A stretch of 64,000 nt of DNA, from NCBI GenBank assembly GCA_023229825.1, contig JALNYN010000001.1, forward strand, positions 14,422-78,421. The letters run 5' to 3'. Shown one piece after another: positions 1 through 64,000 of this stretch (positions are counted from its first letter, which is position 1; each line of letters starts with the position of its first letter). The notes beneath the pieces were generated by a model. It was not told the DNA's origin. It saw only the letters and a list, made by a program, of their open reading frames with translations, and did no database searches. Both the position numbers and the translations under genes were made by a program. This DNA is from Minisyncoccota bacterium (GTDB lineage Bacteria > Patescibacteriota > Minisyncoccia > Phycocordibacterales > CAIJYI01).

Positions 1-20
1 CCACAACCCGTTCGTCCGTC

Positions 21-76
21 GCCGGGCCGGGTCTCCGACCCCGTCCGAAACGTTTCGTCCGTAACTCGTCCGTCGG
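21..76. repeat. Family-A REP-like hairpin repeat (core GTCCGAAACGTTTCG plus stem GGGTCTCCGACCCC); reverse orientation of the copy at 28222-28268
   Basis: Sequence gggtctccgaccccgtccgaaacgtttcgtccgt recurs at 467-506 and as reverse complement at 28222-28268. Confidence 0.6.
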
Positions 77-96
77 ATTTTTCGACACCCTCGCAG

Positions 97-387
97 ATGC
101 CCACACTTACGTCCGTTGGAAGTGGAAAAGTATTAACGGACACTTCAAACACCGTGGGGATAACTAATGCCACTCCAAAGAAGCTGGAAAAAGAATCCCG
201 AAAAGAAACCATCATCAGCCTTATTCGGTCGAAGGGTCCGGGAGGTGAACTCTCAATCAAAGACATAACCGCGCACTTCACCGACTGCGGAGAAAAAACA
301 ATTCAAAGGGAGCTCGCCGCCTTGGTCGCAGAAAAAGTCCTAAAGAAAACCGGCGACCGAAGATGGAGCAAGTACTCCCTCGTCTAA
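97..387 (+). CDS. small hypothetical protein, possible winged-helix DNA-binding C-terminus
   Basis: 96-aa ORF; C-terminal segment ISLIRSKGPGGELSIKDITAHF..IQRELAALV resembles an HTH; no clear RBS; flanked by repeats. Confidence 0.4.
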   Translation: MPTLTSVGSGKVLTDTSNTVGITNATPKKLEKESRKETIISLIRSKGPGGELSIKDITAHFTDCGEKTIQRELAALVAEKVLKKTGDRRWSKYSLV

Positions 388-400
388 AGGACACAACGAA

Positions 401-533
401 GTATCAGGGAAAAGTATCAGTATCAGGACCGTTAACGAAATGCACCACAAGACCATTTCGCCGTACGCGGGTCTCCGACCCCGTCCGAAACGTTTTGTCC
501 GTCGTCCCCGATACTGATACTCTCCCCTGATAC
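401..533. mobile_element. MITE-like composite element: 27-bp terminal inverted repeats (family E, GTATCAGGGAAAAGTATCAGTATCAGG at 401-427 / inverted at 507-533) enclosing a family-A core (467-506)
   Basis: Direct reading of inverted termini; family-E termini recur at 17267-17298 and 59877-59911. Confidence 0.6.
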
Positions 534-766
534 TCGTTCGTTCTCCTTCATTTCTCCTTAACAAAACATCCCAAAAATGCACCTAAAGACCATTTAAATG
601 CGTATTTATCAATAGGTATTTGAGGGCGTCGCGTTCATTAAAACATCTTGACTTTCAACCTCGAAAATGCGATACTCTATGGTACTGCATTATGGGTTAG
701 TGCGGGCAGCTTGCAGGGTGTTAATTCATCCCGCTAAGTGGAAAAATAAATTTTTGAAATCTGAAT

Positions 767-830
767 TCGTCGTCGTCCCTCCTCCCTCTCTTTAGAGGGG
801 AGGATTGAGGTGGGGTGTCGTCGTATCGTC
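767..830. repeat. Family-D hairpin (CCTCCCTCTCTTTAGAGGGGAGG)
   Basis: Related hairpin CCCTCCCCTCTGAAGAGAGGGAGGG at 59773-59810. Confidence 0.5.
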
Positions 831-940
831 GCCGGACGCGGGTGAGGAATGGGATGGGACCCATTCCGTAAAACCTTCTTCTAATATTTTGTGAGGAACG
901 AAACAAAATATTGAAAAGGTGTACTGCTCCTGTAAGGAGG
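822..940. repeat. Family-F ~115-bp repeat, copy 1 (internal hairpins GGAATGGG..CCCATTCC and AATATTTTGT..ACAAAATATT)
   Basis: Near-identical (few mismatches) to 12716-12833; both copies immediately followed by a family-A unit. Confidence 0.7.
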
Positions 941-1012
941 GCGACCCCGTCCGAAACGTTTCGTCGCCACCCGTCATTCCGGCCCACGAGCCGGAATCCA
1001 CGTCTCGTCGCG
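938..1012. repeat. Family-A unit (938-967) abutting family-B unit (972-1012; CGTCATTCCGG..CCGGAATCCACG)
   Basis: Family B recurs at 13513-13589, 17301-17336, 17556-17638, 55523-55551. Confidence 0.6.
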
Positions 1013-1273
1013 CGGAACGAATCGCATCAAATTTTTCGCACCTCCAATGTGGAGAAACGAAAAATTCTTGCGCTTCAAAGAATTCAAAAATAATATTTCA
1101 TTCACAAGTTATCCACATTTTCTTTTGCAGTGTATTTACGCAAGTAATATAATTGAGTAGAAGGAAAGAAAGCTGTTTTTTTCTTGTATATGAAAGAAGG
1201 GAGAACATACCGAACGGTACGTTCGTTGACAACCAAATATCGCAAGATGGAAAAGAGACGAATGCGTTTCGTC

Positions 1274-1335
1274 ATAGGGGCTTGAAAATAAATAAACGAA
1301 TACGTTTATTTATGTTTATTTATTTTCAAGCCCCG
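1274..1335. repeat. AT-rich near-perfect palindrome (GGGGCTTGAAAATAAATAAACG..CGTTTATTTATTTTCAAGCCCC)
   Basis: Direct reading; a related shorter hairpin GAAAATAAATTTGAATTTATTTTC lies at 1495-1520. Confidence 0.5.
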
Positions 1336-1593
1336 AGCGCATGTCTCTTTGATACTGAAACTGCGGAGAGTCCGCCAAAATTGACGGCACGCGCTTAGCC
1401 TTGGTCGGGGCGAAGCGATGCTTTAAAAAAATGTAACGACAAAATCGTTTCGGATGTTTAGGAGTCGAAACTAATCATCCGAAATGAAAGGGCGTGAAAA
1501 TAAATTTGAATTTATTTTCAAGTTCTTAGCGAGTGGAGTTTTGTAAATAGTTTTACCAGAATTTTATTCGCAATAATAATTAATAAGTATTTC

Positions 1594-4500
1594 ATGAGTA
1601 AATATAACAAAGTGATCGCAGGCTTCGTGGGTTTTGCAACCGCTGTTACCATGTCGTTCGGAACGGCATCGGCAGCAACGAATGAAGAACTCCAAGCTCA
1701 GATCTCAGCTTTGCTCGCGCAAATCACAAGTTTGCAGGCACAGCTTGGTACAGCACAGACAGGAACAGGAACAACCGTTGGAGCATACACCTTCGCTATG
1801 GACCTCACATTGGGATCCACCGGCGCTGATGTTTTGAATCTCCAAAAAGTTCTCAATAGCGATTCTGCTACGCAGGTCGCGACGACTGGAGCCGGCGCAC
1901 CGGGAAGTGAATCCACTTACTTCGGAGCGAAGACGAAAGCCGCAGTTATGAAATTCCAGACCAAGCATGGAATCGCCCCGGTCGCCGGATACGTTGGTCC
2001 TAAGACCAGAGCTATCCTCAACACCTTGGGAGGTACCACCACTGGCGGAAACACCGGCGGAGTAGTTACTCCGGTCGGAACCGATGTCAGCGTTGCGTTG
2101 TCCTTCGACAACCCGGCTGCCGGCACCGTCATCGCCGGACAAGCGATCGCCGACTTGGCACACTTCACATTCTCCAACCCGACAGGCACGGAGGTGAAAG
2201 TTACCAAATTGGTTTTTAACCGCACCGGTATTTCCAATGACTCAACTCTCGTAAATGTCTATCTCTTTGATGGAGCCAAGAGAGTTACTGATTCTGCTTC
2301 AGTTGCCTCGAGTAAGATCACCTTCAACGATCCAACCGGAATCTTCACGATTCCTGCCGGTGGCATGAAGACAGTAGCCCTCAGAGCTGATATCGTTTCT
2401 ACTGCTACTGGTCAGATCGTCGGTATAGCACTTGCGGAAGTTACTGCAACAGCTACCGTAGGCGGCGCATTCCCTATTCTTGGAAATAATCATTCCATAG
2501 CGACCGCGTCAATGGCTGTAGTCGATTTCAGTGATACAACAACTCCGAGTGGAACGAATGTCGCGGTTGATCCTCAGACGGATTACACCATGTGGCAAAA
2601 TACTGTTAGCTTCACCACTCGAGCTGTTGATATGAAAGGTATCTCTTTCCGACAGATCGGATCTGTCGCTACTGCTGATCTCGGAAACTTCAAACTCTTC
2701 ATTGATGGTACCCAGGTTGGAACCACTGTTGCATCTTTGGATGCGAACGGATATGTTAATTTCGACCTCACAGCTACCCCAAAGAGATTGGCAACCGGTA
2801 GCCACACCATTAAATTGGTTGGCGACATCATTGGCGGTTCAACAAGAACTTTCAGCTTCTCTCTCCAACAGGCGAGCGATGCCGTTTTTGTAGATTCACA
2901 ACTTGGTCAGCCGATATTGATCAAGAAAGCTGCCACTACTTTCTCGGCTGAGGATTCCGGTTCTCATCTCGTGAATGCTGGTACTTTGACTATCACCAAG
3001 AAAACAGATTCCCCGACAGGAAATATTACTTTGACCGCAAGCAACGCGCTTTTGGCAAAGTATGAGGTTAAGGCTGCCGGTGAACCGATCAAAGTTGAGA
3101 ATTTGAGAGTAGGTATCGTTCAGAGCACCGAAGGTACTTACACCGACTACTCTTTGAGAAACGGTTCATTATTCATTCTCAAAGCTGATGGTACTGAAGA
3201 GCAGGTAGGCAATACCGCCTCTATCGCGGGAAACAGCTCTGCTACCGTTGGATACACTCAATTTAACCTTGGTTCTTCTTTGGTTGTATATCCTGGAACT
3301 CCGGTTATTTTGTTGGTTCGAGCCGACATCTATAATGATGCTGGCACAACAAATGCGACGGCAATTGCAGCAACGGAAACTCTGCAGGTAAGAATTCTCA
3401 CCGGTTCTAACAACTGGAAGAGAGTAAATTCTTTGACCTACGATTCTAACACCACACAGTTAGCAAATGAACTGACTGTAACCGCAGGAAACTTCACCGT
3501 TTCTGCAAGCTCAGCCTATGCGAATCGTGCGGTCGTGAAGCCTCAGACTGCTTACAAATTGGCTTCCTTCAATGTTGTTTCAACTGAGACCGAGCCGATC
3601 AATCTCGATACGTTCACGATGACATTCACAGGAAGCTCTGTTGGTGTTGCCACTGGTCTTTCTGATGTATACGTCAAGTATGGTACTAAGACCACAAGCG
3701 TAAAATCCACGGTTGCAAGTACTACTTCGTCATACAGTATCAGCGAAGTACTCGCTCCGAATACCACAATGCCAGTAGAGGTTTGGGGTAATCTGACCTC
3801 ATCTCTCGCGACAGATAACACAATTATCACTGGAGTCACCATATCTGGAACCACCGCAAATTCTGCAACAGCGCGATCTTCTTCTGCGACAGGACAAACT
3901 TTGACGATTTCCGCAGGATCAATTTCCGCCGCTGTTGTGAGTGATTCTACTCTCGCAACGAAGCTCTTGGTTGGAAATACACAGCCGAAAGTTGCATCTT
4001 TCCGCTTCACTGCGCTTAATGACACTTACACGATCACCGACATTGCGCTCAAAGCAAGTACAACCGGAAATGCTATCACCAGCTTGGTCTTGAAATCAGC
4101 CGGTATGGCAGACAAGATCGTATTCTTGGGAACCGCTAACGGAGATGATAGCGTTGCTACATCTTCCGGTATGACGCTCTCAGTTCCTGCCAACAATACT
4201 ACTGGAACAGTAGTCGATGTTTATCTGAACTTGAACGATATCGGACCGAACGCAGGAACCACTGGTTCTAATGTTCGCGTTACAATCGATACCTATAAAG
4301 CGCAAACATCGGCCGGATCGACCGAAACCAAGCCTACCGATATTTACGGTAACTTGATGTATGTCTACAAATCCATCCCGACGATTACTTTGGTTAACCT
4401 TCCGTCAACAACTTTGACGAACGGAACCAAGACCCTCTCCAAATTCACCATCGCGGCTGACGCTGCCGGTGCCATTGGATGGAAACAGATCGTTTGGCAG

Positions 4501-4944
4501 GTTACCAAATCAGCTGCAGTTACTCTCGCGAGAACGGGCGTCTCACTGGTAGATAGCAACAACAACACTATCGCCGGAACGTTCGCGACCTCGACAGCTA
4601 CGCAGGCTGGAACACTTATGTTTGACACGGATGCAACCACCGGATACATCTCATTCATCGCTACTGATGAGCAGCCGATCTCCACAACGGAGACCTACAG
4701 CTTGAAGGGTACTATCGCTGGAACCGCTTCCAATCTTTCGTTTGGAACCTACATCGATACGTCTTCTTCATACGCTGCGGCGGATGCGTACTTGGACATT
4801 GATAGTGCTGTGCATGATGGACTCGTTGACTTCATCTGGACTGATCGCTCAGCGAACAGCCACGACACCACCACCAATGACTGGAACACAGATTACAAGA
4901 TCAAGAATCTCTCGACTGACACCCAGACGATGACGGGTGCCTAA
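1594..4944 (+). CDS. giant cell-surface protein: N-terminal signal/TM, coiled coil, peptidoglycan-binding domain (PG_binding_1-like), then long Thr/Ser/Gly-rich Ig-like repeat region
   Basis: 1116-aa ORF; the motif LNLQKVLNSD...YFGAKTKAAVMKFQTKHGIAPVAGYVGPKTRAIL is typical of PG_binding_1; low-complexity beta-rich remainder. Confidence 0.85.
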   Translation: MSKYNKVIAGFVGFATAVTMSFGTASAATNEELQAQISALLAQITSLQAQLGTAQTGTGTTVGAYTFAMDLTLGSTGADVLNLQKVLNSDSATQVATTGAGAPGSESTYFGAKTKAAVMKFQTKHGIAPVAGYVGPKTRAILNTLGGTTTGGNTGGVVTPVGTDVSVALSFDNPAAGTVIAGQAIADLAHFTFSNPTGTEVKVTKLVFNRTGISNDSTLVNVYLFDGAKRVTDSASVASSKITFNDPTGIFTIPAGGMKTVALRADIVSTATGQIVGIALAEVTATATVGGAFPILGNNHSIATASMAVVDFSDTTTPSGTNVAVDPQTDYTMWQNTVSFTTRAVDMKGISFRQIGSVATADLGNFKLFIDGTQVGTTVASLDANGYVNFDLTATPKRLATGSHTIKLVGDIIGGSTRTFSFSLQQASDAVFVDSQLGQPILIKKAATTFSAEDSGSHLVNAGTLTITKKTDSPTGNITLTASNALLAKYEVKAAGEPIKVENLRVGIVQSTEGTYTDYSLRNGSLFILKADGTEEQVGNTASIAGNSSATVGYTQFNLGSSLVVYPGTPVILLVRADIYNDAGTTNATAIAATETLQVRILTGSNNWKRVNSLTYDSNTTQLANELTVTAGNFTVSASSAYANRAVVKPQTAYKLASFNVVSTETEPINLDTFTMTFTGSSVGVATGLSDVYVKYGTKTTSVKSTVASTTSSYSISEVLAPNTTMPVEVWGNLTSSLATDNTIITGVTISGTTANSATARSSSATGQTLTISAGSISAAVVSDSTLATKLLVGNTQPKVASFRFTALNDTYTITDIALKASTTGNAITSLVLKSAGMADKIVFLGTANGDDSVATSSGMTLSVPANNTTGTVVDVYLNLNDIGPNAGTTGSNVRVTIDTYKAQTSAGSTETKPTDIYGNLMYVYKSIPTITLVNLPSTTLTNGTKTLSKFTIAADAAGAIGWKQIVWQVTKSAAVTLARTGVSLVDSNNNTIAGTFATSTATQAGTLMFDTDATTGYISFIATDEQPISTTETYSLKGTIAGTASNLSFGTYIDTSSSYAAADAYLDIDSAVHDGLVDFIWTDRSANSHDTTTNDWNTDYKIKNLSTDTQTMTGA

Positions 4945-5077
4945 AAAACCATCTTGTGAGTTAGCAGAGCTAATTTTGGCAGCGTAAGTTGCCAGACCAG
5001 CGATACTAATTTGGTTCGCAAAACACCCCTTCGGATTCGTCCGTCGGGGTTTTTGCGTTGTGGTGGAGGAGGCGGTT

Positions 5078-5123
5078 CCCCTAGGGCGGTCCTCGGGAGG
5101 TTTCCCGAGGACCGCCCTAGGGG
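5078..5123. repeat. REP1 perfect palindrome (CCCCTAGGGCGGTCCTCGGGA-GGTT-TCCCGAGGACCGCCCTAGGGG) upstream of the RAYT gene
   Basis: Same family at 5826-5873 and 14401-14449. Confidence 0.8.
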
Positions 5124-5138
5124 AAAACGGAGCAATCG

Positions 5139-5155
5139 TGTATAATGCTTGAATG
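5139..5155 (+). promoter_or_regulatory. extended -10 (TGTATAAT) 6 nt upstream of the ATG: candidate leaderless promoter for the RAYT gene
   Basis: tgtataatgcttgaATG; no SD possible. Confidence 0.45.
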
Positions 5156-5848
5156 GAACGAAAATTTAATTTTAGCGTTGATGAGTACTATCATATTTAT
5201 AGCCGTGGAGTTGAGAAGCGTGAAATTTTTCTTGATAATGGAGATAAAGAAAGATTTTTACGTTTATTGTTCTTATCTAACTCAGGCAAACCATTTAATT
5301 TTAGAGAAGTTTCCGGAATTTCTTTTGAAAATATTTCTCGAGGAGAACCACGAACAGCCATAGGAGCTTTTTGCCTTATGCCCAATCATTTTCATCTACT
5401 ATTACGAGAAACCGAGGAGGGCGGAATAAGTGCATTTATCGGAAAACTTCTCACTGGCTATTCAATGTATTTTAATAAAAAATACAAACGAAAGGGTGTA
5501 GTTTTTGAAAGCCGTTTTCAGGCTCAGCACGTCGATAACGACAATTACCTCAAATATCTCTTTGCTTATATCCATCTCAATCCGGTAAAACTCATCGAAC
5601 CGGAATGGAAAGAGAAGGGAATCAAAGATCAGAAATTTGCCGAAGACTATCTGAATAAATATCGCTACAGTAGCTATGAAGATCATATGGGCACAGAAAG
5701 AGAAGAAGCCCTTATCCTCGACAAAGAGTCTTTCCCAGAATATTTCGAAAGATCCCGTGATTTCAAAGACTATGTAACGGATTGGCTCAATTATCGCGAC
5801 GAAGAGGAAGGCGGTGGCGACACTGTTCCCGAGGGCGGTCCTCGGTAA
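5153..5848 (+). CDS. REP-associated tyrosine transposase (RAYT / IS200-like Y1 HUH transposase)
   Basis: HUH motif NHFHLLL and the Y..YIHLNPVK motif, matching E. coli RayT (HMHCIW; YIYINPVKHG); flanked by REP1 palindromes; paralog at 61945-62655. Confidence 0.85.
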   Translation: MERKFNFSVDEYYHIYSRGVEKREIFLDNGDKERFLRLLFLSNSGKPFNFREVSGISFENISRGEPRTAIGAFCLMPNHFHLLLRETEEGGISAFIGKLLTGYSMYFNKKYKRKGVVFESRFQAQHVDNDNYLKYLFAYIHLNPVKLIEPEWKEKGIKDQKFAEDYLNKYRYSSYEDHMGTEREEALILDKESFPEYFERSRDFKDYVTDWLNYRDEEEGGGDTVPEGGPR

Positions 5849-5873
5849 AATTACCGAGGACCGCCCTCGGGAA
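5826..5873. repeat. REP1 palindrome overlapping the RAYT stop codon (TTCCCGAGGGCGGTCCTCGG-TAAAATTA-CCGAGGACCGCCCTCGGGAA)
   Basis: Direct reading; encodes the C-terminal PEGGPR and the stop. Confidence 0.8.
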
Positions 5874-5950
5874 CTCTAACCAACTTCACGTCATTTTTGC
5901 ATCTCTGTATAGTTTCTTTCCATTTTCTTTTTTGCTAGGATGGTGGCATC

Positions 5951-8900
5951 ATGAAAAAAATAATATTTCTCGCCACGGTGCTCTTTTTCGCACCTTCGTT
6001 CGTTTTTGCTGGAACTCCGGTCTGGGGTACTTTAAATTCCGATACCGTCTGGACGGCGGAAAGCGGTCCGTACCTTGTAGACTTCGCGATAGTCCCGGAA
6101 GGAGTAACACTTACAGTGGAAGAAGGAACCGTAGTTAAATTCACCGGACAGCGTTCAATGCTTGAAGTTTCCGGAAACCTTGTCGTTTCAGGGACTGAAT
6201 TGAGCCCCGTTGTTTTTACCTCCATAAATGACGATTCTGTCGGCGGCGATACCGGCACGGGAGCGAATGAGTGGGGAAACATTCTGATAAAGAACGGAGG
6301 AGTTGCGGAGATCGATCACACGATCGTTCGCTATGGCGGATGGACTGGATGGCTTTCTTCCGCCGCTCCGTCCAACATTTGGAACGACGGGGGAAACCTC
6401 ACCCTAACAAACTCGAAGATCAGCAATGCATGGACAGGCATAACGCATTCAGCGGGAAATACCGCGCTCACGGAAAACATATTCACGGAAAACCATATGG
6501 GAATTTCCGCGGGCGGAACGGGAAACGTCCGTTTCGATCATAATAATTTTTTTAATAATACCGGCAATGTGGCTTGGTTCGACCTCACTAACGGCGTCTC
6601 CCTTGCCCATTCGGATAATACCGCATGGGGAGGAACTCCGGGATTGGTTCTCGCAGGCGAGGCCGGCGCAGATTATGTTTTTGAGAAAGACGGAGCGCCA
6701 TACGTCATCGATCACTTCACGGTTCCCGCGGGAAAGACAGTAACATCGCGGCAGGGAACGGCATTTAAAATATTGAATCCCGTCAGCGAGATAAATATTT
6801 CCGGAACGTGGAACGCCGAAGGGACTTCGGATGAACCCGTTTACTTTACTTCCATTAAAGATGATACCGTTCTGGGAGATACCAACGGCGACGCCGATGC
6901 CACCAGCCCGGCTAAGAAAGATTGGGAAGGTATCATCATTTTACAAGATGGCAAAGCAAACTTCGATCATTCCGTTTTCCGCTATGGAGGATACAACGGC
7001 TGGCTGCAAAGCACTTATTCATCCAACATATCAAACAACGGAGGAGTTCTTATTATCTCCAATTCAGAAATTTCGCACGCCCCTATCGGGGTTAATCATG
7101 TTTTAGGGAATACCTCAATTTACGATAGCAATTTATCTGAAAATATTCAGGGAATAAATGCAATGGGAAAAGGAGTTATCGAAATCAAAAGGAATATTTT
7201 TGCAAACACAAGCTATGCGTGTTCTCTTAAATTATCAGAACTTTTGTTAACGAACGCCGGCAACAAAGTTCTTGGAAATGGATTCCGCGGTTTTAATATT
7301 GAAGGTACATTATCAACCAACCAAACATTAGCTAAAGATGTTCCATATATTGTTTCTACCATTACCATTCCTGCCGGAAAAATGCTCACGGTGCTTCCCG
7401 GAGCGGTAATTAAAATGAAGACTGCTTATGGCAGAATTACAGTTGATGGCGAGATTCAGGTCCTTGGAACAAAAGATGATCCGATATATTTTACATCAAT
7501 AAAGGACGACGAAGTCTACGGCGATACGAACGGCGACGGGAATGTTTCTTTTCCGCAACCCGGCAACTGGTCTGCGGTCGTCGTGCATCCGGGAGGAGCC
7601 GCAAACTTCGACCATGCGATCATCAAATACGGCGGATATTATTATTACGGTGATTCAATTCTCTACAATGACGGTGGAACCCTTTCCGTAAAGAACTCGC
7701 AAATCTCTTTCTCTCCCAGTTACGGAATTTATCACCGAAGCGGCTCGACCACCGTGAATTACAGCACGATACGAAACAACGGTTTCGGAGTATTCAATGC
7801 GGGATCCGAAAGTATCGACGCGACAAACAATTTCTGGGGCACCGCCGCCGGACCAAATCACAACGGTTTGCCGATCGAAGCGATTTTGAACGACAAGGTT
7901 TCGGATCAAGTAAATTATGCTCCGTGGCTTGATTATGATCCAATGGTAACGCTTCCGACATCAATAACGCTTACCAACGGCGGCGAAACGGAAAACGACG
8001 ATTTGCAAGATGGAAAAGGAGTGGCGGATAAAACTCAGTTTACGTTTTCTGTTGTTGCATCGGAAAATCTAGTGGACATAAAACTTGTAACCGATTCATC
8101 GGACGTCGGCATCAATCCGGGTCAATTCTTTTTGTACGCTTCAGGAACCGAAGGCGTTTACTCTCGCGCTCTTACCTTTCCGAAGGGACACTATCGCTAT
8201 CATTTTGAAGCGGGAGACGGAAACGGCGGCGTATATCGTTACCCGGAAGCAACCGAACTTGAATTTACAACCGGCTATTCAAACGTGGCGTTTTTGCCGG
8301 GGATCGAGGCATCGCGGCTGTACATAAATGGATATAAACAATGGGAGCCGCTCGGCGACAATGATGCCGAAGATCTTTTGATGAATAGCAACGGAAAAAG
8401 CGTAAAAGACAATATTTACACCAAAGATGTGATAAATAATGCTTACCTGCCGATAAAAGGGAATGTGTACCAGTCGTTTATTGAATCGATGAACGAATTA
8501 AAAAGCAGTCATATTATTACCGATTGGAAACCTCTCGCCTATGACTGGCGGTTGTCTTTTGGTGATGTTTTGAATAACGGGCAAATAATGAATGACGGAA
8601 TAAACTATACGCGAGAAATTTCTCCGCTTGATACGCCGAATATCATCGGCGAGATACATCGCCTTGCCGAAAGTTCCGACACGGGAAAAGTTACGATTGT
8701 TACGCATTCCATGGGAGGTCTCCTCGCAAAAAAACTCGCCATAAAACTCGGGGCGGATGCGCCGAAACTGTTGGATCAAATGATATTCGTCGCCTCTCCG
8801 CAGGCGGGGACGCCTCAAGCGATCGGCGCGCTTCTTCACGGTGCGGATGTCGCACTTCCACTGACCTCTTTGGATTACGGCATTTCTCCGAAAGAAGGAA

Positions 8901-10489
8901 GAAAACTCTCGCAAAATATGCCGTCGGCGTATTCTTTGCTTCCTTCCGCAAAATATTTCAGGTATGTTGATAATTCGGTGATCACTTTTGACGATTCCGA
9001 TTTTCTCGAACCGTGGCGGACCAAATACGGACAGAAAATTCATTCGCAGGAACTTCTTCGTAATTTTTTGATTGACCAGGCGCGCCCGCCGCTTACCGTT
9101 TTTTACCCGCTAAATTTCCCCGCATCAACAAATCCGACGCTTCTTGCAAACGCCGAAACTTTGCATGATACGGAAATCGATAATTGGGAACCGCCGACCG
9201 GCGTGCAATTAACTGAAATTGCCGGGTGGGGAGTGGAAACGCTTGCGACGATCGAATACAAAAAAGGAATTTATGCTCCCTGCATTGAATGGAAAGAGGC
9301 GACTTGCGTGAAAAAAGATGAAATTCCCGTTCTTGAACCGCATCTGAAAACGGTAGTTGATGGCGATGGAACGGTCGTCGTGCCGAGCGCGCTGTGGACG
9401 GCGACAAGTACGGGGGTGAGGAAATATTGGGTGGATTTGGCGACTTATAATTCTTGGAAAAATCTATTTCAAACAGGAACTCTTATCGCGCGCAAACATG
9501 CTGATATTTTTGAGGTTCCAGAAATCAGAGATTTTACAAAAAACCTGATTCTTCGTAATGGGATTATTCCTGAAAAATATATTTTTACATCAACTCCTCC
9601 AAACACCTTTGATTCCGACATGCGTCTCCATTTCACACTTCACTCGCCGCTTGCGCTTAATCTTTACGATGACCAAGGCAACCACACCGGATATTCCACC
9701 ACCACGCGCGAGTTGGAAGAAAATATCCCCGGCAGTCAGTACATCGCTTTCGGCGAATTGAAATATATCAGCGTTCCGGCATCTTCAAATCTTCACCTCG
9801 CCATGAACGGATACGCAAGCGGGTCGTTCACTCTGGATGTGGAGGAATGGCAAGGAGATGCTATTATGGCATCAACAACCTTTGCCGCTATTCCTTCGGC
9901 GACAAGCACCGTCGCGACAATGAGTGTTTTGGCAAACGAAGGAGTTGCCGGGGTTTCGCCTCTGTACGTTGACGAAAACGGCGATGGTACAATTGACATG
10001 ACGCTTGCTCCAAAGATCGACGGAACGGTTTTTCCTGATTTCACTCCGCCCGAAGCAAAAATTTCCGTTGATCCGGCGACAAAGGACTTGCTCATTGAAG
10101 GCGTTGATGAAAACCCGACGACCATTTCAGAAAACGGAAATACCTACACAATTACCGATTCGTCGGGAAACACGACAACTCTCTTCTTTCAAAAAACCTT
10201 CACCGCAAAGCGTCTCACTTTTGCAAAATTGACAGGTGTTCAATACGGAACAGATCCGAAAATATCACTCCCATCGTCTTCGTTTCTGTATCTTTGGAAT
10301 CCGGCACTTGACAGCCAAACCGTCGCCGTCAAAAAAGATTTCATTATTGAAGCGGTGTACAACAAACAGAAAAATCAAACGACTGTGTTTTTAAAAAAGA
10401 AAGGAGAAAAAACACAGAAACAAACCTTTGTAGGATTGAAAGTGGTAAAATTGACTGTGGACAAAGGAATGGTTGGGTATGAGATTTAG
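5951..10489 (+). CDS. giant secreted protein: signal peptide, three tandem ~230-aa beta-helix-like repeats, and an LCAT/PGAP1-like alpha/beta-hydrolase lipase domain
   Basis: 1512 aa; repeats (V/I)xFTSI(N/K)DDxVxGDTNG...FDH..RYGG; nucleophile elbow VTHSMGG and PLAYDWRLSF (the YDWR motif of LCAT family PF02450); paralog at 42703-46113. Confidence 0.85.
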   Translation: MKKIIFLATVLFFAPSFVFAGTPVWGTLNSDTVWTAESGPYLVDFAIVPEGVTLTVEEGTVVKFTGQRSMLEVSGNLVVSGTELSPVVFTSINDDSVGGDTGTGANEWGNILIKNGGVAEIDHTIVRYGGWTGWLSSAAPSNIWNDGGNLTLTNSKISNAWTGITHSAGNTALTENIFTENHMGISAGGTGNVRFDHNNFFNNTGNVAWFDLTNGVSLAHSDNTAWGGTPGLVLAGEAGADYVFEKDGAPYVIDHFTVPAGKTVTSRQGTAFKILNPVSEINISGTWNAEGTSDEPVYFTSIKDDTVLGDTNGDADATSPAKKDWEGIIILQDGKANFDHSVFRYGGYNGWLQSTYSSNISNNGGVLIISNSEISHAPIGVNHVLGNTSIYDSNLSENIQGINAMGKGVIEIKRNIFANTSYACSLKLSELLLTNAGNKVLGNGFRGFNIEGTLSTNQTLAKDVPYIVSTITIPAGKMLTVLPGAVIKMKTAYGRITVDGEIQVLGTKDDPIYFTSIKDDEVYGDTNGDGNVSFPQPGNWSAVVVHPGGAANFDHAIIKYGGYYYYGDSILYNDGGTLSVKNSQISFSPSYGIYHRSGSTTVNYSTIRNNGFGVFNAGSESIDATNNFWGTAAGPNHNGLPIEAILNDKVSDQVNYAPWLDYDPMVTLPTSITLTNGGETENDDLQDGKGVADKTQFTFSVVASENLVDIKLVTDSSDVGINPGQFFLYASGTEGVYSRALTFPKGHYRYHFEAGDGNGGVYRYPEATELEFTTGYSNVAFLPGIEASRLYINGYKQWEPLGDNDAEDLLMNSNGKSVKDNIYTKDVINNAYLPIKGNVYQSFIESMNELKSSHIITDWKPLAYDWRLSFGDVLNNGQIMNDGINYTREISPLDTPNIIGEIHRLAESSDTGKVTIVTHSMGGLLAKKLAIKLGADAPKLLDQMIFVASPQAGTPQAIGALLHGADVALPLTSLDYGISPKEGRKLSQNMPSAYSLLPSAKYFRYVDNSVITFDDSDFLEPWRTKYGQKIHSQELLRNFLIDQARPPLTVFYPLNFPASTNPTLLANAETLHDTEIDNWEPPTGVQLTEIAGWGVETLATIEYKKGIYAPCIEWKEATCVKKDEIPVLEPHLKTVVDGDGTVVVPSALWTATSTGVRKYWVDLATYNSWKNLFQTGTLIARKHADIFEVPEIRDFTKNLILRNGIIPEKYIFTSTPPNTFDSDMRLHFTLHSPLALNLYDDQGNHTGYSTTTRELEENIPGSQYIAFGELKYISVPASSNLHLAMNGYASGSFTLDVEEWQGDAIMASTTFAAIPSATSTVATMSVLANEGVAGVSPLYVDENGDGTIDMTLAPKIDGTVFPDFTPPEAKISVDPATKDLLIEGVDENPTTISENGNTYTITDSSGNTTTLFFQKTFTAKRLTFAKLTGVQYGTDPKISLPSSSFLYLWNPALDSQTVAVKKDFIIEAVYNKQKNQTTVFLKKKGEKTQKQTFVGLKVVKLTVDKGMVGYEI

Positions 10490-10530
10490 GTTGTGGTATA
10501 CTTGAGGTAAGATTAATTGTTAAAAATCTT

Positions 10531-10938
10531 ATGACAAAAAAAAACATTGTGTTGTTTAGTGCATTAGTAGGAACGATTACGTTTTTCTTACTTATCTTTT
10601 CGAGTGAAATCGGATTGTGCCCAAGAAATATCGGTACTTGTTCGCAAAGTTATGATGCAACTGCAACAAACTTTTTCTTGTTTTTACCAATACTTTTCTT
10701 CTCCCTCATCACCTACAAACTTCGCGAAGAAACATTTCGTGCATGGCTTCATTTTGCGTATTGGTGGGTTCCGTTATCAATGTTTCTTACTCTGATAACT
10801 CCTGAGAGCCGCGGCGGCGGATTCGGACCACAAATATCATGGGGAAAAGAAGACACCGCTTTTGTGTTTTCGGGTTTGTTCGCCATCATCTCCCTCATCC
10901 TTATCATTTACAAATCCATAAAGTTAAGAGGGAAGTGA
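10531..10938 (+). CDS. small multi-TM membrane protein, C-terminus ...ISLILIIYKSIKLRGK (paralog family 1 of 3)
   Basis: Shares FAYWW(V/L)P and an identical C-terminal 14 aa with 11083-11472 and 46141-46572. Confidence 0.7.
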   Translation: MTKKNIVLFSALVGTITFFLLIFSSEIGLCPRNIGTCSQSYDATATNFFLFLPILFFSLITYKLREETFRAWLHFAYWWVPLSMFLTLITPESRGGGFGPQISWGKEDTAFVFSGLFAIISLILIIYKSIKLRGK

Positions 10939-11082
10939 TTGAAATTACAACATATATTTTAGAAAACAATCGTACCTGGACAATCGCGAAATTCCAAAAG
11001 AAAAACTTGCTGACAAAAGATGAAGCGGACGAGTTGATAAAAATGCTTGGTGAGATTATGAGTAAGGTGGTAAAATAGGGGT

Positions 11083-11472
11083 ATGAAGAATAAAACTCTA
11101 ATTGTGATATTGTTTATATCGTTAATTTTATTGGCAGGTACATTTTTAGTTTGTCCCACCCCAACCGATGTTTGTTTGAGATATGACGAACTTTCCGTTT
11201 TTCTGATTCTTTTTTCTGCCCCGGTATTCCTCCTGTCATTAATTCTCCTTTTTCTCCGAGAAGAAATTTTTCGTTCTTGGAAACATTTCGCTTATTGGTG
11301 GCTCCCGATTTCCGCTTTCTTCATTATGTTAGCACCATCAACTGATCGCGGAAGCTTTGATTTTGGTATGGGATTCGATAGGGAGGCGGTAACTTGGTTT
11401 TTTGCGGTCTTATTTTTCCTTATCTCCCTCATCCTCATCATCTACAAATCGATAAAACTGCGCGGAAAATAA
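11083..11472 (+). CDS. small multi-TM membrane protein, paralog 2 (same C-terminal IYKSIKLRGK tail)
   Basis: Tandem paralog of 10531-10938. Confidence 0.7.
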   Translation: MKNKTLIVILFISLILLAGTFLVCPTPTDVCLRYDELSVFLILFSAPVFLLSLILLFLREEIFRSWKHFAYWWLPISAFFIMLAPSTDRGSFDFGMGFDREAVTWFFAVLFFLISLILIIYKSIKLRGK

Positions 11473-11497
11473 TCTTATCACTTCATATTTAACCATC

Positions 11498-12709
11498 ATG
11501 CCTTCTGTTTGCTTTTATTTTCAAGTTCACCAGCCGTTTCGCGTTAAGCGATATCAGTTTTTTCAGATCGGGCACGACCGGGATTATTTTAATGATCGGT
11601 CGAATACGAAGCTCAATAATGAGAATATCCTCAACAAGGTGGCGGGGAAGTGCTATCTGCCTGCCAATGCTGTCATGTTGGAATTGCTGGAGAAGCATCC
11701 CGAATTTAAGATAAGCTACTCGTTTTCCGGAGTTTTTTTGGATCAGCTCGAAAAGTATTCCCCTCAAACATTGCTTTCATTCCAAAAATTGGTGGAAACC
11801 GGTCGTGTGGAAGTTCTTGATGAAACATACTACCATTCGCTTTCGTTCCTCTATTCAAAAGATGAATTTAAAAGGCAGGTACAGCTTCATCGCGAGAAAG
11901 TCAAAAAACTTTTCGGTGTGACCCCGACCGCTTTCCGTAATACTGAACTCATTTACAACAACGAACTCGCCAATTTTATCGAAGGGATGGGGTATAAAGC
12001 GATACTGGCCGAAGGCGCCGATCATATTCTTGGCTGGCGAAGTCCGAATTTTCTCTACCGTCCGAAAGGAGCGAAACAGATTAAGTTGCTTCTAAAAAAC
12101 TATAAACTTTCCGACGATATTGCGTTTCGCTTCTCTTCAAAAGAATGGAACGAGCATCCTCTGACCGCGCCGAAATTTGCGAATTGGGTTTCGCAGGTGA
12201 ACGGCAACGGCAATGTGGTCAATCTCTTCATGGATTACGAGACCTTCGGCGAGCATCAATGGGAAGATACTGGCATTTTTAATTTCCTTCGGCATATGCC
12301 CGGCGAGATCCTTAAAAATCCCGACAATAATTTTATGACTCCGACCGAATCGGCGCTGAAATATCCGTCCGTGGCAGAGCTTGATGTGCATAATTTCATG
12401 TCATGGGCCGACGTTGAGCGCGATCTCTCGGCGTGGCTCTCCAATTCGATGCAGTGGGAGGCGGCGCACAAATTGTATGAAATGGAACAAAAAGTGATGG
12501 AGAGTATGGATAAAGCGCTCATTGAGGATTGGCGAAAATTGCAAACTTCAGACCATCTTTACTATATGTGTACAAAGTGGTTTAATGATGGAGACGTACA
12601 CAAATACTTCAATCCGTATGAATCACCCTACGATGCCTTCATTTCATTCATGAATGTTCTGAACGACATGAAACTTCGATTGCAGGCGCCGAAACTTTGC
12701 GCGGAATAA
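11498..12709 (+). CDS. glycoside hydrolase family 57-like (alpha-glucan-active) protein
   Basis: N-terminal CFYFQVHQPFR (HQP motif) and ETFGEH region characteristic of GH57. Confidence 0.65.
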   Translation: MPSVCFYFQVHQPFRVKRYQFFQIGHDRDYFNDRSNTKLNNENILNKVAGKCYLPANAVMLELLEKHPEFKISYSFSGVFLDQLEKYSPQTLLSFQKLVETGRVEVLDETYYHSLSFLYSKDEFKRQVQLHREKVKKLFGVTPTAFRNTELIYNNELANFIEGMGYKAILAEGADHILGWRSPNFLYRPKGAKQIKLLLKNYKLSDDIAFRFSSKEWNEHPLTAPKFANWVSQVNGNGNVVNLFMDYETFGEHQWEDTGIFNFLRHMPGEILKNPDNNFMTPTESALKYPSVAELDVHNFMSWADVERDLSAWLSNSMQWEAAHKLYEMEQKVMESMDKALIEDWRKLQTSDHLYYMCTKWFNDGDVHKYFNPYESPYDAFISFMNVLNDMKLRLQAPKLCAE

Positions 12710-12715
12710 GTGCCG

Positions 12716-12895
12716 ATATCCGTCGCCGGACGGGGTGAGGAATGGGTAGGGACCCATTCCGTAAAACCTTCTTCTAATATTTTGTGAGGTACGAAACAAA
12801 ATATTGAAAAGGTGTACTGCTCCTGTAGGGAGGGTAACCCCGCTCCAAACGTTTCGGACTGGGGTACAACCCCAGTCCGGCGGACGACGGAGCAA
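12716..12895. repeat. Family-F repeat copy 2 (12716-12833) followed by a family-A unit (12834-12895)
   Basis: Near-identical to 822-967. Confidence 0.7.
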
Positions 12896-12914
12896 GTAAA
12901 AATTAAGAAAAAAT

Positions 12915-13505
12915 ATGGAAAACGACATCTTCAAAAAATATAAAACGTTCGTCATGGTGGGAAAACCGGGAAGCGGTAAGGGGATGCAAACCCGTCTTCT
13001 TGCCGAGAAAAGCGGCTTTAAAACTTTCTCCACCGGCGATAAATTTCGAGAACTGCAGAAAGCTGATACTCCGCTCGGACACAAGACCGCCGAGATCATG
13101 GATCGCGGAAGCCTGATGCCTTATTGGTTCGCCGGTTTTCTTTTTCAAGAGGCGGTGCTCTATCTGCCTGAAAACGAGGGTATTATCTACGAAGGAGCAG
13201 CAAGAAAAGCTCCCGAAGCTGAACTTTTTCACGACGTAATGACATGGCTTGAGCGTCCCTATAAAGCTATTTATCTAGATGTACACGATGATGAAGTGAC
13301 GAAGCGCCTTATAAAACGAGGCGGAATAGAAAACCGTGCCGATGACAATGAAGAAGCAATAAAACACCGGTTGAAAGTATATCAGGAGGAGGTTGTTCCA
13401 GCTGTTCAGGTTTTTCAAAAATATGGCACTATCCTTGATGTCAACGGCGATCAGACCCCCGAAGAAGTCCATCAGGAAATATTAAAGATGATCGCAGGAA
13501 GCTAG
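12915..13505 (+). CDS. adk: adenylate kinase
   Basis: P-loop GKPGSGKGMQ, LID region, conserved order adk-map. Confidence 0.9.
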   Translation: MENDIFKKYKTFVMVGKPGSGKGMQTRLLAEKSGFKTFSTGDKFRELQKADTPLGHKTAEIMDRGSLMPYWFAGFLFQEAVLYLPENEGIIYEGAARKAPEAELFHDVMTWLERPYKAIYLDVHDDEVTKRLIKRGGIENRADDNEEAIKHRLKVYQEEVVPAVQVFQKYGTILDVNGDQTPEEVHQEILKMIAGS

Positions 13506-13512
13506 ACAGCCG

Positions 13513-13589
13513 TCGTCATCCCGGGCAACGACCCGGGATCCACGGTGAAATCGCCGGACGTGGATTCCGGGTCGCGGCCCGGAATGACG
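13513..13589. repeat. Family-B inverted pair (CGTCATCCCGGGCAACGACCCGGGATCCACGG / CCGGACGTGGATTCCGGGTCGCGGCCCGGAATGACG)
   Basis: Direct reading; in the adk-map spacer. Confidence 0.6.
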
Positions 13590-13617
13590 AATAAAGCGAT
13601 GAAATTTTTTAAACTTT

Positions 13618-14388
13618 ATGTCCATAATAATAAAATCCCCCAAAGAAATAGAAATACTTCGCGAAGGCGGCAAGCGGCTGGCTCATGTGTTGGACGTGGT
13701 TGAAAAGGCGGTTCGACCCGGCGTGAGCACGAAAGATCTCGATAAAATTGCGTATGATACCGTTATCGAAATGGGCGATACTCCGGCGTTTCTGAATTAT
13801 CAACCTTATGGCGCGGATTTTCCGTATCCGGGAACGATCTGTCTTTCCGTGAACGATGAAATAGTGCACGGTCTTCCAAAACACGAACGAATTTTGCAGG
13901 AAGGGGATATCATCGGCCTCGACATGGGGATCATCCACGGCGGACTTATTACCGACAGCGCTCGCACGGTCGCGGTGGGGAAGATCAGTGAAAAAGCGCA
14001 GAAGCTCATGGATACGACGAAAAAAGCTCTTGAAGTGGGAATTTCAGCCATAAAGATCGGCGGACACGTGGGTGATGTCGGATATGCCATTGAACGATTC
14101 GTGAAGCCCTACAAATATGGCATTGTACGAGAGCTCGGAGGCCACGGCGTAGGCCGACAAGTCCACGAAGACCCATATATCCCCAATTTCGGCACAAAAA
14201 AGGGCGTAGGCGCGAAATGGAAGCCGGGAATGGTGGTCGCCATCGAGCCGATGTTGAACGAAGGGAAGCGCGGGATCGTTCTCGACCGAGATGGTTACAC
14301 ATATCGAACCGCCGACCGTTCACTCTCTGCTCACTTTGAACACACAATCGCCATCACAAAAGATGGGGTGGAAATACTTACGAAATAA
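13618..14388 (+). CDS. map: methionine aminopeptidase type I
   Basis: Conserved pita-bread fold motifs (DxxGxxxDxARTVAVG, HGxGxxxHE). Confidence 0.92.
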   Translation: MSIIIKSPKEIEILREGGKRLAHVLDVVEKAVRPGVSTKDLDKIAYDTVIEMGDTPAFLNYQPYGADFPYPGTICLSVNDEIVHGLPKHERILQEGDIIGLDMGIIHGGLITDSARTVAVGKISEKAQKLMDTTKKALEVGISAIKIGGHVGDVGYAIERFVKPYKYGIVRELGGHGVGRQVHEDPYIPNFGTKKGVGAKWKPGMVVAIEPMLNEGKRGIVLDRDGYTYRTADRSLSAHFEHTIAITKDGVEILTK

Positions 14389-14400
14389 CATTGAGCTATC

Positions 14401-14449
14401 GTCCCCTAGGGCGGTCCTCGGTATTTTGCCGAGGACCGCCCTAGGGGAC
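14401..14449. repeat. REP1 palindrome copy 3, followed by a T-run: doubles as the map terminator
   Basis: GTCCCCTAGGGCGGTCCTCGG-TATTTTG-CCGAGGACCGCCCTAGGGGAC then tttttg. Confidence 0.8.
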
Positions 14450-14486
14450 TTTTTGTTTGCACAATTCGTCGAAATTCGCAAAAGGT

Positions 14487-14504
14487 TGTATAATAGAGCT
14501 CATG
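14487..14504 (+). promoter_or_regulatory. -10 TATAAT 9 nt before the ATG at 14502: candidate leaderless start
   Basis: ttgtataatagagctcATG. Confidence 0.4.
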
Positions 14505-17261
14505 GAAGACCATTTTAAAATTTTGCCTCAGTTTAAGAATCCTGCTGAGGAGCTTACTTTTTTGCGTACTGCCGTTCGTGAACAGCAGGAAAAATTGGCG
14601 GAGCTTGGGGTGGAAACGACGCAGGAAAAACTGATCGGCGAAAATCTTGCGCAGTATAAAGCCATTCTGCCTTCGGAGGCTTTGGCTGAAGGGCATCGCA
14701 TGGAAGAAGGGGAAGTCGACGCGATCGTGCTTGATCTTGCTCCTGAAGCGCATGACTCCCAGATGGAAGAATTACTGGGTATTTTGCAGGAGCGGGGAAT
14801 AATGAATGCGCTTTCCGTCGTCGCAGGGCTTCACAATCCGCATATCGAAGACGATTTTCATCGCGTCCTCGTGCAATACATCAAGAGCGTTGAAGATAGC
14901 AGTTTGAAACAGCGTGGAACAGAGCGCCTTTTTGAAGAACTTCATATGACGCTGTACGAAGTTTCTCTGCCGTTGCCTGAAAAAGAAGACAAGAACAAAG
15001 CGCTCAAAGAACTTATCTCCGGAATGCAGCAATTCTATGCAGGCATGATCTCTGTCGATCTCGAGACCAGAAAACATGCGGACCGAAATTACTACTCTTT
15101 GGAGGTTGCGCTTCCGCACGACAGCGATGAGGTTTCTTTTCATGTGGCGGTTCCCGATACAAAAAAAGATCTTTTTGAAAAACAAGTCCTCGCCATATTT
15201 CCCGACGCGCACGTCATTGAAAACAAAAATGATTACAATATTTTCAATAACGATGGAATTTCCGTGGCAGCCTACGCCGTTCCCTCGGGAAATATCGTTT
15301 TTCCGCTCAAAACTTATGACGAATTCGATTATGATCCGCTCAATGTGGTCTTGAATGTCTTTTCAAAATTGCAGCGCCTTGGAGAGGGTGCTGCCATTCA
15401 GCTGCTCGTTTCTCCTGTCGGTGATGAATATAACGTGCAGTATAAATATGCGCTGAAAAAAATTAAAGAGGGCGTGAAAGTGAAAGATGCTACCGATTTT
15501 CCTAAAAATATTTTGGGAGAGGTGTGGCGCACCGGAAAAGATTTTTGGAAGATACAGATCACGGCTGAAGAAGAAAAAAAACGGCATGATAAAGAAAAAG
15601 AGCGTCTCGACGAGAATGTGGTAAAAATGATCGAAGAAAAGATGGCTCTGCCCATTCTCGATACGAATATCCGCGTAGTTGCATCGGCTTCGAGCCGCGA
15701 ACGCGCCACGCAGATCTTGCACGAGATCGAATCGGCTTTCCATCAATTTACCGACCCAAAAGGCAACGGAATGAAATGGAAAGAAATGAGCGGTGAGAAT
15801 CTTTCCCACATGCTTCACGATTTCAGCTACCGCTTGTTTGAGAACGATGCGAGTTTTCCTCTTAACCTTATGGAGCTGACGACCGTGATGCATTTTCCGG
15901 CAGGAAATGTCGCCATGCCACAGCTGAAAGAAGCAAGGGCGGGAATAGCGCCTGCACCGATAAATATCGGAGAAGAAGGCGTATTGCTTGGAATAAATGA
16001 TTACCGCGGTTCGGAGAAAGAGATCCATTTCGCCAAAGAAGATCGCGTCCGGCATTTCTATGTGATCGGACAGACCGGTACCGGTAAAACCGTTCTTTTG
16101 AAGAACATGATCGTTCAGGATATCCAGAACGGCTCCGGCGTCTGTATGATCGACCCTCACGGGACGGACATTGAAGATATTCTTGCGAATATTCCGCGCG
16201 AACGCATTGATGACGTGATCTATTTCGATCCGAGTTATATGGCGCGCCCGATGGGGCTCAACATGCTGGAATTCGATGAACGATTTCCGGAACAGAAGAC
16301 GTTTGTGGTCAACGAAATGCTCGCGATCTTCAACAAACTGTTCGACATGAAAGTCGCCGGAGGTCCCGCTTTCGAACAGTATTTCCGCAACTCCGCGCTG
16401 CTCGTTCTTGAGCATCCGGAATCCGGTTCTACACTTATGGAGATCGGCCGCGTGCTCGGCGACAAGGCGTTCCGCGAGTTAAAACTTTCTCATTGTAAAA
16501 ATCCGATCATTACGCAATTCTGGCATAATGCCGAAAGGACGACCGGAGAACAATCGCTGGCGAACTACGTGCCCTACATCACGAATAAATTCGACGTGTT
16601 CATTTCGAACGACATCATGCGGCCGATCATTGCGCAGGAAAAGTCTGCCTTCAATTTCCGCAAAGTGATGGATGAAAAGAAAATACTTCTCGTCAATCTT
16701 GCCAAGGGAAGGCTCGGCGATATCAATTCCAGTCTTCTCGGTCTTGTCATCGTCGGAAAAATTTTGATGGCTGCTCTTTCGCGCGTGGATGTCATGGGAA
16801 CCGGAAAAATGCCTCCCGATTTTTATTTGTACATCGACGAGTTCCAGAATGTGACGACCGATTCCATTTCCACGATCCTTTCCGAGGCGAGAAAGTATCG
16901 GCTTTCGCTCAACATTGCGCATCAATTCATTGCCCAGCTTCAGGATGAAATAAAGGATTCGGTATTCGGCAACGTCGGTTCCATGGCGGTCTTTCGCGTC
17001 GGTACCGAAGATGCGGAATTCCTGCAGAAACAATTTGATCCCGTCTTCACTCAAAGCGACATCATCAAGCTCGAGAACTACAACGCTTATATGAAAATGC
17101 TGATCGGCGGCCAGCCCGGCAAGCCTTTTAATATTAAGACGGTCGCTCCGAACAAGGGAAATAGAGAAATGGTCCCGCTCATCAAGGAATTGTCGTATTT
17201 GAAATTCGGAAGGGATAGGGCGCAGATCGAGGCGGAAATCTTGGCTAAGTATAAGCGATAG
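14502..17261 (+). CDS. VirD4/TraD/TraG-like (type IV coupling protein-like) or FtsK/HerA-superfamily P-loop ATPase with an ~480-aa unique N-terminal region
   Basis: Walker A VIGQTGTGKTV, Walker B LYIDEFQNV, AAA_10/TrwB-like C-terminal half; alternative start 14457. Confidence 0.65.
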   Translation: MEDHFKILPQFKNPAEELTFLRTAVREQQEKLAELGVETTQEKLIGENLAQYKAILPSEALAEGHRMEEGEVDAIVLDLAPEAHDSQMEELLGILQERGIMNALSVVAGLHNPHIEDDFHRVLVQYIKSVEDSSLKQRGTERLFEELHMTLYEVSLPLPEKEDKNKALKELISGMQQFYAGMISVDLETRKHADRNYYSLEVALPHDSDEVSFHVAVPDTKKDLFEKQVLAIFPDAHVIENKNDYNIFNNDGISVAAYAVPSGNIVFPLKTYDEFDYDPLNVVLNVFSKLQRLGEGAAIQLLVSPVGDEYNVQYKYALKKIKEGVKVKDATDFPKNILGEVWRTGKDFWKIQITAEEEKKRHDKEKERLDENVVKMIEEKMALPILDTNIRVVASASSRERATQILHEIESAFHQFTDPKGNGMKWKEMSGENLSHMLHDFSYRLFENDASFPLNLMELTTVMHFPAGNVAMPQLKEARAGIAPAPINIGEEGVLLGINDYRGSEKEIHFAKEDRVRHFYVIGQTGTGKTVLLKNMIVQDIQNGSGVCMIDPHGTDIEDILANIPRERIDDVIYFDPSYMARPMGLNMLEFDERFPEQKTFVVNEMLAIFNKLFDMKVAGGPAFEQYFRNSALLVLEHPESGSTLMEIGRVLGDKAFRELKLSHCKNPIITQFWHNAERTTGEQSLANYVPYITNKFDVFISNDIMRPIIAQEKSAFNFRKVMDEKKILLVNLAKGRLGDINSSLLGLVIVGKILMAALSRVDVMGTGKMPPDFYLYIDEFQNVTTDSISTILSEARKYRLSLNIAHQFIAQLQDEIKDSVFGNVGSMAVFRVGTEDAEFLQKQFDPVFTQSDIIKLENYNAYMKMLIGGQPGKPFNIKTVAPNKGNREMVPLIKELSYLKFGRDRAQIEAEILAKYKR

Positions 17262-17266
17262 TATTG

Positions 17267-17336
17267 GTATCAGGAAAAAGTATCAGTATCAGGGACGACA
17301 AACGTCATTCCGGCCAGCGAGCCGGAATCCACGTCG
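17267..17336. repeat. Family-E terminus (17267-17298) fused to a family-B unit (17301-17336)
   Basis: GGTATCAGGAAAAAGTATCAGTATCAGGGACGAC + CGTCATTCCGGCCAGCGAGCCGGAATCCACG. Confidence 0.6.
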
Positions 17337-17555
17337 GTGGCGTAAAAAACACAAACCTGCGTTCATTCGGCGGGGGTTTTTGTTGCATACGCCTTGTTTT
17401 TTGGTATACTGGGGCAATATTTCCGAGTAAAATGAAAAAGCACCGCGTAAGGACGTACCCTTTACGAAGTACTTTTTCGTGGTAATATAATTATAGCAAA
17501 TTGAGATTATTTTGTCCACAGAGCAGAGAGAGTAGCGTAAATATATTTCCACAAT

Positions 17556-17638
17556 CTCGTCATTCCGGACAGGGATCCGGAATCCACGGCGAAACAACTA
17601 CGAACGTGGATTCTGAATCAAGTTCAGAATGACGGAAT
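17556..17638. repeat. Family-B inverted pair
   Basis: CGTCATTCCGGACAGGGATCCGGAATCCACGG ... CGTGGATTCTGAATCAAGTTCAGAATGACGG. Confidence 0.55.
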
Positions 17639-17747
17639 GGGAAAATCTAATGTTTCTTAATGTTTATAAAAAGAACGATTTTTAAAAGGGATCGAACAGT
17701 TACTATTAGAGTTTTTACTTTATTATTATAAAAAATAACATAAAAAT

Positions 17748-18356
17748 ATGGAAACAACACATCCGAAAAAAGAGCGTACATTTGTACTTTTGAAACCAGA
17801 CGCGATCCAGCGCGGGCTTATTGGGGAAGTGGTTCATCGCATTGAGCGCACGGGGTTGAAACTCATTGCTCTCAAAATAATCATTGCGACGCGTGAGCAG
17901 GCGATGGGGCATTATTTCAAAGACGATGCATGGTGCGAAGATAAGGGGTCAAAAACGGTCGCTGCGCTCAAAGCGGCGGGAAAAAGGCCGAAAAAAACCG
18001 CTATCGAATTCGGGCGCGATATCGTCCGAGCTCTTGCCGATTTTATTACGAGCGGACCGGTCGTCGTGATGATCTGGCAGGGCAATGAAGCGATCGGCGT
18101 GGTTAGAAAACTCGCCGGAGGAACGGAGCCGACGACCTCCGATGTCGGAACGATCCGAGGAGATCTTACGATCGATTCTTATCGAATGGCAAATGTCGAT
18201 TCGCGCGCGGTCAGAAATCTTATTCACTGCTCAGACAAACCGGAAGAAGCGGAAAGAGAAATAAAAATTTGGTTTAGTAAAGATGAGCAATTGAAATACC
18301 GGCTGTTGAACGAAGAAATTTTGTACGACATCAATTTGGACGGAATACTGGAATAA
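17748..18356 (+). CDS. ndk: nucleoside diphosphate kinase (with internal insertion)
   Basis: N-terminal ERTFVLLKPDAIQRGL...; catalytic-His region. Confidence 0.85.
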   Translation: METTHPKKERTFVLLKPDAIQRGLIGEVVHRIERTGLKLIALKIIIATREQAMGHYFKDDAWCEDKGSKTVAALKAAGKRPKKTAIEFGRDIVRALADFITSGPVVVMIWQGNEAIGVVRKLAGGTEPTTSDVGTIRGDLTIDSYRMANVDSRAVRNLIHCSDKPEEAEREIKIWFSKDEQLKYRLLNEEILYDINLDGILE

Positions 18357-18416
18357 AAACTCGAAATACGAAGCACGAATCCGCCGGTTGGCGGACGAAA
18401 CAATATCAAAATACTA

Positions 18417-18456
18417 AATCCGAAACGCGGCAAACGTGTTTCGGATTTTTGTTTTT
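18417..18456 (+). terminator. rho-independent terminator after ndk
   Basis: AATCCGAAACGCGGCAAACGTGTTTCGGATTTTTGTTTTT. Confidence 0.7.
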
Positions 18457-18546
18457 ATATCGGAATACTTATCCCCGCGTTTTTGCATTAACGCGTTTTT
18501 TTTTGATATAATGAAAGTATTAAATTAGTTTGTTAATTTAAAACAT

Positions 18547-21500
18547 ATGTACAAAAAGTTTTTGGAAAGCCCCATTCACCACAAGATTATTTTTGCAACC
18601 ATCGCTTTGGTGGTACTTTTGCTCCTCACTTTTGCGGGAATTTTTTATGCAAAAAAAGCGTTTACCTACCCCGCGCCTTCTTTCCCGAATTATTTTCGCA
18701 TGCCGACCGACCCGTCGCACATGAGAGGAGAAACAGACGGAACCGGAACACATTTTGCGATTACCGACAGCGAATATCTGAACATTACGCTTGATAGTAC
18801 AGAAACCGTTGATATGCGCCTCACTTCAATTCCGAAAGTGATCACGATGATGTTTGAGGCAACCACCACCGCAACCCGTTCGGCAAGCTCAGGGCAAGCA
18901 ACCGCTCAAATCACGCTCTCCGGCTTGGCATCAAACACAACCTACTACAAATACGAAGACGATTATCACCATCTCGCACAATTCACTTCCGACAACAACG
19001 GAGCGTATACGTATACGCAAGATATTTCCGTTCAACATTTCGTCTTCATTCAAACCGTAAAAAGCACAAAATTCATCGTGGACAACATCACAGGGGGCGA
19101 CTGTTCAACGATTGGAACTTGGAACGCGGGAACCAAAACATGTACGCTCACCCAAGACCTCACTGAAACCGTGCAAATAGACAGCGATGGCGTTACTTTT
19201 GACGGCAACGGACATAAAATAACGATAACGCCGGATTATACCGCCAATGGAGTATATATTTCCGGAAAAGCAAGTACGACAGTAAAGAATCTTACCGTCA
19301 ACGGCGCCTATGAGGGTATTTTTCTTTTTCTAAACAGCGGTGTCCGTGTTTCAAAAAATACTTTTACCGGTAATATGGACGGTATCTATCTCCGGTTCGG
19401 CGGCGATAACGCGATCAAAAGCAATGTCGTTAGCGATAATTATCGTAACGGAATTACCGTTTACGATTCAACCAACAACCAAATTCTTGAAAATACGGCG
19501 ATGGGAAATAATTATTCCGATTTCAATATCCAAGAAGATTATATCGGTTCCGCCATATGCGACAATATCATAACCGGCAACATCGGATTCGGCGGTCGTC
19601 CCATCGGTTTCTTCAATTCTCCAACGACATTAAACGGCGGTACATTTTCAGAGCTTATCCTCTGCGATGCCGACAGCTCTGACATAAGAAATGTGACGAT
19701 TAAAAGCTCTGACAATGGCTTTGGTGGCGGTGGTTTGCTCGCGTTTTATACTGACCATGCAAATTTCAACAATAGTACATCCAACGACAATATTCACGGC
19801 GTGCATTTACACAAATCTCATTCAAACATTTTTGAGAACGTTACCGTAATGCATGACGGTTACAATGTTTTGCTTGATAATTCCAACTCAAATATTCTAA
19901 AAAATATTTCTGCGGGCAGTGACGGATTCATTCAATTCACATTGGCGAATGATAACGAATTGGACGGAGCCACAATTGATGAATCAGCCGGCATTGGCTT
20001 TTATTACCAGAGTAATTCCAATCGCCTTCATAATTTCACCTTTCCCGACCAATGCCAAATATATACCGACAATAGAGGGAGTACCGGCAATTTGATTTAC
20101 AACAACAATTTTATCGGTGGGCAGTGTCAAATAACGGGAATGACCGGAAACTCTTTCAACCTCCCGAAACCGATTGGCGGGAATTACTGGAGCGATTATG
20201 ATACACCCGCGGAAGGATGCAGTGATGTGGACAGCGACGGCTTTTGTGATGCGCCGTATGTTTTTGTCGGCGCGCAAGACAATCTTCCGTGGACGAGACA
20301 GGATGGGTGGAAAGTCACGGTTGATATCGGACAAGCCGCCTCTGATTTGGCGAAACTTGTGGTTGACGGGCAATATCTTGGAGACGGCAATACGTGGGGC
20401 GGCAAAGGATGGGATCCCAATCAAGCTAAATATGTCACGCCGAGTGAGATTTTTGCCGGATATCATTTTTGGAATAATGCTATTTCGGTAAGAGCAATTG
20501 ATTTTGGAGCGGGAGTTGATTGTTCCGGACTGGTGCAGTGGTCATTCAACCGGTCGTTCGACCCCAATAAGAGTTTGTTGAAAAATGTGATTCGTTATGA
20601 CAACGCCGACGGTCAATTCAGGAATAACTCAGTTCCTCTCACTGAATTAGAACTTCGTCCGGGCGATTTGCTGTTTCTTGATAAAAACCTCAACGGCGTT
20701 AGGGATCATGTCGGGATGTTTGTGGGCGGTAACGCGGCGTCAGATGTGGTAGAATCGCATTCCCCGATACGTGGCATCATATCCTCTAGTAAAATTGAAT
20801 TTAAAACAAGAGATGGGTTTATAGAAAATCAAAGCATTAGACGAGTAGTTATTAGTCCCACGATAGCCGGACAGATTAATGCTGGTTCTCCGATTGATCT
20901 TACTGTGACCGATCCGGAAGGATTCACACTTACTCCCGAAACAGCAATTCAAACAGACGATGAGCTCCTCCGCGAAGTGCCGGGAGAACTTTACTATACG
21001 GAAAATGTTCTCGGATCAGACGGGCATCCGGAGGATATTATTTATTGGCCGGTTCAAAAAAACGGGGATTATCTCATTACGGTTACGGCCGAGCCCGATG
21101 CGGCGCCAACCGAAACCTTTGATTTGACTTTTATTTCCGGGACTGGCTCTACCACGATAGTAGCATCAAATATTCCAATCTCAGAAATACCTGCTCAATC
21201 TTACATAATCAGGTCTTCGGACGGCAATTTTGAAAAAGTTATTCCGGCAAAAATAAAAATCAAACCTGAAACGATGAATCTTGCGAGTGGCGGAATCATT
21301 ACCGTTGCACTCCAGTTTGACCCCGGTTTCGGTGTCGTGGTACATGATATCGCCACTTCCACCCTCCGGCTCGCAGGTGCACGGCCGATACGAACCGCTA
21401 TTGAAGTGGAGGAAAAGATACCGCCGCCTAAGAACGAAAAGACAAGCAAAAAACAAAAAGACCATGGAGAATATGAGGATGATGAAGAAATGGAAGTTTT

Positions 21501-21729
21501 GACTTTGGTCGCGAAGTTCCGCACGAAAGATTTGACCGGCGTTTCCGTCGGCAAGAAAGTTCCACTCGTGCTGACAGCCCGGCTCTCTGGTGGTATGAAG
21601 GCTGAAGGAACCGATACGGTTGAAATAATAAGCAAAGGCGCATTTTCAGTCTTATCTGATGCGTTTACGCAGCTTGCCGGCGTTTTGACGGCCACCCGGA
21701 AATTATTCGCTCAATTGCCAGGATTATAA
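18547..21729 (+). CDS. membrane-anchored cell-wall hydrolase: parallel beta-helix repeats fused to an NlpC/P60 domain plus C-terminal beta-rich domains
   Basis: N-terminal TM; beta-helix repeats (NxxGIxL, SxNxVxxN); NlpC/P60 Cys-His: GVDCSGLV ... DHVGMFVGG. Confidence 0.8.
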   Translation: MYKKFLESPIHHKIIFATIALVVLLLLTFAGIFYAKKAFTYPAPSFPNYFRMPTDPSHMRGETDGTGTHFAITDSEYLNITLDSTETVDMRLTSIPKVITMMFEATTTATRSASSGQATAQITLSGLASNTTYYKYEDDYHHLAQFTSDNNGAYTYTQDISVQHFVFIQTVKSTKFIVDNITGGDCSTIGTWNAGTKTCTLTQDLTETVQIDSDGVTFDGNGHKITITPDYTANGVYISGKASTTVKNLTVNGAYEGIFLFLNSGVRVSKNTFTGNMDGIYLRFGGDNAIKSNVVSDNYRNGITVYDSTNNQILENTAMGNNYSDFNIQEDYIGSAICDNIITGNIGFGGRPIGFFNSPTTLNGGTFSELILCDADSSDIRNVTIKSSDNGFGGGGLLAFYTDHANFNNSTSNDNIHGVHLHKSHSNIFENVTVMHDGYNVLLDNSNSNILKNISAGSDGFIQFTLANDNELDGATIDESAGIGFYYQSNSNRLHNFTFPDQCQIYTDNRGSTGNLIYNNNFIGGQCQITGMTGNSFNLPKPIGGNYWSDYDTPAEGCSDVDSDGFCDAPYVFVGAQDNLPWTRQDGWKVTVDIGQAASDLAKLVVDGQYLGDGNTWGGKGWDPNQAKYVTPSEIFAGYHFWNNAISVRAIDFGAGVDCSGLVQWSFNRSFDPNKSLLKNVIRYDNADGQFRNNSVPLTELELRPGDLLFLDKNLNGVRDHVGMFVGGNAASDVVESHSPIRGIISSSKIEFKTRDGFIENQSIRRVVISPTIAGQINAGSPIDLTVTDPEGFTLTPETAIQTDDELLREVPGELYYTENVLGSDGHPEDIIYWPVQKNGDYLITVTAEPDAAPTETFDLTFISGTGSTTIVASNIPISEIPAQSYIIRSSDGNFEKVIPAKIKIKPETMNLASGGIITVALQFDPGFGVVVHDIATSTLRLAGARPIRTAIEVEEKIPPPKNEKTSKKQKDHGEYEDDEEMEVLTLVAKFRTKDLTGVSVGKKVPLVLTARLSGGMKAEGTDTVEIISKGAFSVLSDAFTQLAGVLTATRKLFAQLPGL

Positions 21730-21732
21730 AAT

Positions 21733-22338
21733 ATGTTCACCAAAAGAAAAACTTTTTTTCTGCTATTCGCTCTTTTTGCGGCCACATTTATCGTCCTTGC
21801 TTATTGGTTTTTCATCATTAAAAAACCTGTTCAATTGCAACAAAAAAAGGGAGATGAGCCAAGACTTGAACAAGGTATCCCACTGCCGTCAAACGAACCG
21901 GCTACCGTACCGCTACCGCCCGTCTACGCAACAACATCGTCGGAAATAAAACTTTATCGCAACGAAAAATGGGGATTTGTGTTTGAGTATCCAAACGATT
22001 GGATTGTGAAAGAAAATACCTTCGGAAGCCATTACAGTAAATTTAACCTCGTGGTAAATCCTGGATTGGTACGGAGCTCTAATTTCACGATTTCATTAAA
22101 TATCGTTTTGCCGGAATTTCCGGATCGCAGTTTCGAGAATATAGAAAAAATTACCACTAGTGTAGTTGTTGCCGGTGTCCCCGGGATTAAGTATCAATAC
22201 GAGTTTGAGGGTAGCCAAGAAACAGCCATTATTGTACCTCTTAGAGATTATAAGTTAATTTTAGGCATGGATAATAAACAGTATGAAGATGAATTTGCTT
22301 CATTTCTCGCTTCGTTCAAGTTCACCGGTATCCAGTGA
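21733..22338 (+). CDS. hypothetical membrane-anchored protein (paralog pair)
   Basis: Shares YRNE(K/E)WGF.FEYP.DW.VKEN.F.S.YSKF with 22585-23040; starts 4 nt after the upstream stop. Confidence 0.6.
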   Translation: MFTKRKTFFLLFALFAATFIVLAYWFFIIKKPVQLQQKKGDEPRLEQGIPLPSNEPATVPLPPVYATTSSEIKLYRNEKWGFVFEYPNDWIVKENTFGSHYSKFNLVVNPGLVRSSNFTISLNIVLPEFPDRSFENIEKITTSVVVAGVPGIKYQYEFEGSQETAIIVPLRDYKLILGMDNKQYEDEFASFLASFKFTGIQ

Positions 22339-22584
22339 AATTTGACCGGAGCGCGATTATTCCGACGATTCCTCCGAAAGGAACGACGGCAACGATGACC
22401 ATAGAAGGAAATATCCCACATCAAGGGAAAACGCTTTCTTTTGAAGGACAAGATGTTATTAAAGTAATCCGCTGAACATAAAATTATAAAAAAACAATCC
22501 TAATTTTCTCTATTATTGTTCTAGCTACAATTCTTACAGTCAGTTTATTATTTCTTTCTTTCTACTAAGAAGGTCGTTTCTCAT

Positions 22585-23040
22585 GTGCAAATTTCTAACG
22601 AGAATTTATCAGTAAATATTATTAAAGCAAGTTCTAGTCCAAAAAGCACTGAAAAGCATACAAAAACCTATCGCAACGAAGAGTGGGGTTTTGAGTTTGA
22701 GTATCCGGACGATTGGGAAGTGAAGGAGAATATTTTTGAAAGTTATTACAGTAAATTTTATGTCGTGATTAATCCGCTTTATACTCGCAGTTCGACCCAT
22801 ACAATTATAGTAAACGTTGTAAAACCTGAATTTCCAGAAAAAACTTTCAAAGGATTCAAAGGAAAGGAAATCTTAATCAATAAAATTAAGGGGGTTAGGT
22901 ATGAATATGGTTCAGAAAATTCGCGAGAAATAGCAATTGTTTTGCCGTTGGGACTTAATAAAATTATATTGGGAACTATTGATTTAAAATATGAACAGGA
23001 GTATGAGAAATTTCTTACCACCTTTAAATTTATAAAATAA
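22585..23040 (+). CDS. hypothetical protein, paralog of 21733-22338
   Basis: Sequence similarity read directly. Confidence 0.55.
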   Translation: MQISNENLSVNIIKASSSPKSTEKHTKTYRNEEWGFEFEYPDDWEVKENIFESYYSKFYVVINPLYTRSSTHTIIVNVVKPEFPEKTFKGFKGKEILINKIKGVRYEYGSENSREIAIVLPLGLNKIILGTIDLKYEQEYEKFLTTFKFIK

Positions 23041-23053
23041 TTTAAGGTGTATA

Positions 23054-23091
23054 AATAACGACCCTGCAAAAAACAGGGTCGTTATTTTTTT
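23054..23091 (+). terminator. rho-independent terminator
   Basis: ATAACGACCCTGCAAAAAACAGGGTCGTTATTTTTTT. Confidence 0.75.
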
Positions 23092-23199
23092 ATGTCAACG
23101 GAAAACTTTTTTGACTAAAAAAACCAGACAGGAAGTCAAGGAATATCCTAATTAACCCTGTATCATCTTTTTGCAAAATTCATGATCGGTAAGTATACT

Positions 23200-23353
23200 G
23201 TACTTGAGTCGCTCTATAATTCTTAGGTTAAATTATAAGAGAAGGGAATCTGACTCGAGACACATCGTGGTGTGCCACGGAAGATACCCACCTAGCATAA
23301 GGCTAAGAATTTCTCTGCGACTCAAAAAGGCCCCTTTTAAGGGGTCTTTTTTT
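23200..23353 (+). other. candidate small structured RNA or cis-regulatory leader ending in its own terminator (23325-23353)
   Basis: A second strong terminator (AAAAAGGCCCCTTTTAAGGGGTCTTTTTTT) with no credible ORF between two terminators; lies upstream of the membrane protein at 23414. Confidence 0.3.
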
Positions 23354-23413
23354 ACATGCTTAGGTTTCATTGGGAAAAAGGATACTTTCCTTGTATAATG
23401 GATTAATATCTTC

Positions 23414-23833
23414 ATGATACGAAAACTGTATTCAATTTTCCTTCTCATTCTGATAACGGCCATTTGCGTCCTGAATTTTTATGCGTATCGTTTTCACTGG
23501 TACTGGGAGTTTTGGTGGTTTGATATCGTTATGCATACTCTCGGAGGCATGTGGGTGGCTTCCGCCGCTCTTTGGCTTCGATATTTTCGTAATAAAGACA
23601 GAGAGCAGGCAGTATTGCGTAAAAAATTCGTTTTATTTTTTTCCGTTTTTTCCGTTTATGTTATCGGCATCGGGTGGGAACTTTTTGAATTCAGTTTGGA
23701 TAGGTTCATAACTTTTAAAATTCACGATGCCGCCAATACCGCAAGCGATCTCTTTTTCGATGGAGTGGGCGGCCTTTTCGCTGTATTTCTTTTCTTCGCG
23801 GTGTATAATAAATATATGAAAATGGAAAATTGA
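23414..23833 (+). CDS. hypothetical multi-TM membrane protein
   Basis: 139-aa hydrophobic ORF. Confidence 0.5.
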   Translation: MIRKLYSIFLLILITAICVLNFYAYRFHWYWEFWWFDIVMHTLGGMWVASAALWLRYFRNKDREQAVLRKKFVLFFSVFSVYVIGIGWELFEFSLDRFITFKIHDAANTASDLFFDGVGGLFAVFLFFAVYNKYMKMEN

Positions 23834-23903
23834 AAATGGAAAAATAACGGATTTTCAATACTTATCTATTCTCTATTTTCAATTCTCAATTATCTAATAT
23901 TTT

Positions 23904-25265
23904 ATGAAAGCGAAACTTACATTTGCCGGAGGAACGGGCGGTCCGACGGGGGCCAATTTTTTGTTTGAAACATCGGATAAAAAAATACTCATCGACTGCG
24001 GTCTGACACAAGGAGACGAATCAGCGGAAGATCTGAATCGCGAAATGTTCCCATTCGATCCCGGGGCGATCGATATTCTTTTTGTCACCCATGCCCATAT
24101 TGATCATATCGGAAGAATTCCATTTCTTATAAAGAACGGATTTCGCGGAAAGATCTATTCCACTCCGCCGACTCGGGATCTCGCAGAGCCGATGCTTGAT
24201 GATACGCTGTCGCTCATGATCCACGAGGAGAGGAAAAAAGGAACGGAGCCGCTCTATGATGCGGTAGATATACGGCAAGCGCTTTCGCTTTGGACGGGAA
24301 TAGAATACCGAAAGGAAATTCCGGTTTCTGACGATCTCTCGGTCGTTTTCCATGATGCCGGTCATGTGCTCGGATCGGCAATGATCGAAGTTCGATATGG
24401 AAAAAAGAAAATGCTTTTTACCGGAGATCTGGGTAATTCTCCCTCATCGATACTTCGCGATACCGAATATGTCCCCGATATTGATTATGTGCTGATGGAG
24501 AGCGTGTATGGGGATCGCGAGCATGAACACAGAGATGAAAGGAGGGATCTGCTTGAAGATGTTGTAAAAGAATCGGTAAAAAAGAAAGGGGTTTTACTGA
24601 TCCCCGTTTTTTCTCTCGAAAGAACGCAGGATATTTTATTTGAGATCAATGAACTGGTGGAAAGCGGAAAAATTCCCGCCGTGCCGGTGTTTCTTGATTC
24701 TCCGCTCGGTATCAAGATAACGGAAATTTATAAGAAGAACAAAAAATATTTCAACGCAAGCGCGCAGGCGATCATTCAGGGAGGAGATGACATTTTTCAA
24801 TTTCCGAAACTTCATTTCACTGCGGATGTCGAGGATTCCAAAGCTATTCGCGGCGTTCATCCTCCAAAGATCATTTTGGCGGGTTCCGGCATGTCGAACG
24901 GAGGACGAATATTGCATCATGAAAAAGAGTATTTATCCGACCCGAAAACTACGCTGCTCTTCGTGGGTTATCAGGCGGTCGGGACCCCCGGAAGACTTTT
25001 GGAGAATGGAGAAAAGACCGTCCGTATCATGGGCGAAGAAATAAAAGTGCGCGCACACACCGCAACGATCCACGGCTACTCGGCTCATCGAGATATGAAT
25101 GGCTTGTTCGATTTTGTCGATCAAATGAGCGATACAGTGCAAAAAGTTTTCGTAGTGATGGGCGAACCGAAAGCGGCGACGTTTTTATCGCAAAGGATAC
25201 ATGATTATCTCGGTTTGGACGCGGTGGTGCCGAGATTGGGGGAAAGTATTGAGCTGGAATTTTAA
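23904..25265 (+). CDS. MBL-fold metallo-hydrolase with beta-CASP domain (RNase J / CPSF73-like RNA-processing nuclease)
   Basis: HAHIDHIG metal-binding motif, beta-CASP region, COG1236-like length. Confidence 0.8.
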   Translation: MKAKLTFAGGTGGPTGANFLFETSDKKILIDCGLTQGDESAEDLNREMFPFDPGAIDILFVTHAHIDHIGRIPFLIKNGFRGKIYSTPPTRDLAEPMLDDTLSLMIHEERKKGTEPLYDAVDIRQALSLWTGIEYRKEIPVSDDLSVVFHDAGHVLGSAMIEVRYGKKKMLFTGDLGNSPSSILRDTEYVPDIDYVLMESVYGDREHEHRDERRDLLEDVVKESVKKKGVLLIPVFSLERTQDILFEINELVESGKIPAVPVFLDSPLGIKITEIYKKNKKYFNASAQAIIQGGDDIFQFPKLHFTADVEDSKAIRGVHPPKIILAGSGMSNGGRILHHEKEYLSDPKTTLLFVGYQAVGTPGRLLENGEKTVRIMGEEIKVRAHTATIHGYSAHRDMNGLFDFVDQMSDTVQKVFVVMGEPKAATFLSQRIHDYLGLDAVVPRLGESIELEF

Positions 25266-25269
25266 ACGA

Positions 25270-25335
25270 GGTTTTAGGTGCTAGGTTTTAGGTGTTAGCT
25301 TGACGACGACAAGTAGTAAAATTAAAAGCTAACGG
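25270..25335. repeat. Family-C element, left arm (TTAGG heptamer-like repeats + ACGACGAC core + AAAAGCTAACGG)
   Basis: ggttttaggtgctaggttttaggtgttagcttgacgacgac...aaaagctaacgg; the right arm at 25758-25788 is its inverted complement. Confidence 0.7.
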
Positions 25336-25342
25336 CCGACAA

Positions 25343-25744
25343 TTGAATATTATGATAGAAACAAAACCAATTCATTCATATAGGGATTTGACTGTGTGGC
25401 AGCGCTCCATGCAATTAGTTCTTGTCATTTATCAAATTACAGAAAAGTTTCCCAAGGAAGAAATTTATGGCCTCACATCTCAAATGAGAAGATCCGCCGT
25501 GTCGATACCGTCGAATATTGCGGAAGGACGATTTAGAAATACAAGAAAAGATTTCGCACAGTTTCTGCGAATTGCGTATGGTTCTGGCGCTGAGCTTGAT
25601 ACACAGATAGAAATAGCAAGCCAATTACAAAAAACAAAAGACCTTGATTATCAAGAAGCGAGACAGTTACTTACTGAAGTATTAAAAATGCTAAACGCGC
25701 TGATCGCAAAAATATCCAAACCTGTTTCCGGTAGAAAACTTTGA
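25343..25744 (+). CDS. four-helix-bundle protein (23S rRNA-intervening-sequence protein family, PF05635)
   Basis: Hallmark TVWQRSMQLV..IY.IT.KFPKEE.YGLTSQMRRSAVSIPSNIAEG; sits between the inverted arms of a family-C element. Confidence 0.85.
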   Translation: MNIMIETKPIHSYRDLTVWQRSMQLVLVIYQITEKFPKEEIYGLTSQMRRSAVSIPSNIAEGRFRNTRKDFAQFLRIAYGSGAELDTQIEIASQLQKTKDLDYQEARQLLTEVLKMLNALIAKISKPVSGRKL

Positions 25745-25757
25745 TAGTTGCGTTAAA

Positions 25758-25788
25758 CTAACACCTAAAACCTAACAGCTAAAACCTC
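25758..25788. repeat. Family-C element, right arm (CTAACACCTAAAACCTAACAGCTAAAACC)
   Basis: Inverted complement of the left arm. Confidence 0.7.
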
Positions 25789-25796
25789 TTAAAAAC

Positions 25797-26408
25797 ATGA
25801 AACACTCATACAACAAAATTAAGCTCTGCGTTGCCGGTGCGGCGGCGACAGGACACTGCGGGCAGGGTGCCATGGAAATGGCGGAGAAACTCGGCCGCGA
25901 GATCGCCAAGCACGGCGCGGCTATCGTTACCGGAGCGACCACCGGATTCCCTCTGTGGGCTGCTATGGGGGCAAAGGAGGCCGGAGGGCTTTCGATCGGT
26001 CTTTCTCCCGCATCAAGCGAAAAGGAACACGTTGAGGCGTATCGCTTGCCGCTCGACTATATGGATGTCGTGGTATATACGGGATTCGGATATTCCGGAC
26101 GAAACCTTTTGCTTACGCGATCATCCGATGCGGTTTTTGTCGGTTGCGGAAGGATCGGTACCATCAATGAATTTACTGTCGCTTATGAGGACGGGAAACC
26201 CGTCGGAGTGCTTGAAGGCGGCTGGATGACGGACGAAGTGATAAAATTCATCATGAACGAAAGCCATCGCACGAATAAAAATATCGTATTCGATTCGGAC
26301 CCGAAACGCTTGGTGGAAAAAGTTATCGACATGGTACAGAAAAACAAATCCCATAATTTGGTATATAATAATGGGGTGCACCCGTCTCCGTATAAGGAAA
26401 TACTTTAA
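25797..26408 (+). CDS. LOG/TIGR00725-like Rossmann-fold nucleotide-binding protein
   Basis: GAAIVTGATTG ... GCGRIGTINEF motifs. Confidence 0.65.
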   Translation: MKHSYNKIKLCVAGAAATGHCGQGAMEMAEKLGREIAKHGAAIVTGATTGFPLWAAMGAKEAGGLSIGLSPASSEKEHVEAYRLPLDYMDVVVYTGFGYSGRNLLLTRSSDAVFVGCGRIGTINEFTVAYEDGKPVGVLEGGWMTDEVIKFIMNESHRTNKNIVFDSDPKRLVEKVIDMVQKNKSHNLVYNNGVHPSPYKEIL

Positions 26409-26429
26409 ACACGGCGCACAAACCTATTC

Positions 26430-27866
26430 ATGAAAATAACGCATGACAAAACGATGCAAAAAGGCGGAGCAGACATCGCTCTTTTGGTCGCTTTTTGTCT
26501 GTTTTTTCTTTCTGCGCTCGGGTCATTCATCTATTTTTCGCTTTTCGGCGATCCTCCGATAAATGGAGACAAGATACTGGAGCAAACAATGACGGCATCT
26601 TCCGCGGTAAAATCGTACACGGCAGAGATTTTTATTCAGAACGAAGGCGTTGCTTCTTCGAGCGCGGTAGTAAATGGAACGGTCAGAGTCGATACCGCCA
26701 CGGGGGCTCACAATGGTTTATTTTCCTTTTCTCTCTCGCGTAATAATACTAATCCGAGACTGGAAGTGGAAACGCTAACGTTTCCCGAAGCATCGTACGC
26801 GAAGTTCATCCTGAATGACAAGATGAATAAAAGTCTTGCGGCGTATCCGCCGGACTGGGTAATAATAACGGCTTCTGAGGTCGGTCCGGAACAATATGCC
26901 GTTTTACAGCGATCGCTCGCAGTTGCAGATGTTCTTGAGTTGTTTCGAAAAGGCGGCAAATATCTCGCTATAGAGGGAACAGCCGAAAAACAGATCGGCG
27001 GAGTCGAACCGCAAATACATTTTGTCCTTCGTCCCTCAAAGATCGAATCAGATCGTCCTTCGGAAGTATCTGAAAATTTTGATACGCTCCTTCGGAAAGG
27101 CGAGGTTAATGTGTGGGTCGCCGCAAAGGATAAGAGCGTGCGCGAGGTGAGATATTCCGTCAATGGTTATTCGATAACCATGAGGATAAAAAATACATCC
27201 GCGCGCCCAAATATTGAGAGGCCGGAAGGTTCGATCACTCTCACTGAATGGAAGACAAAACAGTTTTCCGCATTCGCCCTGAAAGACCCCATATCGGAAA
27301 TTTTTATCGGCTCCTACGGCGCCATAAAAAAAGAATATCTGGAAGCGCTCAGTTCCGCGATAAAAAAACAAACGGGGATCAAAGCAACGGTTCTGATCCC
27401 GGGGTCGGAACTTCCGCAGACAATGCCGCTGTATAACGCGGAACGAAAGCAGTTCGATGCGGATACCGCTTATAACAGTGCGAAAGCGGCATCGCAGAAA
27501 TATGGGGCAAAAACGCGCTTCATTTATGTGTTGGACGTAAATATGTATTCTTCATTGCGGCCAAAACAGGTATCAGCATGGTTCATCGATGAATTGGGGT
27601 CGAATACGGTGCTCATGTCACTGTACGGACTTCGCAGAATATCCGACACGGATCCGAGTCCAGCCGATCAACCGCTCGTTATTTCGCGGGCTCAAAAGAT
27701 CGCTCTTCACGCTCTCGGAACGAGCGTCGGTTTCGGCCTCTCGCCATCAACCGAAAACCCGACCTGTCTTTCATATAAGACGGATTCTCTCGCGGAACTC
27801 GATAAGCAAGGAACCGCGTACTGCGCACCGGAGAGTTCGACCACTAAAGCGTTCTTCAAAAAATAG
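26430..27866 (+). CDS. hypothetical membrane-anchored protein (N-terminal TM, large extracytoplasmic domain)
   Basis: 478-aa ORF, coding-like composition, no recognised motif. Confidence 0.6.
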   Translation: MKITHDKTMQKGGADIALLVAFCLFFLSALGSFIYFSLFGDPPINGDKILEQTMTASSAVKSYTAEIFIQNEGVASSSAVVNGTVRVDTATGAHNGLFSFSLSRNNTNPRLEVETLTFPEASYAKFILNDKMNKSLAAYPPDWVIITASEVGPEQYAVLQRSLAVADVLELFRKGGKYLAIEGTAEKQIGGVEPQIHFVLRPSKIESDRPSEVSENFDTLLRKGEVNVWVAAKDKSVREVRYSVNGYSITMRIKNTSARPNIERPEGSITLTEWKTKQFSAFALKDPISEIFIGSYGAIKKEYLEALSSAIKKQTGIKATVLIPGSELPQTMPLYNAERKQFDADTAYNSAKAASQKYGAKTRFIYVLDVNMYSSLRPKQVSAWFIDELGSNTVLMSLYGLRRISDTDPSPADQPLVISRAQKIALHALGTSVGFGLSPSTENPTCLSYKTDSLAELDKQGTAYCAPESSTTKAFFKK

Positions 27867-27950
27867 ATACTAATATACGAATGAGTACCAATATACGAAT
27901 GGATACGAATACGACCGGCAACGAAGAAGAGATGGAACATTGCTCGGATC

Positions 27951-28070
27951 GCCGGACCGGGGTTGTACTCCGGTCCGAAACGTTTGGACGATTCACTGGT
28001 TTTTTCTATTAATACAAATTCGAAGATGAATTCCAAACGTCATGAACGGGAGTACAACTCCCGTCCGGCG
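27951..28070. repeat. Family-A inverted pair (CCGGGGTTGTACTCCGG-TCCGAAACGTTTGG ... CCAAACGTCATGAACGGGAGTACAACTCCCGTCCGGCG)
   Basis: Conserved loop GTACAAC with different stem sequences in different copies. Confidence 0.6.
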
Positions 28071-28221
28071 AAGAATCTGCGAGTATTTTCCAACGATTGT
28101 GACGGTCAAAAATATAATACCATTTCTTGACGGTAAAAGTGAGAAAATAGACGCCGGCATTTAATTCTTTTGATATTCTCGGGGAGGGCATGAGCGAATG
28201 ATAACTGAGTTCTGTGAAAAG

Positions 28222-28268
28222 TTCAAACGTTTCGGACGGGGTCGGAGACCCCCGTCCGGCAGCCCGAC
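28222..28268. repeat. Family-A unit (CAAACGTTTCGGACGGGGTCGGAGACCCCCGTCCGGC)
   Basis: Reverse complement of the copies at 21-76 and 467-506. Confidence 0.6.
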
Positions 28269-28305
28269 AGCAGTTGCAGAAGAAGATGCGATAGAAGAAT
28301 ATTGC

Positions 28306-28340
28306 AAAAATCCTCCGATGTTGTCGGAGGATTTTTTTTT
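28306..28340 (-). terminator. rho-independent (bidirectional) terminator of the infC-rpmI-rplT operon
   Basis: AAAAATCCTCCGATGTTGTCGGAGGATTTTTTTTT. Confidence 0.8.
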
Positions 28341-28342
28341 GT

Positions 28343-28705
28343 TTATTTGGCAGCTGCTTCTTCCATAACTTTCGCGAATACTTCGGGATGGAATTCTGCG
28401 AGTTCGGCGAGCATCTTTCGGTTGAGGTCGATGTTCTTTTTCTTGAGGGCGCCCATGAGTTTGCTATAGGAGGGGATAGCGGCGTTTTCGAGCGCTCGTA
28501 CTCCGGCATTGATCTTAACATTCCACAATCGGCGGTAATCGCCTTTTTTGTCGCGGCGGTGAGCGAAAGCATGTGATCCGGCGTGCACAATAGCTTCAAA
28601 AGCCTGCTTTTCTTTAGTGCTGCGTCCAAAACGATATCCCTTGGTTTGGGCTAGCGTATTCTTTCGTGATTTATTGGCGGTGGTGCCTCGTTTAACTCTT
28701 GTCAT
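28343..28705 (-). CDS. rplT: 50S ribosomal protein L20
   Basis: MTRVKRG...HRRDKKGDYRRLWNVKINAG signature. Confidence 0.95.
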   Translation of the reverse strand: MTRVKRGTTANKSRKNTLAQTKGYRFGRSTKEKQAFEAIVHAGSHAFAHRRDKKGDYRRLWNVKINAGVRALENAAIPSYSKLMGALKKKNIDLNRKMLAELAEFHPEVFAKVMEEAAAK

Positions 28706-28735
28706 AGTAGTATGGATGTCAGGAACCTGACGTGA

Positions 28736-28924
28736 TTATTTCGCGTTTATTAAAAATCTGCTTTTTGCTTTGTTGGTCATCGTGAAGGTCGATGTCTTTC
28801 GCTTGCTCAACTGCTTTACGCGCTGTTCTCGGGAATTGAAGTGATTCAGTCCGCCTTTGCGTCCGAGTACTTTTCCTTTTTTGGTCACGCGCAACCGTTT
28901 CGTAAATGATTTGTTCGTTTTCAT
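28736..28924 (-). CDS. rpmI: 50S ribosomal protein L35
   Basis: MKTNKSFTKRLRVTKKGKV..; conserved infC-rpmI-rplT order. Confidence 0.9.
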   Translation of the reverse strand: MKTNKSFTKRLRVTKKGKVLGRKGGLNHFNSREQRVKQLSKRKTSTFTMTNKAKSRFLINAK

Positions 28925-29015
28925 AGTAATTTAGGTTTTAGGTGTTAGGTGTTAGGTGTTAGGTTACGACGATCGTCGCCGGAAACTAAAAGCTAACACC
29001 TAAAACCTAACACCT
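28925..29015. repeat. Family-C element, intact compact copy (TTAGG arm - ACGACGATCGTCG core - CCTAA arm) in the rpmI-infC spacer
   Basis: ggttttaggtgttaggtgttaggtgttaggttacgacgatcgtcgccggaaactaaaagctaacacctaaaacctaacacc. Confidence 0.75.
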
Positions 29016-29021
29016 CGTTAA

Positions 29022-29534
29022 TTATTTCTTATTCGTTCTTTCTATTACAATGGTCAGACCTTTCGGACCTTTTTTCGGACCGTCGATCACTTTATATTCT
29101 TCGGAAATGAAATGAAGCAGTCTTTCCATTCTTTCTTTGAGGAAGGACTCATTCAGATACTTCGCGCGGCCTTTGAGGAAAAGGTTGATCTTCACGCGGT
29201 GGCCTTCTTTAAGCCAAGTTGACGCGTTTTTCGCCTTAAGCTCAAGATCGTGCTCTCCGGTGCCGATCGTGACCTGCAAACTCTTGAGCTCCGTGGTATG
29301 GGCGTTCTGTTTGGTTGCTTTTTCCTTTTTGCTCTTCTCGTAGACGAATTTACCATAATCTAGGATTTTTGCAACAGGCGGGACAGCATTCGGGGAAATC
29401 TCCACCAGATCGAGTCCGGCTTGTTCTGCTCGCGCCATCGCATCTTCCCGGGAAATAACTCCCAGAGGAGATCCATCGGGTGCAATAACCCGAAGCTGCG
29501 GCGCGCGTATTTGTCCATTTATTCGTTCGTACAA
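29022..29534 (-). CDS. infC: translation initiation factor IF-3 (start uncertain; probably a non-ATG start such as TTG at 29534 or nearby ATA/ATT; the ATG at 29663 gives an unconserved 45-aa extension)
   Basis: INGQIRAPQLRVI..GVISREDA...; IF-3 commonly uses atypical start codons. Confidence 0.8.
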   Translation of the reverse strand: MYERINGQIRAPQLRVIAPDGSPLGVISREDAMARAEQAGLDLVEISPNAVPPVAKILDYGKFVYEKSKKEKATKQNAHTTELKSLQVTIGTGEHDLELKAKNASTWLKEGHRVKINLFLKGRAKYLNESFLKERMERLLHFISEEYKVIDGPKKGPKGLTIVIERTNKK

Positions 29535-30094
29535 GGTATTATTATATAAGACTTTAATTGGTAAGTCTACATTGTAACAAATATTGTGTTTTTTGGCAAT
29601 AACGAAAGCGGAATCTCCGGAAGTACAAAAAAAGAGTCCCGGAGGGGACTCTTTATAAATCAATCATTCTTCATGGGAATGATAAATGATCGGTTCGGTG
29701 TCTGTTTTTTCTTGAACATAGCGGCTGACATCGAGAGTATAACAGTCTTCAAGGATCTCGATCGCTTGCGTTCCAAGACTGGTTTTTACGATGACCTTCT
29801 TTTTCACTTCGTCATAGGCGATCTTTTGAACGCAAAATACCATATTGCAACCGGGGATGGTTATTTCCGTAACAACACTTCTCCTCGGCGTATGTACAGC
29901 ATCGGGAGGGGATCGTCAAATATGTTGTCGTTCATTTCTATTCTCCTCATCTTAAATATAAAGAACAAAAGTTGAATTATTTATACATCCGGAGTGGCAA
30001 AATGTCAATATGTGGATAAACTGGCGAGAGAGGATAAAAAAATCGCCCCACGGGTGGGGCGATCGAATCTTCTTTTTCTGAAAAATTTTCTTTT

Positions 30095-30805
30095 TTATTC
30101 TGCGCCTTCGTACTCGGGCAGATTGTCTTCATCTTCCTCTTTTGCGTGCATATCAACGACCTTATCAATAAGACCAAAATGGAGCGCTTCGTCAGCGTAC
30201 ATGAAGCGTTCTCTGCGCAGCATTCGTCTTACTTCTGTTTCGCTGCGTTTTGTCTTTGCGACCAAGATCTTTACCATCTTATTATCGATCTCATCGAATT
30301 CTTTAATAAGAAGCCCTCGTGCCTTGTCCTTTTTTAAGGTGCGGGCATTAATGGGGAGATATCCTTGGCTGTAGTGGCAGAAAAATTGAGTGTTCTCCGT
30401 AGCGTTTCGGTAAGAGCAGCCTTGAAGCAACAGCTGTATTGCCGCCGAGCTGACAAATTCGCAGACGAGACCCGTTACCGGTCCGTACAATCTGAACTGG
30501 TCATGAATACCGAATCCTGCGCGGATGAAACCGCCATCGGAAGTAATGTTTACCAGGATCTGCGGACGGCTTTTCATTGTGAGAAATTTAAAGCTGTTTC
30601 GGACCCTTGCGGCCATATCTTCGTCGACCATATCCGCCAAATAGATCTGCGGAGGTCTTCCTTCTAAAAGCTTAACATCGATCGCATTTGAAAATTCTCT
30701 TGGGAAAAGCCCGTCGCTTCTTCTTTGGAGATATTTGGCGATCGAGGCGAGCGGAGCATCGCAGAAGAGCATTTCTCTGTCGGTATTATTCCTTTCAATG
30801 TTCAT
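30095..30805 (-). CDS. ClpP-family (S14) peptidase-like protein, divergent
   Basis: ITSDGG (cf. INSPGG), Ser in VSSAAI, His in CHYSQG, EALHFGLIDKVV. Confidence 0.7.
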   Translation of the reverse strand: MNIERNNTDREMLFCDAPLASIAKYLQRRSDGLFPREFSNAIDVKLLEGRPPQIYLADMVDEDMAARVRNSFKFLTMKSRPQILVNITSDGGFIRAGFGIHDQFRLYGPVTGLVCEFVSSAAIQLLLQGCSYRNATENTQFFCHYSQGYLPINARTLKKDKARGLLIKEFDEIDNKMVKILVAKTKRSETEVRRMLRRERFMYADEALHFGLIDKVVDMHAKEEDEDNLPEYEGAE

Positions 30806-30914
30806 AGGAACCTCCTATCAATTCCTTGTTTCTCTCTTTTTAGAGTATGCCTATCCATCTTCACTGTCAATTCCTAAAAAGACCGCCGCGATTCTCGATC
30901 GCGGCGGTTTTTGG

Positions 30915-31619
30915 TCACTCAATTTTATCTTGTTCTGCTTCGTTGACATCCGCTTCAGGATTTCCGGTATCGTTGAATTTGAACCCGAGAACGCCGTCAA
31001 GCAATCCGAACGCCAGCGCTTCTTTTGCCGGCAGATAACGAGCGCGCGCGAGCAGTTTCAACACTTCTTGTTCGCTTTTTTTTGTTCTTCTCATGATGAT
31101 AGTGACAACGTTCTTCTTCAGGTTTTCCAGATCATAAAGAAGTCTCATGTGCCAGCCGGCGCTCTTCAGATCGTGTTCTGTGATCACCATTCCTGTGAGA
31201 GCATTGTGGCACATAATTTTACTGTTTTCCGATGCAATACGGATCGTGCATCCCTGGAGAATAATCATTGCCGCCGCTGAGCATACTTTTCCGATAGCAA
31301 AGCCTTTCACCGTAATCCCGGTTTCAAGTGCATACAGCATAAGAAGATCGTGTATTTCAAGTCCTACGTCAGCATCACCTCCCGGGGAGGAAATTTTAAC
31401 CGTGAGAACCCCTTCTCTTGGGGGATGGACGGTAAGGAATAACATACCCTTTCTTGCGTATTCCAGCATATTTTCGTTGACCTCGCCGCTGAAATAGAGA
31501 ACACCTTGCTCAAGGAGCGCGATCAGATCGGCATTTTCCATATTTTTGGGGAGAAGAAAAGTATTTTGATTTTCATCTTCCCAGTCCAAACGAGTTTTTT
31601 TACCATTATTACGGTCCAT
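30915..31619 (-). CDS. ClpP-family (S14) peptidase-like protein, paralog in tandem
   Basis: ISSPGGDADVGLEIHD, CSAAAM, MCHNA, EALAFGLLDGVL. Confidence 0.7.
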   Translation of the reverse strand: MDRNNGKKTRLDWEDENQNTFLLPKNMENADLIALLEQGVLYFSGEVNENMLEYARKGMLFLTVHPPREGVLTVKISSPGGDADVGLEIHDLLMLYALETGITVKGFAIGKVCSAAAMIILQGCTIRIASENSKIMCHNALTGMVITEHDLKSAGWHMRLLYDLENLKKNVVTIIMRRTKKSEQEVLKLLARARYLPAKEALAFGLLDGVLGFKFNDTGNPEADVNEAEQDKIE

Positions 31620-31865
31620 TTACCCTCCTTTTTTGTGTAAAAGTACCCATAGCTAATCTCATATTGCTATTTTTTGATAGAGTTGTCAAGAAAAAACACC
31701 TTCTCGACGAGCGTCGAAAAAGTGTTTTTTTTGAAGGAAGATATTCCTTCGCATTTTCCGCGAGAGCGCGGGAAAACTTTTTATGATTTGTTTTTTCTGC
31801 TTGCCCGCTCGAGTAGCGTGAACGGACAAGATATCAATAGCTGTGTTTATTTAGTTGTTGAGAGG

Positions 31866-31935
31866 GTTTTAGACAGGGCTTGCCCTGCGTAGCCTCCGAT
31901 GGGAGACAGGGCCTGCCCTGCGTAGCCTCGGCGGA
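31866..31935. repeat. tandem direct repeat of a ~25-bp hairpin unit (GACAGGGC(T/C)TGCCCTGCGTAGCCTC x2) upstream of the ClpP-like pair
   Basis: Direct reading. Confidence 0.5.
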
Positions 31936-32299
31936 GCAGGGGACCCGCGCGAATTCGTTTTGATCGAGATGAAAGGAACTGTTCTTTTTTAACGGAAAAT
32001 GTAAATTCTTTTTTTGTTTTTTCTTTTTTTGTTAAAAATTCGGCAAATCGATGGAACTTCATCCATGGCTGGCGTTCAAGCGAATCGGCAACGAACGGCG
32101 TAATATATAATTTTGTTCTCATATTTTTTTATATTAGTGCCAATACTCGACAGAGAAGTTGGGCGCCATCTTCTCTTCAAATTGATACGCGATGCAACTT
32201 TTTATTATTTCATAAAATTGTTTATTTTTCGTATTGCAAATGGAATAAAAATGATTGTCAACAACAAACTTAAAATAGACGTAAAACACTAAATCAAAA

Positions 32300-32340
32300 A
32301 TCCGAAACACGATATTGTGTTTCGGATCCGGACTTTTGCT
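32300..32340 (-). terminator. rho-independent terminator after the anti-sigma gene
   Basis: CCGAAACACGATATTGTGTTTCGG, followed by a T-run on the minus strand. Confidence 0.6.
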
Positions 32341-32346
32341 TTCGTT

Positions 32347-33084
32347 TTATCGGCAGGGATTCGGCTCCACAACTCCCGACCAGCGACGCAGTTCTTTGGC
32401 TTCAAACACATAATTGCCTTGCGCTGTTCCGAGTATTTTTACCCTTTCGCCGGGGCGATCAATAGCGCCTCTTGAAAAAACCGGCGTACCCGTGGCGATC
32501 CATCGGTTTCCTTGAAAATCTACGATGATAATGGGCTTTGTTCCCGTGGAGATTATCATTCCCGCGAGCAGTCCTCTGTCCGGCTGGAGCCACAAGCAAA
32601 CATGGTTTCCCGTTATCGAGTGGTAACTGGGGACGTTCGCAATTAAATAATTATCCACTTTTTCTCCGATTCCCGCGAAATAAGAAAACACGCCGAGAAT
32701 AAGGCTGATGGCTATGCAAAGAGAGATAACGACAGACTGTTTATATCGGTAACCGCGTTCTGATTCGGAAAACGCATAATACGAATAGAAAATGAATATG
32801 CAGAGGAAGAAAAGCCAGAGAAACGGAAAGTTTTTCAGTACGTTCTCCCAGAAGGTCCGCCCCGCCTGGTTATAAATATCCCAGTCATCCGTAAGCAGCG
32901 TTTCTAAAAATACGCTGAAAGAAAGCGTTCCGATAATTAGGGAGGATGCTGATATCGCGAGCACAGAAAGATCATTGAAGAGAAATCTCCATTTTGATCT
33001 TGGCGTAATGCGCTCTTCTTTGATACGGCGCATCACGCAATCTACGCAATTTTCCTCATTTTTCTGTTCCATATTTTTTGACAT
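32347..33084 (-). CDS. putative anti-sigma factor: N-terminal zinc-finger-like CxxC, TM segments
   Basis: Overlaps and is co-oriented with the upstream ECF sigma gene; NCVDCVMRRI motif; multi-TM. Confidence 0.55.
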   Translation of the reverse strand: MSKNMEQKNEENCVDCVMRRIKEERITPRSKWRFLFNDLSVLAISASSLIIGTLSFSVFLETLLTDDWDIYNQAGRTFWENVLKNFPFLWLFFLCIFIFYSYYAFSESERGYRYKQSVVISLCIAISLILGVFSYFAGIGEKVDNYLIANVPSYHSITGNHVCLWLQPDRGLLAGMIISTGTKPIIIVDFQGNRWIATGTPVFSRGAIDRPGERVKILGTAQGNYVFEAKELRRWSGVVEPNPCR

Positions 33085-33652
33085 ATTCGTCTTTGAATAT
33101 TGCTTTTGCCCGTGAAAGGAGCGTGCCGATGGTGCCGACGGGTTTCTTTAAAATGTCTGAAATTTCTTCATAATCCATTTCTTCCAAATAGCGGAGGATA
33201 AGCACTTCGCGATATTTCTGATCTATTTCCGCCAGAACCCGAGACACTTCTTCCTTGGCGTAACGGATCTCGTTTTCGTTCGGCTGTCCGTCGGCGACGT
33301 ATCTCTCAAAGAAGTCGTAGGTATCGTTGTCGGTCGAAACGAGCTGCGGCCGCGTTTTTTCTTTTCGCAGCAAACTCACCGCATGATTGTGGGTAATGCG
33401 GTACGCCCAAGAAGAGAATTTCAGGGACGGATCGAATCCGCGGAGATTGAGATATATCTTAATGAAAACTTCCTGCAGGACATCATCTATCGAATTACGA
33501 AAGGAAGGGACGACGCGGATGATGTATCGTCCGAGCGGGGCGGTGTACCTTCTCATCAGGCACCCGAAATACTCTTGGTCCTCCAAAGAGAGGGCGACTA
33601 ATTCCTCATCGGTTTTTTCAGTACAACGTTCATCCATAATAAGCAAATTCAC
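33056..33652 (-). CDS. RNA polymerase sigma-70 factor, ECF subfamily
   Basis: Region 2 (VLQEVFIKIYLNLRGFD...SWAYRITHN) and region 4 (YREVLILRYLEEMDYEEIS..KPVGTIGTLLSRA). Confidence 0.85.
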   Translation of the reverse strand: MNLLIMDERCTEKTDEELVALSLEDQEYFGCLMRRYTAPLGRYIIRVVPSFRNSIDDVLQEVFIKIYLNLRGFDPSLKFSSWAYRITHNHAVSLLRKEKTRPQLVSTDNDTYDFFERYVADGQPNENEIRYAKEEVSRVLAEIDQKYREVLILRYLEEMDYEEISDILKKPVGTIGTLLSRAKAIFKDEYVKKYGTEK

Positions 33653-33691
33653 TCCTAAACATTATACACTATTATATAAAAATTTATTTCA

Positions 33692-34948
33692 TCACTTCTT
33701 CACTCCGTCAGAACCGGCGACCCATCCGGTGGTCCAGCAAAGCTGAAGAGAGAATCCTCCCGAGGGGCGATTGATATCGAGCACGTCGCCGAGGAGATAC
33801 AGATTCGGATGAAATTTTGAAGTCATATTGGAAAAGTTGACTTCCGTGAGCGCGACACCTCCATCGGCGATCAGTGCCTTTTCAAAACCGAGCGTGCCGG
33901 TAATGGGGAAGCAAAGATCTTTCATTCTTTTCACCAGGGTTTTTCGTTCTTCTTTAGTGACCGCATTGGCTTCTTTCTCAGCAAGACGAAGCTCGGGAAA
34001 ATTCAGAATTTGCTCCGCGAGGGCCTTGTCCATCATTCCAGGAATAATATTTTTTAGCATCTTGTTTTTGTTTTGTTCAAAAAGACGCCAGACTCGCCGA
34101 TCAAGTTCATTTTCTTCCGTATCGGGAAACATGTCTATACTGGCGATGACCGGACCCGCCTCAAGTAGCTTTTTAACTTCGAACGATGAGTTTAGAATGA
34201 GCGGTCCGGAAACTCCGAAGTGTGTAAAGAGGATCTTTCCGGTTTTTTTGAGCATTGTTTTTGCTTGCCCTCTGCATGTCGAAGGGTCGCCTTGTCGAAA
34301 ACGGATCGTCATAAAAGAAAGAGAAATTCCGGAAAGCGCGTGTACCCATGCGGCGTCAGTCGTAAGAGGAACGAGATTTGGATTCGGTTCTTTTACGGCG
34401 TGACCGAGTTTCTCCAATATTTGAGCGCCCTCACCGCCGATACCGGACGCCAGCGCCGCCTTTTGCCCGATGAAGCTATCGCCTGACTTTGTTTCCACTA
34501 AAAAATTGCCGTCTTTATCTTTGGAAAGTCCGACCACTTTCGTTCCGAGTTTTATTTCAACATTGTTTTCTTTGATGTAGCGCGCCATGACATCAGTGAC
34601 ATCGCTCGCTTTCTGTGTTTTCGGAAAAGCGCGTTTTCTTCCTTCAACGACGAGAGGCAGCCCTTTTTTCTCAAAAAAATCAAAGGTGTCTTTTACCGAG
34701 AATTTCGAAAAAGGAGAGAAAAGAAATTCTTTTGCTTCGGGGAAATTCGCCAAAAAAGCGCGGTTGTCGAATTCCGCATTTGTGATATTGCATCGTCCGC
34801 CGCCGGTAAGAGAGAGTTTTTTGCCGAGATCTTTGTTTTTTTCAATCAAAAGCACGCGGCTGCCGAGTTCTGCCGCCCGCCCCGCGCACATCATCCCCGA
34901 AGGCCCGCCGCCGATGACGATAAGATCAAAAATACGATTATTTTGCAT
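33692..34948 (-). CDS. NAD(P)/FAD-dependent oxidoreductase, HI0933/BaiN family
   Basis: DLIVIGGGPSGMMCAGRAAELG...GGGRCNITN; start taken at MQNNRIF. Confidence 0.8.
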   Translation of the reverse strand: MQNNRIFDLIVIGGGPSGMMCAGRAAELGSRVLLIEKNKDLGKKLSLTGGGRCNITNAEFDNRAFLANFPEAKEFLFSPFSKFSVKDTFDFFEKKGLPLVVEGRKRAFPKTQKASDVTDVMARYIKENNVEIKLGTKVVGLSKDKDGNFLVETKSGDSFIGQKAALASGIGGEGAQILEKLGHAVKEPNPNLVPLTTDAAWVHALSGISLSFMTIRFRQGDPSTCRGQAKTMLKKTGKILFTHFGVSGPLILNSSFEVKKLLEAGPVIASIDMFPDTEENELDRRVWRLFEQNKNKMLKNIIPGMMDKALAEQILNFPELRLAEKEANAVTKEERKTLVKRMKDLCFPITGTLGFEKALIADGGVALTEVNFSNMTSKFHPNLYLLGDVLDINRPSGGFSLQLCWTTGWVAGSDGVKK

Positions 34949-35036
34949 TCCCACACGATAACACAGTTTGACAAAATATTCCAGTTTGTGTATTGTTTCC
35001 ATGGTTTTGTTGAAATAAAAAAGAGGAGAAAAACCA

Positions 35037-35309
35037 ATGTATTTAAAAGAAAGCCGAATGAAACCAGTTGAGAGAGATATTGGAAGGGAACTTTGTTTTT
35101 GGAAAGCCCTCGAAAGAGCAAGTACTATTTATTTCAACCAGAAAACAAACGAAGTTTTCGTTAGGGAATCTGGTGAAAAATTCGCCATAAAAACCGACCT
35201 TCTTTTTTTGCGTCTCTCTGTGCGAGACACTAAGGGTGCTTTGCGGGATGATTTAGAGAAGGCCTTACGTGCTTTTGGTTTATGGGTTGATGTCGTGGAA
35301 ATACAATAA
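35037..35309 (+). CDS. hypothetical small protein
   Basis: 90-aa ORF with a GGAG upstream; weak. Confidence 0.3.
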   Translation: MYLKESRMKPVERDIGRELCFWKALERASTIYFNQKTNEVFVRESGEKFAIKTDLLFLRLSVRDTKGALRDDLEKALRAFGLWVDVVEIQ

Positions 35310-35504
35310 ATAAAATATACTGTTCGAGAAATATACGGAGGAACTATCCGAACGCGCCGGTCTTGATGTAGTCTTTGAATAGTATTTAAAAGCAGCGAGC
35401 GGGTTTTTGCCCGCTCGTTTTTTTATTTTCAAGTGAGTGAGTGTAATGAAAGTTGCAACTTTCATTACCGAACGAACGCAGAAAAAATAAGAATGAAATT
35501 GCTT

Positions 35505-35699
35505 TTATTTTATCACAAACACATCCTCAATATGTTTTTGTTTGAGAACCATCGAAATTTTGTGCGCCAAGAGCAGGGAAGGGTTGTAGCGGCCCGCTTC
35601 GAGCGAGATGATCGTCTGACGGGTGACGCCGGCTTTTTCCGCGAGTTCTTCCTGCGTGATGCCGAACTTTTTTCGGAGTTCCGAGATATTCGTTTTCAT
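35505..35699 (-). CDS. XRE-family HTH transcriptional regulator
   Basis: [35 protein letters not shown]; start at MKTNISEL. Confidence 0.8.
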
Positions 35700-35788
35700 A
35701 GAAGTTAGGTTTAGAACAATAGAGCAACGGAACGATAGAACAGTTTTTTGTTCTGTTCCATTGTTCACTTGTTCTATTGTTTGGGGAT

Positions 35789-36214
35789 TTAATTATTTTT
35801 ATCCAACCAATAATTCGTTGCCGCTTTGGCGATCAGTCCGGCGATAATTGCTATTATAATAACGGGATCAACAAAAGCTTCTTTTCCTTGCGCTACGTTT
35901 TGCGCGAGCTCAAAAGCGACGCCGGTTGCAAGCACGGCGAGTATAACCCAAAGCGCGTTTCGTTCCGCGATGGCTTCGTGTAATGAGTCGCGTTCATCCT
36001 TCGGAACATGGATCATAATATCCGCCATGTCTACAGAAAAAATAACGAACCATACGACAATTGCGCCGAGTATGATCTCGTTCACCTGCGTCAACGACAT
36101 AACAACAAGAGGGGATATCATGATCAAGGTATACACCCATCCTTGCCATGTCGCCGGCATAAGTCCCCAGCCGGCATATTTTCGTCTTTTGAACCACTCT
36201 TTTTTTCCTATCAC
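35789..36214 (-). CDS. membrane protein (DUF2975/DUF2178-like, typically co-operonic with a small XRE regulator)
   Basis: Four TM segments; gene order mirrors yoaS-yozG-type pairs. Confidence 0.55.
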
Positions 36215-36243
36215 GTTTTTATTTTCTTAGCTTATAAGTATTA

Positions 36244-36283
36244 TACTCCGCAAATTCTAGCATATGCTAGAATTTGCGGAGTA
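36244..36283. promoter_or_regulatory. perfect 40-bp palindrome in the divergent promoter region (candidate operator)
   Basis: TACTCCGCAAATTCTAGCAT|ATGCTAGAATTTGCGGAGTA. Confidence 0.5.
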
Positions 36284-36477
36284 ATATATTTTATACGTAA
36301 AAAATATATTACATTGTTAATATAGCACTTCTGCAGAAAGATGCAAGCGGTCATGTCGACAATATAGAAAAGTGGATAGATCAGCATTCTTTTTCTGGAT
36401 ACTTGACTCTTTGTATATAGTGTAGTACTATAAAATTGGTACTTGAATTTTTTACATATACAATATAGGAGGAAAGT

Positions 36478-37266
36478 ATGGAAGTTTTAGACATAATGAA
36501 TCTCAAAGAACTTGAGATTCGGCAAAAGACGGAGCCGATCAAATTTCCGGTTCATACAGAAGAAAAGCACGAGGCATTTTTCAGAGCGCTGGAAAAGCAC
36601 CGAAAAGTTCGATACAGCTGGAAGATCGGAGTGCTCGTCGTTCGAGACTGCGAACCGATCGAAAACGTGGAATTTGCACTGGCTATCGGCCGTTTTATTC
36701 CATCCGTCGAGGATCTGATCCGTATTTTGGCGGTGTCCGGCATCAGTTGCCGTATTACGGAATGGAAGGGGGAAATTTCTGAAATTAAAGTGAAAAACCT
36801 CGAGAGCCTGGCCGGGTCATGCCGTCTGTGTCTGCCGGCGCCGAAAGGGAAGACCGAACATGAACTCGAAAAGCTATTGAGATTCGGTCACGAGTACCTT
36901 GCGATCAGGATCACAGATACTCGTCCGATCGCATTTCCTGTCAAAGCGGAAAATAGCGAAAATGCCGATTTTTTCCGGTTGCTGCCTCTCGTCCGCCGTG
37001 TTACGTATAACTGGGAAAAAAACGAAATGTATCTTATTGATGCTACGAACACTTGCCGTCCGAAGACTTTGATCATCTCGCATGAAGCATTTGCAAAAGC
37101 GGTTGGTCGGAGGTCGGTAACGTCGGCTGAGATGCTGGTACTTCTGGCGTTGTCGAAAATTACTTTTGCCGTGACATGCTGGCAAGGATTTTTTTTCAAA
37201 GAAACCATGGATCGGTTCATGGATTATACCGATCGTCTGCGTTCACCGAGCATTGAAAGAGCTTGA
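36478..37266 (+). CDS. hypothetical protein
   Basis: 262-aa ORF with RBS (aggaggaaagtATG), followed by a terminator. Confidence 0.55.
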   Translation: MEVLDIMNLKELEIRQKTEPIKFPVHTEEKHEAFFRALEKHRKVRYSWKIGVLVVRDCEPIENVEFALAIGRFIPSVEDLIRILAVSGISCRITEWKGEISEIKVKNLESLAGSCRLCLPAPKGKTEHELEKLLRFGHEYLAIRITDTRPIAFPVKAENSENADFFRLLPLVRRVTYNWEKNEMYLIDATNTCRPKTLIISHEAFAKAVGRRSVTSAEMLVLLALSKITFAVTCWQGFFFKETMDRFMDYTDRLRSPSIERA

Positions 37267-37276
37267 CGGTAAGCGC

Positions 37277-37308
37277 AAAGCGCCCGAATGATATCGGGCG
37301 CTTTTTAC
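37277..37308 (+). terminator. rho-independent terminator
   Basis: AAAGCGCCCGAATGATATCGGGCGCTTTTTAC. Confidence 0.75.
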
Positions 37309-37337
37309 TTTTCGGATTTTTCTCGTATACTATATTC

Positions 37338-37793
37338 ATGCACATACTACTTTTTTTCGCATTGATATTATGGGTGAGTTTCTGCTTCGCCAAAATGGAA
37401 ATTGAGATCGAAGGCGAACGAGGCTGGGCGGACAATCTTCCGACGTGGAGGGTCTCAAAAGATCATGTAATGTCGCGCTTGCTCGCAGGGGGAAGGGAAT
37501 TGACCGGCTATCATCTGTGGGTGCAAAGTTTTGTTTTTTCACTTTTGCATCTGGTATTTCTTTTTGTTCCGTGGGAACTTTGGGTAGAACTCCAGATCAT
37601 ATCATTTATTTTTTACGTCTGGATCGTGGAAGATTTCCTGTGGTTTCTTTTGAATCCCGCGTTCGGCCTCGTAAATTTCAGAAGAGACAAAATATGGTGG
37701 CACGAGCGGCACTGGTGGTGGATCGCGCCGCGCGATTATTTCCTTTTCATTCCGATAGCAACGATACTGTACATCGTTTCGACCACAATATAA
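37338..37793 (+). CDS. hypothetical multi-TM membrane protein (start moved to 37338; TATACT -10 lies 6 nt upstream, candidate leaderless)
   Basis: The upstream part of the ORF is occupied by a terminator; tcgtatactatattcATG. Confidence 0.45.
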   Translation: MHILLFFALILWVSFCFAKMEIEIEGERGWADNLPTWRVSKDHVMSRLLAGGRELTGYHLWVQSFVFSLLHLVFLFVPWELWVELQIISFIFYVWIVEDFLWFLLNPAFGLVNFRRDKIWWHERHWWWIAPRDYFLFIPIATILYIVSTTI

Positions 37794-37831
37794 TAAAAAA
37801 ATAGGCGCTCAGCAAAGGAGCGCCTTATGTT

Positions 37832-38995
37832 TTATTCGGTTCCGAAACGGATCAAGCCGCCAAAATCATTATTTCGCGTCATCGTTTGAATAAGTGCTTT
37901 GGGACAATAATAATGGAGTCCGAACGCTTCTGCAACGGCTTTATAGGTCACTTTACCTGAAATAATATTCAGACCTTTCAAAAGCGCTTCGTTTTGTTGT
38001 ACGGCCGCGATCCATCCTTTGTTCGCCAATTCAAGCGCGTAAGGCAGAGTTGCATTGGTAAGTGCGATCGTTGAGGTCCGAGGGAATGCGCCCGGCATAT
38101 TGGCTACGCCGTAGTGTACAATACCGTCAACGAGAAAGATCGGATCTTTGTGGGTGGTTGGACGCATGGTTTCCACGCAACCACCTTGGTCGATAGCGAC
38201 GTCAACAATGACCGCACCCGGTTTCATCGTCTTGAGATCTTCGTGCCGGATCAATTTTGGAGCAGCCGCGCCGGGGATGAGCACTCCGCCGATCACGAGG
38301 TCAGCGTCTTTGATGTGTTTCAAAATGTTTTCACGATTGGAAACAAGCCCCTCCGCTTCGGGTAAAATATCTCGGAGGTAGCGCAGACGGGGAAGCGATG
38401 CGTCCAAAATGACAACGCTTGCTCCCATGCCGAGCGCTTTTTTTGCCGCATTCAATCCGACGATCCCGCCGCCCAAAACGACGACTTTGCCGCGCGCTGT
38501 GCCGGTCACTCCGCCGAGTAAAATGCCGCGTCCGCCGTAGATCTTTTCCAAATATTTTGCGCCTTCATGCGTTGCCATACTGCCGGCAACTTCCGACATG
38601 GGCACGAGCAAGGGAAGAGAATGATCGGGCAATTCAACGGTTTCGTACGCGATGCAAGTTGCACCAGACTTTAAGTGCGCTTCGGTTAAAGTTCTGTCCG
38701 CCGCAAAATGGAAGTAGGTGAAGATCACCTGATCTTTTTTCATGCGAGGCCATTCGGGAGCGATCGGTTCTTTGACCTTGATGATCATGTCGGACAATTT
38801 CCAGACGCTTTCTGCTGTCGTCATAATTGAAGCGCCGGCTAAATAATATTCTTGAACGTCAAATCCGCTTCCATCTCCCGCTCCGTTTTGAACAAGTACA
38901 GAGTGTCCTGCGGAAACAAGCGCTTCCACTCCTGCCGGGGTAACGCCTACGCGATTCTCATTCGTTTTAATCTCTTTTGGAACACCAATTTTCAT
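37832..38995 (-). CDS. ald: alanine dehydrogenase
   Basis: MKIGVPKEIKTNENRVG..; NAD-binding VVVLGGGIVGLNAA. Confidence 0.9.
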   Translation of the reverse strand: MKIGVPKEIKTNENRVGVTPAGVEALVSAGHSVLVQNGAGDGSGFDVQEYYLAGASIMTTAESVWKLSDMIIKVKEPIAPEWPRMKKDQVIFTYFHFAADRTLTEAHLKSGATCIAYETVELPDHSLPLLVPMSEVAGSMATHEGAKYLEKIYGGRGILLGGVTGTARGKVVVLGGGIVGLNAAKKALGMGASVVILDASLPRLRYLRDILPEAEGLVSNRENILKHIKDADLVIGGVLIPGAAAPKLIRHEDLKTMKPGAVIVDVAIDQGGCVETMRPTTHKDPIFLVDGIVHYGVANMPGAFPRTSTIALTNATLPYALELANKGWIAAVQQNEALLKGLNIISGKVTYKAVAEAFGLHYYCPKALIQTMTRNNDFGGLIRFGTE

Positions 38996-39097
38996 CGTTT
39001 TCTCCTTTGAGAAGCGAAATTAAAAAAGAGTTGCTTTATATAAAAAAGAACTCTCTCCACTGACCACAAACTATATCCGAATCATACTTATGTCAAG

Positions 39098-39143
39098 TTT
39101 TCTACAAGGTTAGTCCTTGTACAAGGACTAACCTTGTAGAAAA
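39098..39143. promoter_or_regulatory. perfect 46-bp palindrome upstream of ald
   Basis: TTTCTACAAGGTTAGTCCTTGT|ACAAGGACTAACCTTGTAGAAA. Confidence 0.5.
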
Positions 39144-39145
39144 AA

Positions 39146-39166
39146 GACCCCGTGTTGCACGGGGTC
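39146..39166 (-). terminator. terminator hairpin after the hydroxylase gene (minus strand)
   Basis: GACCCCGTGTTGCACGGGGTC, with a T-run on the minus strand. Confidence 0.55.
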
Positions 39167-39186
39167 CGGAGATATGGAATACGAAC

Positions 39187-40020
39187 TTATCTGCTAGTCC
39201 GTTTCCATTTTAAGAGGAGCGCTTCCAAAAAACTCGGTTCGCGTATTTGGGGAAGACCGATCGCGTCCGGTTCCGACTTAAGGTATGTGCCGAAAGCCCG
39301 GTCCCAGACGGAGAGGGCGAATCCGAAATTGCTTTCGTGTTCCCTCCATTGTTTGGAATGGTGAACGAGATGTTTGCATGGTACGATAAAAATGTACGCG
39401 AGCTTTTTTTCTCCGCGAAACGTAATGTTCGCGTGGTTCATCATGACGATGGCGGTGATGATTATTTCGTTGAACGCGACCAAGAGAGTCGGTACGCCCA
39501 TGATGACGATAAAAAGCGCTTTTCCAACAGTGGTTAAAAATACTTCCACGATGTGCAAACGCAACGCTGTCGTCGTGTTCAGGTCGATATCGCTGTGATG
39601 AACCTTGTGGAACATCCATAAAAATTTAACTTGATGGCGAGCCCGATGCATCCAATAGAGCATAAGGTCGAACAGCGTGAATGATAAGAACATTTTAATG
39701 GGAATGCTTTGGATAAGATTGAACAATCCGAAACCCGAAAAGTTCTCGGCGATCATCAAAAGCGATGACACCGACAAAAGATTCATGGTCACGTCATTGA
39801 ATAAAAACATTTGTACGTTCAAACGCCGTGAACGATTGACAATGCCCGTATCATTGGCGCGCTGTCCGCTGTGTTTTTCCGCGATGATAAGCAGAGCAAA
39901 CACGAGCAGGACAAAGATCTTCTGATATCCGGAAGCGAATAACAAGCTCTCATTATTGAGTTCCACGATAAGGTCTCCTATTTTTGATATAAAGAACAAA
40001 ATTAAAGAACAAAAAAACAA
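39187..40020 (-). CDS. fatty-acid hydroxylase / sterol-desaturase superfamily membrane protein
   Basis: Histidine boxes HRARH, HKVHHS, HHSKQ. Confidence 0.75.
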   Translation of the reverse strand: MFFCSLILFFISKIGDLIVELNNESLLFASGYQKIFVLLVFALLIIAEKHSGQRANDTGIVNRSRRLNVQMFLFNDVTMNLLSVSSLLMIAENFSGFGLFNLIQSIPIKMFLSFTLFDLMLYWMHRARHQVKFLWMFHKVHHSDIDLNTTTALRLHIVEVFLTTVGKALFIVIMGVPTLLVAFNEIIITAIVMMNHANITFRGEKKLAYIFIVPCKHLVHHSKQWREHESNFGFALSVWDRAFGTYLKSEPDAIGLPQIREPSFLEALLLKWKRTSR

Positions 40021-40354
40021 CCCCCAGTCGTCACCTTCCGCAAGGCAGAGACGACTACGCGGGGCAAAGTTTTCGATATATAAAATACTAAATTGGAAGA
40101 AAATAAGAAAATAATCTTCCGTGTTTCACTTTAAATCGATAAAATGAAAATACGGTGAAGTTGTTTATCGCACGGAAATATTTTTTGTAGTATAATGAAC
40201 GTATAAAAAGAAATTACCAGCGATAAATATTTTTTATATGGCAAAAGGAATGTCGCACAAAAAAGAGGCGAAGAAGCCGAAAAAGGGAGCGAAGAAATAG
40301 TCAGATGACTAAAAAAAGCCCCGCGGACGCTTTGCGTCTCTGCGGGGTTTTATT

Positions 40355-41431
40355 TTACTGTTTCAGGATTTTTTCTATTTCCAAATACCTTTCGATTCTT
40401 GGAAGATCGGCGATAGTTCGGGCTTTTTCATAGAAAACAGGAAAATTCTTTCCGGAAAGTTCAAACAGTTTTTTGAAAAAAGGCATGAGATCTTTATACT
40501 CATTCTCTCCGACGATGTCGGCATTGTTAAGATTTTTCGCGAACCACGCATCGTAACCGCGGTCTCCGCCCCAGCTTTCTTTGAGACGGACGTATTTGCC
40601 ACGCATGTCTGCAAAAATTTTATTTTTTTCAAGACGCATTTGGTCCGGCGCAATGTCTTTTTTATACAAGGTTCGGAGTTCGTTTCGTACGCCGATGATG
40701 AGCGATCCGAATTCATCGCCGCGTTTTTCTTGTTCAAGATTTTTTTTCACTCCGTCTTCGCCGTAGTGTTTCGCTACCCAAAGCTGCTGCCCGGTCTGTC
40801 CTACAAAGCCGGCGAACGCTTCATTGAATGCGGTATCGTTTTTTACATATAACACCTCGTGCGCTTTTTCGTGAATGATAAGACCCGCGAGTCCTGCCGG
40901 AGAATAATTAAAATAGGTATTCATGGCAGGATCCGAGAACCACCCGATAGTGGAAAACGCTATCACTCCGCGAAGAGAAACGTCATAGCCGTTTTTTTGG
41001 AGCTCATGTTTTGCTCGCTCAGCTCTTGTTACGTCAAAAAAACCCAAATAAGAAGAACACCCGGCGACAGGAAAACACCACATCTTCGGAACGGTCGAAA
41101 ATTCAGGAGTGGCCGTTAATGCCCAGATGGCGTAAGGTCTCCCGATATCCACATAAGCGGTATAGCTTTCTGTGGGGAGAAGTCCAATCTCATAAATGGC
41201 GAATTCTCGAATTTCTTTTATCATGAGCAAATGTTCTTTTAATTCGGTCGAGATAGTTTTATTCGAGAGTAATTTTGATATCGGCGTACGGTGTGAAAGT
41301 ATGTTCATTTCTCCGTACATCATGTGAGAATAATATCCCGGACCGGTGACTGTTGAACATGACCCGAGAAGGATAAGAACGGTAAGGATCGCGCTCCATA
41401 AAACGAGGCGCCATTTGTTGCGGCATTTCAT
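40355..41431 (-). CDS. putative zinc metallopeptidase lipoprotein (predicted aminopeptidase-like)
   Basis: Lipobox LLGSC; HExxH motif IIHEKAHEV. Confidence 0.7.
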   Translation of the reverse strand: MKCRNKWRLVLWSAILTVLILLGSCSTVTGPGYYSHMMYGEMNILSHRTPISKLLSNKTISTELKEHLLMIKEIREFAIYEIGLLPTESYTAYVDIGRPYAIWALTATPEFSTVPKMWCFPVAGCSSYLGFFDVTRAERAKHELQKNGYDVSLRGVIAFSTIGWFSDPAMNTYFNYSPAGLAGLIIHEKAHEVLYVKNDTAFNEAFAGFVGQTGQQLWVAKHYGEDGVKKNLEQEKRGDEFGSLIIGVRNELRTLYKKDIAPDQMRLEKNKIFADMRGKYVRLKESWGGDRGYDAWFAKNLNNADIVGENEYKDLMPFFKKLFELSGKNFPVFYEKARTIADLPRIERYLEIEKILKQ

Positions 41432-41529
41432 TGTAAACCTCCGAAAACGGTATTTTAAAGGAACGGTCTTCCTTTATCATATCACTTCCAGAAATTTCGT
41501 CATTTATGCATGCGTCGTGTGCTATCCGA

Positions 41530-42027
41530 TCAGTCAAGTTTTTCGACATCCTTCAGTACCTCTGCCGGATGGGTGAGCGGGTCGACTTTTTGATAGTGCT
41601 TGATGAGAGTTCCTTTTTCGTCAAGCAAGAATGATTCGCGCACGACCCCCATATATGTTTTTCCGTACAAGGTCTTCTGTTTCCAGACGCCATATTGATT
41701 GACCACTTTTTTCTTTTCGTCGGAAAGCAGCGTGAAATTGAGAGACTCTTTTTCAGAGAATTTTTTATGCGATGCTACGCTATCGGTGCTAATCCCGACT
41801 ATAACCAAGCCCTTTTCGGAAAGCTCTTTTTCGTGGTCGCGAAAACACTGCGCTTCGAGCGTGCAGCCCTTGGTCATGTCCTTCGGATAAAAATACAGCA
41901 GCACCTTTTTACCTCGATATTCAAGGAGAGAATGAAGAACGCCATTTTGGTCGGGAAGCTCAAAGTACGGCGCTTCTTCCCCGATCCTTTTTTGAAATGC
42001 GATTTCTTTTTTCATGAAGTTATTCAA
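41530..42027 (-). CDS. bcp: peroxiredoxin Bcp/PrxQ (thiol peroxidase)
   Basis: FYPKDMTKGCTLEAQCFRD. Confidence 0.9.
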   Translation of the reverse strand: MNNFMKKEIAFQKRIGEEAPYFELPDQNGVLHSLLEYRGKKVLLYFYPKDMTKGCTLEAQCFRDHEKELSEKGLVIVGISTDSVASHKKFSEKESLNFTLLSDEKKKVVNQYGVWKQKTLYGKTYMGVVRESFLLDEKGTLIKHYQKVDPLTHPAEVLKDVEKLD

Positions 42028-42140
42028 TTAGTTATTTCTCCCGAATTAGTACGCGATTAATTCGTGAAATATTTCTGAATGAAATTATGAATTCCATCTC
42101 GCGTATGAAGATATGTTATTCGCGAATACAAAAAATATGT

Positions 42141-42539
42141 ATGGCAAACAATAAAGTAATTCATTTTGAGATACAAGCGGACGATGTCGCGCGCGCAAAA
42201 GATTTTTATAGCAAGTCATTCGGCTGGAATATACAACAAGCCATGACCGCAGGAAAAGACGGCAACGGCATGGACTATTGGATGATCGAAACCGGACCGA
42301 AAGATATGCCCGGTATCGGCGGGGGAATGTATGCTCGCCCCAAGGACGGCAAAACCTATGCGTACAAATGTACGGTTTTAGTGGAAAATATCGATGAAGC
42401 GATGGAGAGCATTAAAAAGAACGGCGGGAAGGTGACGAGGGAGAAGACGAATATGGAAAAGATCGGATGGTTCGCCGAAGCGGTCGATACCGAAGGGAAT
42501 GTGTTTTCGATCATGCAAGCGACGGACTGGAAACCGTAA
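42141..42539 (+). CDS. VOC/glyoxalase-family protein
   Basis: HFEIQADDVARAKDFYSKSFGW; start taken at MANNKVIHFE. Confidence 0.75.
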   Translation: MANNKVIHFEIQADDVARAKDFYSKSFGWNIQQAMTAGKDGNGMDYWMIETGPKDMPGIGGGMYARPKDGKTYAYKCTVLVENIDEAMESIKKNGGKVTREKTNMEKIGWFAEAVDTEGNVFSIMQATDWKP

Positions 42540-42702
42540 GGAAAAAAAGTTTGCATTTTGTTGCCGATTATTTAACTCTGCGCGTTCGCGCGGAGTTTTT
42601 TGTATTTTCCATGTTGTTATTTTAAAACAAAAATTTGCAGATTGAGCCTTTTTCCCATAGAATAGTGCAAAATGAAATTTTAATGAGTTTATCTGCAAAA
42701 AT

Positions 42703-45700
42703 ATGAAATCAAAATATGCATTTATTTTAGTCGTCGCTTCTCTTTTTTTCTTCGCGAACTTTGCTGACGCGAGAACGATCGGAGCGGTTTTGAACGGGAA
42801 ATACTTAAGCCCATCAGTGACGGTATTCGATATTGATGATAATAACAAAATTCTCGGAAATGTCACCCTTCCTCCCGGTCGCTTTTTCTATGCTTCGGGC
42901 GATGTATTTATCGCTAAAGCTCAAAATCAAACTGTTGCTTTTGTGACAACGAACGACAGAAAGGTTTTTGTTATTGACCTATCTTCCGATATTCCAAAAT
43001 TAGCTTCCGGAGTTAATCCCATTTTAATTTCCAACTCTGCAGGCGATATTACCATGAGTACGGATGGAGAATTTTTGATCGTTTCCGGCAGCACGTCGGG
43101 CGAACCGATCTCCATAATAAATATTGCATCAAGGCAAGAACTCGGTACTTTTTCAGGTGCAACAAATGTCAATTCTGTGGATATTTGTTCCGATGGATCC
43201 CTTTTGATGTCTTCTTCATCCGGAAACGTGCGGAGATTCACTATTAATAATGCAGGCGGAATTATCGACACAGGAGAGTTGCTTCCGGTCGTTAATCCAA
43301 GAAATGTCGTTTGCTCGCCGGATGGAAGAACTGGAATAATTATAAGTTCGAACCGCATTACCTCATTCCGTGTGTCGGGAATGACGCCAATAAGCAACAG
43401 ATCATTGTCGTACATGTTTCGCGGAATTTCCGGTGTTTTTAGCGCCTCCGGAGATAGATTTTTTGTTCGTGAATGTTTCAACCCGTTTCACGACGGAGAG
43501 ATAAAAGCGTTTGCTTATGATTCAAACTCCGGACAATTTGGCACTTCTCTTTTTACCATATCGGCGACAGAAACTAGCGAGGTGAGCGGTATTGAACAAC
43601 TCGCTGTTGATCCCGATGGAACTAGGCTATATGTACCATCAATGTATTACTCTGTAAGCATGTACGATGCGCACACCGGTTCATTTTTGTCATCATCGCC
43701 ATTTGGATTAATGTATTCAACAGGCATAGCGGTTGCAATGAAAACCGTTCAAAGCAATGTAACGATACTTGCGAATGCGAGCGTGACTGAAGATGACGGT
43801 ATAAATGATGCGAAAGGGGTTGCTGAAAAAACGAGCTTCAGCTTCGGTGTGCAATACAAAGGAATTGTACCTAATTCAGTTCGAGCAATTATCGAAAATA
43901 ATAATGGAACACTTATCGGACTCGAATTGTACGCAACGTCGACCGATTATGCGAATGGGGTTTTCTTTTCCAATTCGTCTACTTTCCCGAAAGGACAATA
44001 TTCTTACCGTTTTGAGGCGACCGCGGAAGGAAATACTTTAACCTTAGCGGGGGGAAATATTACCGCCGGTTATTCCAATGTGGCCTTTTTGCCGGGCATT
44101 AAAGCGAGCCGTCTTTTCAATCAAGGAGACGTACTTGAAGATCAGCTTTGGGAACCGAATTGGTGGTCGGACACGAACGAGCTTATGATGAATCCCGACG
44201 GTACGAGTGAAAATGAAAATATCTACACCAAAACCGATGAGTATCTTGGAACGATCGATCAAGCGAACGTACTTCCCGGATCTCTTTTGAGAGAAAACTT
44301 TTACGTAAGCTTCCTGGATTTCATGAATAGCATGAAAGAAAATGGTGAGATCGCGGACTGGAAATCTCTGCCGTATGACTGGCGGCTCGCATTTCCAAGA
44401 ATTTTAAATCAGGGGAACTCAACGGTGAACGGCAAGATATTTTACGATGACCGGTATGCAACCGATACGCCGTATATTTTGCAAGAAATACGAGCGCTTG
44501 CACAGTCTTCCGACACGGGAAAAGTGAATATTATCGGTCACTCAATGGGTGGGTTGCTTGCAAAGAAACTTCTTGTCGATCACGCAGACATTGCGAACAT
44601 GACCGATACGCTCATTCTGGTTGACTCTCCTCAGCTTGGAACCCCGCAAGCTGTTGCCACCATCCTTCACGGAACCAACGAAAATATTCCGAGCAGTTTC
44701 GGCCTCTTCAGCGACGCCGAGACAGGAAGAAGAGTGGCGCAAAACATGCCATCGGTGTACACGCTTTTGCCTTCGCGGGAATATGCGGAACGTGTCGAGG
44801 AAAGCGGTCTTGGATATTCCGCTCTCATTAAACAAGATGCCTCGCTTCAAAGCCTTGCGAATGACCCGCTTTTTGTTGGCGGCTCCGTTTTGGATTTTTA
44901 TCAAACGAAGTACGGTACGACGACCATTGCAACTTATGACGGAATGAAAGATTTTCTCGGAGGGAAAGACGGGCATCTTTCGGCTCCCGATAACGATATC
45001 ATTCACCCGAAACGAATTCAAATGGATATGCTCGCCGATGCGCAAGCGATACACGATGAAATTGACAACTGGACGCCGTCCGAAAAGATGCGCGTTGTTC
45101 AGATCGCCGGATGGGGAATCCCCGAAACGATTCGCGGATTGAATTACCGAGCAAAGCGGTCCTGTATCTGGAAACTTTGCACTGAACCGAAATTTGATGT
45201 TGAACCGCTTTTCACTTTTGACGGAGACGGGACGGTGACGCTCCCGAGCCAGACGGCGATGAATACCGAAACGTATTATGTGGATTTGAATTCGCATAAT
45301 TTCCTTTTAATAAAAGATCGTTCTCATGGTTCAGTTTTAGAAGTGGAAAGTGTCCGAAAACTTATTAATAATCTAGTTGAATATAAAGACAATCCTTCGG
45401 GTGGTTTAGAGTATATTAAAACAGATAAATCTCGGTTGGTTTCAGATAAAAAATTCATTCGACTCTCCCTTCACTCTCCCGTAAAAATTGACGTAACCGA
45501 CAAAAGCGGCAATCATCTGGGTATCTCTGAAAATTCAACTGCGGAAAAAATCGTTTACGATACTGAAATGCCCAACTCGTATTACGTGGAAATGGGAGAA
45601 GGAAAGTATCTCGGCTTTCCTCTCGAAACAGAGACTACCATTGATCTAGAGGGAACCGGGGAGGGAACTTTTACTCTTGAGATGGAACAATACCAAGGTG

Positions 45701-46113
45701 ACATACTTCAAGGAACGCAAACCTTCACCGATATTCCTGTGAGTCCGACGACCAGAGCGACTTTAATCGTAAATACGCTTGGTGATGCAAAAGAACTTGC
45801 GCTCGATCAAAACGGCGACGGCTCGATCGATTCAGTTGTGTTTACCGACGAGAATAAAGAAACAATAACGTTTCAAACTTTGGAAGACGCACTGCAAAAA
45901 CTTCCTGATCTACGGCCAGCGCTGTTAAACCAAGCTGAGACTGCGGAAAAACAATTCAATATAGGAAACTTCAAAGCAACGAATGCGCTTTTACTAGTTT
46001 TACAAAAAGAAATTCCTAAACTCTCTCAGGGCAATACGTCAAACGAGGAATATCTGAAGGTATTAGCGATTATCGATGTTCTTATTAAAACATCAGAAGA
46101 GAATATTCTGTAA
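42703..46113 (+). CDS. giant secreted LCAT/PGAP1-like lipase, paralog of 5951-10489 (different N-terminal beta-propeller-like region)
   Basis: Signal peptide; VNIIGHSMGGLLAKKL, SLPYDWRLAFP, GYSNVAFLPGIKASRLF; blocks collinear with the first paralog. Confidence 0.85.
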   Translation: MKSKYAFILVVASLFFFANFADARTIGAVLNGKYLSPSVTVFDIDDNNKILGNVTLPPGRFFYASGDVFIAKAQNQTVAFVTTNDRKVFVIDLSSDIPKLASGVNPILISNSAGDITMSTDGEFLIVSGSTSGEPISIINIASRQELGTFSGATNVNSVDICSDGSLLMSSSSGNVRRFTINNAGGIIDTGELLPVVNPRNVVCSPDGRTGIIISSNRITSFRVSGMTPISNRSLSYMFRGISGVFSASGDRFFVRECFNPFHDGEIKAFAYDSNSGQFGTSLFTISATETSEVSGIEQLAVDPDGTRLYVPSMYYSVSMYDAHTGSFLSSSPFGLMYSTGIAVAMKTVQSNVTILANASVTEDDGINDAKGVAEKTSFSFGVQYKGIVPNSVRAIIENNNGTLIGLELYATSTDYANGVFFSNSSTFPKGQYSYRFEATAEGNTLTLAGGNITAGYSNVAFLPGIKASRLFNQGDVLEDQLWEPNWWSDTNELMMNPDGTSENENIYTKTDEYLGTIDQANVLPGSLLRENFYVSFLDFMNSMKENGEIADWKSLPYDWRLAFPRILNQGNSTVNGKIFYDDRYATDTPYILQEIRALAQSSDTGKVNIIGHSMGGLLAKKLLVDHADIANMTDTLILVDSPQLGTPQAVATILHGTNENIPSSFGLFSDAETGRRVAQNMPSVYTLLPSREYAERVEESGLGYSALIKQDASLQSLANDPLFVGGSVLDFYQTKYGTTTIATYDGMKDFLGGKDGHLSAPDNDIIHPKRIQMDMLADAQAIHDEIDNWTPSEKMRVVQIAGWGIPETIRGLNYRAKRSCIWKLCTEPKFDVEPLFTFDGDGTVTLPSQTAMNTETYYVDLNSHNFLLIKDRSHGSVLEVESVRKLINNLVEYKDNPSGGLEYIKTDKSRLVSDKKFIRLSLHSPVKIDVTDKSGNHLGISENSTAEKIVYDTEMPNSYYVEMGEGKYLGFPLETETTIDLEGTGEGTFTLEMEQYQGDILQGTQTFTDIPVSPTTRATLIVNTLGDAKELALDQNGDGSIDSVVFTDENKETITFQTLEDALQKLPDLRPALLNQAETAEKQFNIGNFKATNALLLVLQKEIPKLSQGNTSNEEYLKVLAIIDVLIKTSEENIL

Positions 46114-46140
46114 AATGAAAGAGGGTGGTATAATAAAAAC

Positions 46141-46572
46141 ATGAACTACAAAAAACAAATTAAAATGGCATTTATCATTGCCTTCCTATTTTATCTTTTT
46201 CCGGTGTTCTCTCTTTATCGAGAAATGTTTCCTGACGGCGAATGTGAATTAAACCATAACGGCAATATATTACGATGTCTCTTTTTTGTGCTTTTGCCTG
46301 GCCTAGTTGCTTTATGGATGGTTGTGCTGATGTTTTTTCTCGTCGCGCTTTATTTTCTCAAAGAAGCCATCTTTCTCTCTTGGCGGAAGTTCGCGGTATG
46401 GTATCTCCCAATTGTTCTTGCTTTCACTTTCCTCATCGGTGGCGGATCGAACGGTTTCAATCCGGGCTACGGTTTTGATACCGAATCACTCACTTTCTTT
46501 TTCTCCGGTTTATTCGCATTAGTTTCGGTCATTCTCATTATCTATAAATCCATAAAATTAAGAGGAAAATAA
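46141..46572 (+). CDS. small membrane protein, paralog 3 (C-terminal ..ILIIYKSIKLRGK)
   Basis: Immediately downstream of lipase paralog 2, the same arrangement as 10531/11083 after lipase 1. Confidence 0.7.
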   Translation: MNYKKQIKMAFIIAFLFYLFPVFSLYREMFPDGECELNHNGNILRCLFFVLLPGLVALWMVVLMFFLVALYFLKEAIFLSWRKFAVWYLPIVLAFTFLIGGGSNGFNPGYGFDTESLTFFFSGLFALVSVILIIYKSIKLRGK

Positions 46573-46581
46573 TTGTTACCT

Positions 46582-46619
46582 CAACATAAAATGCCGGCTT
46601 ATGCGGGCATTTTATGTTG
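46582..46619 (+). terminator. rho-independent terminator
   Basis: CAACATAAAATGCCGGCTTATGCGGGCATTTTATGTTG. Confidence 0.75.
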
Positions 46620-46762
46620 TTAGTCGGATAATGATGGCGCTCTATTATCCCGTTGCTCCGTTCAATACTTCGTTTCCTGCTATGCACTGGTCGATTGTTT
46701 TTTATGGCGTTATAATAGAGGCAGGTCGTTAAAAGTAAAATAATAATAAAAAATAATATTCT

Positions 46763-47272
46763 ATGAATAAGAAATTTTATATTTCTGCAGTTGTTCTGTT
46801 TGCGTTTATCTTCGCGGGAAGTGCCTCTGCCTTTGCGGAAGGGAAGGGCGAGAAGATGAGCGAGCAGCACAGAAATAATGTCGCCAAGGTTGTGGAAGAA
46901 CTTGAGAAGGTCGCCAATAAAGACGGTGCGATCGGAGAAGAAGTGAAGACCGTGGCGCAAGAAGAAAAAGATACGGTCGCGGGGGTCTCGGAAAAAATGG
47001 AAAAAGTGGAGAGCCGAAACGGTTTCAAAACCTTTCTCATTGGATCGGACTATAAAAATTTGGGAGCGATCCGCAGCGAGATCGTGACCACGCAGAACCA
47101 TATCGATCGGCTGACGAAATCTTTGGAACGCGCCACGAGCACCGAAGCGAAAGCCGAACTTCAAGCGCAGATCGACAGTCTGAAGGGGATACAAACAAAA
47201 GTCGAAACTTTCGTGAAAGACCACGAAGGGAAATTCAGTTTGTTCGGATGGCTGGTGAAAATGTTTCAGTAA
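46763..47272 (+). CDS. secreted coiled-coil protein (signal peptide)
   Basis: MNKKFYISAVVLFAFIFAGSASAFA then charged heptad-rich sequence; terminator follows. Confidence 0.65.
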   Translation: MNKKFYISAVVLFAFIFAGSASAFAEGKGEKMSEQHRNNVAKVVEELEKVANKDGAIGEEVKTVAQEEKDTVAGVSEKMEKVESRNGFKTFLIGSDYKNLGAIRSEIVTTQNHIDRLTKSLERATSTEAKAELQAQIDSLKGIQTKVETFVKDHEGKFSLFGWLVKMFQ

Positions 47273-47289
47273 AATCTATACGCATCAAT

Positions 47290-47324
47290 AAAAATGATCC
47301 GCCTCGAGGCGGATCATTTTTTTG
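47290..47324 (+). terminator. rho-independent terminator
   Basis: AAAAATGATCCGCCTCGAGGCGGATCATTTTTTTG. Confidence 0.8.
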
Positions 47325-47401
47325 TGTGAGTGAGAAATTGACATTTTTAATATCATTGTGTATGATTATACAACCTTGTTCATTTTTTTGGAGTAGAAAG
47401 T

Positions 47402-47644
47402 ATGAATTTTCGCAAATCTGTTACGTCGCTTTTTAAAGACCATCCGCGTGAAATTCGTCTGGCAGCAAAGATCTTTTTGTTTTTGGGAATAATCATCATC
47501 ATATTCGTTCCCGCCGTCTTTTGTTATTTCTTCGAAATGTCACATCCTGAGATGCTTCTCATCTCGGTGCTGGTCGGCACAATATTGTTCGTGATCGGAT
47601 TTTATCACACTCTCGATACGATCGGCCGCGACGATAACGAGTAA
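47402..47644 (+). CDS. small two-TM membrane protein
   Basis: 80-aa ORF with RBS ggagtagaaagtATG; terminator at 47657-47692. Confidence 0.45.
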   Translation: MNFRKSVTSLFKDHPREIRLAAKIFLFLGIIIIIFVPAVFCYFFEMSHPEMLLISVLVGTILFVIGFYHTLDTIGRDDNE

Positions 47645-47824
47645 CCGATCTTCATACCCCCGCATCAGACGATGCGGGGTTTTATGCGGGGGAAAGGCGT
47701 CCTTTTTCTGAAATTTTTATCGATTGACAACTTCATGAAAAAATATTATAATGAAATCGATAAGTTATCAAATAGTACTGATAGCACAGTTCCTTAACAA
47801 TTGACTTGAATATAGGAGGGTCAA

Positions 47825-49027
47825 ATGAATAACGGCAAATTAATTCGTTTGCCCGGGAATCCTCTTTTGGAGGTGGGTAAAACATTTAGTACTGACGAAT
47901 TTCTCTCTTTTCTTTTTGATTTTTTCGCCACATTGTGGCTGACGCATTATATCGCGGCCGGAGGAGGGGAACATATCCTTGCCGCGGTGAACGCAATATT
48001 TAATGTAATATTTGGAGGTTGGATCATCGTAACCATCCCGCTCTTGTTCGCTCTAGTAGGTCCGGTATGCGAGAAGATCGGATTCTTCCCGAAACACATT
48101 TGGGATTCTTGCTGGGAACGATTTAAAGACAAAAAAGAGGGAAAAGCAAAAACTCGCGGATTCTACGCGAAAAAGGCGATGTCTCGGGGTTTCAAAAGCA
48201 TGGGTGAAGATATCGTCGTGCATGACCCTATATATGTGACGGCAATGTTTTTTGGCGTCAGCATGTTTCCTTGGATCCCTCCTTGGGTGATCTGTATTTT
48301 TTGTTTCCTGCTCGCGGTATTCATTGTTATGATACTTGAAGTGGGAATAAAAGAGGTTCTGCATAAGACGGCGAAAGTATTGCTCGTGAAGAAAGGTTTT
48401 GAAGAAGAACCTTACTACGAAGCGAGATTCCTCTTTGACGATGAAGAAAAGGCGAGGGAAGTCTTTGGCGAACTCGCGAAAAAATTCGTCCACAAAGGTG
48501 AAGACGAGATCTGGAAGATCCATTACCATGACCGATATTTTTCAAAAAAGGAATGGTATAACGGAAGGGTCGCCAAATTGAGAAGCCGAGACCGGCACTT
48601 ACCGAACGGCGAACCGATGCGGACTTGGCAGATCGTGTATACGTTGGCGAAGGAAGAATGGGGCGGTAAGACCGACCAGTTCAGGTATTTTATCTCTCTC
48701 AAGGAGAAAATGTATTATTTGGCGGAACATCCGGAACACCTGCATCAGCCCGACAACATTCCCGACAGAAGGGTGCGCGAGACCGTCAAAAAAATGGCGG
48801 AAAACGAGGTGCCTTTTGTGATCGAGTTCGAACGTTTCGTCGCTGACGATCCGGAATGCCTGCTCATTACGCTCGACGTGGTTAAAACCGAAGACTCTTA
48901 TTTAATAGAGATCAAGGCAAGACCGAAGAACAAAGCGATGATGCAGGAAGCCATGCAATACGCCATGCACTTCGGCGGCTTGACCGCAACAGACGGAAAG
49001 TATTCTCTTTTTGCAGAGACGGTATAA
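47825..49027 (+). CDS. hypothetical membrane protein with ~220-aa cytoplasmic domain
   Basis: RBS aggagggtcaaATG; TM helices then a charged domain; terminator at 49031-49061. Confidence 0.6.
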   Translation: MNNGKLIRLPGNPLLEVGKTFSTDEFLSFLFDFFATLWLTHYIAAGGGEHILAAVNAIFNVIFGGWIIVTIPLLFALVGPVCEKIGFFPKHIWDSCWERFKDKKEGKAKTRGFYAKKAMSRGFKSMGEDIVVHDPIYVTAMFFGVSMFPWIPPWVICIFCFLLAVFIVMILEVGIKEVLHKTAKVLLVKKGFEEEPYYEARFLFDDEEKAREVFGELAKKFVHKGEDEIWKIHYHDRYFSKKEWYNGRVAKLRSRDRHLPNGEPMRTWQIVYTLAKEEWGGKTDQFRYFISLKEKMYYLAEHPEHLHQPDNIPDRRVRETVKKMAENEVPFVIEFERFVADDPECLLITLDVVKTEDSYLIEIKARPKNKAMMQEAMQYAMHFGGLTATDGKYSLFAETV

Positions 49028-49293
49028 TTGATGGACGGGAAAACCCCCGTCCATTTTTTTGTGGAGAAAGGGGAGACTAATGAATGACGTTAGAACCTCA
49101 AAATTTTTTGATAGCAAAAACGTGGCGTTTATTCACGCTTAATGATATAGAGTACGGGAGTGCGGTAAGTGACATGATAAAAAAGTGATTTTGTACAGCA
49201 CACTGATGGGGAGAAAAATCCACACAAAATTCATGGCGAGTTTCGTAACAAAATGTTATTATATAATATAATAAGCGCGCTTTTTCACAAAAA

Positions 49294-50490
49294 ATGAATT
49301 CCCCAAAAAAACCAACATATATAGACCTTTTTGCTGGATGCGGTGGTCTTTCTCTTGGCTTGTATCGTGCCGGATGGCACGGTCTTTTTGCAATTGAGAA
49401 GGATACGATGGCGTTCGGCACGCTTAAGCATAATTTGATTGACAAAAAAGAACATTTTACTTGGCCGGATTGGTTGCCTCAAAATGAACTTGAAATCAAA
49501 GACGTGCTATCTAAATACAAAAAAGAATTAAGCGAATTATCAGGAAAGGTTGATCTTGTCGTCGGAGGTCCTCCCTGTCAGGGGTTTTCAATGGCAGGAA
49601 AGCGCAATGAGGGCGACATGAGAAATAAACTTATCGATTCATATATCGATTTTGTAAAACTTGTTCGTCCAAGGATGATATTTTTCGAAAATGTCAAAGG
49701 TTTTACGGTAGGGTTTAAAAAGGGGGAAATCCGCGGGGATGCGTATTCGAAACATGTTATCAAATCATTAGGAGATTTAGGGTACAATGTTGACTGGAAA
49801 GTTCTCGATTTTTCTGAGTATGGCGTTCCGCAACGCCGGAAGCGATTTATTTTGGTCGGGGTTTTGGGTGGTGATGTTAATAAGTTTTTTGAACTGTTGA
49901 ATTTAAACCGAAAGCAATTTCTTTCAGATAATAAACTCTTGCAAAAGTGTACTTTGAAGGCGGCTCTTTCCGATTTATATCAAGCAAATGGGATCGTAGA
50001 CTCTCCTGATTCAAAAAACTTCAAAGCGGGGATTTATTCGTCACCCAAAAGTAATTATCAAAAATTAATGAGATCAGGGGGTGATATTCCAAAAATTCCC
50101 GATAGTCATCGCTTTGCCAAACACGGAGAAGAAACTGTTAAATTATTTCAAACTTTATTAAAAAAAGCAGAGAAAGGTAAACGGATTGACGGTGATGAAA
50201 GATTGAAGTATGGTTTGAAGAAACGAGGCATTACAGTCCTCGGAGAGGATCTTTCAAGCCCTACACTTACGACACATCCGGATGATTACGTTCATTATCT
50301 TGAGCCGAGAATTTTGACAGTGCGCGAATATGCTCGAATTCAGTCATTTCCGGATTGGTTTGAAATAAGAGGAAAATACACCACAGGTGGAAAACAGCGA
50401 GTCAAAGAAGTTCCGAGATATACTCAACTTGGGAATGCAATCCCTCCCCTGTTTGGTGAACAGGCGGGAAGAGTTCTTAAGAAGTTGTAG
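49294..50490 (+). CDS. DNA (cytosine-5)-methyltransferase
   Basis: Motif I DLFAGCGGLSLG, motif IV GGPPCQGFS, motif VI FFENVKGF, motif VIII region. Confidence 0.9.
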   Translation: MNSPKKPTYIDLFAGCGGLSLGLYRAGWHGLFAIEKDTMAFGTLKHNLIDKKEHFTWPDWLPQNELEIKDVLSKYKKELSELSGKVDLVVGGPPCQGFSMAGKRNEGDMRNKLIDSYIDFVKLVRPRMIFFENVKGFTVGFKKGEIRGDAYSKHVIKSLGDLGYNVDWKVLDFSEYGVPQRRKRFILVGVLGGDVNKFFELLNLNRKQFLSDNKLLQKCTLKAALSDLYQANGIVDSPDSKNFKAGIYSSPKSNYQKLMRSGGDIPKIPDSHRFAKHGEETVKLFQTLLKKAEKGKRIDGDERLKYGLKKRGITVLGEDLSSPTLTTHPDDYVHYLEPRILTVREYARIQSFPDWFEIRGKYTTGGKQRVKEVPRYTQLGNAIPPLFGEQAGRVLKKL

Positions 50491-50492
50491 AC

Positions 50493-52772
50493 ATGAAAAA
50501 TAAAATACAGTTCAAAATCAGTTCGGGTCTTAAAAACCTGATAGGGAGAGAATTGATAACCGATGAATATATCGCGATTTTTGAACTTGTAAAAAATTCC
50601 TATGATGCACGCGCGACAAAAGTGACGATTGCATTTGAAAACATTACGGATCCGGAAAAATCGAAAATTATTATTTCGGACAACGGTAAGGGGATGAATT
50701 ATGATGACCTGATTGATAAATGGCTTTTTGTGGCTTATTCTGCAAAAAAAGAAGGAACGGAAGACGCGGGAGAATATAGAGATAAAATTAATTCAAAACG
50801 GCTTTATGCCGGAGCGAAAGGTGTCGGTCGTTTCTCTTGTGATCGTTTGGGATCAGAATTGAATTTAATAACCACAAAAAACACCAAAAATGCTAAAACA
50901 GAAAATCTTTTTGTAAACTGGACTGATTTTGAAAAGGATGCAGAAAAAATCTTTGCAAAAGTTGATGTTCAACACGAGACTCTTAAAGAAAATCCATACA
51001 AAATCAACCACGGTACCGTTCTGGAAATCTGCGGACTTCGTGATAAATGGGATAGAAAAAGAATATTGAGTTTAAAAAGGTCACTCGCTAAATTGATCAA
51101 CCCTAATCAGGGAAATGATAATTCGAAATTTTCTATTGAAATATTGGCTTCCGAGGAGAAAAACGAAGACAGGAAGCAAAAAAAAGAAAGGGATTGTGTA
51201 AACGGATATGTTACTAATTTTCTCTTTGAAACTCTTGGGTTAAAAACAACTCAAATTATGGCGGAGATATCTCCGGATGGGAATATCATCATCACTACAC
51301 TAAAAGACCGCGGTCGTTTAATATATAAATTAACAGAAAATAACCCCTTTCAGGGGCTTTTGACTGATATAAAAATTCACCTTTTTCATTTAAACAGAAA
51401 ATCAAAAGCAAATTTTACCAAAACGATGGGCATGGAACCAGTAAAATATGGTTCGATTTTTCTCTATAAAAATGGTTTTCGAATATACCCTTTTGGTGAG
51501 GATGGTGAGGATTTGTTAGGAATAGAAAGAAGGAAACAGCAAGGGTATAATCGGTTTCTCGGAACTCGGGATCTTATGGGAAGAATTGAAATTGACGGGA
51601 AGAATGAGGAGTTAAAAGAAACTACCAGCCGAGATGGCGGTCTCATGAAAAATAAAAACTATGAGGCTCTCTTAAAATTTTTTAATGAGTATGCGCTTAG
51701 AAGACTTGAGAAATATGTCGTGGACGTCATCAAGTGGGGAGATGATACAAAATCCGGTCAATTGGCTCTTGAGCCCGAGGATGTAAAAACACAAATTTCC
51801 GACATTGTTGCTGGTATAACAAGTCCGAAAGGTATAATAAATCTTGAGTACGATAAAAATTTCTTAGATATTATTTCTGAGAGTCAAGAGAAAAGTCTGC
51901 CAAAAATTGCGAAAAACTTTGCACGTATTGCTGAAGAAAGTGGCAATAAGGAGTTACAGAAAGAAGCGGCGCGTGCAGTGCTCCAAGTTAAAGAGTTGCT
52001 TGCTGCAAAAGTCGAGGCGGAAAAAGGTGAAAAAAATGCTCAGGAGTTAATTAAATCGACAGAGCAAAAGTTGGAAGAAGAAATCAGTGAAAAACTTTTT
52101 CTTAAGTCTGTTCTATCGACAGATACAGAAGAGGTTATCGTGTTGCAACATCAGATTGATATATCAACAGAAGCAATCAAGGATGGTGTTGGTGATTTGC
52201 TTTATATGGTCAACCACAAGGTTCCAAAAGAAAAAATGCTGGAACCGATAGAAAGAATACGATTTGAAGCAGAAAAAATATCTTCAATTGTAAAATTTTC
52301 AACTAAAGCCAATTTTAGTCTTCAGGTTCCCGAGATAACAGCAGACCTCGTTTCTTTTGTTAAGGAATATATTGAAAATGTTTACAGGGAAGATGAAGCC
52401 ATAAAAACCAATCGACCCTATGTTATTTTTAAGGTAATAACAAATGGAGCCAAATTTTCGTGCAAGTTTAGACCGCTCGAAGTGATAATGGTGATAGACA
52501 ACCTTTTTAGTAATTCGATGAAACACAACGCTCGAAATATTACTATTTCGTGTACTAATCATAATGATGTGTTAGAAATAAAAGTGAAAGACGACGGAAC
52601 GGGGATAGAAGAGCGAATTTTCTCTAAAGTTTTTAATCTTGGTTTTACAACGACAGATGGATCTGGAATCGGACTTTATCACGTAAAGCAAATTATTGAA
52701 AAAATGCACGGAAAAGTTGAAGTTGGTCGGACTGAAAAAGGAGCTGAGATTATAATTCGAATAAAAAAATGA
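50493..52772 (+). CDS. protein with two GHKL ATPase modules: an N-terminal MutL/MORC/Hsp90-like one and a C-terminal histidine-kinase-like one
   Basis: N-terminal ELVKNSYDA...ISDNGKGM; C-terminal N-box IDNLFSNSMKHN, G1 DDGTGI, G2 GSGIGLYHVKQI; starts 3 nt after the methyltransferase stop. Confidence 0.7.
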   Translation: MKNKIQFKISSGLKNLIGRELITDEYIAIFELVKNSYDARATKVTIAFENITDPEKSKIIISDNGKGMNYDDLIDKWLFVAYSAKKEGTEDAGEYRDKINSKRLYAGAKGVGRFSCDRLGSELNLITTKNTKNAKTENLFVNWTDFEKDAEKIFAKVDVQHETLKENPYKINHGTVLEICGLRDKWDRKRILSLKRSLAKLINPNQGNDNSKFSIEILASEEKNEDRKQKKERDCVNGYVTNFLFETLGLKTTQIMAEISPDGNIIITTLKDRGRLIYKLTENNPFQGLLTDIKIHLFHLNRKSKANFTKTMGMEPVKYGSIFLYKNGFRIYPFGEDGEDLLGIERRKQQGYNRFLGTRDLMGRIEIDGKNEELKETTSRDGGLMKNKNYEALLKFFNEYALRRLEKYVVDVIKWGDDTKSGQLALEPEDVKTQISDIVAGITSPKGIINLEYDKNFLDIISESQEKSLPKIAKNFARIAEESGNKELQKEAARAVLQVKELLAAKVEAEKGEKNAQELIKSTEQKLEEEISEKLFLKSVLSTDTEEVIVLQHQIDISTEAIKDGVGDLLYMVNHKVPKEKMLEPIERIRFEAEKISSIVKFSTKANFSLQVPEITADLVSFVKEYIENVYREDEAIKTNRPYVIFKVITNGAKFSCKFRPLEVIMVIDNLFSNSMKHNARNITISCTNHNDVLEIKVKDDGTGIEERIFSKVFNLGFTTTDGSGIGLYHVKQIIEKMHGKVEVGRTEKGAEIIIRIKK

Positions 52773-53746
52773 GATTAAAATACAAAATTTTATGGTTTGA
52801 GGATGACTCAGAATTTCTTGAAAAAAGACTCGTTCCACGAATAGAGAAATATTTAAGTGAAGGATTAGGATTTGATTCCGAAATTGTTCATAAAACAAGC
52901 GGTACAAATGTTGATGCTCTTGTTTCTCGTGAAGAATACGATCTTATTGTTACCGATTTAAATCTTACGCAAGGGAAAGACGAAATCGGTCAAAAAATTA
53001 TTGAGAAAGTTCGGCTTCAGAAAATTTTAACCGATGTGCTTCTTTATTCGAGTTCACCACGTGCTATAAAAGAAATAAAAGAAAAAAATCCAGGGATAGA
53101 AAGAATTTCTTTTGCCTCTGGTCGTGCGGCGATATATGATAAACTATGCGAAATCATTTTTTTGACTGTTAGAAAAGTTCAGGATGTTAATAATTTAAGG
53201 GGAATGGTTATTACTGAGGCGATTGATATTGAAACGAGGATTCGAGATTTATTAGTTGAGAAATTTGAAGAATTAGACGCGGATGAACTTGAAAAACTCA
53301 GACAAAAAAAAATTAAACATAAAAAAAATAATGTTGATAAGTTAAAAAAAAGTGTTGCGAAAAGTGTGTCTCAGCTGGTTGAAGGATTGTTTACTTTTTC
53401 TGAGCTCCACGACGAATTAATGGGAATGATAGGGGAAGCTATTTCTGAAACGAAACGGGTACTTTGTGATCCAAGAAAGGCTAAGTCAACAGATCCAAAG
53501 TTAATTAAATTAAAAAAATTAGCATTTTTACGGGATGAATTACAAAAAATGAAATCAGACGTAATTCATCTTAGAAATGATATGGCACATGCGAAGGCTG
53601 AAAGACATCCTACGACAGGACGACCAGTTTTAACGAGCATAATTAGCGGAAAAAAACAACATTTTGACGATACTAAGTGTATAAAAATAAGGAAAGCTAT
53701 ATTGAGCCATTTCCAAAATATTGAGGAAATTGCGAAGCACTTATAA
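52769..53746 (+). CDS. receiver (REC)-like domain protein; the C-terminal helical domain carries an Rx4H motif (RNDMAH), possibly HEPN-like
   Basis: ILWFEDD ... DLIVTDLNL acidic-pocket and phospho-Asp pattern; ATGA overlap with the upstream gene. Confidence 0.55.
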   Translation: MRLKYKILWFEDDSEFLEKRLVPRIEKYLSEGLGFDSEIVHKTSGTNVDALVSREEYDLIVTDLNLTQGKDEIGQKIIEKVRLQKILTDVLLYSSSPRAIKEIKEKNPGIERISFASGRAAIYDKLCEIIFLTVRKVQDVNNLRGMVITEAIDIETRIRDLLVEKFEELDADELEKLRQKKIKHKKNNVDKLKKSVAKSVSQLVEGLFTFSELHDELMGMIGEAISETKRVLCDPRKAKSTDPKLIKLKKLAFLRDELQKMKSDVIHLRNDMAHAKAERHPTTGRPVLTSIISGKKQHFDDTKCIKIRKAILSHFQNIEEIAKHL

Positions 53747-54007
53747 AGTTCGGCGCTTATTTGTTTTTTTGTTTAATTTCTTCCTTGATTATAACTTAAT
53801 GAGGTACAATTCTTTTTTAAAGTAGTGTTGTAACGAATTTTAAACGACGCCGGACGGTTTAATCGTGTGCTTCGCACGCTATCACGGATGGGGGATATCT
53901 TTCATTACATGAACGGTACAGTTTTCACACCTCACTTCGCCTGTGGGCTCGTTGCGGTATGTTCAAACTCTTCGATTCCCCCGCGCGAGACAAGCAGTTG
54001 TCTCGCT

Positions 54008-54073
54008 CATCTCCACAAATCTAAAAAACAGTCCGCTTGTTGGCGGACTGTTTTTTAGATTTGTGGAGATGGG
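54008..54073. terminator. long inverted repeat / bidirectional terminator abutting the tmRNA 3' end (a 29-bp stem that includes an inverted copy of the tmRNA 3'-terminal 15 nt)
   Basis: CATCTCCACAAATCTAAAAAACAGTCCGC-TTGTT-GGCGGACTGTTTTTTAGATTTGTGGAGATG. Confidence 0.6.
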
Positions 54074-54449
54074 GGGAATTGAACCCCCGTGCAAAAAGGA
54101 ACTCTTGGTGCCGGTACAAACATAGTTTATTTTTTTTGGTTTAAACCTTATAAGTTTGAAATAAACAAAATCTTATAAGCGTCGAGCTTCCTTTGTTTTG
54201 AAAATGTGCCGAAGCGCTCACATTTTCTATCCTGATGATATTACACCTTTTCTTTCTTATCAGGACTCAAAAAGAAAAGATGCCGTTTACGCTAAAGCGT
54301 AGCTCGGAGCGAAGTACGGAGATAAGACCGCACCTGCTTTTTTAGATAAGTTTGCACTTATGCAGTTTCTCGCGCATTTTAACGGGTGAGCGAGAATATC
54401 CGGTTTGAGCATTCAAGAGAGCGGCTTATTGTCTAGGCCGATCATCCCC
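54062..54449 (-). ncRNA. ssrA: tmRNA (ssrA)
   Basis: 5' GGGGAUG pairs with 3' CAUCUCC, including a G3:U70 wobble; T-arm GGGGGTTCAATTCCCCC; tag ORF ending ...YALA-TAA (stop at 54287-54289); adjacent to smpB. Confidence 0.7.
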
Positions 54450-54540
54450 ATGGGTTATCAAGGTGCTTATATAGTATACCGCAAAACTCACATATTGACA
54501 ATAGCTATAAATAATGTTATTTACAGCCTGAATTTGGCGC

Positions 54541-54990
54541 TCATCTTGCTTTCCATTCTCTGGCTATGTCGCGCTCGGTATCGCGTTTTTTGATGGTTTC
54601 TCGTTTGTCGTATTTTTTCTTTCCGCGCACTATGGCGATCCCTACTTTTATCTTCTTTCCTTTGCCGAACATCGAAATAGGGATGATCGTCAATCCTTTT
54701 TGCCCTTCGGCGCGGGCTATTTGGGCGATCTCTTTTTTTGTCAGAAGGAGTTTTCTGGTGCGATCGGTCTGGTAAGCCGACACGGCGTTGTTGGGCTGGT
54801 AGAGCGGAATCGATGCGCCGACCAAGAACGCTTCGCCGCCTCGAACGAGCACGCGGGCGCCTTCAAGAGAACCGTGAGAAGATTTTACGGATTTTACTTC
54901 GTGCCCGAGCAGTTCAATGCCTGCATCGAATTTCTCGATCATTTCGTAATCGAAATGCGCTTTTTTGTTATGGACAAACGTCGGCATGGG
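54541..54990 (-). CDS. smpB: SsrA-binding protein SmpB
   Basis: AHFDYEMIEKFDAGIELLGHEVKS...; start at MPTFVH (the long ORF extension is not conserved). Confidence 0.9.
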   Translation of the reverse strand, partial: PMPTFVHNKKAHFDYEMIEKFDAGIELLGHEVKSVKSSHGSLEGARVLVRGGEAFLVGASIPLYQPNNAVSAYQTDRTRKLLLTKKEIAQIARAEGQKGLTIIPISMFGKGKKIKVGIAIVRGKKKYDKRETIKKRDTERDIAREWKAR

Positions 54991-55119
54991 TACAGTATAG
55001 CAAAAGCGAGCGGTCTTGACAAACGGCAAATTGCAAGCTAAACTCAAACGGAATTTCGTCGTGTTTTGGCGGCGGATGAAATTTTGTTTTTTCACAATTT
55101 TTTTCACAGGAGGAACGTC

Positions 55120-55431
55120 ATGACTATATATATGGGACCGGAGGGCGATATTTTTGGATTTGATGGAAAGAAATCTGCCAAGGACGACAAAAATGAAACA
55201 TTTGTACATGGACGTTATAGAACAAAGAAAATCCAAGCGCTCAATTTTTTAGAGGGTGCGAGCGACGAGGCTTATTATACGAAAGAAGCATTGTCTACCA
55301 TTAGGAAAGCGGGAGTGCCGGGTTTTACCGGTGCCAATATGGAAAAGATCCTTTCTTTATATGAGGAGATCAATCTTCGTTTGCGCCGCGAGATGGTGTT
55401 GATGAAAAGGAGTATTGTCGAAGAAGAATAA
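55120..55431 (+). CDS. hypothetical protein
   Basis: SD aggagg 6 nt upstream of the ATG at 55120; terminator at 55451-55482. Confidence 0.5.
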   Translation: MTIYMGPEGDIFGFDGKKSAKDDKNETFVHGRYRTKKIQALNFLEGASDEAYYTKEALSTIRKAGVPGFTGANMEKILSLYEEINLRLRREMVLMKRSIVEEE

Positions 55432-55522
55432 CGGCGATCGTTTGACTAGTGAAGCTCCGTACTGAAGTGCGGAGTTTTTTTGTGGAGGGGCAAAGGTCCA
55501 TAATGTCGGACGCTCGCCATAT

Positions 55523-55551
55523 GGATTCAGGATCGCGGTCCGGAATGACGA
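55523..55551. repeat. Family-B unit (reverse orientation)
   Basis: TGGATTCAGGATCGCGGTCCGGAATGACG. Confidence 0.5.
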
Positions 55552-55663
55552 CGATAACGGGTTTCGGTGCTTGACAAAAGACCATGAGATGAGCTAAATT
55601 CGAGAGAGATTCCGTGTTTTTGAAACGGATGATCTGGATGTTTGAAAAGGAGGCAGAGAAGCT

Positions 55664-56026
55664 ATGAAAGTTATGCATGGTCAAGACCCGGCTTATAAAC
55701 AACGGCAAACCGAGAGAGAAATTGAACAGCGCAGAGAATTTGTTCGTTTGGTGATGGAGGCGATGCCGTTCACGGCGCATTATGGCCACACTCATGACGA
55801 TGTGCCGAATTTTATGGAATTGGCTTTTGGGGAGAAATTCGAATTGGTTCACATGTCACCGCATGAAGCGGATAAAAATTCCCCGTACCTCACTATGGTG
55901 CTGCAGAAGTTTTGTGTGAGTGCAAGACTTGTTAAGACCCGTGTTGAGACCAAAGATGTTTTCCGCGTTCATTACTTCGTCGTACCGAATCAATGTTACC
56001 TCGATAGTCTTCGTGGAGTTTGTTGA
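55664..56026 (+). CDS. hypothetical protein
   Basis: 120-aa ORF with RBS aaggaggcagagaagctATG. Confidence 0.5.
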   Translation: MKVMHGQDPAYKQRQTEREIEQRREFVRLVMEAMPFTAHYGHTHDDVPNFMELAFGEKFELVHMSPHEADKNSPYLTMVLQKFCVSARLVKTRVETKDVFRVHYFVVPNQCYLDSLRGVC

Positions 56027-56096
56027 TCATTCATATTTCATTCATATTGAAATTTTGAAATGAGGTCAGTCAAATTATGGTTTAAATGGAGGCGAC

Positions 56097-56282
56097 ATGG
56101 GCGGTCTCGATTTCGTTGAAAAAGTTTTAGAGTTGACCCGAGCAGGGGTGAGCGTCACGGAAAAGGATTACCTCTCTGGGCGGATGGTTGACGCGAAGTA
56201 TGCTGAAGCGCTCGAGATCTTGTGCGATGTTCATGTTGTGACCGATTCCGAACTCGGTTCGGGTCGTGAAATGGATAAATGA
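56097..56282 (+). CDS. hypothetical small protein
   Basis: 61-aa ORF with RBS (ggaggcgacATG); terminator at 56288-56317. Confidence 0.4.
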   Translation: MGGLDFVEKVLELTRAGVSVTEKDYLSGRMVDAKYAEALEILCDVHVVTDSELGSGREMDK

Positions 56283-56394
56283 GATCAAGGCTCCGCTATT
56301 TGGCGGAGCTTTTTTGTATCTATTTATGTTGTTAGCGTGAAGGGAATGTACTGACAGACTTGCCTCTTATTCCTCGTCGTGTTATCATATCACG

Positions 56395-58350
56395 ATGAAA
56401 GAAACAAAAAAAGACAAAAATTTAAATAATAATGAGGAGGAAATGAAGCCTCAGAAAAATAATAAGCCGAAACTTCCCGATATCAGTCCTTCAAAACGGT
56501 TTTTTACCAACATCGGCGGATCTCTGCTTATTTTTTTCGTGCTGATCACTCTCTATTCATTCGTTTCGGGCGAACAAGCAAAGAAACCGGACGAGATCAC
56601 TCTGACGCAGCTGGCTTCCTATGTGAAAAAAGGGGAAGTGAAAGCGGTGACGATCGACGGTGAAAAACTTACCGTTGACCTGAAGAATAAACAGCAAAAA
56701 GAGGCGAAAAAAGAATTGGAAAATTCGCTTTCTCAGTCGCTCGTCAATTACGGCGTCAGTCCGGAACAGATCTCTGGCGTTCAGCTCAAAATCGTCGATG
56801 GCACGGGATTTTGGTATTGGTTTATGAATTTGGCACCGATCTTGATCCCCGTCATTTTCATCCTGCTTTTTTTCTGGATCATCACGCGGCAAGTGAAAGG
56901 CGCGGGCGTGCAGGCATTTACTTTTGGGCAATCGAAAGCGCGCATCATCGATCCTGATGATCAAAATCAGCTCGTGACATTTAAAGATGTTGCGGGAGTG
57001 AAAGAAGCGAAAGAAGAACTGCTGGAGATCGTCGACTTCCTGAAAAATCCGAAAAAATTCTTGGACATCGGTGCGAGGATCCCGAAAGGCGTGATACTGA
57101 TGGGTGCGCCGGGAACGGGGAAGACGCTGCTTGCTCGCGCGGTTGCGGGCGAAGCGCACGTACCATTCTTCCATCTGTCGGGTTCGGAATTCGTCGAGAT
57201 GTTCGTCGGTGTGGGAGCTTCCCGCGTGCGCGATCTTTTCAAGATGGCGAAAAAAATGGCGCCCGCTATCATATTTATCGACGAGATCGACGCGGTCGGA
57301 CGCGTGCGCGGTACCGGTGTTGGAGGAGGGAATGACGAACGCGAACAGACACTCAACCAGATATTGGTGGAGATGGACGGGTTCGAACCGAATGAAAAAG
57401 TTATTGTCATCGCCGCGACGAATCGTCCCGATGTGCTCGATCCCGCACTCCTTCGTCCCGGACGTTTTGATCGGCGCGTTACCCTCGACCTGCCTGATCT
57501 CGAAGATCGCGAAGAGATCTTGAAAATTTACGCGCGCAAAAAACCGTTTGCGGAAGATGTGAACTTGCGGACCCTCGCCGAACGAACTCCCGGATTCTCC
57601 GGTGCCGATCTGTATTCGCTTATGAATGAAGGCGCGATCCTTGCCGCCCGCGAAGCGCGCAAAAAAGTCGCGCAGTTCGATCTTATCCGTTCCATTGAAA
57701 AGGTCATGCTCGGACCTGAACGCAAAAGCCATCTGCTTTCCAAAGACGAAAAGAAGATCACCGCCTATCACGAAGTCGGACACGCGCTCGTCGCTTCCGT
57801 GCTTCCTCTCGCTGATCCGGTTCAAAAAGTTTCGATCATTTCCCGAGGACACGCCGCCGGCTATACGCTTACGCTCCCGCTCGAAGAAAGAAAATTGCAG
57901 ACCAAAAAAGAATTTCTCGATGATATTGCGAAAGCGCTCGGAGGATATTCCGCAGAAAAATTAATATTCGGAGATATCACGACGGGACCGTCGAATGACT
58001 TGCAGGTTGCGACTGCGCTCGCGAGGAATATGGTCACGCGCTGGGGAATGTCCGACAAGATAGGACCGGTTGCGCTCGAAGATCCGTCAGGGAAAGTTAT
58101 TTACGGACGCGGGATCGGCGAGAAAGAATATTCCGAACAGGTATCCGCGCTGGTTGATGAGGAAGTGTCAGCGATCATGAACGAAGGTTTGAAAAGAGCG
58201 AACGAAGTGCTGGAAACGCATCGAAAAGCCCTCGATATGATCTCGGCGGAACTTATCCGCGTGGAAACGATAGAACACAAAGAATTTGAAAATCTCTTGA
58301 TCGCGAATGGCATCGTACCGAAGAAAAAAATAGAAGAGGAGGTTAAATAA
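56395..58350 (+). CDS. ftsH: ATP-dependent zinc metalloprotease FtsH
   Basis: AAA Walker [17 protein letters not shown] region, HEVGHALV zinc site, N-terminal TM. Confidence 0.93.
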
Positions 58351-58470
58351 CAAAAACAAAAACATCCCGATAAAAGTTCGGGATGTTTTTTATCGCGGCG
58401 GATCATTTTTGACAGGATAAATAAAAACCTGTATTCTTGAAACGGTTTTGTTGTTTGTAAGGAGAAAGCA

Positions 58471-58827
58471 GTGGAAGTAAAAACATCCAAACCGCATATT
58501 GTTTATATATGGGAATTGGCCCTGAATGTTGATCAGAAGTTATATTACAACGTATACGTACGACATGCCCTTGATCCCATATTGGAACGAGGCGAGTCTT
58601 TTCCGGTTCTCATCGGAGTAACCGACAGCATTGAGACAGATAAAGTATATCCGCTCAATCACCCGAATTTTTCCGAACTGGGCACAAGCCATTTTCCTTA
58701 TGATCCTGAAGTGAGTACGGAAGGATACTTGCGTCACTCCGCCGTTTTTCCAATACCGGTCTCTGTCATAAAGGAAGTCTTGGAATTTTTGAAGCAGCGC
58801 ACGCCGAAAGAAAGGAGGTTTTTATGA
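58471..58827 (+). CDS. hypothetical protein
   Basis: RBS aaggagaaagcagtgg..; 4-nt overlap with the next ORF. Confidence 0.5.
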   Translation: MEVKTSKPHIVYIWELALNVDQKLYYNVYVRHALDPILERGESFPVLIGVTDSIETDKVYPLNHPNFSELGTSHFPYDPEVSTEGYLRHSAVFPIPVSVIKEVLEFLKQRTPKERRFL

Positions 58828-59156
58828 GCGATCTTCATCCTCGCTATTCTCACGCCGGTTTTTCTCTGGAATACCGAGAGATAGGCTGCGTTTGGGGTTG
58901 GTTTACTCGGGAATGTATTCCCATGGCTCCGTTTTTTGTCACGTATGTGAAAGACGGGCTCGTATTTGTCATTCCTTACGGCGTATTCTGCGGCGGTCGC
59001 GCCTGCGTTTATACCGATGCCTATTGCGTCGGACAAAAAACCGCGACAGGAAAAATTTCCGAAGCGTACCAATGGGAAGATCGGATGGAGCATCATGGAT
59101 TTACTCCAGAATTGATAAAAAAGATAAAAGATTTTCTCAGGACCGAAAATAGATGA
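58824..59156 (+). CDS. hypothetical Cys-containing small protein
   Basis: Translationally coupled (ATGA overlap); terminator at 59163-59198. Confidence 0.5.
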   Translation: MSDLHPRYSHAGFSLEYREIGCVWGWFTRECIPMAPFFVTYVKDGLVFVIPYGVFCGGRACVYTDAYCVGQKTATGKISEAYQWEDRMEHHGFTPELIKKIKDFLRTENR

Positions 59157-59198
59157 AAGTACCAAGCTCCGCACACAATGCGGAGCTTGTTTTTTTTG

Positions 59199-59308
59199 TC
59201 GTCGTCGGACGGGATTTGTATCCCGTTCGAAACGCTTGAAGAAAACGCTGAACGCAGTAATTTCAAACGTTTCGAACGAAGGTACAACCTTCGTCCGGCG
59301 GACGAGGG
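59199..59308. repeat. Family-A inverted pair (GGACGGGATTTGTATCCCGTTCGAAACGCTTG ... CAAACGTTTCGAACGAAGGTACAACCTTCGTCCGGCGG)
   Basis: Loop TACAA(A) conserved; stems differ from other copies but remain complementary. Confidence 0.6.
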
Positions 59309-59403
59309 CGGTTTCAAACACAGACTATTGACACATTGTCAACAAATTGGTAAGTTGGTGCCAGATTGTGATTTTTGGCAATCATTACGAAATTTAGGAG
59401 AGT

Positions 59404-59685
59404 GTGATGAGAAAAATCTTAGTGGTATTGGTACTGGTCGTGGTTTGGCTCGGATTTGTCGAGTATGCTCATTCTGAAGGAATACGGGCGGCGCAATTAA
59501 AACCGGAGACTCATAATGGAATCATCTCCACGGTGAAAATTCATATTAATGGTCTTGGCCTTGATGGCTATTATGTTAAAGACACGAACGCCGTTCCTCC
59601 ATTGTGTTATTTTCAAGGTAGTGGCGGTGGCGAAATGACGCTTGTACCTTGTGAAAATCTCAAATATTACTTTGGCGATAAGTAA
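59404..59685 (+). CDS. small secreted protein (signal peptide)
   Basis: RBS ggagagtgtgATG; hydrophobic N-terminus. Confidence 0.5.
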   Translation: MMRKILVVLVLVVVWLGFVEYAHSEGIRAAQLKPETHNGIISTVKIHINGLGLDGYYVKDTNAVPPLCYFQGSGGGEMTLVPCENLKYYFGDK

Positions 59686-59772
59686 GCGACAAGTCGAAAG
59701 GGTCGGAGCTTCCGGCCCCTTTTTTATTGGGATTGTGAGACGAAAAGAGTAGGTGGTAAAACCCACCCCACC

Positions 59773-59911
59773 CCAACCCTCCCCTCTGAAGAGAGGGAGG
59801 GGGCACGACGATGGTATAATTTGTCTGGCGTTCGTATTCCTTAAATCCGTTAATCCGTAAATCCTAAATCTTCGTTCGTCGTCCCCCGATACTGATACTT
59901 CTCCCTGATAC
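59773..59911. repeat. Family-D hairpin (59773-59810), TAAATCC heptamer run (59839-59870) and family-E terminus (59877-59911)
   Basis: CCCTCCCCTCTGAAGAGAGGGAGGG; CCCGATACTGATACTTCTCCCTGATAC. Confidence 0.55.
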
Positions 59912-60123
59912 ATTGCCAATGTCCCTTGACTATTTCCGCCGGTTTGCTATGATGTTTATCACTTGTCGATACCGCACTTATGCATATTTTTTGTATGCGG
60001 AATTGCGACGGCATCTTTATTATCGAAACCATTTATTAGAAAAATAACGTTTATTATTAACGGCCGTGGCTCAGTTGATCACTCTTAAGAGCTGAGCTTT
60101 GGCCGGTAAATAAAAAAAATAAT

Positions 60124-61320
60124 ATGGCAGCAGAAGAATTCAAGCGGGATAAACCGCACGTAAATGTAGGTACTATCGGACACGTCGACCACGGCAAGAC
60201 CACTCTTACCGCGGCTATTCTCCATGTTCTCGACATGGCGGGAAAGACGGTTAAATTGAAAAGCGTTGACCAGATCGACTCAGCGCCGGAGGAAAAAGCT
60301 CGCGGAATTACGATCGCGCTTTCTCACAATGAATATTCGACCGATGCTCGCCATTATGCGCACATCGACGCTCCCGGACATGCTGACTATATTAAGAACA
60401 TGATCACCGGAGCCGCTCAGATGGACGGTGCGATCCTCGTGGTTGCCGCCCCGGACGGAGCTATGCCTCAGACTCGCGAACACATCTTGCTCGCGCGACA
60501 GGTTGGAGTACCGAAAATGATGGTATTCTTGAACAAATGCGATCTCGTTGATGATCCGGATCTGATCGAGCTCGTCGAAGAAGAAATTCGCGAACTTTTG
60601 ACCAAACAAGGATTTGACGGCGCGAACGCTCCTATTATCCGCGGTTCTGCGACCAAAGCTCTCGCTTCGAAAGATCTCAACGATCCTGACGCGAAAGCGA
60701 TCTTGGCGCTCTGCGATGCGATGGACACCTATATCCCGGTCCCTGAGAGAAAGACCGATCTTCCGTTCCTTATGCCGGTTGAAGACATCTTCACCATTGA
60801 AGGACGCGGAACTGTCGCCACAGGACGTATCGAACGCGGTACGGTCAAAGTCGGAGAAGAAATCGAGATCGTCGGACTCAAACCGACCGTTAAGACGACC
60901 ATCACCGGTATCGAAATGTTCAACAAATCTCTCAAGGAAGGATTTGCCGGAGACAATGCCGGAGTTCTGCTCCGCGGAGTCAAGAAGGAAGACGTTACTC
61001 GCGGACAAGTACTCGCGAAACCGGGTTCCGTTACTCCTCACACCGAATTCACCGGAGAGGTTTACATTCTCTCGAAAGAAGAAGGAGGACGCCACACACC
61101 GTTCTTCACCGGATACAAACCGCAATTCTATATTCGCACCACTGACGTTACCGGAGAAGTTACCTTGAACGAAGGAGTGGAAATGGTTATGCCGGGAGAT
61201 ACTGTCACTTTCAAAGTTAAGCTTATCATGCCGGTCGCGCTCGAAGAGAAGATGCGTTTCGCGGTCCGCGAAGGAGGACGAACCGTAGGATCAGGGGTTG
61301 TAACCTCGATCATTGCGTAA
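60124..61320 (+). CDS. tuf: elongation factor Tu
   Basis: [22 protein letters not shown] motifs; full length. Confidence 0.97.
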
Positions 61321-61322
61321 AA

Positions 61323-61406
61323 AGCTTTTAGCTTTTAGCTGTTAGCTTATAGACGTATCGTCGTCCGTACCCTAAAACCTAAAACCTAAAACCTAAAACC
61401 TAAAAA
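61323..61406. repeat. Family-C element in the tuf-rpsJ spacer (AGCTTTTAG arm - GACGTATCGTCG core - (CCTAAAA)x5 arm)
   Basis: agcttttagcttttagctgttagcttatagacgtatcgtcgtccgtaccctaaaacctaaaacctaaaacctaaaacctaaaa. Confidence 0.7.
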
Positions 61407-61407
61407 G

Positions 61408-61833
61408 ATGCCTACAAAAACCACGACAACTAAACCGGCGGCCAAAGCGGTAAAACCGAAAGCGGCAGCACCTAAGGCTCCCGTGAAAGCGGTAAAAGCG
61501 GCGGTCGCGAAACCGAAAGGCGACGAGTTTCAGAAGCTTCGTATTCGCGTTCGCGCGTACGAGCACAAGATCCTCGATGCTTCGGTAAAGCAGATCATCG
61601 ACACGGCAGTTCGCTATGATGCGAAAGTGCTTGGCCCGATACCTCTACCTGCTGAGATCAAGAAATACACGGTCAACCGATCAACATTCGTTCACAAAGA
61701 TGCAAGGGAACAGTTTGAGATCCGCACGCACAAGCGCCTGATCGACATTCTGAACCCCAGCCCGAAAGTGATCGAGGCTCTCACGAACCTCTCGCTTCCG
61801 TCCGGAGTGAATATCGATGTTAAAATGATCTAA
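61408..61833 (+). CDS. rpsJ: 30S ribosomal protein S10 with a Lys/Ala-rich N-terminal extension
   Basis: QKLRIRVRAYEHKILDAS...; conserved tuf-rpsJ order. Confidence 0.9.
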   Translation: MPTKTTTTKPAAKAVKPKAAAPKAPVKAVKAAVAKPKGDEFQKLRIRVRAYEHKILDASVKQIIDTAVRYDAKVLGPIPLPAEIKKYTVNRSTFVHKDAREQFEIRTHKRLIDILNPSPKVIEALTNLSLPSGVNIDVKMI

Positions 61834-61897
61834 TTATAATATCAAAGGTTACAAAAACACACGGCAAAAGACGTGTGTTTTTGTCGGTTCATTCCAT

Positions 61898-61913
61898 GAA
61901 GGACGGTCCTTGG
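61898..61913. repeat. REP2 palindrome (GAAGGACGGTCCTTGG) upstream of RAYT2; further copies at 62110-62130 (inside the ORF) and 62661-62682 (downstream)
   Basis: Core CGGTCCT shared with REP1 (GGGCGGTCCTCGG). Confidence 0.65.
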
Positions 61914-61944
61914 TTTATATTTTAGGCATGGTATACTCATATTT

Positions 61945-62655
61945 ATGAAACGCCATTTTGCCTTTGCTCCCGATGAATATTATCACGTTTACAACAGAGG
62001 GACGGAAAGACGTGTTATTTTTGAAGATGATCATGATTATAAAAGATTTCTCGTACTTTTATACCTAAGCAACGGCACCGCTGCGATTGACCTAAACGAA
62101 TATTTTTCTCAGGAAGGACGGTCCTTCCTTGAACTCTTTAGGGCTAACCGCGGGTCGCAAATTGTGGATGTGGGATCGTATTGCCTTATGCCTAATCATT
62201 TTCATTTACTGCTTCGAGAAAAAGTAGACGGAGGCGTCAGTACTTTTATGAAAAAACTTGGGACAGCTTATTCCACATATTTTAATAAAAAAAATACGCG
62301 GGTCGGACCGTTGTTCCAAGGTCGCTTTAAAGCGCAGCATGTTGATATTGACAATTATTTAAAATATCTGTTTTCATATATTCATTTGAACCCTGTAAAA
62401 CTCATTGATCCAAAATGGAAGGAGAAGGGGATTTTTGACATGAAAAAGACTAAAGAATATTTGAACGAATACCCATACTCAAGTTATCAGAACTTTCTCG
62501 GGAGGAAACAAATTGAAAAGGTGATACTAACCAGAAACCGCTTTCCTGAATACTTTAAAACAACGCATGACTTTGAAGAGTTTATAAATGATTGGCTGAC
62601 GTTTGACGATGAGTTTGATGTCCGTAGACCGTCAGGAAAGAGAAAAAGACTGTAA
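61945..62655 (+). CDS. REP-associated tyrosine transposase (RAYT), paralog 2
   Basis: CLMPNHFHLLLRE and YLFSYIHLNPVKL; flanked by REP2 palindromes; one REP2 copy lies in-frame within the ORF (encodes QEGRSFLE). Confidence 0.85.
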   Translation: MKRHFAFAPDEYYHVYNRGTERRVIFEDDHDYKRFLVLLYLSNGTAAIDLNEYFSQEGRSFLELFRANRGSQIVDVGSYCLMPNHFHLLLREKVDGGVSTFMKKLGTAYSTYFNKKNTRVGPLFQGRFKAQHVDIDNYLKYLFSYIHLNPVKLIDPKWKEKGIFDMKKTKEYLNEYPYSSYQNFLGRKQIEKVILTRNRFPEYFKTTHDFEEFINDWLTFDDEFDVRRPSGKRKRL

Positions 62656-62835
62656 AATGACAAGGAAGGACCGTCCTTCCTGTAAAAGTTTGACAATACC
62701 TATTTGTTTGTTAGTATCAAAACCAGATTGCTGTGATGGTTGCGGATAGTTCGCAACCGTTTGAACAGCAACGGGAACCTTGTAAAACCCGCCGTCGCTC
62801 TCGACGAGCTATGGCGAGGCAAAGGAGAAACTGTC

Positions 62836-63522
62836 ATGAATAAGACGACTAAAGTTGTCACAGACGGTACAAAAATGAGCAATGAGCAGCTTGGCTTGCT
62901 GACTCGCCGCCATGATGAAATTAAACGAAGGATCAATGAAGGGGCAATTCATTTTGATGAAGTTGCAAAAGGATACCAGGCCATCACCGAAGGAGGAAGA
63001 ATTATTCAGCCGATCGTGATGCCGATGTTTACCGTTACCGCAACTGGAAAAGCACTGAAATATTCCCTTGGTCAACTTCGAAAAAAATGGTGTGTGGTTA
63101 GTGCCGGAACGGAACGATACGATTCGCTGGATCCTCCGCTTCAAAAAGGAAAAATACTTCTTCTTGGAATTATTCATTGTGATGAATTTCATCCCGATGA
63201 GCTCGAAACATCTATTATCAGGAAAGAAGCTCATCGAAGAGGATGGATCTCTCCACCGGCAGAAGTCGCTTGTCTCCTGCGCGAAAAATTTTCTACAGAG
63301 GATATTAATTCATTTGGTCTTACGCGGCTTGCTATAATGCATGAGCCATATCCTGACAAAACACCATATCTTGATCCTACGGATAGGAAGTCATGGGTTT
63401 GGACGCTTTGCGGACATGATACTCCTATCGGCGCGCTCCACGGAATACGATGCATGAGCTGGAATTATTTCAGCGAGGATCGGTACGGATTTGTGTTTCA
63501 AATCCCAAACTTCATCGGTTAA
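62836..63522 (+). CDS. hypothetical protein
   Basis: Strong SD aaggagaaactgtcATG; 228 aa. Confidence 0.55.
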   Translation: MNKTTKVVTDGTKMSNEQLGLLTRRHDEIKRRINEGAIHFDEVAKGYQAITEGGRIIQPIVMPMFTVTATGKALKYSLGQLRKKWCVVSAGTERYDSLDPPLQKGKILLLGIIHCDEFHPDELETSIIRKEAHRRGWISPPAEVACLLREKFSTEDINSFGLTRLAIMHEPYPDKTPYLDPTDRKSWVWTLCGHDTPIGALHGIRCMSWNYFSEDRYGFVFQIPNFIG

Positions 63523-63642
63523 TATAAAATAGAAAATATTTACTCCCGCTTTGGCTTCAACCGAGGCGGGTTTTTAAAAAATTGACGATATTTTTTTAAT
63601 ATGTTTTACTCTAAAGAGATATAATTATTTGCGGAGGTTAAA

Positions 63643-63885
63643 ATGGGTTTGAGTCAATTCTGCGGTTTTGTTCTTATTCTTTGCGTGGTTTCACTCTTGA
63701 TAGTCCTTGCGATCGGGGCCGGTGCTTTGCTGCTGAAAAATTTTTTTCGATTTTTAATTTGGATAGGACGGGGAACATCGGAAAAAGCGAAAATATTTGT
63801 TCGTGATCAGTTGCCGGAATGTTGCCGGTTTCATCGACATCATTGCGAGCGTCATTGCCCTCACAACAAAAGAAAAACAGAGTAA
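63643..63885 (+). CDS. small membrane protein with Cys/His-rich C-terminal tail (CCRFHRHHCERHCPH)
   Basis: RBS ggaggttaaaATG; terminator at 63886-63917. Confidence 0.4.
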   Translation: MGLSQFCGFVLILCVVSLLIVLAIGAGALLLKNFFRFLIWIGRGTSEKAKIFVRDQLPECCRFHRHHCERHCPHNKRKTE

Positions 63886-64000
63886 AAAAAAGTCTCGGCA
63901 ACCGTCGAGACTTTTTATATTATACCGCTTTGTTTTTTTGCTCGCTTTTTATCCTCTCTGAACGGACGAGGAAAAATGTCCCTACCCATGAACCGAGAAC

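Follow-up and report, generated by a model that had tools for sequence, protein, structure and literature searches.

The window, a 64-kb (64,000-nucleotide) stretch of a Candidatus Paceibacterota (CPR) genome, carries at least six repeat families together with two RAYT genes (Table 1). An assembly artefact was ruled out by the identity of the region in an independent ENA contig, and by the presence of its proteins in an NCBI MAG, on a 134-kb contig. Family A has the layout YCAAACGTTTCGRAC-stem-TACAA-stem'-GTCCGGCG, which on the hairpin-first strand reads (CGTC)GC-CGGAC-N5-TTGTA-N5'-GTCCG-AAACGTTT. Its core was found at 7 sites of the window with two or fewer mismatches, against 0.27 expected and in 0 of 100 shuffles. 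A covariance model search (cmsearch) of the window recovered eight full copies and a truncated one (946-969), and a further half-site of the palindromic core lies at about 12833-12848, within the second family F copy. A previous sequence-only reading had counted at least ten family A copies in both orientations; both orientations were indeed found, the number being lower, and all four stems that it quoted are present in the window.

Repeat families and their composites

Family B follows the layout CGTC-AT-stem-loop-stem-AT-CCA and has seven copies in the window, of which four form two inverted pairs and three stand alone (at 972, 17303 and 55520), so that its earlier description as usually paired was generous. 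Another head-to-head dimer was found at 234-316 of the metagenome locus L204. The tag preceding 24 distinct family B hairpin bodies was CGTC in 22 and TGTC in 2, the stems were mostly of 8 bp and all of the AT...AT type, the loops had 4-6 nt, and the CCA tail, itself part of the search pattern, was present in all window copies. No transposase gene was adjacent to family B copies.

Families D and E are further modules of the mosaic. The inverted family E arms around a family A copy, reported earlier as 27 bp, measured 28 nt and were 89% complementary, and other copies of this family were found at L164, L154, L184 and L183. The composites A+B (938-1012), E+B (17267-17336) and D+E (59773-59911) were as described, supporting the reuse of modules in mosaics. 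The two family F copies share 93% identity and had been regarded as fused to family A; the two copies were recovered, lying not beside but within the loop of a family A hairpin. In the first one, this loop holds a module of about 100 nt with three hairpins (about 838-940), and the second shares a palindromic core with the next family A copy (12839-12887). The family F core also occurs within other palindromes in L204 and L194. Similarly, a 36-nt element was located at TA^CAA of two different family A loops, and an orthologue was devoid of it. Such nesting would account for the apparent "modular network".

Table 1. Repeat copies and transposase genes located in the window
Feature	Position	Strand	Basis or remark
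Family A copy	15..63	-	cmsearch 33.9 bits; loop variant CGGAG
Family E left arm, GTATCAG-rich	400..427	+	inverted repeat enclosing family A copy
Family A copy between two family E arms	454..503	-	cmsearch 28.6 bits
Family E right arm, CGTCGTC before it	507..534	-	inverted repeat enclosing family A copy
Family D hairpin module (CCCTCCTCCCTCTC-TTTA-GAGGGGAGG + GGTGGGG tail)	770..817	+	90% identical to 59764-59811
Family F copy 1	827..969	+	A arm CGTCGCCGGAC-stem ... stem-GTCCGAAACGTTTCG; cmsearch match 946-969 is its 3' half
Family B copy (CGTC / ATTCCGGC / loop / GCCGGAAT / CCA)	972..1002	+	CGTC-tagged REP
RAYT-like Y1 transposase gene	5153..5848	+	Pfam Y1_Tnp
Family F copy 2, A arm with same loop insert	12721..12856	+	folding z = -6.4
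Family A copy, stem TGGGG/CCCCA, loop TACAA	12839..12887	+	cmsearch 63 bits
Family B head-to-head dimer, CGTC tags outward	13514..13589	.	left unit is sole window SRM match
Family E arm, then family B copy	17267..17333	+	sequence comparison
Family B head-to-head dimer	17558..17634	.	family B pattern
Family A head-to-head doublet	27945..28075	.	arms 27945-27993(-) and 28027-28075(+); inverted repeat, cmsearch
Lone family A copy, stem GGGGTC, loop GGA variant	28217..28266	+	cmsearch 42.1 bits
Family B copy, one stem mismatch	55520..55550	-	family B pattern
Family A head-to-head doublet	59198..59305	.	arms 59198-59245(-) and 59257-59305(+); cmsearch
Family D copy	59764..59811	-	opposite strand to copy 770-817
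Family E arm, CGTCGTC before it	59888..59911	-	sequence comparison
Second RAYT-like gene	61945..62655	+	AAGGACSGTCCTT palindromes at ~61895 and 62664, not family A

Covariation of the family A hairpin

The nine family A copies of the window are too few to judge covariation, which was assessed instead on 88-91 external copies. A metagenome pattern search in which the stem was left unconstrained provided 91 unique copies with 25 stem types, and 439 of their 455 stem cells were Watson-Crick. Paired cells amounted to 95.5%, compared with 84.5% in shuffles, and cells in which both partners had changed numbered 75 versus 20.8 expected, a value reached by none of 500 shuffles, although this covariation partly reflects subfamily ancestry and not independent events. 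When the partner column was shifted along the alignment, pairing collapsed. Moreover, all 9-10 stem positions varied with compensation among 70 unique cores, in which the loop was TACAA in 54 and TGCAA in 8. The compensatory changes around a conserved loop, first proposed from the window copies, were therefore strongly confirmed, and the stem pairing of family A is a structure under selection. A covariance model search of the metagenome loci extended the family to 172 copies in 566 kb, distributed over many contigs.

The asymmetry between G.T and A.C mismatches was considered as a guide to the functional strand. In the window, 4/4 mismatches looked wobble-like on one strand; over the 70 unique cores the signal cancelled, with A.C at pair 19-39 and T.G at pair 17-41, and this argument was dropped. 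No single strand being singled out by this asymmetry, the argument for a single-stranded substrate rests on analogy with known systems.

Doublets, spread and location of family A copies

Adjacent family A copies were head-to-head (inverted) in 39 of 44 pairs, with the conserved cores inward and start-to-start spacings in two classes of about 60 and 82 nt. Of the two window doublets, the one at 27945-28075 has a spacing of 82 nt, with the left core AAACGTTTCGGAC and the variant right core AAACGTCATGAAC, and the one at 59198-59305, placed directly after an intrinsic terminator (59163-59197), has a spacing of 59 nt. Between the arms of 32 unique doublets, 4.75 of the 20 stem positions differed on average, and each arm still kept 9.1-9.3 of its 10 pairs; the hairpin is the functional unit of family A. 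Spacers were conserved within subfamilies and, in L164, one doublet was present together with its spacer at two loci with unrelated flanks, with no target-site duplication at the boundaries CGCCGGAC...GTCCGGCG.

These observations bear on the earlier description of the composites as MITE-like. If they were MITEs of the classical type, descended from a DDE insertion sequence, their terminal inverted repeats would be the family E or A arms. Inverted arms do enclose a short non-coding core, both at 400-534 and in the family A doublets. However, duplications were lacking at doublet boundaries, the paired units were hetero-dimers of arms unlike each other, each folding independently, single arms were also common, and neither the window nor the loci contained a DDE transposase whose ends matched. 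A MITE origin is thus very improbable.

Copy positions also differed between related genomes. The repeat content of orthologous spacers varied, and the related contig L205 was devoid of the whole block of about 700 bp that holds the doublet 59198-59305, a difference that could equally be due to insertion or to deletion. An orthologous doublet presented GGTC/GACC versus GGAC/GTCC. No clean filled-versus-empty site of family A transposition was caught among the loci compared.

The sequence-only reading had also raised small RNAs or terminators as a possible role. According to this explanation, the repeats would be RNA-level cis elements that terminate transcripts, protect their 3' ends or serve as small RNAs, and the conserved pairing would follow from this role. 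In its favour are the location of most window copies, in tandem or convergent spacers downstream of genes, and the high stability of the hairpins. The family F core combines 5 compensatory pairs with several G-U pairs when read on the transcribed strand, and E. coli REPs have such secondary roles (background in PMC3733652). On the other hand, the strand bias relative to flanking genes that was proposed as a check was absent, since the two orientations numbered 11 and 18 in ++ contexts and 9 each in -- contexts. Moreover, the stem is not followed by a U-tract, canonical T-run terminators adjoin family A copies (59163-59197 and about 28310-28340), some copies lie inside coding linkers, and a plain terminator needs neither a conserved loop nor a 9-nt tail. 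Rfam provided no match to the family, as only tmRNA was above the gathering threshold in the window and positions 1-1600 gave only sub-threshold chance hairpin matches. A terminator or small-RNA role is accordingly not favoured and seems unlikely; the lack of orientation bias and of an Rfam family argues that family A works at the DNA rather than the RNA level.

Two in-frame intragenic copies of family A were observed, both in disordered linkers, one in FtsK and the other in a conserved 313-aa protein, encoded by a gene that enters the window from upstream and ends at 387. The latter copy (15-63) lies in the variable linker of this protein, with the peptide GRVSDPVRNVSSVTRP, a coding location that the sequence-only reading had missed. 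A naive overlap count placed 58 of 150 family A copies within ORFs of at least 90 aa, a figure that is unreliable because GC-rich repeats create spurious ORFs, as in the window.

Relationship with known REP systems and candidate enzymes

The CGTC-tagged REP superfamily described by Di Nocera, De Gregorio & Rocco (2013), which takes in Neisseria dRS3 and Rickettsia RPE-4/6, is defined by a terminal CGTC (or TGTC/CCTC) tag adjoining a palindrome, with a stem of 8-9 bp starting from complementary A and T, a loop of 4-5 nt and a CCA tail; head-to-head dimers predominate and no transposase gene is associated (PMC3733652). Family B shares the tag, the 8-bp stem starting with AT, the short loop, slightly longer at 4-6 nt, and the CCA tail, as well as the head-to-head dimers and the lack of an adjacent transposase, and it is interleaved with other repeats as these REPs are in Neisseria mosaic regions. 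Judged by its sequence, family B is therefore not new, since it shows all the features by which the published CGTC-tagged REPs are defined, and Paceibacterota is a phylum outside those listed for them (PMC3733652).

One member of this superfamily, the Neisseria dRS3/NTS, is bound and cut as ssDNA by SsnA, a small GIY-YIG nuclease, the GTC tag playing an important part in cleavage and the C that follows the palindrome in binding (Chenal et al. 2025, PMC11893778). Ssn is encoded by a small single-domain GIY-YIG (cd10448) gene that is typically flanked by repeats (PMC11893778). The family B layout is that of NTS (CGTCATTCCCGCGMAVGCGGGAATCYRG), and two metagenome copies read CGTCATTCCCGCG[AT]AGGCGGGAATCCA. 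The SRM pattern HGTCWYN(0-2)YYVSBRHN(0-5)WNVSBRGN(0-2)RNCYNB matched one of the seven window copies (13514), with 0.23 expected by chance, and the others missed it by one or two positions. By analogy, the candidate partner of family B would be Ssn, the documented partner of this type of repeat in other bacteria. Nevertheless, no GIY-YIG gene was detected among the ORFs scanned from the window, in the 8.4 kb upstream (about 72 kb in all) or in the family B-bearing loci, where a Pfam scan covered 55 small ORFs. The called genes of L204 had none among their listed Pfam matches, and regex searches, with patterns that were perhaps too strict, found none either.

Family B, and possibly family A, might instead serve the host as DNA sites recognised by an ssDNA nuclease similar to Ssn, or by some other DNA-binding protein, which would police incoming ssDNA or organise the chromosome, with the copy number kept up by host selection. 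The NTS architecture of family B, with its GTC tag and the C after the palindrome (PMC11893778), would fit this explanation, as would the abundance of such repeats in Ssn-encoding genomes and the conservation of the family A sequence across two phyla, hard to explain by drift alone. It is opposed by the lack of a GIY-YIG gene in the sequence examined, by the differences in copy positions between related genomes and by the nested and intragenic copies, which look like insertion debris, and is considered rather unlikely.

Family A resembles the CGTC-tagged REPs in its head-to-head dimers, its 5-nt loop and a CGTC/TGTC tag in about half of the low-GC copies, GACG following GTCCGGC in 36 of 98 and GACA in 10 of 98. 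In contrast to them, its stem has 10 bp and starts with CGGAC instead of AT, its TTGTA loop is conserved, its tail is palindromic and of 9-12 nt instead of CCA, and its tag, placed 2 nt from the stem, is absent from high-GC copies, a CGTC-type tag being found in only 1 of 41 of these Methylococcaceae-like copies. Family A also resembles REPIN-RAYT systems (Bertels & Rainey 2011, PMC3116915; Nunvar 2010; Ton-Hoang 2012) in that its hairpins form inverted doublets of conserved spacing, are numerous and for the most part intergenic, and lack target duplication, RAYT genes being present in the same genome. Unlike these systems, GTAG was found at neither end in an alignment of 88 copies, and the doublet arms are systematically non-identical, with TTTCGRAC versus CATGAAC cores and different stems.

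Furthermore, none of the RAYT genes was seen flanked by family A. Searches of all loci by tblastn and a custom HMM revealed four of them, at 5153 and 61945 of the window and in L164 and L139, and each of the four has perfect palindromes of its own on either side. No RAYT was next to family A in about 600 kb of loci. The palindromes of the gene 5153-5848, for example, span 5076-5125 and 5825-5874, and the sequence recurs a third time at 14401-14449. The earlier proposal that RAYTs target family A is thus unsupported. The genes bracketed by family A copies included no nuclease or transposase, and the sequence examined yielded no partner enzyme for family A or B.

As for the mosaic, several repeat families in variable order in intergenic regions recall BIME of E. 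coli and NIME of Neisseria, in which REP dimers are found inside longer palindromes (PMC3733652). The sequences differ, and here small modules (the family F core and the 36-nt insert) lie precisely in hairpin loops. The likeness to BOX/RUP/Correia elements that had been suggested pointed in the right general direction, the closest known kind being REP/BIME/NIME. In-frame copies in genes also recall the Rickettsia RPE and other intragenic REPs, palindromic repeats tolerated in variable regions; family A is another sequence family, and only two such copies were seen, both in linkers.

Family A is a previously undescribed REP-type family that is also present in Methylobacter, for which near-identical hairpins were found among the matches listed for the 14-base pattern CNAAACGTTTCGGAC on genome contigs; these matches were mostly due to chance, and their use is limited to the Methylobacter hairpins. 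Searched for in the literature, the sequence of family A gave only unrelated antisense oligonucleotides.

Taken together, the repeats probably constitute a mosaic of REP-type elements whose hairpins would be recognised as ssDNA by a trans-acting enzyme. The hairpins would extrude when the DNA becomes single-stranded, for example during replication, transcription or DNA uptake, and the enzyme, specific for both sequence and structure, would bind them by way of their conserved features (stem base, loop and tail); precedents for it are HUH Y1 enzymes of the RAYT type and small GIY-YIG nucleases of the Ssn type. A copy would survive or multiply only as long as its hairpin can form, so that the stem sequence drifts and the pairing is kept. 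The units that spread would mainly be whole head-to-head doublets, spacer included, and copies would gather in intergenic spacers, in the loops of hairpins already present and, now and then, within disordered protein linkers, in frame. A bolder version, speculative and doubtful at present, would place family A next to the GTAG and CGTC groups as a third superfamily of REPs, distinguished by its TTGTA loop, its CGGAC/GTCCG stem base and a tail that contains AACGTT, and served by a putative ssDNA-processing enzyme. Its hairpin loops would then be landing sites (TTG^TA) for smaller elements, giving repeats within repeats, and its sharing between Paceibacterota and Methylococcaceae could reflect transfer of enzyme and repeat between co-occurring lineages or between symbiont and host.

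CPR genomes are very small and gene-dense, and in a literature search "repetitive extragenic palindromic" and "candidate phyla radiation" were found together in only one paper, each mentioned once. With this mosaic, the known REP class reaches a further phylum and gains one new family, without overturning current understanding. With about 170 copies in which loop and tail are fixed, family A amounts to an unusually clear natural experiment on how hairpins covary, and the compensation of every stem position around these fixed elements would make it a precise bait for its binding enzyme. The link of family B with the Ssn ssDNA nuclease suggests a testable partner and, finally, loop-targeted nesting and in-frame linker copies indicate that such repeats reshape even minimal genomes.

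Anatomy and covariation of family A

The core of family A was matched seven times in the window against 0.27 expected, far beyond chance, and a covariance model trained on copies from outside the window recognized eight full copies and a truncated one. The sequence-only reading, which had counted at least ten copies, was thus right about the repeat and slightly high in number; the family A stems that it quoted were all found in the window, and families B, D, E and F and their composites lie where it had placed them. The repeat observation is real and statistically solid, and an origin in assembly artefacts was ruled out because an independent ENA contig was 100% identical to the window across 17 kb.

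Read core first, family A follows YCAAACGTTTCGRAC - N5 - TACAA - N5′ - GTCCGGCG, where a 10-bp stem, from the CGG of the core through the CCG after the second N5, closes a 5-nt loop; the core belongs to a palindrome (CGAAACGTTTCG). Because nine window copies were too few to judge covariation, metagenome contigs were scanned with a pattern in which core, loop and 3′ flank were fixed and both N5 blocks unconstrained. This stem-free scan yielded 91 unique copies at 82 loci, with 25 stem types, Watson-Crick pairs in 439 of 455 stem cells, and an innermost pair that was T-A in 61 copies and G-C in 30, without exception. In an 88-copy alignment, 95.5% of stem cells were paired versus 84.5% in column shuffles, both sides had changed in 75 cells against 20.8 expected (none of 500 shuffles was as high), and shifting the 3′ partner by one column brought pairing down to 39–63%. 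A covariance model search of 566 kb gave 172 copies; moreover, in 60 aligned copies outside the scan pattern the stem base covaried too (GGAC/GTCC, GGTT/AACC, GGTC/GACC, GGAA/TTCC, GGAG/CTCC) and the loop stayed TACAA or TGCAA. The compensatory stem changes around a conserved loop claimed from the window were therefore borne out: rather than random mismatches without covariation, the external copies gave covarying stems and a conserved loop.

An RNA role may exist as a secondary use of these hairpins, but for family A it is disfavoured, and with it the earlier proposal of small-RNA or terminator modules: the copies showed no orientation bias relative to genes and no U-tracts at the hairpins, canonical terminators adjoin them, and some lie within coding sequence. 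For example, one copy falls within the linker of a 313-aa protein whose gene starts upstream of the window; across 688 homologues both domains were conserved and the linker was hypervariable, and six close homologues carry the A-derived peptide, which the others lack. The FtsK linker, too, contains an in-frame copy, a degenerate one. In homologues P0025, P0026, P0028 and P0029, which do not carry the A-derived peptide, the linker peptide SSEGRTEVG recurs (alignment columns about 215–290); this peptide may stem from a different repeat read in frame, and the linker may have served repeatedly as a landing site.

Doublets, insertions and the family F core

Adjacent family A copies were inverted in 39 of 44 pairs, with cores inward and GCCGGAC ends outward, and start-to-start spacings fell into two classes, of ~60 nt and ~82 nt; this layout is what Di Nocera et al. 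(PMC3733652) call the 'head-head dimer'. The variant core AAACGTCATGAAC usually occupied one arm, and spacers were conserved within subfamilies. Across 32 unique doublets the arms differed on average at 4.75 of 20 stem positions, yet each kept 9.1–9.3 of its 10 pairs, and the target of selection is therefore the individual hairpin, not complementarity between arms. Orthologous doublets of metagenome contigs L148 and L182 differed by a compensatory change (GGTC/GACC versus GGAC/GTCC).

In contig L164, one doublet with its spacer was present at two loci whose flanks are unrelated, and no target duplication accompanied it. A 36-nt two-hairpin insert was found in L193 precisely at TA^CAA within a family A loop, the L164 orthologue lacking it, and the same insert recurs in L174 at the identical loop position of a different copy. 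The related contig L205 lacks a block of ~700 bp (A doublet, small ORF, D and E) that in the window separates a terminator from the tuf promoter. In the spacer preceding the DUF87 gene, the window has a RAYT-type palindrome at the place where L131 has an A doublet and, in addition, a different palindrome. Compared over window positions 54060-64000, L205 shows 97% identity in 59919-64000 but only 78% over ftsH and 67–80% further upstream, a sharp change that points to a recent recombination event, at the tuf promoter, between related strains.

Both window copies of family F start with CGTCGCCGGAC-GGGGT and end with ACCCC-G(C)TCC-(G/A)AAACGTTTCG. Because A-type sequence stands at both ends, F was resolved as a family A hairpin carrying a ~100-nt three-hairpin module in its loop (folding z = -6.4); its tie to family A had been seen correctly, and the supposed fusion is a module held within the loop. 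This module, the F core, recurs 8 kb upstream of the window in the same genome (L204), and also in L194 and L180; the closing stems in the first two are unrelated or quite different in sequence, and none was evident in L180. Its hairpins present five compensatory pairs and several G-U pairs, the latter on the gene-sense strand only. Judging from four sequences, the core would be either a small element that inserts into the loops of hairpins or a structured RNA whose closing stem is unconstrained; it could be an unannotated structured RNA instead of a mobile insert.

Relation to known REP kinds and RAYT genes

Family B, with seven window copies and 24 distinct stem-loop bodies in all, is laid out as CGTC / AT-stem (8 bp) / loop of 4–6 nt / stem-AT / CCA(CG), the tag being CGTC in 22 of 24 and TGTC in two. 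It carries every defining sequence feature of the CGTC-tagged REP superfamily, which includes Neisseria dRS3, and like its members forms head-head dimers without an adjacent transposase (PMC3733652). On these features family B is not new, and the earlier interpretation, right on family A covariation, holds only in part. SsnA, a 94-aa GIY-YIG nuclease, binds and cleaves the extended dRS3 (NTS, CGTCATTCCCGCGMAVGCGGGAATCYRG) exclusively in its ssDNA form (Chenal et al. 2025, PMC11893778); the GTC that precedes the palindrome is important in cleavage and the C that follows it in binding, and NTS-like motifs flank the Ssn genes of different phyla (PMC11893778). Family B has the NTS layout, although the strict pattern of Chenal et al. 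(PMC11893778) fits only one of the seven window copies; no GIY-YIG gene was found in the sequence examined.

Family A, unlike the REPIN-RAYT type, has no GTAG tag; among low-GC copies about half have a CGTC/TGTC tag after them, among high-GC copies nearly none, and its stem, loop and long tail are unlike those of the four published CGTC families. No Rfam family matched it, and a full-text literature search with its core sequence gave nothing relevant. Methylobacter genomes, among them that of the isolate M. tundripaludum OWC-G53F, contain near-identical hairpins that likewise form head-head doublets, and nif genes are present at high-GC metagenome loci with family A, which therefore spans two phyla. 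By sequence comparison, family A is a new family of the known REP-type kind; a literature search of limited extent returned no description of such repeats in Paceibacterota.

The repeats had also been proposed as RAYT targets, which for family A finds no support at the four RAYT genes inspected: none had A flanks, each being flanked by its own perfect palindromes, such as family C. In L131, a different perfect palindrome occupies exactly the site of the third family C copy. Another window palindrome is an orphan, its cognate RAYT not being in the window, and is identical to two in L164 that flank a RAYT gene 62% identical to that of the window. In the rpsJ-rplC interval, a RAYT gene and three small ORFs interrupt the start of an otherwise conserved S10 ribosomal-protein operon.

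Genomic setting and proposed mode of action

Coordinates of repeats and genes (in the window unless a contig is named)
Feature	Position	Remark
Family A copy in 313-aa protein linker	15-63	translates as GRVSDPVRNVSSVTRP
ORF	97-387	C-terminal winged-helix part of 313-aa protein
Truncated family A copy	946-969	
Family C perfect palindromes, 21-24-bp arms	5076-5125, 5825-5874	flank RAYT 5153-5848
RAYT-like Y1 transposase gene	5153-5848	
Small genes, neighbouring or dispersed, with common conserved 3′ end	10531-10938, 11083-11472, 46141-46572	3′ ends 10859-10954, 11393-11488, 46493-46588
Family C third copy	14401-14449	T-run after; terminator-expected site between map and DUF87 gene
'23S rRNA intervening sequence protein' gene (PF05635, four-helix bundle)	25343-25744	inverted repeats 25255-25301, 25751-25787
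ATACGAAT-rich stretch	27862-27915	
Long hairpin	28933-29015	directly downstream of infC
Orphan perfect palindrome	39098-39143	ACAAGGTTAGTCCTTGT/ACAAGGACTAACCTTGT
Perfect 29-bp inverted repeat	54008-54071	overlaps tmRNA gene 3′ end
tmRNA gene	54061-54449	predicted tag ANLSKKAGAVLSPYFAPSYALA
Long hairpin	61316-61401	directly upstream of rpsJ
RAYT gene and three small unknown-function ORFs	61408-62655; L205 5603-9494	rpsJ-rplC interval
RAYT-like Y1 transposase gene	61945-62655	
F core	L204 2240-2345; L194 2050-2160; L180 2700-2815	
PDDEXK_3 gene, upstream of window	L204 4556-4987	inverted repeats 4522-4570, 4953-5005
Palindromes identical to 39098-39143	L164 7579-7614, 8309-8344	flank RAYT gene

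The window forms part of a 134-kb contig of a Candidatus Paceibacterota (CPR/Patescibacteria) MAG. Of eight window proteins sought by exact sequence, all were recovered: seven (for IF-3, through a member of its cluster) are NCBI proteins assigned to this taxon, and ribosomal protein S10 is recorded in JGI/IMG and ENA only. The gene content of the window is housekeeping (adk, map, ndk, infC, clpP, ftsH, smpB, tmRNA, tuf, rpsJ), and the tag predicted for its tmRNA is unusually long. The PF05635 gene is bracketed by low-complexity inverted repeats with AGGTTTT/AGGTGTT units, to which the two long hairpins are related and of which tandem versions occur in L194 and L126. Low-complexity repeats in inverted orientation also enclose the small PDDEXK_3 gene, and these share ~90% identity with the ATACGAAT-rich stretch. 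The common 3′ end of three genes, encoding a hydrophobic tail, indicates a small paralogous family of putative membrane-anchored proteins.

The anatomy, covariation, organization and polymorphism of the repeat families are established by the copies compared, and the best-supported reading is that the families belong to the REP type, act as DNA, spread in doublets and become nested within each other. By analogy with the RAYT and Ssn precedents, the hairpins would be recognized as single strands by a trans-acting enzyme via the conserved stem base, loop and tail, the stem sequence being free to change provided that pairing is kept.

Follow-up and report, generated by a model that had tools for sequence, protein, structure and literature searches.

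The window, a 64-kb stretch of DNA from a CPR (Paceibacteria) bacterium, contains a gene for an HUH/Y1 nuclease, RAYT1, which is enclosed by two perfect palindromes (REP1 doublets P1 and P2). A third such palindrome, P3, lies behind the map gene. The features of this region are the following:

5076 to 5125, no strand assigned: REP1 doublet P1, a perfect palindrome with 23-nt arms and a 4-nt loop, 100% complementary (−33.4 kcal/mol, z −10.0)
5141 to 5146, plus strand: TATAAT box, 6 nt 5' of the RAYT1 ATG, a putative −10 element
5153 to 5848, plus strand: RAYT1, a 231-aa HUH/Y1 nuclease with H79-F-H81, the putative catalytic Y139 in YIHLNP, S173-S174 and a helical C-terminal extension
5825 to 5874, no strand assigned: REP1 doublet P2, a perfect palindrome with 24-nt arms and a 2-nt loop, 100% complementary, spanning the RAYT1 stop (−32.5 kcal/mol, z −12.8)
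14401 to 14454, plus strand: REP1 doublet P3 with a T-run, terminator-like; the palindrome (14401-14449) has 21-nt arms and a 7-nt loop and is 100% complementary

The RAYT1 open reading frame carries the motifs NHFHLLL (HUH) and YLKYLFAYIHLNPVK, from which the initial annotation took it for a RAYT-type transposase gene. Profile comparison bears out the HUH/Y1 family: Pfam Y1_Tnp (PF01797, 'Transposase IS200 like') matches RAYT1 with 35.2 bits and its paralog RAYT2 (see below) with 35.5 bits, for a cutoff of 23. The catalytic tyrosine, whose conservation was to be checked, is Y139, and it is invariant in 25 RAYT1 homologs together with H79, H81, Y135, H141, N143 and P144. In an alignment with E. 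coli RayT the HUH and YI.xNPVK motifs match, with the HUH motif and Y139 of RAYT1 corresponding to HMH and Y115 of RayT. A search of PDB sequences gave no match for either the RAYT1 protein or the 25-sequence profile, and fold comparison alone tied RAYT1 to RAYT: the best match of the AlphaFold2 model (pLDDT 88) is 4ER8_A (E 1.6e-6, TM 0.67 on the target), E. coli RAYT in complex with a REP hairpin, followed by the IS200/IS605 TnpA structures (E ~1e-3).

The narrower label of a canonical RAYT is retained only in part. RAYT1 is a Y1/HUH protein with the Y...NP tyrosine motif of class 2 TnpA-Y1, the IS200 motif being Y...Q (PMC6006769 Table 1). With the NCBIfam equivalog NF047646 REP_Tyr_transpos, however, RAYT1 and RAYT2 score 42 and 43.6 bits, which is below the cutoff of 80 bits, while the E. 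coli RayT control reaches 179. The signature of TnpA-Y1 subclass 2.1 comprises NH[YF]H, FQ or W[EQ], and Y[IV]HLNP, SS past the tyrosine helix, a median length of 238 aa and a conserved C-terminal extension (PMC6006769). RAYT1 has NHFH, YIHLNP, YSSY and FE, the last of which reads FQ in RAYT2 and in homologs, and the two proteins have 231 and 236 aa. Judged by inspection of the published motifs, RAYT1 therefore appears to fit subclass 2.1 (Group 1 RAYT/TIRYT) and not the REP-associated subclasses (PMC6006769). A Pfam profile search detected no HTH or DnaA-like domain in the RAYT1 C-terminus, PHROGs and PADLOC gave no matches, and a tblastn search of plasmids returned only matches of at most 39% identity, in genes annotated 'transposase'. 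We infer catalysis and mobility for RAYT1.

The two flanking palindromes are where the initial annotation had put them, one about 30 nt before the gene and one over its stop codon: P1 ends 27 nt before the ATG, and P2 spans the TAA (5846-5848), its left arm encoding the last seven residues of RAYT1 (VPEGGPR) as well as the stop. The three palindromes measure 46-50 nt, and their arms are 17-nt mini-hairpins of the form NNNAGG-NNNGT-CCTNNN, the P1 unit being CCTAGG-GCGGT-CCTCGG. Because each arm is a mini-hairpin of its own, REP1 has the REPIN-like form of an inverted doublet. P2 is a CGAGG variant, in which the opposite arm carries the compensatory change. Folded as single-stranded DNA, P1 to P3 give −30 to −33 kcal/mol (z = −10 to −13). 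None of these palindromes is represented by an Rfam family.

Two observations lie outside the initial annotation, copies of the repeat inside genes (see below) and a paralog of RAYT1 with its own hairpin, REP2, in the same window, which also holds a third type of repeat, REP3:

39098 to 39143, no strand assigned: REP3-like perfect doublet, unit ACAAGG-TTAGT-CCTTGT (−21.4 kcal/mol, z −9.5)
61898 to 61913, plus strand: upstream REP2 hairpin GAAGGACGGTCCTTGG, 31 nt 5' of the RAYT2 ATG
61932 to 61937: TATACT box, between the upstream REP2 and RAYT2
61945 to 62655, plus strand: RAYT2, a 236-aa paralog that shares 54% identity and both motifs (HUH and YIHLNP) with RAYT1
62111 to 62129, plus strand: intragenic REP2 hairpin, in frame in the RAYT2 coding sequence (−6.7 kcal/mol)
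62663 to 62681, minus strand: downstream REP2 hairpin, 7 nt past the RAYT2 stop (−7.0 kcal/mol, z −4.1)

REP2 has three matches in the window, where 0.06 are expected. The intragenic copy encodes QEGRSFL, in a variable loop that precedes the RAYT2 HUH motif, and the downstream copy is opposite in orientation to the upstream one, because its centre base is inverted (ACCGT, not ACGGT). RAYT1 and RAYT2 thus occur in one window, each with a different hairpin. The REP3-like doublet is intergenic and has the REP1-type architecture; the window holds no gene cognate to it.

In relatives, the same layout is found around other RAYT-like genes. Hairpins are present on both flanks in all eight loci compared (window RAYT1, window RAYT2, L094, L095, L097, L098, L099 and L106), and while the layout is common, the hairpins at these loci are lineage-specific. 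The proximal upstream unit starts 48-49 nt 5' of the ATG in four loci. A TATAAT box stands 6-8 nt before the ATG in the window, L094, L095, L097 and L106, and L098 has TAAGAT; the exception is L099, which has no box and an upstream doublet nearer to the ATG (−30). The RAYT1 box was not called by a two-hexamer promoter scan. The canonical tetranucleotide 5' GT[AG]G by the hairpin is absent in the window, where GCGG (REP1), ACGG (REP2) and TTAG (REP3) are found, and among relatives it is present as GTAG in L094, L099 and L106, and L095 and L098 have GGAG. In L106 the hairpin's GTAG supplies the TAG stop. Nine distinct doublet types were obtained, in which 9 of the 17 arm positions keep their pairing through at least two types of Watson-Crick pair, with only two unpaired cells. 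The hairpin core across loci is GGG[GCT][AG]GTCC, and the comparison suggests that the RAYT hairpin consists of a 6-8 bp stem and a 3-5 nt centre, with AGG-NNN-GT-CCT as its conserved core.

These data leave practically no probability for the repeats being chance G+C-rich palindromes or assembly artefacts, unrelated to the gene. The 13-mer core GGGCGGTCCTCGG has six exact matches in the 64-kb window and eight with up to two mismatches, compared with 0.85 expected, and none of 100 shuffles reaches eight. Two independent assemblies (Logan SRR6484324 and SRR18595301) carry the same sequence for P3 and its flanks, and P3 is therefore no assembly artefact; for the sequences as a whole, the independent assemblies in agreement number three to four. 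A less strict 22-nt hairpin pattern does occur, once each, in many genomes of high G+C: among GTDB representatives other than the window's genome it gave 87 stretches, which are in essence isolated hairpins that arose by chance in such genomes, and its sole match in Patescibacteria, L031, was discarded for its unrelated flanks. The layout, in contrast, recurs with different sequences in the seven loci other than RAYT1, and together with the core counts and the independent assemblies it refutes the chance or artefact reading.

The gene order recA, ftsK, large protein, RAYT-like gene is common to the window (and L001), L106 (76% identity) and L097 (58%), so that the chromosomal position of the RAYT-like gene is conserved though the proteins are 58-77% identical. 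The orthologous upstream spacer can be aligned, yet the hairpin inside it differs. RAYT1 and RAYT2 have no identical duplicates, in agreement with vertical inheritance. An autonomous insertion sequence of IS200/IS605 type, in which the flanking hairpins are the ends of the element and copies elsewhere represent solo ends or miniature derivatives, would account for the Pfam family name, for the second-best fold matches and for hairpins near both ends, as subterminal hairpins are typical of IS200/IS605. We consider it very improbable and reject it: the motif is Y...NP and not the IS200 Y...Q (PMC6006769 Table 1), the chromosomal position is kept at such protein divergence, the closest gene copy in the window, RAYT2, is only 54% identical, no tnpB adjoins RAYT1, and the doublets on both sides are palindromic, where an insertion sequence would have distinct left and right ends.

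The third REP1 copy was also correctly located behind map, together with its T-run: the map stop lies at 14386-14388, P3 begins 12 nt 3' of it, and TTTTTGTTTG comes after P3. The description of P3 as the map terminator is only partly sustained, as P3 matches the consensus and ranks first among the terminator-like sites in 4900-15000, a region in which these sites are no commoner than in shuffles. We suggest that P3, besides being a REP1 copy, probably ends map transcription. A function of this kind could hold for all the hairpins, which would then be structural or regulatory elements of the host (terminators, mRNA stabilisers or operators), kept by selection and by recombination or gene conversion, with the RAYT-like protein merely binding them, for autoregulation or another task on single-stranded DNA. 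P3 does fit an intrinsic terminator, and at the same place after map L094 has an ordinary terminator hairpin (4287-4320), as relatives do. The upstream doublet stands at a fixed distance, and the right arm of P1 overlies the expected −35 position of the putative RAYT1 promoter. The low copy number agrees with this explanation as well, and so does the fact that most of the known sites are orthologous among genomes and not new.

The copies inside genes weigh on the other side. A 28-nt REP1 pattern is found in four contigs only, all of one metagenome, and in three of its occurrences it lies in frame within lepA, argS and queA, where it gives extra residues in comparison with the solved homologs (the peptides are VPEGGPRESIPRTALGD in LepA and SPRAVLGESPRTALGE in ArgS). 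Database records reached through map and LepA named no assembly common to the window and the lepA contig; from the common metagenome, the unique 28-nt pattern, a similar G+C content and shared minor repeats, we infer that these contigs and the window come from one genome. All three copies read their second arm as PRTALG; we dropped this as a sign of selection, since it arises by accident in about 1 of 9 cases and orthologs use other frames. The initial annotation had named two outcomes that would count against it, a lack of more REP1 copies in the genome and a family other than transposases for the ORF. Neither is what we find, although the REP1 population is small: six distinct copies are known from the window and the metagenome contigs searched, with a single non-flanking one in the 64 kb.

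At fixed sites, the hairpins differ between related genomes. One lepA site holds four different palindromes, two of them perfect and two with mismatches, among genomes with 88-93% identical LepA proteins, and decayed hairpins are seen in LepA P0139-P0147. At the argS site the palindrome-derived peptides vary among genomes (a combined query with QueA and ArgS returned only ArgS relatives among its best 120 matches). The ArgS peptide HRVVLCTQDYPVY corresponds residue for residue to the translated hairpin on the flank of the L106 RAYT-like gene, and the ArgS protein that contains it is probably encoded on the same contig as this gene. On these sequences, the intragenic hairpins of related genomes appear to change in step with the flanking repeat of the enzyme. 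Different hairpins at one site could also have come about if insertion had taken place there several times independently, or if the host had recombined them with no part played by the enzyme.

Perfect palindromes in lepA, argS and queA have no place as terminators or operators, and the peptides they encode are hypervariable while the DNA symmetry persists. Gene conversion alone also fails, as both arms and all copies shift jointly with the gene-flanking copies, and a pure binder would not be expected to keep all its catalytic residues invariant across hundreds of homologs. We therefore regard host elements that are merely bound by the protein as an unlikely explanation. The proposal that the system is active or recently active receives indirect support from the identical cores and from the hairpin turnover at orthologous sites, and not from insertion polymorphisms.

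We consider the low-copy variant of REP-RAYT in this CPR bacterium to be real. The fold, the catalytic motifs, the arrangement of hairpins on both flanks at eight loci, the lineage-specific hairpins with their compensatory changes, the in-gene copies and the differing hairpins at orthologous sites are probably best explained by a REP-RAYT type system, in which the chromosomal and vertically inherited RAYT1 and RAYT2 each recognise their own hairpin and copy it or exchange its copies. In such a system, the hairpin would form on single-stranded DNA and be bound by RAYT1, which would cut beside it, using Tyr139 and a metal bound by the HUH motif, and then rejoin the strands. Cutting and rejoining could copy hairpins into new sites, and at occupied sites one hairpin could be swapped for another, an exchange by which a small population at largely fixed sites would stay matched to the current specificity of the enzyme. 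The copies that flank the gene probably also regulate it. More tentatively, and with less confidence than in the system itself, we put forward that the RAYT-like enzymes of Paceibacteria may mainly maintain a few hairpins at fixed sites, including those in lepA and argS, excising and replacing old copies and not scattering new ones.

To our knowledge, nearly all the REP-RAYT systems characterised so far are from Proteobacteria. Our literature search found no paper that ties RAYT, REP or REPIN to CPR/Patescibacteria, although one may exist. The very short and clean 17-nt substrates make the function of RAYTs in the cell testable, and two pairs of paralog and hairpin in one genome provide a built-in test of specificity. 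By its motifs, RAYT1 would belong to the largest and poorly understood group of RAYTs (subclass 2.1/Group 1), whose hairpin partner was not previously known. If the hairpins are indeed maintained at fixed sites, enzyme and hairpin would co-evolve as a vertically inherited pair over long periods, and subclass 2.1/Group 1 would have cognate hairpin substrates after all. Lineage-matched palindromes at the same sites of essential genes are unusual, and are difficult to account for unless hairpins are actively homogenised or replaced. The in-gene copies show that repeat-derived peptides make up some of the numerous unexplained insertions of CPR proteins, which matters for the annotation, alignment and phylogeny of CPR genomes.

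With the REP-RAYT systems of E. coli and Pseudomonas (REPtrons and REPINs; TnpA-Y1 subclasses 2.2 and 2.5, Bertels Groups 2 and 3), the system described here shares a single-copy, vertically inherited HUH/Y1 gene with Y...NP, and a palindromic repeat that is found on both flanks and dispersed elsewhere (PMC5581495, PMC6006769). Inverted doublets that form long hairpins, a repeat family for each paralog and repeats just 3' of genes are further common traits. RAYT1 differs from E. coli RayT in sequence (about 14% structure-based identity and 26% in the motif region), has F in place of the conserved W of the WQ/WE motif, and is extended by a further C-terminal domain of some 80 aa. The repeat unit measures just 17 nt, the doublets are perfect palindromes, and the tetranucleotide is GCGG instead of the canonical GTAG. 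Classical systems have tens to hundreds of repeat copies, whereas six are known for REP1 in the window and the contigs of one metagenome, and the host here is a CPR bacterium.

The in-gene copies resemble the Rickettsia palindromic elements (RPE), reportedly described by Ogata in 2000, in behaviour and not in sequence membership: both are in-frame palindromic inserts in conserved genes of a reduced genome, adding 10-30 residues in loops or linkers. In contrast to RPE, the elements studied here are shorter (46-51 nt) and are tied to a cognate Y1 gene flanked by the same repeat, and the same site holds different, lineage-matched palindromes in related genomes. A repeat that provides a stop codon, as in L106, has a parallel in intragenic REPs (Di Nocera 2013, PMC3733652). 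The predicted HUH/Y1 fold, the recognition of hairpins and a mechanism on single-stranded DNA would be shared with the TnpA of IS608 and ISDra2 (IS200/IS605), from which the present system is set apart by Y...NP instead of Y...Q, its fixed position, palindromic doublets where those elements have distinct left and right ends, and the lack of tnpB and of multiple identical copies.

The enzymes that agree by motifs and length are those of subclass 2.1 (TIRYT), for which no REP-like sequences have been reported nearby and the TIR consensus is GGGGWSAS (Di Nocera 2013, PMC3733652; Quentin 2018, PMC6006769). In some TIRtrons the gene is flanked, at fixed distances, by repeats that are self-complementary ('double palindromic'), and the repeat families are modest (Di Nocera 2013, PMC3733652), which is a second point of likeness. 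The core found here is GGG[GCT][AG]GTCC and not GGGGWSAS, and, in contrast to TIRYT, hairpin repeats occupy both flanks in all eight loci, with the repeat of RAYT1 also present elsewhere.

The annotation of RAYT1, a REP-associated tyrosine transposase-like gene, and of its hairpin repeat REP1 is confirmed. The ORF contains the claimed HUH and YIHLNP-type motifs, and three perfect palindromes with the common core GGGCGGTCCTCGG/CCGAGGACCGCCC lie upstream of it, across its stop codon and, together with a T-run, after map. The upstream copy ends 27 nt before the ATG, a distance initially given as 30 bp.

RAYT1 and the REP1 palindromes in the window
5153..5848, + strand: RAYT1, 231 aa, containing NHFHLLL and YLKYLFAYIHLNPVK
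5076-5125: P1, ending 27 nt before the RAYT1 ATG
5825-5874: P2, left arm encoding the last RAYT1 residues, VPEGGPR, and the stop codon
14401-14449: P3, beginning 12 nt past the map stop and followed by TTTTTG

Fold and catalytic residues are those of a RAYT-like enzyme. RAYT1 scores 35.2 bits against Pfam Y1_Tnp (threshold 23), the HMM proposed as a check in the initial annotation, and 42 bits against the NCBIfam RAYT equivalog, below the cutoff of 80 (control, E. coli RayT: 179). PDB sequence searches gave no match; the confident AlphaFold2 model (pLDDT 88) has its best fold match in 4ER8, a structure of E. coli RAYT in complex with a REP hairpin (E 1.6e-6), followed by IS200/IS605 TnpAs (E about 1e-3). 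The HUH and YI.xNPVK motifs line up with those of E. coli RayT, and H79, H81, Y135, the catalytic Y139, H141, N143, P144, S173 and S174 are invariant across 25 homologs. Comparing motifs by eye with the TnpA-Y1 motif table (PMC6006769, Table 1), we find that RAYT1 fits subclass 2.1 (NHFH, FE/FQ replacing WQ, YIHLNP, SS, about 231 aa and a conserved C-terminal extension). This subclass, which reportedly lacks REP-like sequences in its vicinity (PMC6006769), corresponds to Group 1 of Bertels and probably to the 'TIRYT' of Di Nocera. A Candidatus Pacebacteria MAG (CPR/Patescibacteria) has the exact protein on record, annotated as 'transposase', and the protein also occurs in one ENA and one JGI assembly. 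A database search gave more than 6,600 homologs, the best 120 of which are 56-80% identical, exact match aside; the few of these with a named source are all Parcubacteria/Paceibacterota or unclassified bacteria.

The window holds six exact matches to the REP1 core, and eight with at most two mismatches, against 0.85 expected by chance. Folded as single-stranded DNA, the elements reach -30 to -33 kcal/mol (z -10 to -13). Each arm is itself a small 17-nt hairpin, CC(G/T)AGG-GCGGT-CCTCGG, which makes the whole palindrome of 46-50 nt an inverted doublet built from short units, in the way that two REPs make up a REPIN. P3, identical in two independent assemblies, is the top terminator-like match.

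A paralog with its own hairpin, REP2, was missing from the initial annotation (61898-62681), and a third doublet of REP1 architecture lies elsewhere.

Further RAYT and doublet features in the window
61945..62655, + strand: RAYT2, 54% identical to RAYT1, Y1_Tnp 35.5 bits
39098-39143: REP3-like doublet, ACAAGG-TTAGT-CCTTGT, perfect, 23-nt arms

REP2, AAGGAC[G/C]GTCCTT, has three matches in the window against 0.06 expected: 31 nt before the RAYT2 ATG, in frame within its coding sequence, and 7 nt past its stop in opposite orientation. The REP3-like doublet is intergenic, beside an ordinary terminator hairpin, and the window holds no cognate gene for it. For two different RAYT-like proteins, P0012 and P0015, the longest JGI contig listed is in each case 94,431 bp long, that of P0012 being the L106 locus; genomes of this group may often have two paralogs.

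Among relatives, the hairpin layout around RAYT-like genes is conserved and its sequence lineage-specific: hairpin repeats lie on both sides in 6/6 loci, often across the stop codon.

Hairpins flanking RAYT-like genes of relatives
L094, L099, L106: unit CACAGG-GTAGT-CCTGTG
L095: unit ACAAGG-GGAGT-CCTTGT
L098: unit CCAAGG-GGAGT / ACAGT-CCTTGG
L097: single palindrome CCAAGGGG(T/A)CCCCTTGG

In L106 the GTAG of the hairpin provides the TAG stop. The hairpins are enzyme-specific and change by compensation: the three proteins with GTAG hairpins are mutual closest relatives (79-80% identity), and across nine distinct doublet types, 9/17 arm positions stay paired through at least two kinds of Watson-Crick pair, two cells being unpaired overall, and the core AGG-NNN-GT-CCT is invariant. 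In four loci the upstream proximal unit begins 48-49 nt ahead of the ATG, and a TATAAT box stands 6-8 nt before it in 5/7 RAYT1-type loci (TAAGAT in L098, none in L099), so that the hairpin falls over the -35 position. This hints at a short-leader promoter under hairpin control; a two-hexamer promoter scan made no call for the putative RAYT1 TATAAT promoter.

A mobile gene was considered and rejected for RAYT1, since the window, L106 and L097 have the order recA, ftsK, large protein, RAYT-like gene in common, at 76% (L106) and 58% (L097) protein identity. Between the window and L106 the upstream spacers align well to the left and right of the hairpin, which itself is different. In L106, a gene with a rolling-circle Rep domain (15720-16736, PF23343 REP_ORF2-G2P) and, further downstream, an Mrr-like restriction protein gene lie 5-9 kb from the RAYT-like gene and may mark an integrated element.

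REP1 also occurs inside genes. In a search of 241 million metagenome records, a 28-nt REP1 pattern was matched by no more than four contigs, each belonging to the metagenome in which the window's sequence is also present. Besides the RAYT1 locus itself, these give three further copies, in frame within lepA, argS and queA. A common origin of these contigs and the window would be consistent with their G+C content and with two more minor repeats that they share.

Peptides encoded by in-frame REP1 copies
lepA: VPEGGPRESIPRTALGD
argS: SPRAVLGESPRTALGE
queA: SPRGRSSGSLPRTALGG

The peptides are extra residues relative to solved homologs, in a linker or variable region. The three window and three outside copies vary in loop and outer stem and at a single inner position (T/A vs G/C), and all six keep perfect self-complementarity. 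In the frame that lepA and RAYT1 use, the variant with TAG would end translation; the two genes have the GAG variant, with the other arm compensated.

At these fixed sites the hairpins turn over. In every LepA ortholog of 81-93% identity the REP1 site is occupied by a hypervariable segment, 5-18 residues long relative to the shortest orthologs and set between strongly conserved flanks; most of those at about 70% identity lack it.

Palindrome arms at the lepA site
Window's genome: GTCCCCGAGGGCGGTCCTCGGGA
L103, related genome: CCCGAGGGCAGTCCTCGGGAAG
L104, related genome: CACCAAGGGGAGTCCTTGGGAA, one mismatch
L105, related genome: AAGGACGGTCCTTCGGA

Other orthologs carry decayed remnants. The argS site behaves likewise, with differing hairpins among genomes: the peptide HRVVLCTQDYPVY of ArgS P0249, listed on a JGI contig of 94,431 bp, the length of the L106 contig, corresponds exactly to the translated hairpin on the flanks of the L106 RAYT-like gene, and RAVLADGTARTAL is common to ArgS P0244 and LepA P0129. 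Plain vertical decay does not yield perfect palindromes matched to the hairpin of the genome's own RAYT-like gene. The differing hairpins may stem from re-insertion, time and again, at a hot spot; they are explained more economically by in-place replacement or by homogenisation. Just after lepA, L103 (2176-2253) and L104 (11851-11952) have very long palindromes with 37-49-nt arms ending in GCAGTAG/CTAC, hence a GTAG-type centre.

If its biochemistry is like that of E. coli TnpA-REP and of IS608 (work cited in PMC6006769), the enzyme would bind the hairpin on single-stranded DNA, cut beside it through Tyr139 and rejoin the strands, by which hairpins could be copied or exchanged. Termination by P3 and autoregulation by P1 are plausible by-products.

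Other repeats were also seen. Two intergenic stretches (840-963 and 12733-12856, the latter directly upstream of adk) form a 124-nt direct repeat at 93% identity, which includes a GGAATGGG..CCCATTCC hairpin, ends in AGGAGGG, has no Rfam match and could be a shared leader or small RNA. A 35-nt repeat (28-62, 468-502, 934-968) contains the palindrome CGAAACGTTTCG. A GCAT/ATGC-centred palindrome family (window 36223-36304; L092, a contig of the same metagenome, 1120-1175; L105 13693-13748) shares the core CCGCAAATTCTAGCAT/ATGCTAGAATTTGCGG between window and L092, the L105 element being similar in shape. Short repeats based on ACCAATATACGAAT occur in the window (27860-27925), the lepA contig (L090 575-640) and L104 (15533-15620). 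A perfect palindrome with 29-nt arms (54008-54071) lies at the 3' end of the tmRNA gene (54061-54449, - strand, 119.5 bits).

Our literature search found no paper tying RAYT or REP to CPR. Intragenic REPs, RPEs, double-foot REPs and self-complementary TIRs are documented already (PMC3733652, PMC6006769), so no single feature is new on its own. Judged from its sequences, the CPR system would work like a REP-RAYT system. It differs in its host phylum, in a RAYT1 below the NCBIfam cutoff with subclass 2.1 motifs, in its 17-nt unit, in GCGG in the window's genome instead of GT[AG]G, in its perfect doublets and very low known copy number, and in persistent, lineage-matched copies inside essential genes.

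Follow-up and report, generated by a model that had tools for sequence, protein, structure and literature searches.

An LCAT/LPLA2-like lipase and a small membrane protein encoded as a conserved gene pair in Patescibacteria

Results

Two lipase genes and three small membrane protein genes

The window, as we call the whole 64,000-nucleotide stretch of DNA analyzed here, comes from an ultra-small, episymbiotic Candidatus Paceibacterota (CPR) bacterium; the lipB product is 100% identical to an NCBI protein from that group. Two large genes, lipA and lipB, are each followed by one or two small genes, smp1 and smp2 behind lipA and smp3 behind lipB (Table 1). An earlier note on this DNA, made without database searches, had described two paralogous giant proteins, joined to different N-terminal beta-rich domains and trailed by multi-TM proteins of ~130 aa, and this description is borne out. 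The two lipases are 36% identical over ~740 residues, which defines a common module of ~690 aa, and their N-terminal parts are unrelated to each other.

LipA begins with a signal-peptide-like sequence (MKKIIFLATVLFFAPSFVFA, followed by GTP). Three ~210-aa beta-helix-like repeats come next (weak para_beta_helix match, with an FTSxxDD motif at aa 89, 299 and 514), then the shared module and a beta-rich C-terminal extension. In LipB, the signal-peptide-like sequence (MKSKYAFILVVASLFFFANFADA, followed by RT) precedes a beta-propeller-like domain with weak WD40 and lactonase matches, and the region C-terminal to the module is helical. By homology to the model of the LipB module described below, the LipA module is predicted to consist of an LCAT/LPLA2-type alpha/beta hydrolase placed between one N-terminal and one C-terminal beta-sandwich. 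The signal peptides were judged by eye to be Sec-type, and the term 'giant secreted' used in the earlier note rests on them. Neither an LPXTG motif nor a C-terminal TM segment is present in the lipases.

Table 1. Coordinates in the window of the lipase and small-protein genes and associated features
Feature	Position	Strand	Description	Basis
lipA	5951..10489	+	1512-aa putative exported protein	ORF, Pfam LCAT
lipA shared module, aa 665-1349	7943..9997	+		BLASTP against LipB, E 3e-111
lipA YDWR motif	8540-8551	+		
lipA triad	Ser920 8708-8710; Asp1139 9365-9367; His1183 9497-9499	+		columns invariant in alignment
smp1	10531..10938	+	135 aa, predicted four-TM; starts 42 nt past lipA stop	ORF, A3 HMM E 2.3e-50
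3' remnant of lost lipase	10980..11078	+	last 32 codons and stop; 84% identity to L001 lipase residues 668-699, E 6e-15	sequence comparison; tblastn
smp2	11083..11472	+	129 aa, predicted four-TM	ORF, AlphaFold2 model
lipB	42703..46113	+	1136-aa putative exported protein	ORF, Pfam LCAT and PGAP1
lipB shared module, aa 346-1043	43738..45831	+		AlphaFold2 model, Foldseek
lipB YDWR motif	44374-44385	+		
lipB triad	Ser614 44542-44544; Asp842 45226-45228; His875 45325-45327	+		
smp3	46141..46572	+	143 aa; starts 28 nt past lipB stop	ORF, A3 HMM E 2.8e-44
hairpin directly 3' of smp3	46582..46619	+	likely terminator	RNA fold -24.9 kcal/mol, z = -5.5, 0/200 shuffles as stable

Family and predicted fold of the lipases

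Both lipases pass the gathering cut-off of the Pfam LCAT family (PF02450; 28.0 bits for LipA and 47.7 for LipB, cut-off 21), and most lipase homologues among the 120 matches listed carry this domain. The PGAP1 family (PF07819, cut-off 24.3) is matched above threshold by LipB (30.4 bits) but not by LipA (22.8 bits). In both proteins that match spans only ~58 residues around the nucleophile, 60 of the 233 profile positions, and is best read as a generic alpha/beta-hydrolase overlap. Of the LCAT/PGAP1 assignment in the earlier note, the LCAT half is upheld by HMM search; for PGAP1, LipB alone exceeds the cut-off, over this short segment. The YDWR motif named there occurs in both lipases; GHSMGG occurs in LipB, but LipA has THSMGG.

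In an alignment of 42 lipase sequences, the Ser/Asp/His triad and YDWR are invariant, and the invariant columns include H268, S269, G271, G272, G496, D497 and H530. The triad, like YDWR, is present in every complete lipase (78 of 79); the exception, L064, is frameshifted. Lack of conservation of the triad had been named in the earlier note as a result that would refute its interpretation, and the idea survives. We take the triad to be equivalent to the catalytic residues of LCAT and LPLA2, by motif correspondence rather than residue-level superposition.

The AlphaFold2 model of the LipB module (pLDDT 89.8, pTM 0.91) was compared with the PDB using Foldseek. The best matches are LPLA2 (4x95/4x90, E 5e-12, target-normalised TM 0.63-0.64), and LCAT is also found (4xwg, E 3e-8, TM 0.60). 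Sequence and predicted fold together support placing the lipases in the LCAT/LPLA2 family. With LCAT, LPLA2 and PDAT they share an alpha/beta-hydrolase core, a [G/A/T]HSxG nucleophile motif, YDWR, an Asp in DGDGTV and a His further along the chain. Phospholipase A activity and/or acyl transfer from glycerophospholipids would be expected by analogy with these enzymes. The proteins described here nevertheless differ from the LCAT/LPLA2 enzymes in several respects. They are bacterial, about 700-1500 aa long and just 14-15% identical in sequence to the solved enzymes. Their core lies between two beta-sandwiches and is joined to variable N-terminal beta-helix, propeller, LamG or other domains, and a longer cap region separates Ser from Asp (228 residues in LipB). 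Nothing equivalent to the partner gene accompanies the eukaryotic enzymes.

Pairing of lipase and small gene across genomes

We asked how often the two genes occur together, a check that the earlier note had proposed, and the association holds in both directions. Among 77 informative lipase loci from many CPR lineages across diverse Patescibacteria, 59 have an adjacent small gene, 53 recognized by HMM and six by generic small-TM criteria. The median gap from lipase stop to small-gene start is 8 nt, and 50 of 53 gaps fall within -10 to +45 nt. The automated criteria identify no adjacent partner for the remaining 18 of the 77. Five of these are artefacts or ambiguous; the other ~13 are clear cases, roughly one lipase in every five to six, and every one of them retains the triad. 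No C-terminal domain of the lipase was found that predicts whether a partner is present. Scanning from the small protein with the narrow A3 alignment, which biases the sample towards the close clade, we find by our own count a lipase directly upstream in ~22 of 24 informative loci; of the other two, one is explained by a mis-called start and one by an IS3 insertion. The pairing is general in Paceibacteria-type Patescibacteria, where the two genes form a conserved, ordered unit, a putative operon, and the small gene occurs exclusively beside such lipases. With at least 762 lipase homologues, and with 1,709 representative clusters matched by the small-protein family HMM, the gene pair is widespread and restricted to CPR.

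Lipases and partners diverge together (Mantel r = 0.355, a value reached in 0 of 2000 permutations and partly confounded by species phylogeny). LipB-type lipases are 54-62% identical to one another and their partners 47-54%; Smp3 is closest to the partners of LipB-type lipases at loci L003, L006 and L007. LipA is 54% identical to a relative at L007b, and Smp1 is 46% identical to that relative's partner. The module occupies core-like, syntenic positions beside rplJ/rplL, dnaJ and a conserved surface-protein gene, rather than obvious islands.

Sequence and predicted topology of the small proteins

Smp1, Smp2 and Smp3 share an identical C-terminal tail of 13 residues (ILIIYKSIKLRGK). The identity reported in the earlier note extends to 16 residues (ISLILIIYKSIKLRGK) in Smp1 and Smp2 only, Smp3 reading VSVILIIYKSIKLRGK; likewise, its FAYWW.P motif is found in Smp1 and Smp2, but Smp3 has FAVWYLP. 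Across ten close-clade genes, synonymous differences in the final 13 codons average 4.4 codons and non-synonymous ones 1.4 (mostly R/K and I/V); outside the tail these proteins are ~39% identical. The tail signature is also the most conserved segment among 66 diverse family members, and it is constrained (pooled dN/dS 0.18), in contrast to the fast-evolving body (0.5-0.67). These comparisons indicate that the tail is kept by selection at the peptide level and not by chance. We rejected recent gene conversion as the source of the identical tail, given the many synonymous differences with almost no replacements. To some extent the DNA of the tail may be homogenised within arrays, as pooled dS is lower there (0.34, compared with 0.5-1.1 elsewhere, from 11 pairs only). 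The tail was also considered as a sortase, exosortase or lipoprotein sorting signal and rejected, as there is no LPXTG, PEP or GG motif ahead of it and the G[LIV]C that follows TM1 does not qualify as a lipobox. What is conserved is the TM end and the basic tail themselves.

The AlphaFold2 model of Smp2 (mean pLDDT 81.4, pTM 0.73) has four TM helices spanning residues 2-127 of 129, with outer loops of 12 and 16 residues. For the small protein, net charge is +2.4 at the N-terminus, +2.1 in the TM2-3 turn and +3.8 in the tail, compared with -0.9 and -1.15 in the two loops. The predicted topology has both termini inside, with a strong positive-inside bias. The most conserved parts, an F..W..FA turn and the ISLxLIxxKSxKLRGK tail, would face the cytoplasm, and TM3 and TM4 are better conserved than the short outer loops. 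Only W, F, S, I and K residues are invariant or nearly so, and none of the invariant positions among the 66 members is a polar or charged residue inside a TM helix.

Loop 1 contains exactly two cysteines in 55 of the 66 members and none in 10. A DsbB/VKOR-like thiol oxidase acting on the lipase's own Cys pair was considered and rejected, given the 10 members with no loop-1 Cys and the lack of a CxxC motif or a second Cys pair. DsbB appears among the Foldseek matches to the small-protein model as a non-significant hit; no structural relative was found. Smp1, Smp2 and Smp3 match nothing in Pfam or NCBIfam. Across the family, Pfam gives nothing beyond weak matches to DUF4418, a set of uncharacterised small integral membrane proteins, in 12 of the 66 members (best E 3.8e-5); most have no match to it at E <= 1, and Smp1-3 have none at E <= 0.1; membership would add nothing, because DUF4418 has no known function. 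The small-protein family is undescribed.

Lipase remnants and orphan partners

Between smp1 and smp2 lies the 3' end of a second lipase gene. It stops 5 nt before smp2, the same spacing as in the intact module at L001. In the relative carrying P0002, the smp2 orthologue is still preceded, at a distance of 5 nt, by the end of a gene at least 606 aa long. P0003, which partners the L001 lipase P0084, is 60% identical to Smp2 over 74% of the length of Smp2. We conclude that smp2 is an orphan because its cognate lipase has been deleted, leaving the last 32 codons behind.

Lipase 3' fragments between tandem small genes are a new finding. Together with tandem or orphan partners they occur in the window and at L001, L006, L029, L032, L072 and L110, ~7 of roughly 100 loci. 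After deletion or decay of the lipase, the orphan partner is intact with a perfectly conserved tail in three of these (Smp2 in the window, L001 and L032). The repeat units are 740-990 nt long. Their flanks, consisting of small-gene tail, spacer and lipase 3' fragment, are 78-97% identical, and the small-protein body inside them shows 31-52% amino acid identity. The orphan fragments comprise the final 32-134 codons, which do not include any triad residue, and match the 3' end of the resident lipase with 69-97% identity. They keep open frames, with a fragment-versus-fragment dN/dS of 0.14-0.25. Heterologous cassettes lie behind the resident lipase in the window and at L001.

Discussion

Comparison with known systems

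An exported phospholipase adjoining a cognate small protein, with variable arrays and orphans, recalls the TslA-TilA (PMC10730906) and Tle-Tli pairs. For TslA, a phospholipase A secreted by monoderm bacteria, the neighboring gene, which occurs in variable-copy arrays, encodes an immunity protein that neutralises it 1:1 (PMC10730906). The logic of shielding the producer's own membrane would be the same if the partner protects. The lipases described here differ in having an ordinary signal peptide and no dedicated secretion system. No T6SS or T7SS genes (PAAR/VgrG/Hcp, LXG/WXG) were found among the annotated neighbors in related loci or in the window, where 20 other ORFs were scanned. The entry 4r1d, which we take to be the structure of the PGAP1-like T6SS effector Tle4, gives a weak sequence match. 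The partner differs as well, being a predicted polytopic four-TM protein with a conserved cytoplasmic face; the immunity proteins known for such lipases (Tli, TilA) are not polytopic but soluble or lipid-anchored.

The arrays resemble the orphan toxin-CT/immunity cassettes of CDI and Rhs systems (PMC3150448), in which a full-length gene is followed by 3' fragments, each with a downstream small gene; in both, fragments retain ORFs and some cassettes are heterologous to the resident gene. Here, however, the fragment is a non-catalytic C-terminal region and variation resides in the body of the small gene. A variable C-terminal toxin domain is absent from the lipases, whose catalytic core is central, and no CDI/Rhs demarcation motif (e.g. 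VENN or PxxxxDPxGL) was identified at the lipase loci.

An accessory membrane-protein gene downstream of a secreted lipase gene is also the arrangement of LipA-Lif in Pseudomonas and Burkholderia, where the second gene encodes a membrane-anchored foldase needed for the enzyme. Lif has a single N-terminal TM and a ~300-aa periplasmic helical domain; Smp2 does not have this architecture and is predicted to be almost wholly membrane-embedded. SMR transporters such as EmrE and ArnE/F are expected to have a membrane-embedded Glu in TM1 and a weak topology bias. The small proteins are, in contrast, strongly positive-inside, and the 66 members show neither a Multi_Drug_Res match nor an invariant acidic residue.

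Possible roles of the pair

Patescibacteria (CPR) account for a large share of bacterial diversity. They are reported to lack lipid synthesis, the premise under which the earlier note had considered lipid scavenging, and their membranes are lysolipid-rich, with no mechanism identified for lipid uptake or breakdown (PMC7242380, PMC11665869). In the literature searched we found no report of LCAT-family enzymes or of the lipase/small-protein pairing in CPR, which does not prove that it is unpublished. A phospholipase A/acyltransferase-type enzyme is tied here to a dedicated membrane partner, making the unit a candidate for the means by which lipid-dependent cells attack host membranes, or harvest them, while sparing their own. 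The catalytic residues, the predicted topology and the natural orphan variants make the lipid question accessible to direct experiments. If the partner is a membrane-embedded immunity or docking protein for a lipase, it would represent a novel form of self-protection; should it handle lipids instead, it would found a new family of small lipid-transfer proteins.

With a confidence slightly short of even, we favor an exported phospholipase A/acyltransferase whose cognate membrane partner, not itself an enzyme, docks or neutralises the lipase on the producer. Export, substrate, physical interaction and protection, as we infer them, would fit together as follows. The first gene would encode a Sec-exported protein acting outside the cell, in which a constant LCAT/LPLA2 serine hydrolase module is combined with interchangeable N-terminal beta-rich domains that most likely bind different targets on host or neighboring cells. 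The enzyme would cut or transfer acyl chains of membrane glycerolipids, generating lysolipids. The second gene, translated right after the lipase, would encode a four-helix inner-membrane protein whose first outer loop holds a disulfide-type Cys pair. Each such protein would be the partner of its particular lipase, residing in a producer membrane made of the same scavenged lipids, and would dock and/or neutralise the enzyme there, giving immunity-like self-protection. Modules would duplicate and diverge as units, and extra partners such as Smp2 would be kept behind in-frame lipase 3' remnants after the lipase is lost.

The effector/immunity-style reading of the earlier note gains indirect support from lineage co-divergence, tandem partner arrays and retained orphans, although no link to a delivery system emerged and the partner is a predicted polytopic protein. 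Its short outer loops and conserved cytoplasmic face are unexpected for a protein gripping an extracellular enzyme, and that face may serve some other shared partner. That roughly a fifth of the lipases lack a partner beside them also counts against the reading we favor. The lipid-scavenging alternative of the earlier note is equally compatible with the data.

One form of that alternative makes the small protein a flippase-, scramblase- or insertase-like oligomer that passes lysolipids or fatty acids on from the outer leaflet to the membrane of the epibiont, the pair being a machine for host-lipid acquisition. ArnE/ArnF of the SMR family are small four-TM proteins able to flip lipids. The lipid background of CPR, with its missing uptake route, speaks for this role, as do the core-like syntenic positions and a conserved surface at the cytoplasmic leaflet, with TM3 and TM4 better conserved than the outer loops. 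We still consider it unlikely: a generic transporter needs neither one copy per lipase paralogue nor co-divergence with it, the fast-evolving body is not expected of a transporter, and no invariant polar or charged TM residue, SMR or other transporter Pfam match or structural relative points to one. Alternatively, the small protein may only hold the lipase at the surface or aid its export or folding, with no protective function. The lipases are otherwise anchor-less, the tight and often overlapping gene junctions suggest stoichiometric co-production, and each lipase lineage has one partner lineage. This role is doubtful too, as intact orphan partners (Smp2, L001, L032) are hard to explain as helpers of a lost enzyme, the outer loops leave no room for a foldase-like domain, and no lipase C-terminal domain tracks the partner.

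The arrays raise the question whether the lipase serves chiefly to attack rival bacteria, other epibionts on the host among them, with the fragment and small-gene units serving as recombination cassettes for swapping or broadening the specificity of immunity. Conserved flanks around a diverged small-protein body, open frames under constraint in the fragments, and heterologous cassettes behind a resident lipase are what such swapping would predict. Yet the fragments contain no catalytic residue, and there is no 'toxin tip' to exchange, because the hydrolase core is central and not C-terminal. Tandem duplication breaking in the lipase 3' end, followed by gene conversion, accounts for much of the pattern; the open frames could reflect the need for an upstream translated ORF in translational coupling; and arrays occur at only a few loci. 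We regard polymorphic antagonism as quite improbable. Adjacency with no functional link, the tail being a generic membrane-interface feature, is very improbable indeed: the tail (hydrophobic stretch, aromatic residue, Lys/Arg cluster) does resemble an ordinary positive-inside TM end, but linkage is exclusive and holds in both directions though other neighbors differ, the spacing is tight, and the two proteins co-diverge. Elements of several of these explanations might be combined in a host-lipid acquisition device of Paceibacteria-type Patescibacteria. In such a device an LCAT-type enzyme at the surface, directed by exchangeable adhesin-like domains, would strip or trans-acylate host membrane lipids, the partner would both shield the bilayer and receive the products, and orphan cassettes would allow recombinational switching as hosts or competitors change. 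We offer this fuller proposal as a speculative one that is rather unlikely to hold as a whole.

Hairpins downstream of the small genes

The hairpin directly 3' of smp3 (Table 1) is likely the terminator of the lipB-smp3 operon. No universal conserved element was found past the small-gene stop codon, and similar terminator-like hairpins follow many homologous small genes.

Two predicted lipases sharing an LCAT-like module

All five open reading frames proposed in the earlier note, two for giant, putatively exported lipases (lipA and lipB) and three for small partner proteins (smp1, smp2 and smp3), are present in the window (Table). A shared module of about 690 residues (lipA 665–1349, lipB 346–1043) aligns at 36% identity (E 3e-111), and the N-terminal parts are unrelated to each other in sequence. 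In lipA we find three beta-helix-like repeats of ~210 residues (a weak para_beta_helix match with a recurring FTSxxDD motif), and in lipB a beta-propeller-like region (weak WD40 and lactonase matches). Read by eye, both N-termini resemble Sec signal peptides.

The assignment of both proteins to the LCAT/PGAP1 family stands for LCAT (PF02450), whose gathering cut-off both exceed; PGAP1 passes its cut-off in lipB only, over ~58 residues around the nucleophile. The GHSMGG motif attributed to both is found in lipB, and lipA has THSMGG. A 42-sequence alignment shows no variation in the YDWR motif, in the nucleophile elbow HSxGG, in the DGDGTV Asp or in a His further downstream. These are kept in 78 of 79 lipases collected from genomes, the sole exception being frameshifted; the proposed Ser/Asp/His triad is conserved. 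A sequence search of the PDB gave only marginal matches. For the lipB module, the AlphaFold2 model has high confidence (pLDDT 89.8, pTM 0.91) and places beta-sandwich domains on either side of the hydrolase core. Its best match among solved structures is lysosomal phospholipase A2 (LPLA2; E 5e-12, TM 0.63–0.64), and LCAT is also among the best (TM 0.60). Because sequence, motifs and fold agree, membership of the LCAT/LPLA2 family is supported, and the lipase activity is a predicted one. At least 762 homologues of the module exist, and all those with a source name are from Patescibacteria (CPR). A Candidatus Paceibacterota MAG encodes a protein identical to lipB, which assigns the window's organism to that group. 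We regard the lipases as belonging to a known enzyme family, in which they make up a new bacterial branch.

Features of the window and of related lipase loci (L numbers) from other genomes
Feature	Location	Strand	Remarks
Surface-type protein, 1116 aa	window 1594–4944	+	PG_binding_1 domain, long beta-rich region
REP-associated tyrosine transposase (RAYT/IS200-like) homologue	window 5153–5848	+	directly upstream of lipA
lipA	window 5951–10489		ORF, 1512 aa
smp1	window 10531–10938		small paralogue
smp2	window 11083–11472		small paralogue
GH57 glycoside hydrolase	window 11498–12709	+	begins 26 nt past smp2
934-aa protein	window 14457–17261	+	weak HerA/DUF87, TraG-D_C and TrwB ATPase matches
Giant exported protein	window 18547–21729	+	NosD/beta-helix repeats fused to NlpC/P60 cell-wall peptidase domain
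Two small PsbP-like proteins	window 21733–22338, 22585–23040		downstream of NosD-NlpC/P60 protein
Fatty-acid hydroxylase/sterol desaturase family	window 39187–40020	-	PF04116, E 2.9e-26
lipB	window 42703–46113		ORF, 1136 aa
smp3	window 46141–46572		small paralogue
C-5 cytosine DNA methylase, then 759-aa and 325-aa proteins	window 49294–53746	+
tmRNA	window 54063–54449	-	tag peptide ANLSKKAGAVLSPYFAPSYALA
IS3-family insertion	L001 5465–6618		same in L091
IS3-family insertion	L102 467–1752
PlsC-type acyltransferase (PF01553) and N-acyl synthase-like gene (Autoind_synth/FeeM)	L003 12700–14078

Pairing and co-divergence of lipase and small gene

A giant LCAT-domain protein always precedes the close homologues of the small proteins, and the remaining neighbourhood differs. 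Adjacency through passive synteny is very unlikely. Using the lipase alignment, we gathered 80 genome loci from many CPR lineages, with 77 informative lipase genes. An HMM-detectable member of the small family follows the lipase in 53 of these, and a small protein with at least three predicted TM segments in six more; a median of 8 nt separates the lipase stop from the start of the small gene. The reciprocal search, anchored on the small-protein tail motif in metagenome contigs and biased towards the close clade, finds a lipase immediately upstream in ~22 of 24 informative loci. The two exceptions are a mis-called start concealing a 926-aa lipase and an IS3 insertion. The co-occurrence that the earlier note set as a test is seen from both sides (59/77 and ~22/24). 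Automated criteria find no neighbouring small gene for 18 of the 77 lipases; ~13 of the 18 are clear-cut, and all keep their triad intact. A terminator-like hairpin comes after many of the small genes (z = -5.5 for the one after smp3), which fits a two-gene operon. IS3-family elements (HTH_Tnp_1 and rve) lie between or inside lipase and partner gene at two independent loci, and the one in L001 severs the final ~128 codons of a 1414-aa lipase.

Distances between lipases correlate with those between their partners (51 pairs, Mantel r = 0.355, reached by none of 2000 permutations). lipB clusters with lipases from L003, L006 and L007a (54–62% identity) and smp3 with their partners (47–54%); lipA clusters with the second L007 lipase, L007b (54%), and smp1 with its partner (46%). 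Judged from this clustering, two ancient paralogue lineages are mirrored between lipases and partners, indicating that the modules duplicate and pass on as units. Species phylogeny adds to the overall correlation and does not explain the paralogue pattern.

Conservation and predicted topology of the small proteins

smp1, smp2 and smp3 are 35–42% identical overall, and their final 13 residues (ILIIYKSIKLRGK) are the same. The shared motif and tail described earlier hold to that extent; smp3 deviates, with FAVWYLP and VSVILIIYKSIKLRGK. At the DNA level the tail copies differ at many synonymous sites. Among 10 close-clade genes, the mean number of differing codons in the final 13 is 4.4 for synonymous and 1.4 for non-synonymous changes, and the remainder of the protein is ~39% identical, which argues that the tail peptide is under strong purifying selection. 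Pooled over 11 moderately diverged pairs, dN/dS in the tail is 0.18, and elsewhere in the protein 0.5–0.67. Conservation across 66 diverse family members peaks in this C-terminal segment (mean pairwise identity 0.56); the TM2–TM3 turn with its invariant F..W motif comes second (0.42), and the first outer loop comes last (0.20).

Searches with Pfam and NCBIfam models gave no match for any of the three proteins, and DUF4418 matches 12 of the 66 members weakly. A word-indexed search returned only 14 clusters; a full HMM search returned 1,709 representative clusters, of which 911 reach E <= 1e-10. The 150 best-scoring of the 1,709 are, with few exceptions, standalone proteins of ~120–160 aa. The AlphaFold2 model has four transmembrane helices (pLDDT 81), and a search for structural relatives yielded none that was informative. 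Net charges (N-terminus +2.4, TM2–3 turn +2.1, tail +3.8, both loops about -1) predict a clear N-in/C-in topology. The first, outward-facing loop holds exactly two cysteines in 55 of 66 members. None of the residues that are invariant (W, F, S, I and K) suggests catalysis.

Orphan cassettes and tandem arrays

The 144-nt spacer between smp1 and smp2 holds, in frame, the last 32 codons of a lipase of the type that L001 has intact (84% identity, E 6e-15). This remnant stops 5 nt ahead of smp2, the same spacing as in L001, and in a relative a gene of at least 606 aa still sits 5 nt before the smp2 orthologue. smp2 is thus an orphan, a small gene kept after its own lipase was deleted. The arrangement is a new finding. 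Eight of 13 spacers between tandem small genes contain a lipase 3' fragment of 32–134 codons; they count as seven distinct cases, since L006 and L010 are one contig. Fragments match the resident lipase in L006, L029, L072 and L110 and are of a heterologous type in the window and L001. In L032 a decaying lipase precedes an intact small gene.

The fragments retain an open frame to the natural stop codon, with dN/dS of 0.09–0.40 against the parent and 0.14–0.25 between fragments. The frames could also be kept if the small gene relies on translational coupling. The repeat units (740–990 nt) are mosaic: small-gene tail, spacer and lipase fragment are 78–97% identical, and the small-gene body is diverged (31–52% amino-acid identity, saturated dS). 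Such mosaics require very rapid divergence of the small-gene body, or else recombination and gene conversion along the conserved flanks. Further lipase-derived segments start past the second small gene: L029 (9637–9930) has a 98-aa fragment and a 48-nt repeat taken from within the lipase, and L072 (6959–7054) has a third repeat unit; the second small gene of L072 is broken into 106-aa and 53-aa pieces. Some arrays are thus longer, and some copies are decaying.

Possible function of the pair

The sequence data fit best with a secreted or surface phospholipase A/acyl-transferase and a cognate membrane partner that is immunity-like. Such a partner would dock or neutralise the enzyme, guarding a membrane built from the same scavenged lipids, and its benefit would not be strictly tied to a lipase in cis. 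TslA-TilA is a documented analogue in monoderm bacteria (PMC10730906), and the cassette arrays recall the orphan modules of CDI/Rhs systems (PMC3150448). Against immunity, the partner has its conserved face on the cytoplasmic side, its outer loops are small, and the lipases have no linked dedicated delivery system. The small protein might instead conduct the lipid product, or serve purely as an anchor or maturation helper; both are plausible, and we regard each as rather unlikely. CPR bacteria are reported to have lysolipid-rich membranes, and their route of lipid acquisition is unknown (PMC7242380, PMC11665869). The enzyme may serve nutrition, by harvesting host lipid, or antagonism; the former would link directly to both. 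A literature search found no description of the partner family, its exclusive pairing with lipases or the cassette arrays.

Neighbouring genes

RAYT-like homologues occur beside lipase genes in nine genome loci, immediately upstream on the same strand in five, which suggests a conserved, possibly domesticated neighbour rather than a random insertion. Proteins similar to the PG_binding_1 protein upstream of the lipA module precede lipase modules at ~12 other loci. The extended order is PG-binding giant protein, RAYT-like gene, lipase and small gene, often followed by rplJ-rplL. The GH57 gene start (ATG[CG]CTTCTGTTTG[CT]TTTTA...) also comes after the small genes of L095 and L111; relatives thus share this junction.

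The NosD-NlpC/P60 protein has a design logic like that of the lipases, and with the PsbP-like proteins it may form a parallel set of targeting domain, envelope hydrolase and small partner directed against peptidoglycan. For the 934-aa protein, which stands by itself amid housekeeping genes (adk, map, ndk), a possible identity is a VirD4-like type IV coupling protein. The methylase and the two genes behind it may be a restriction- or defence-type cluster; the 759-aa protein has two HATPase_c-type domains, and the 325-aa protein has no family match. The PF04116 gene, 2.7 kb upstream of lipB, encodes a lipid-modifying enzyme, which is notable given that the organism is presumed to lack lipid synthesis. 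In a single genome, the PlsC-type and N-acyl synthase-like genes of L003 lie ~2.3–3 kb past the lipase module and may connect it with the re-acylation of scavenged lysolipids.
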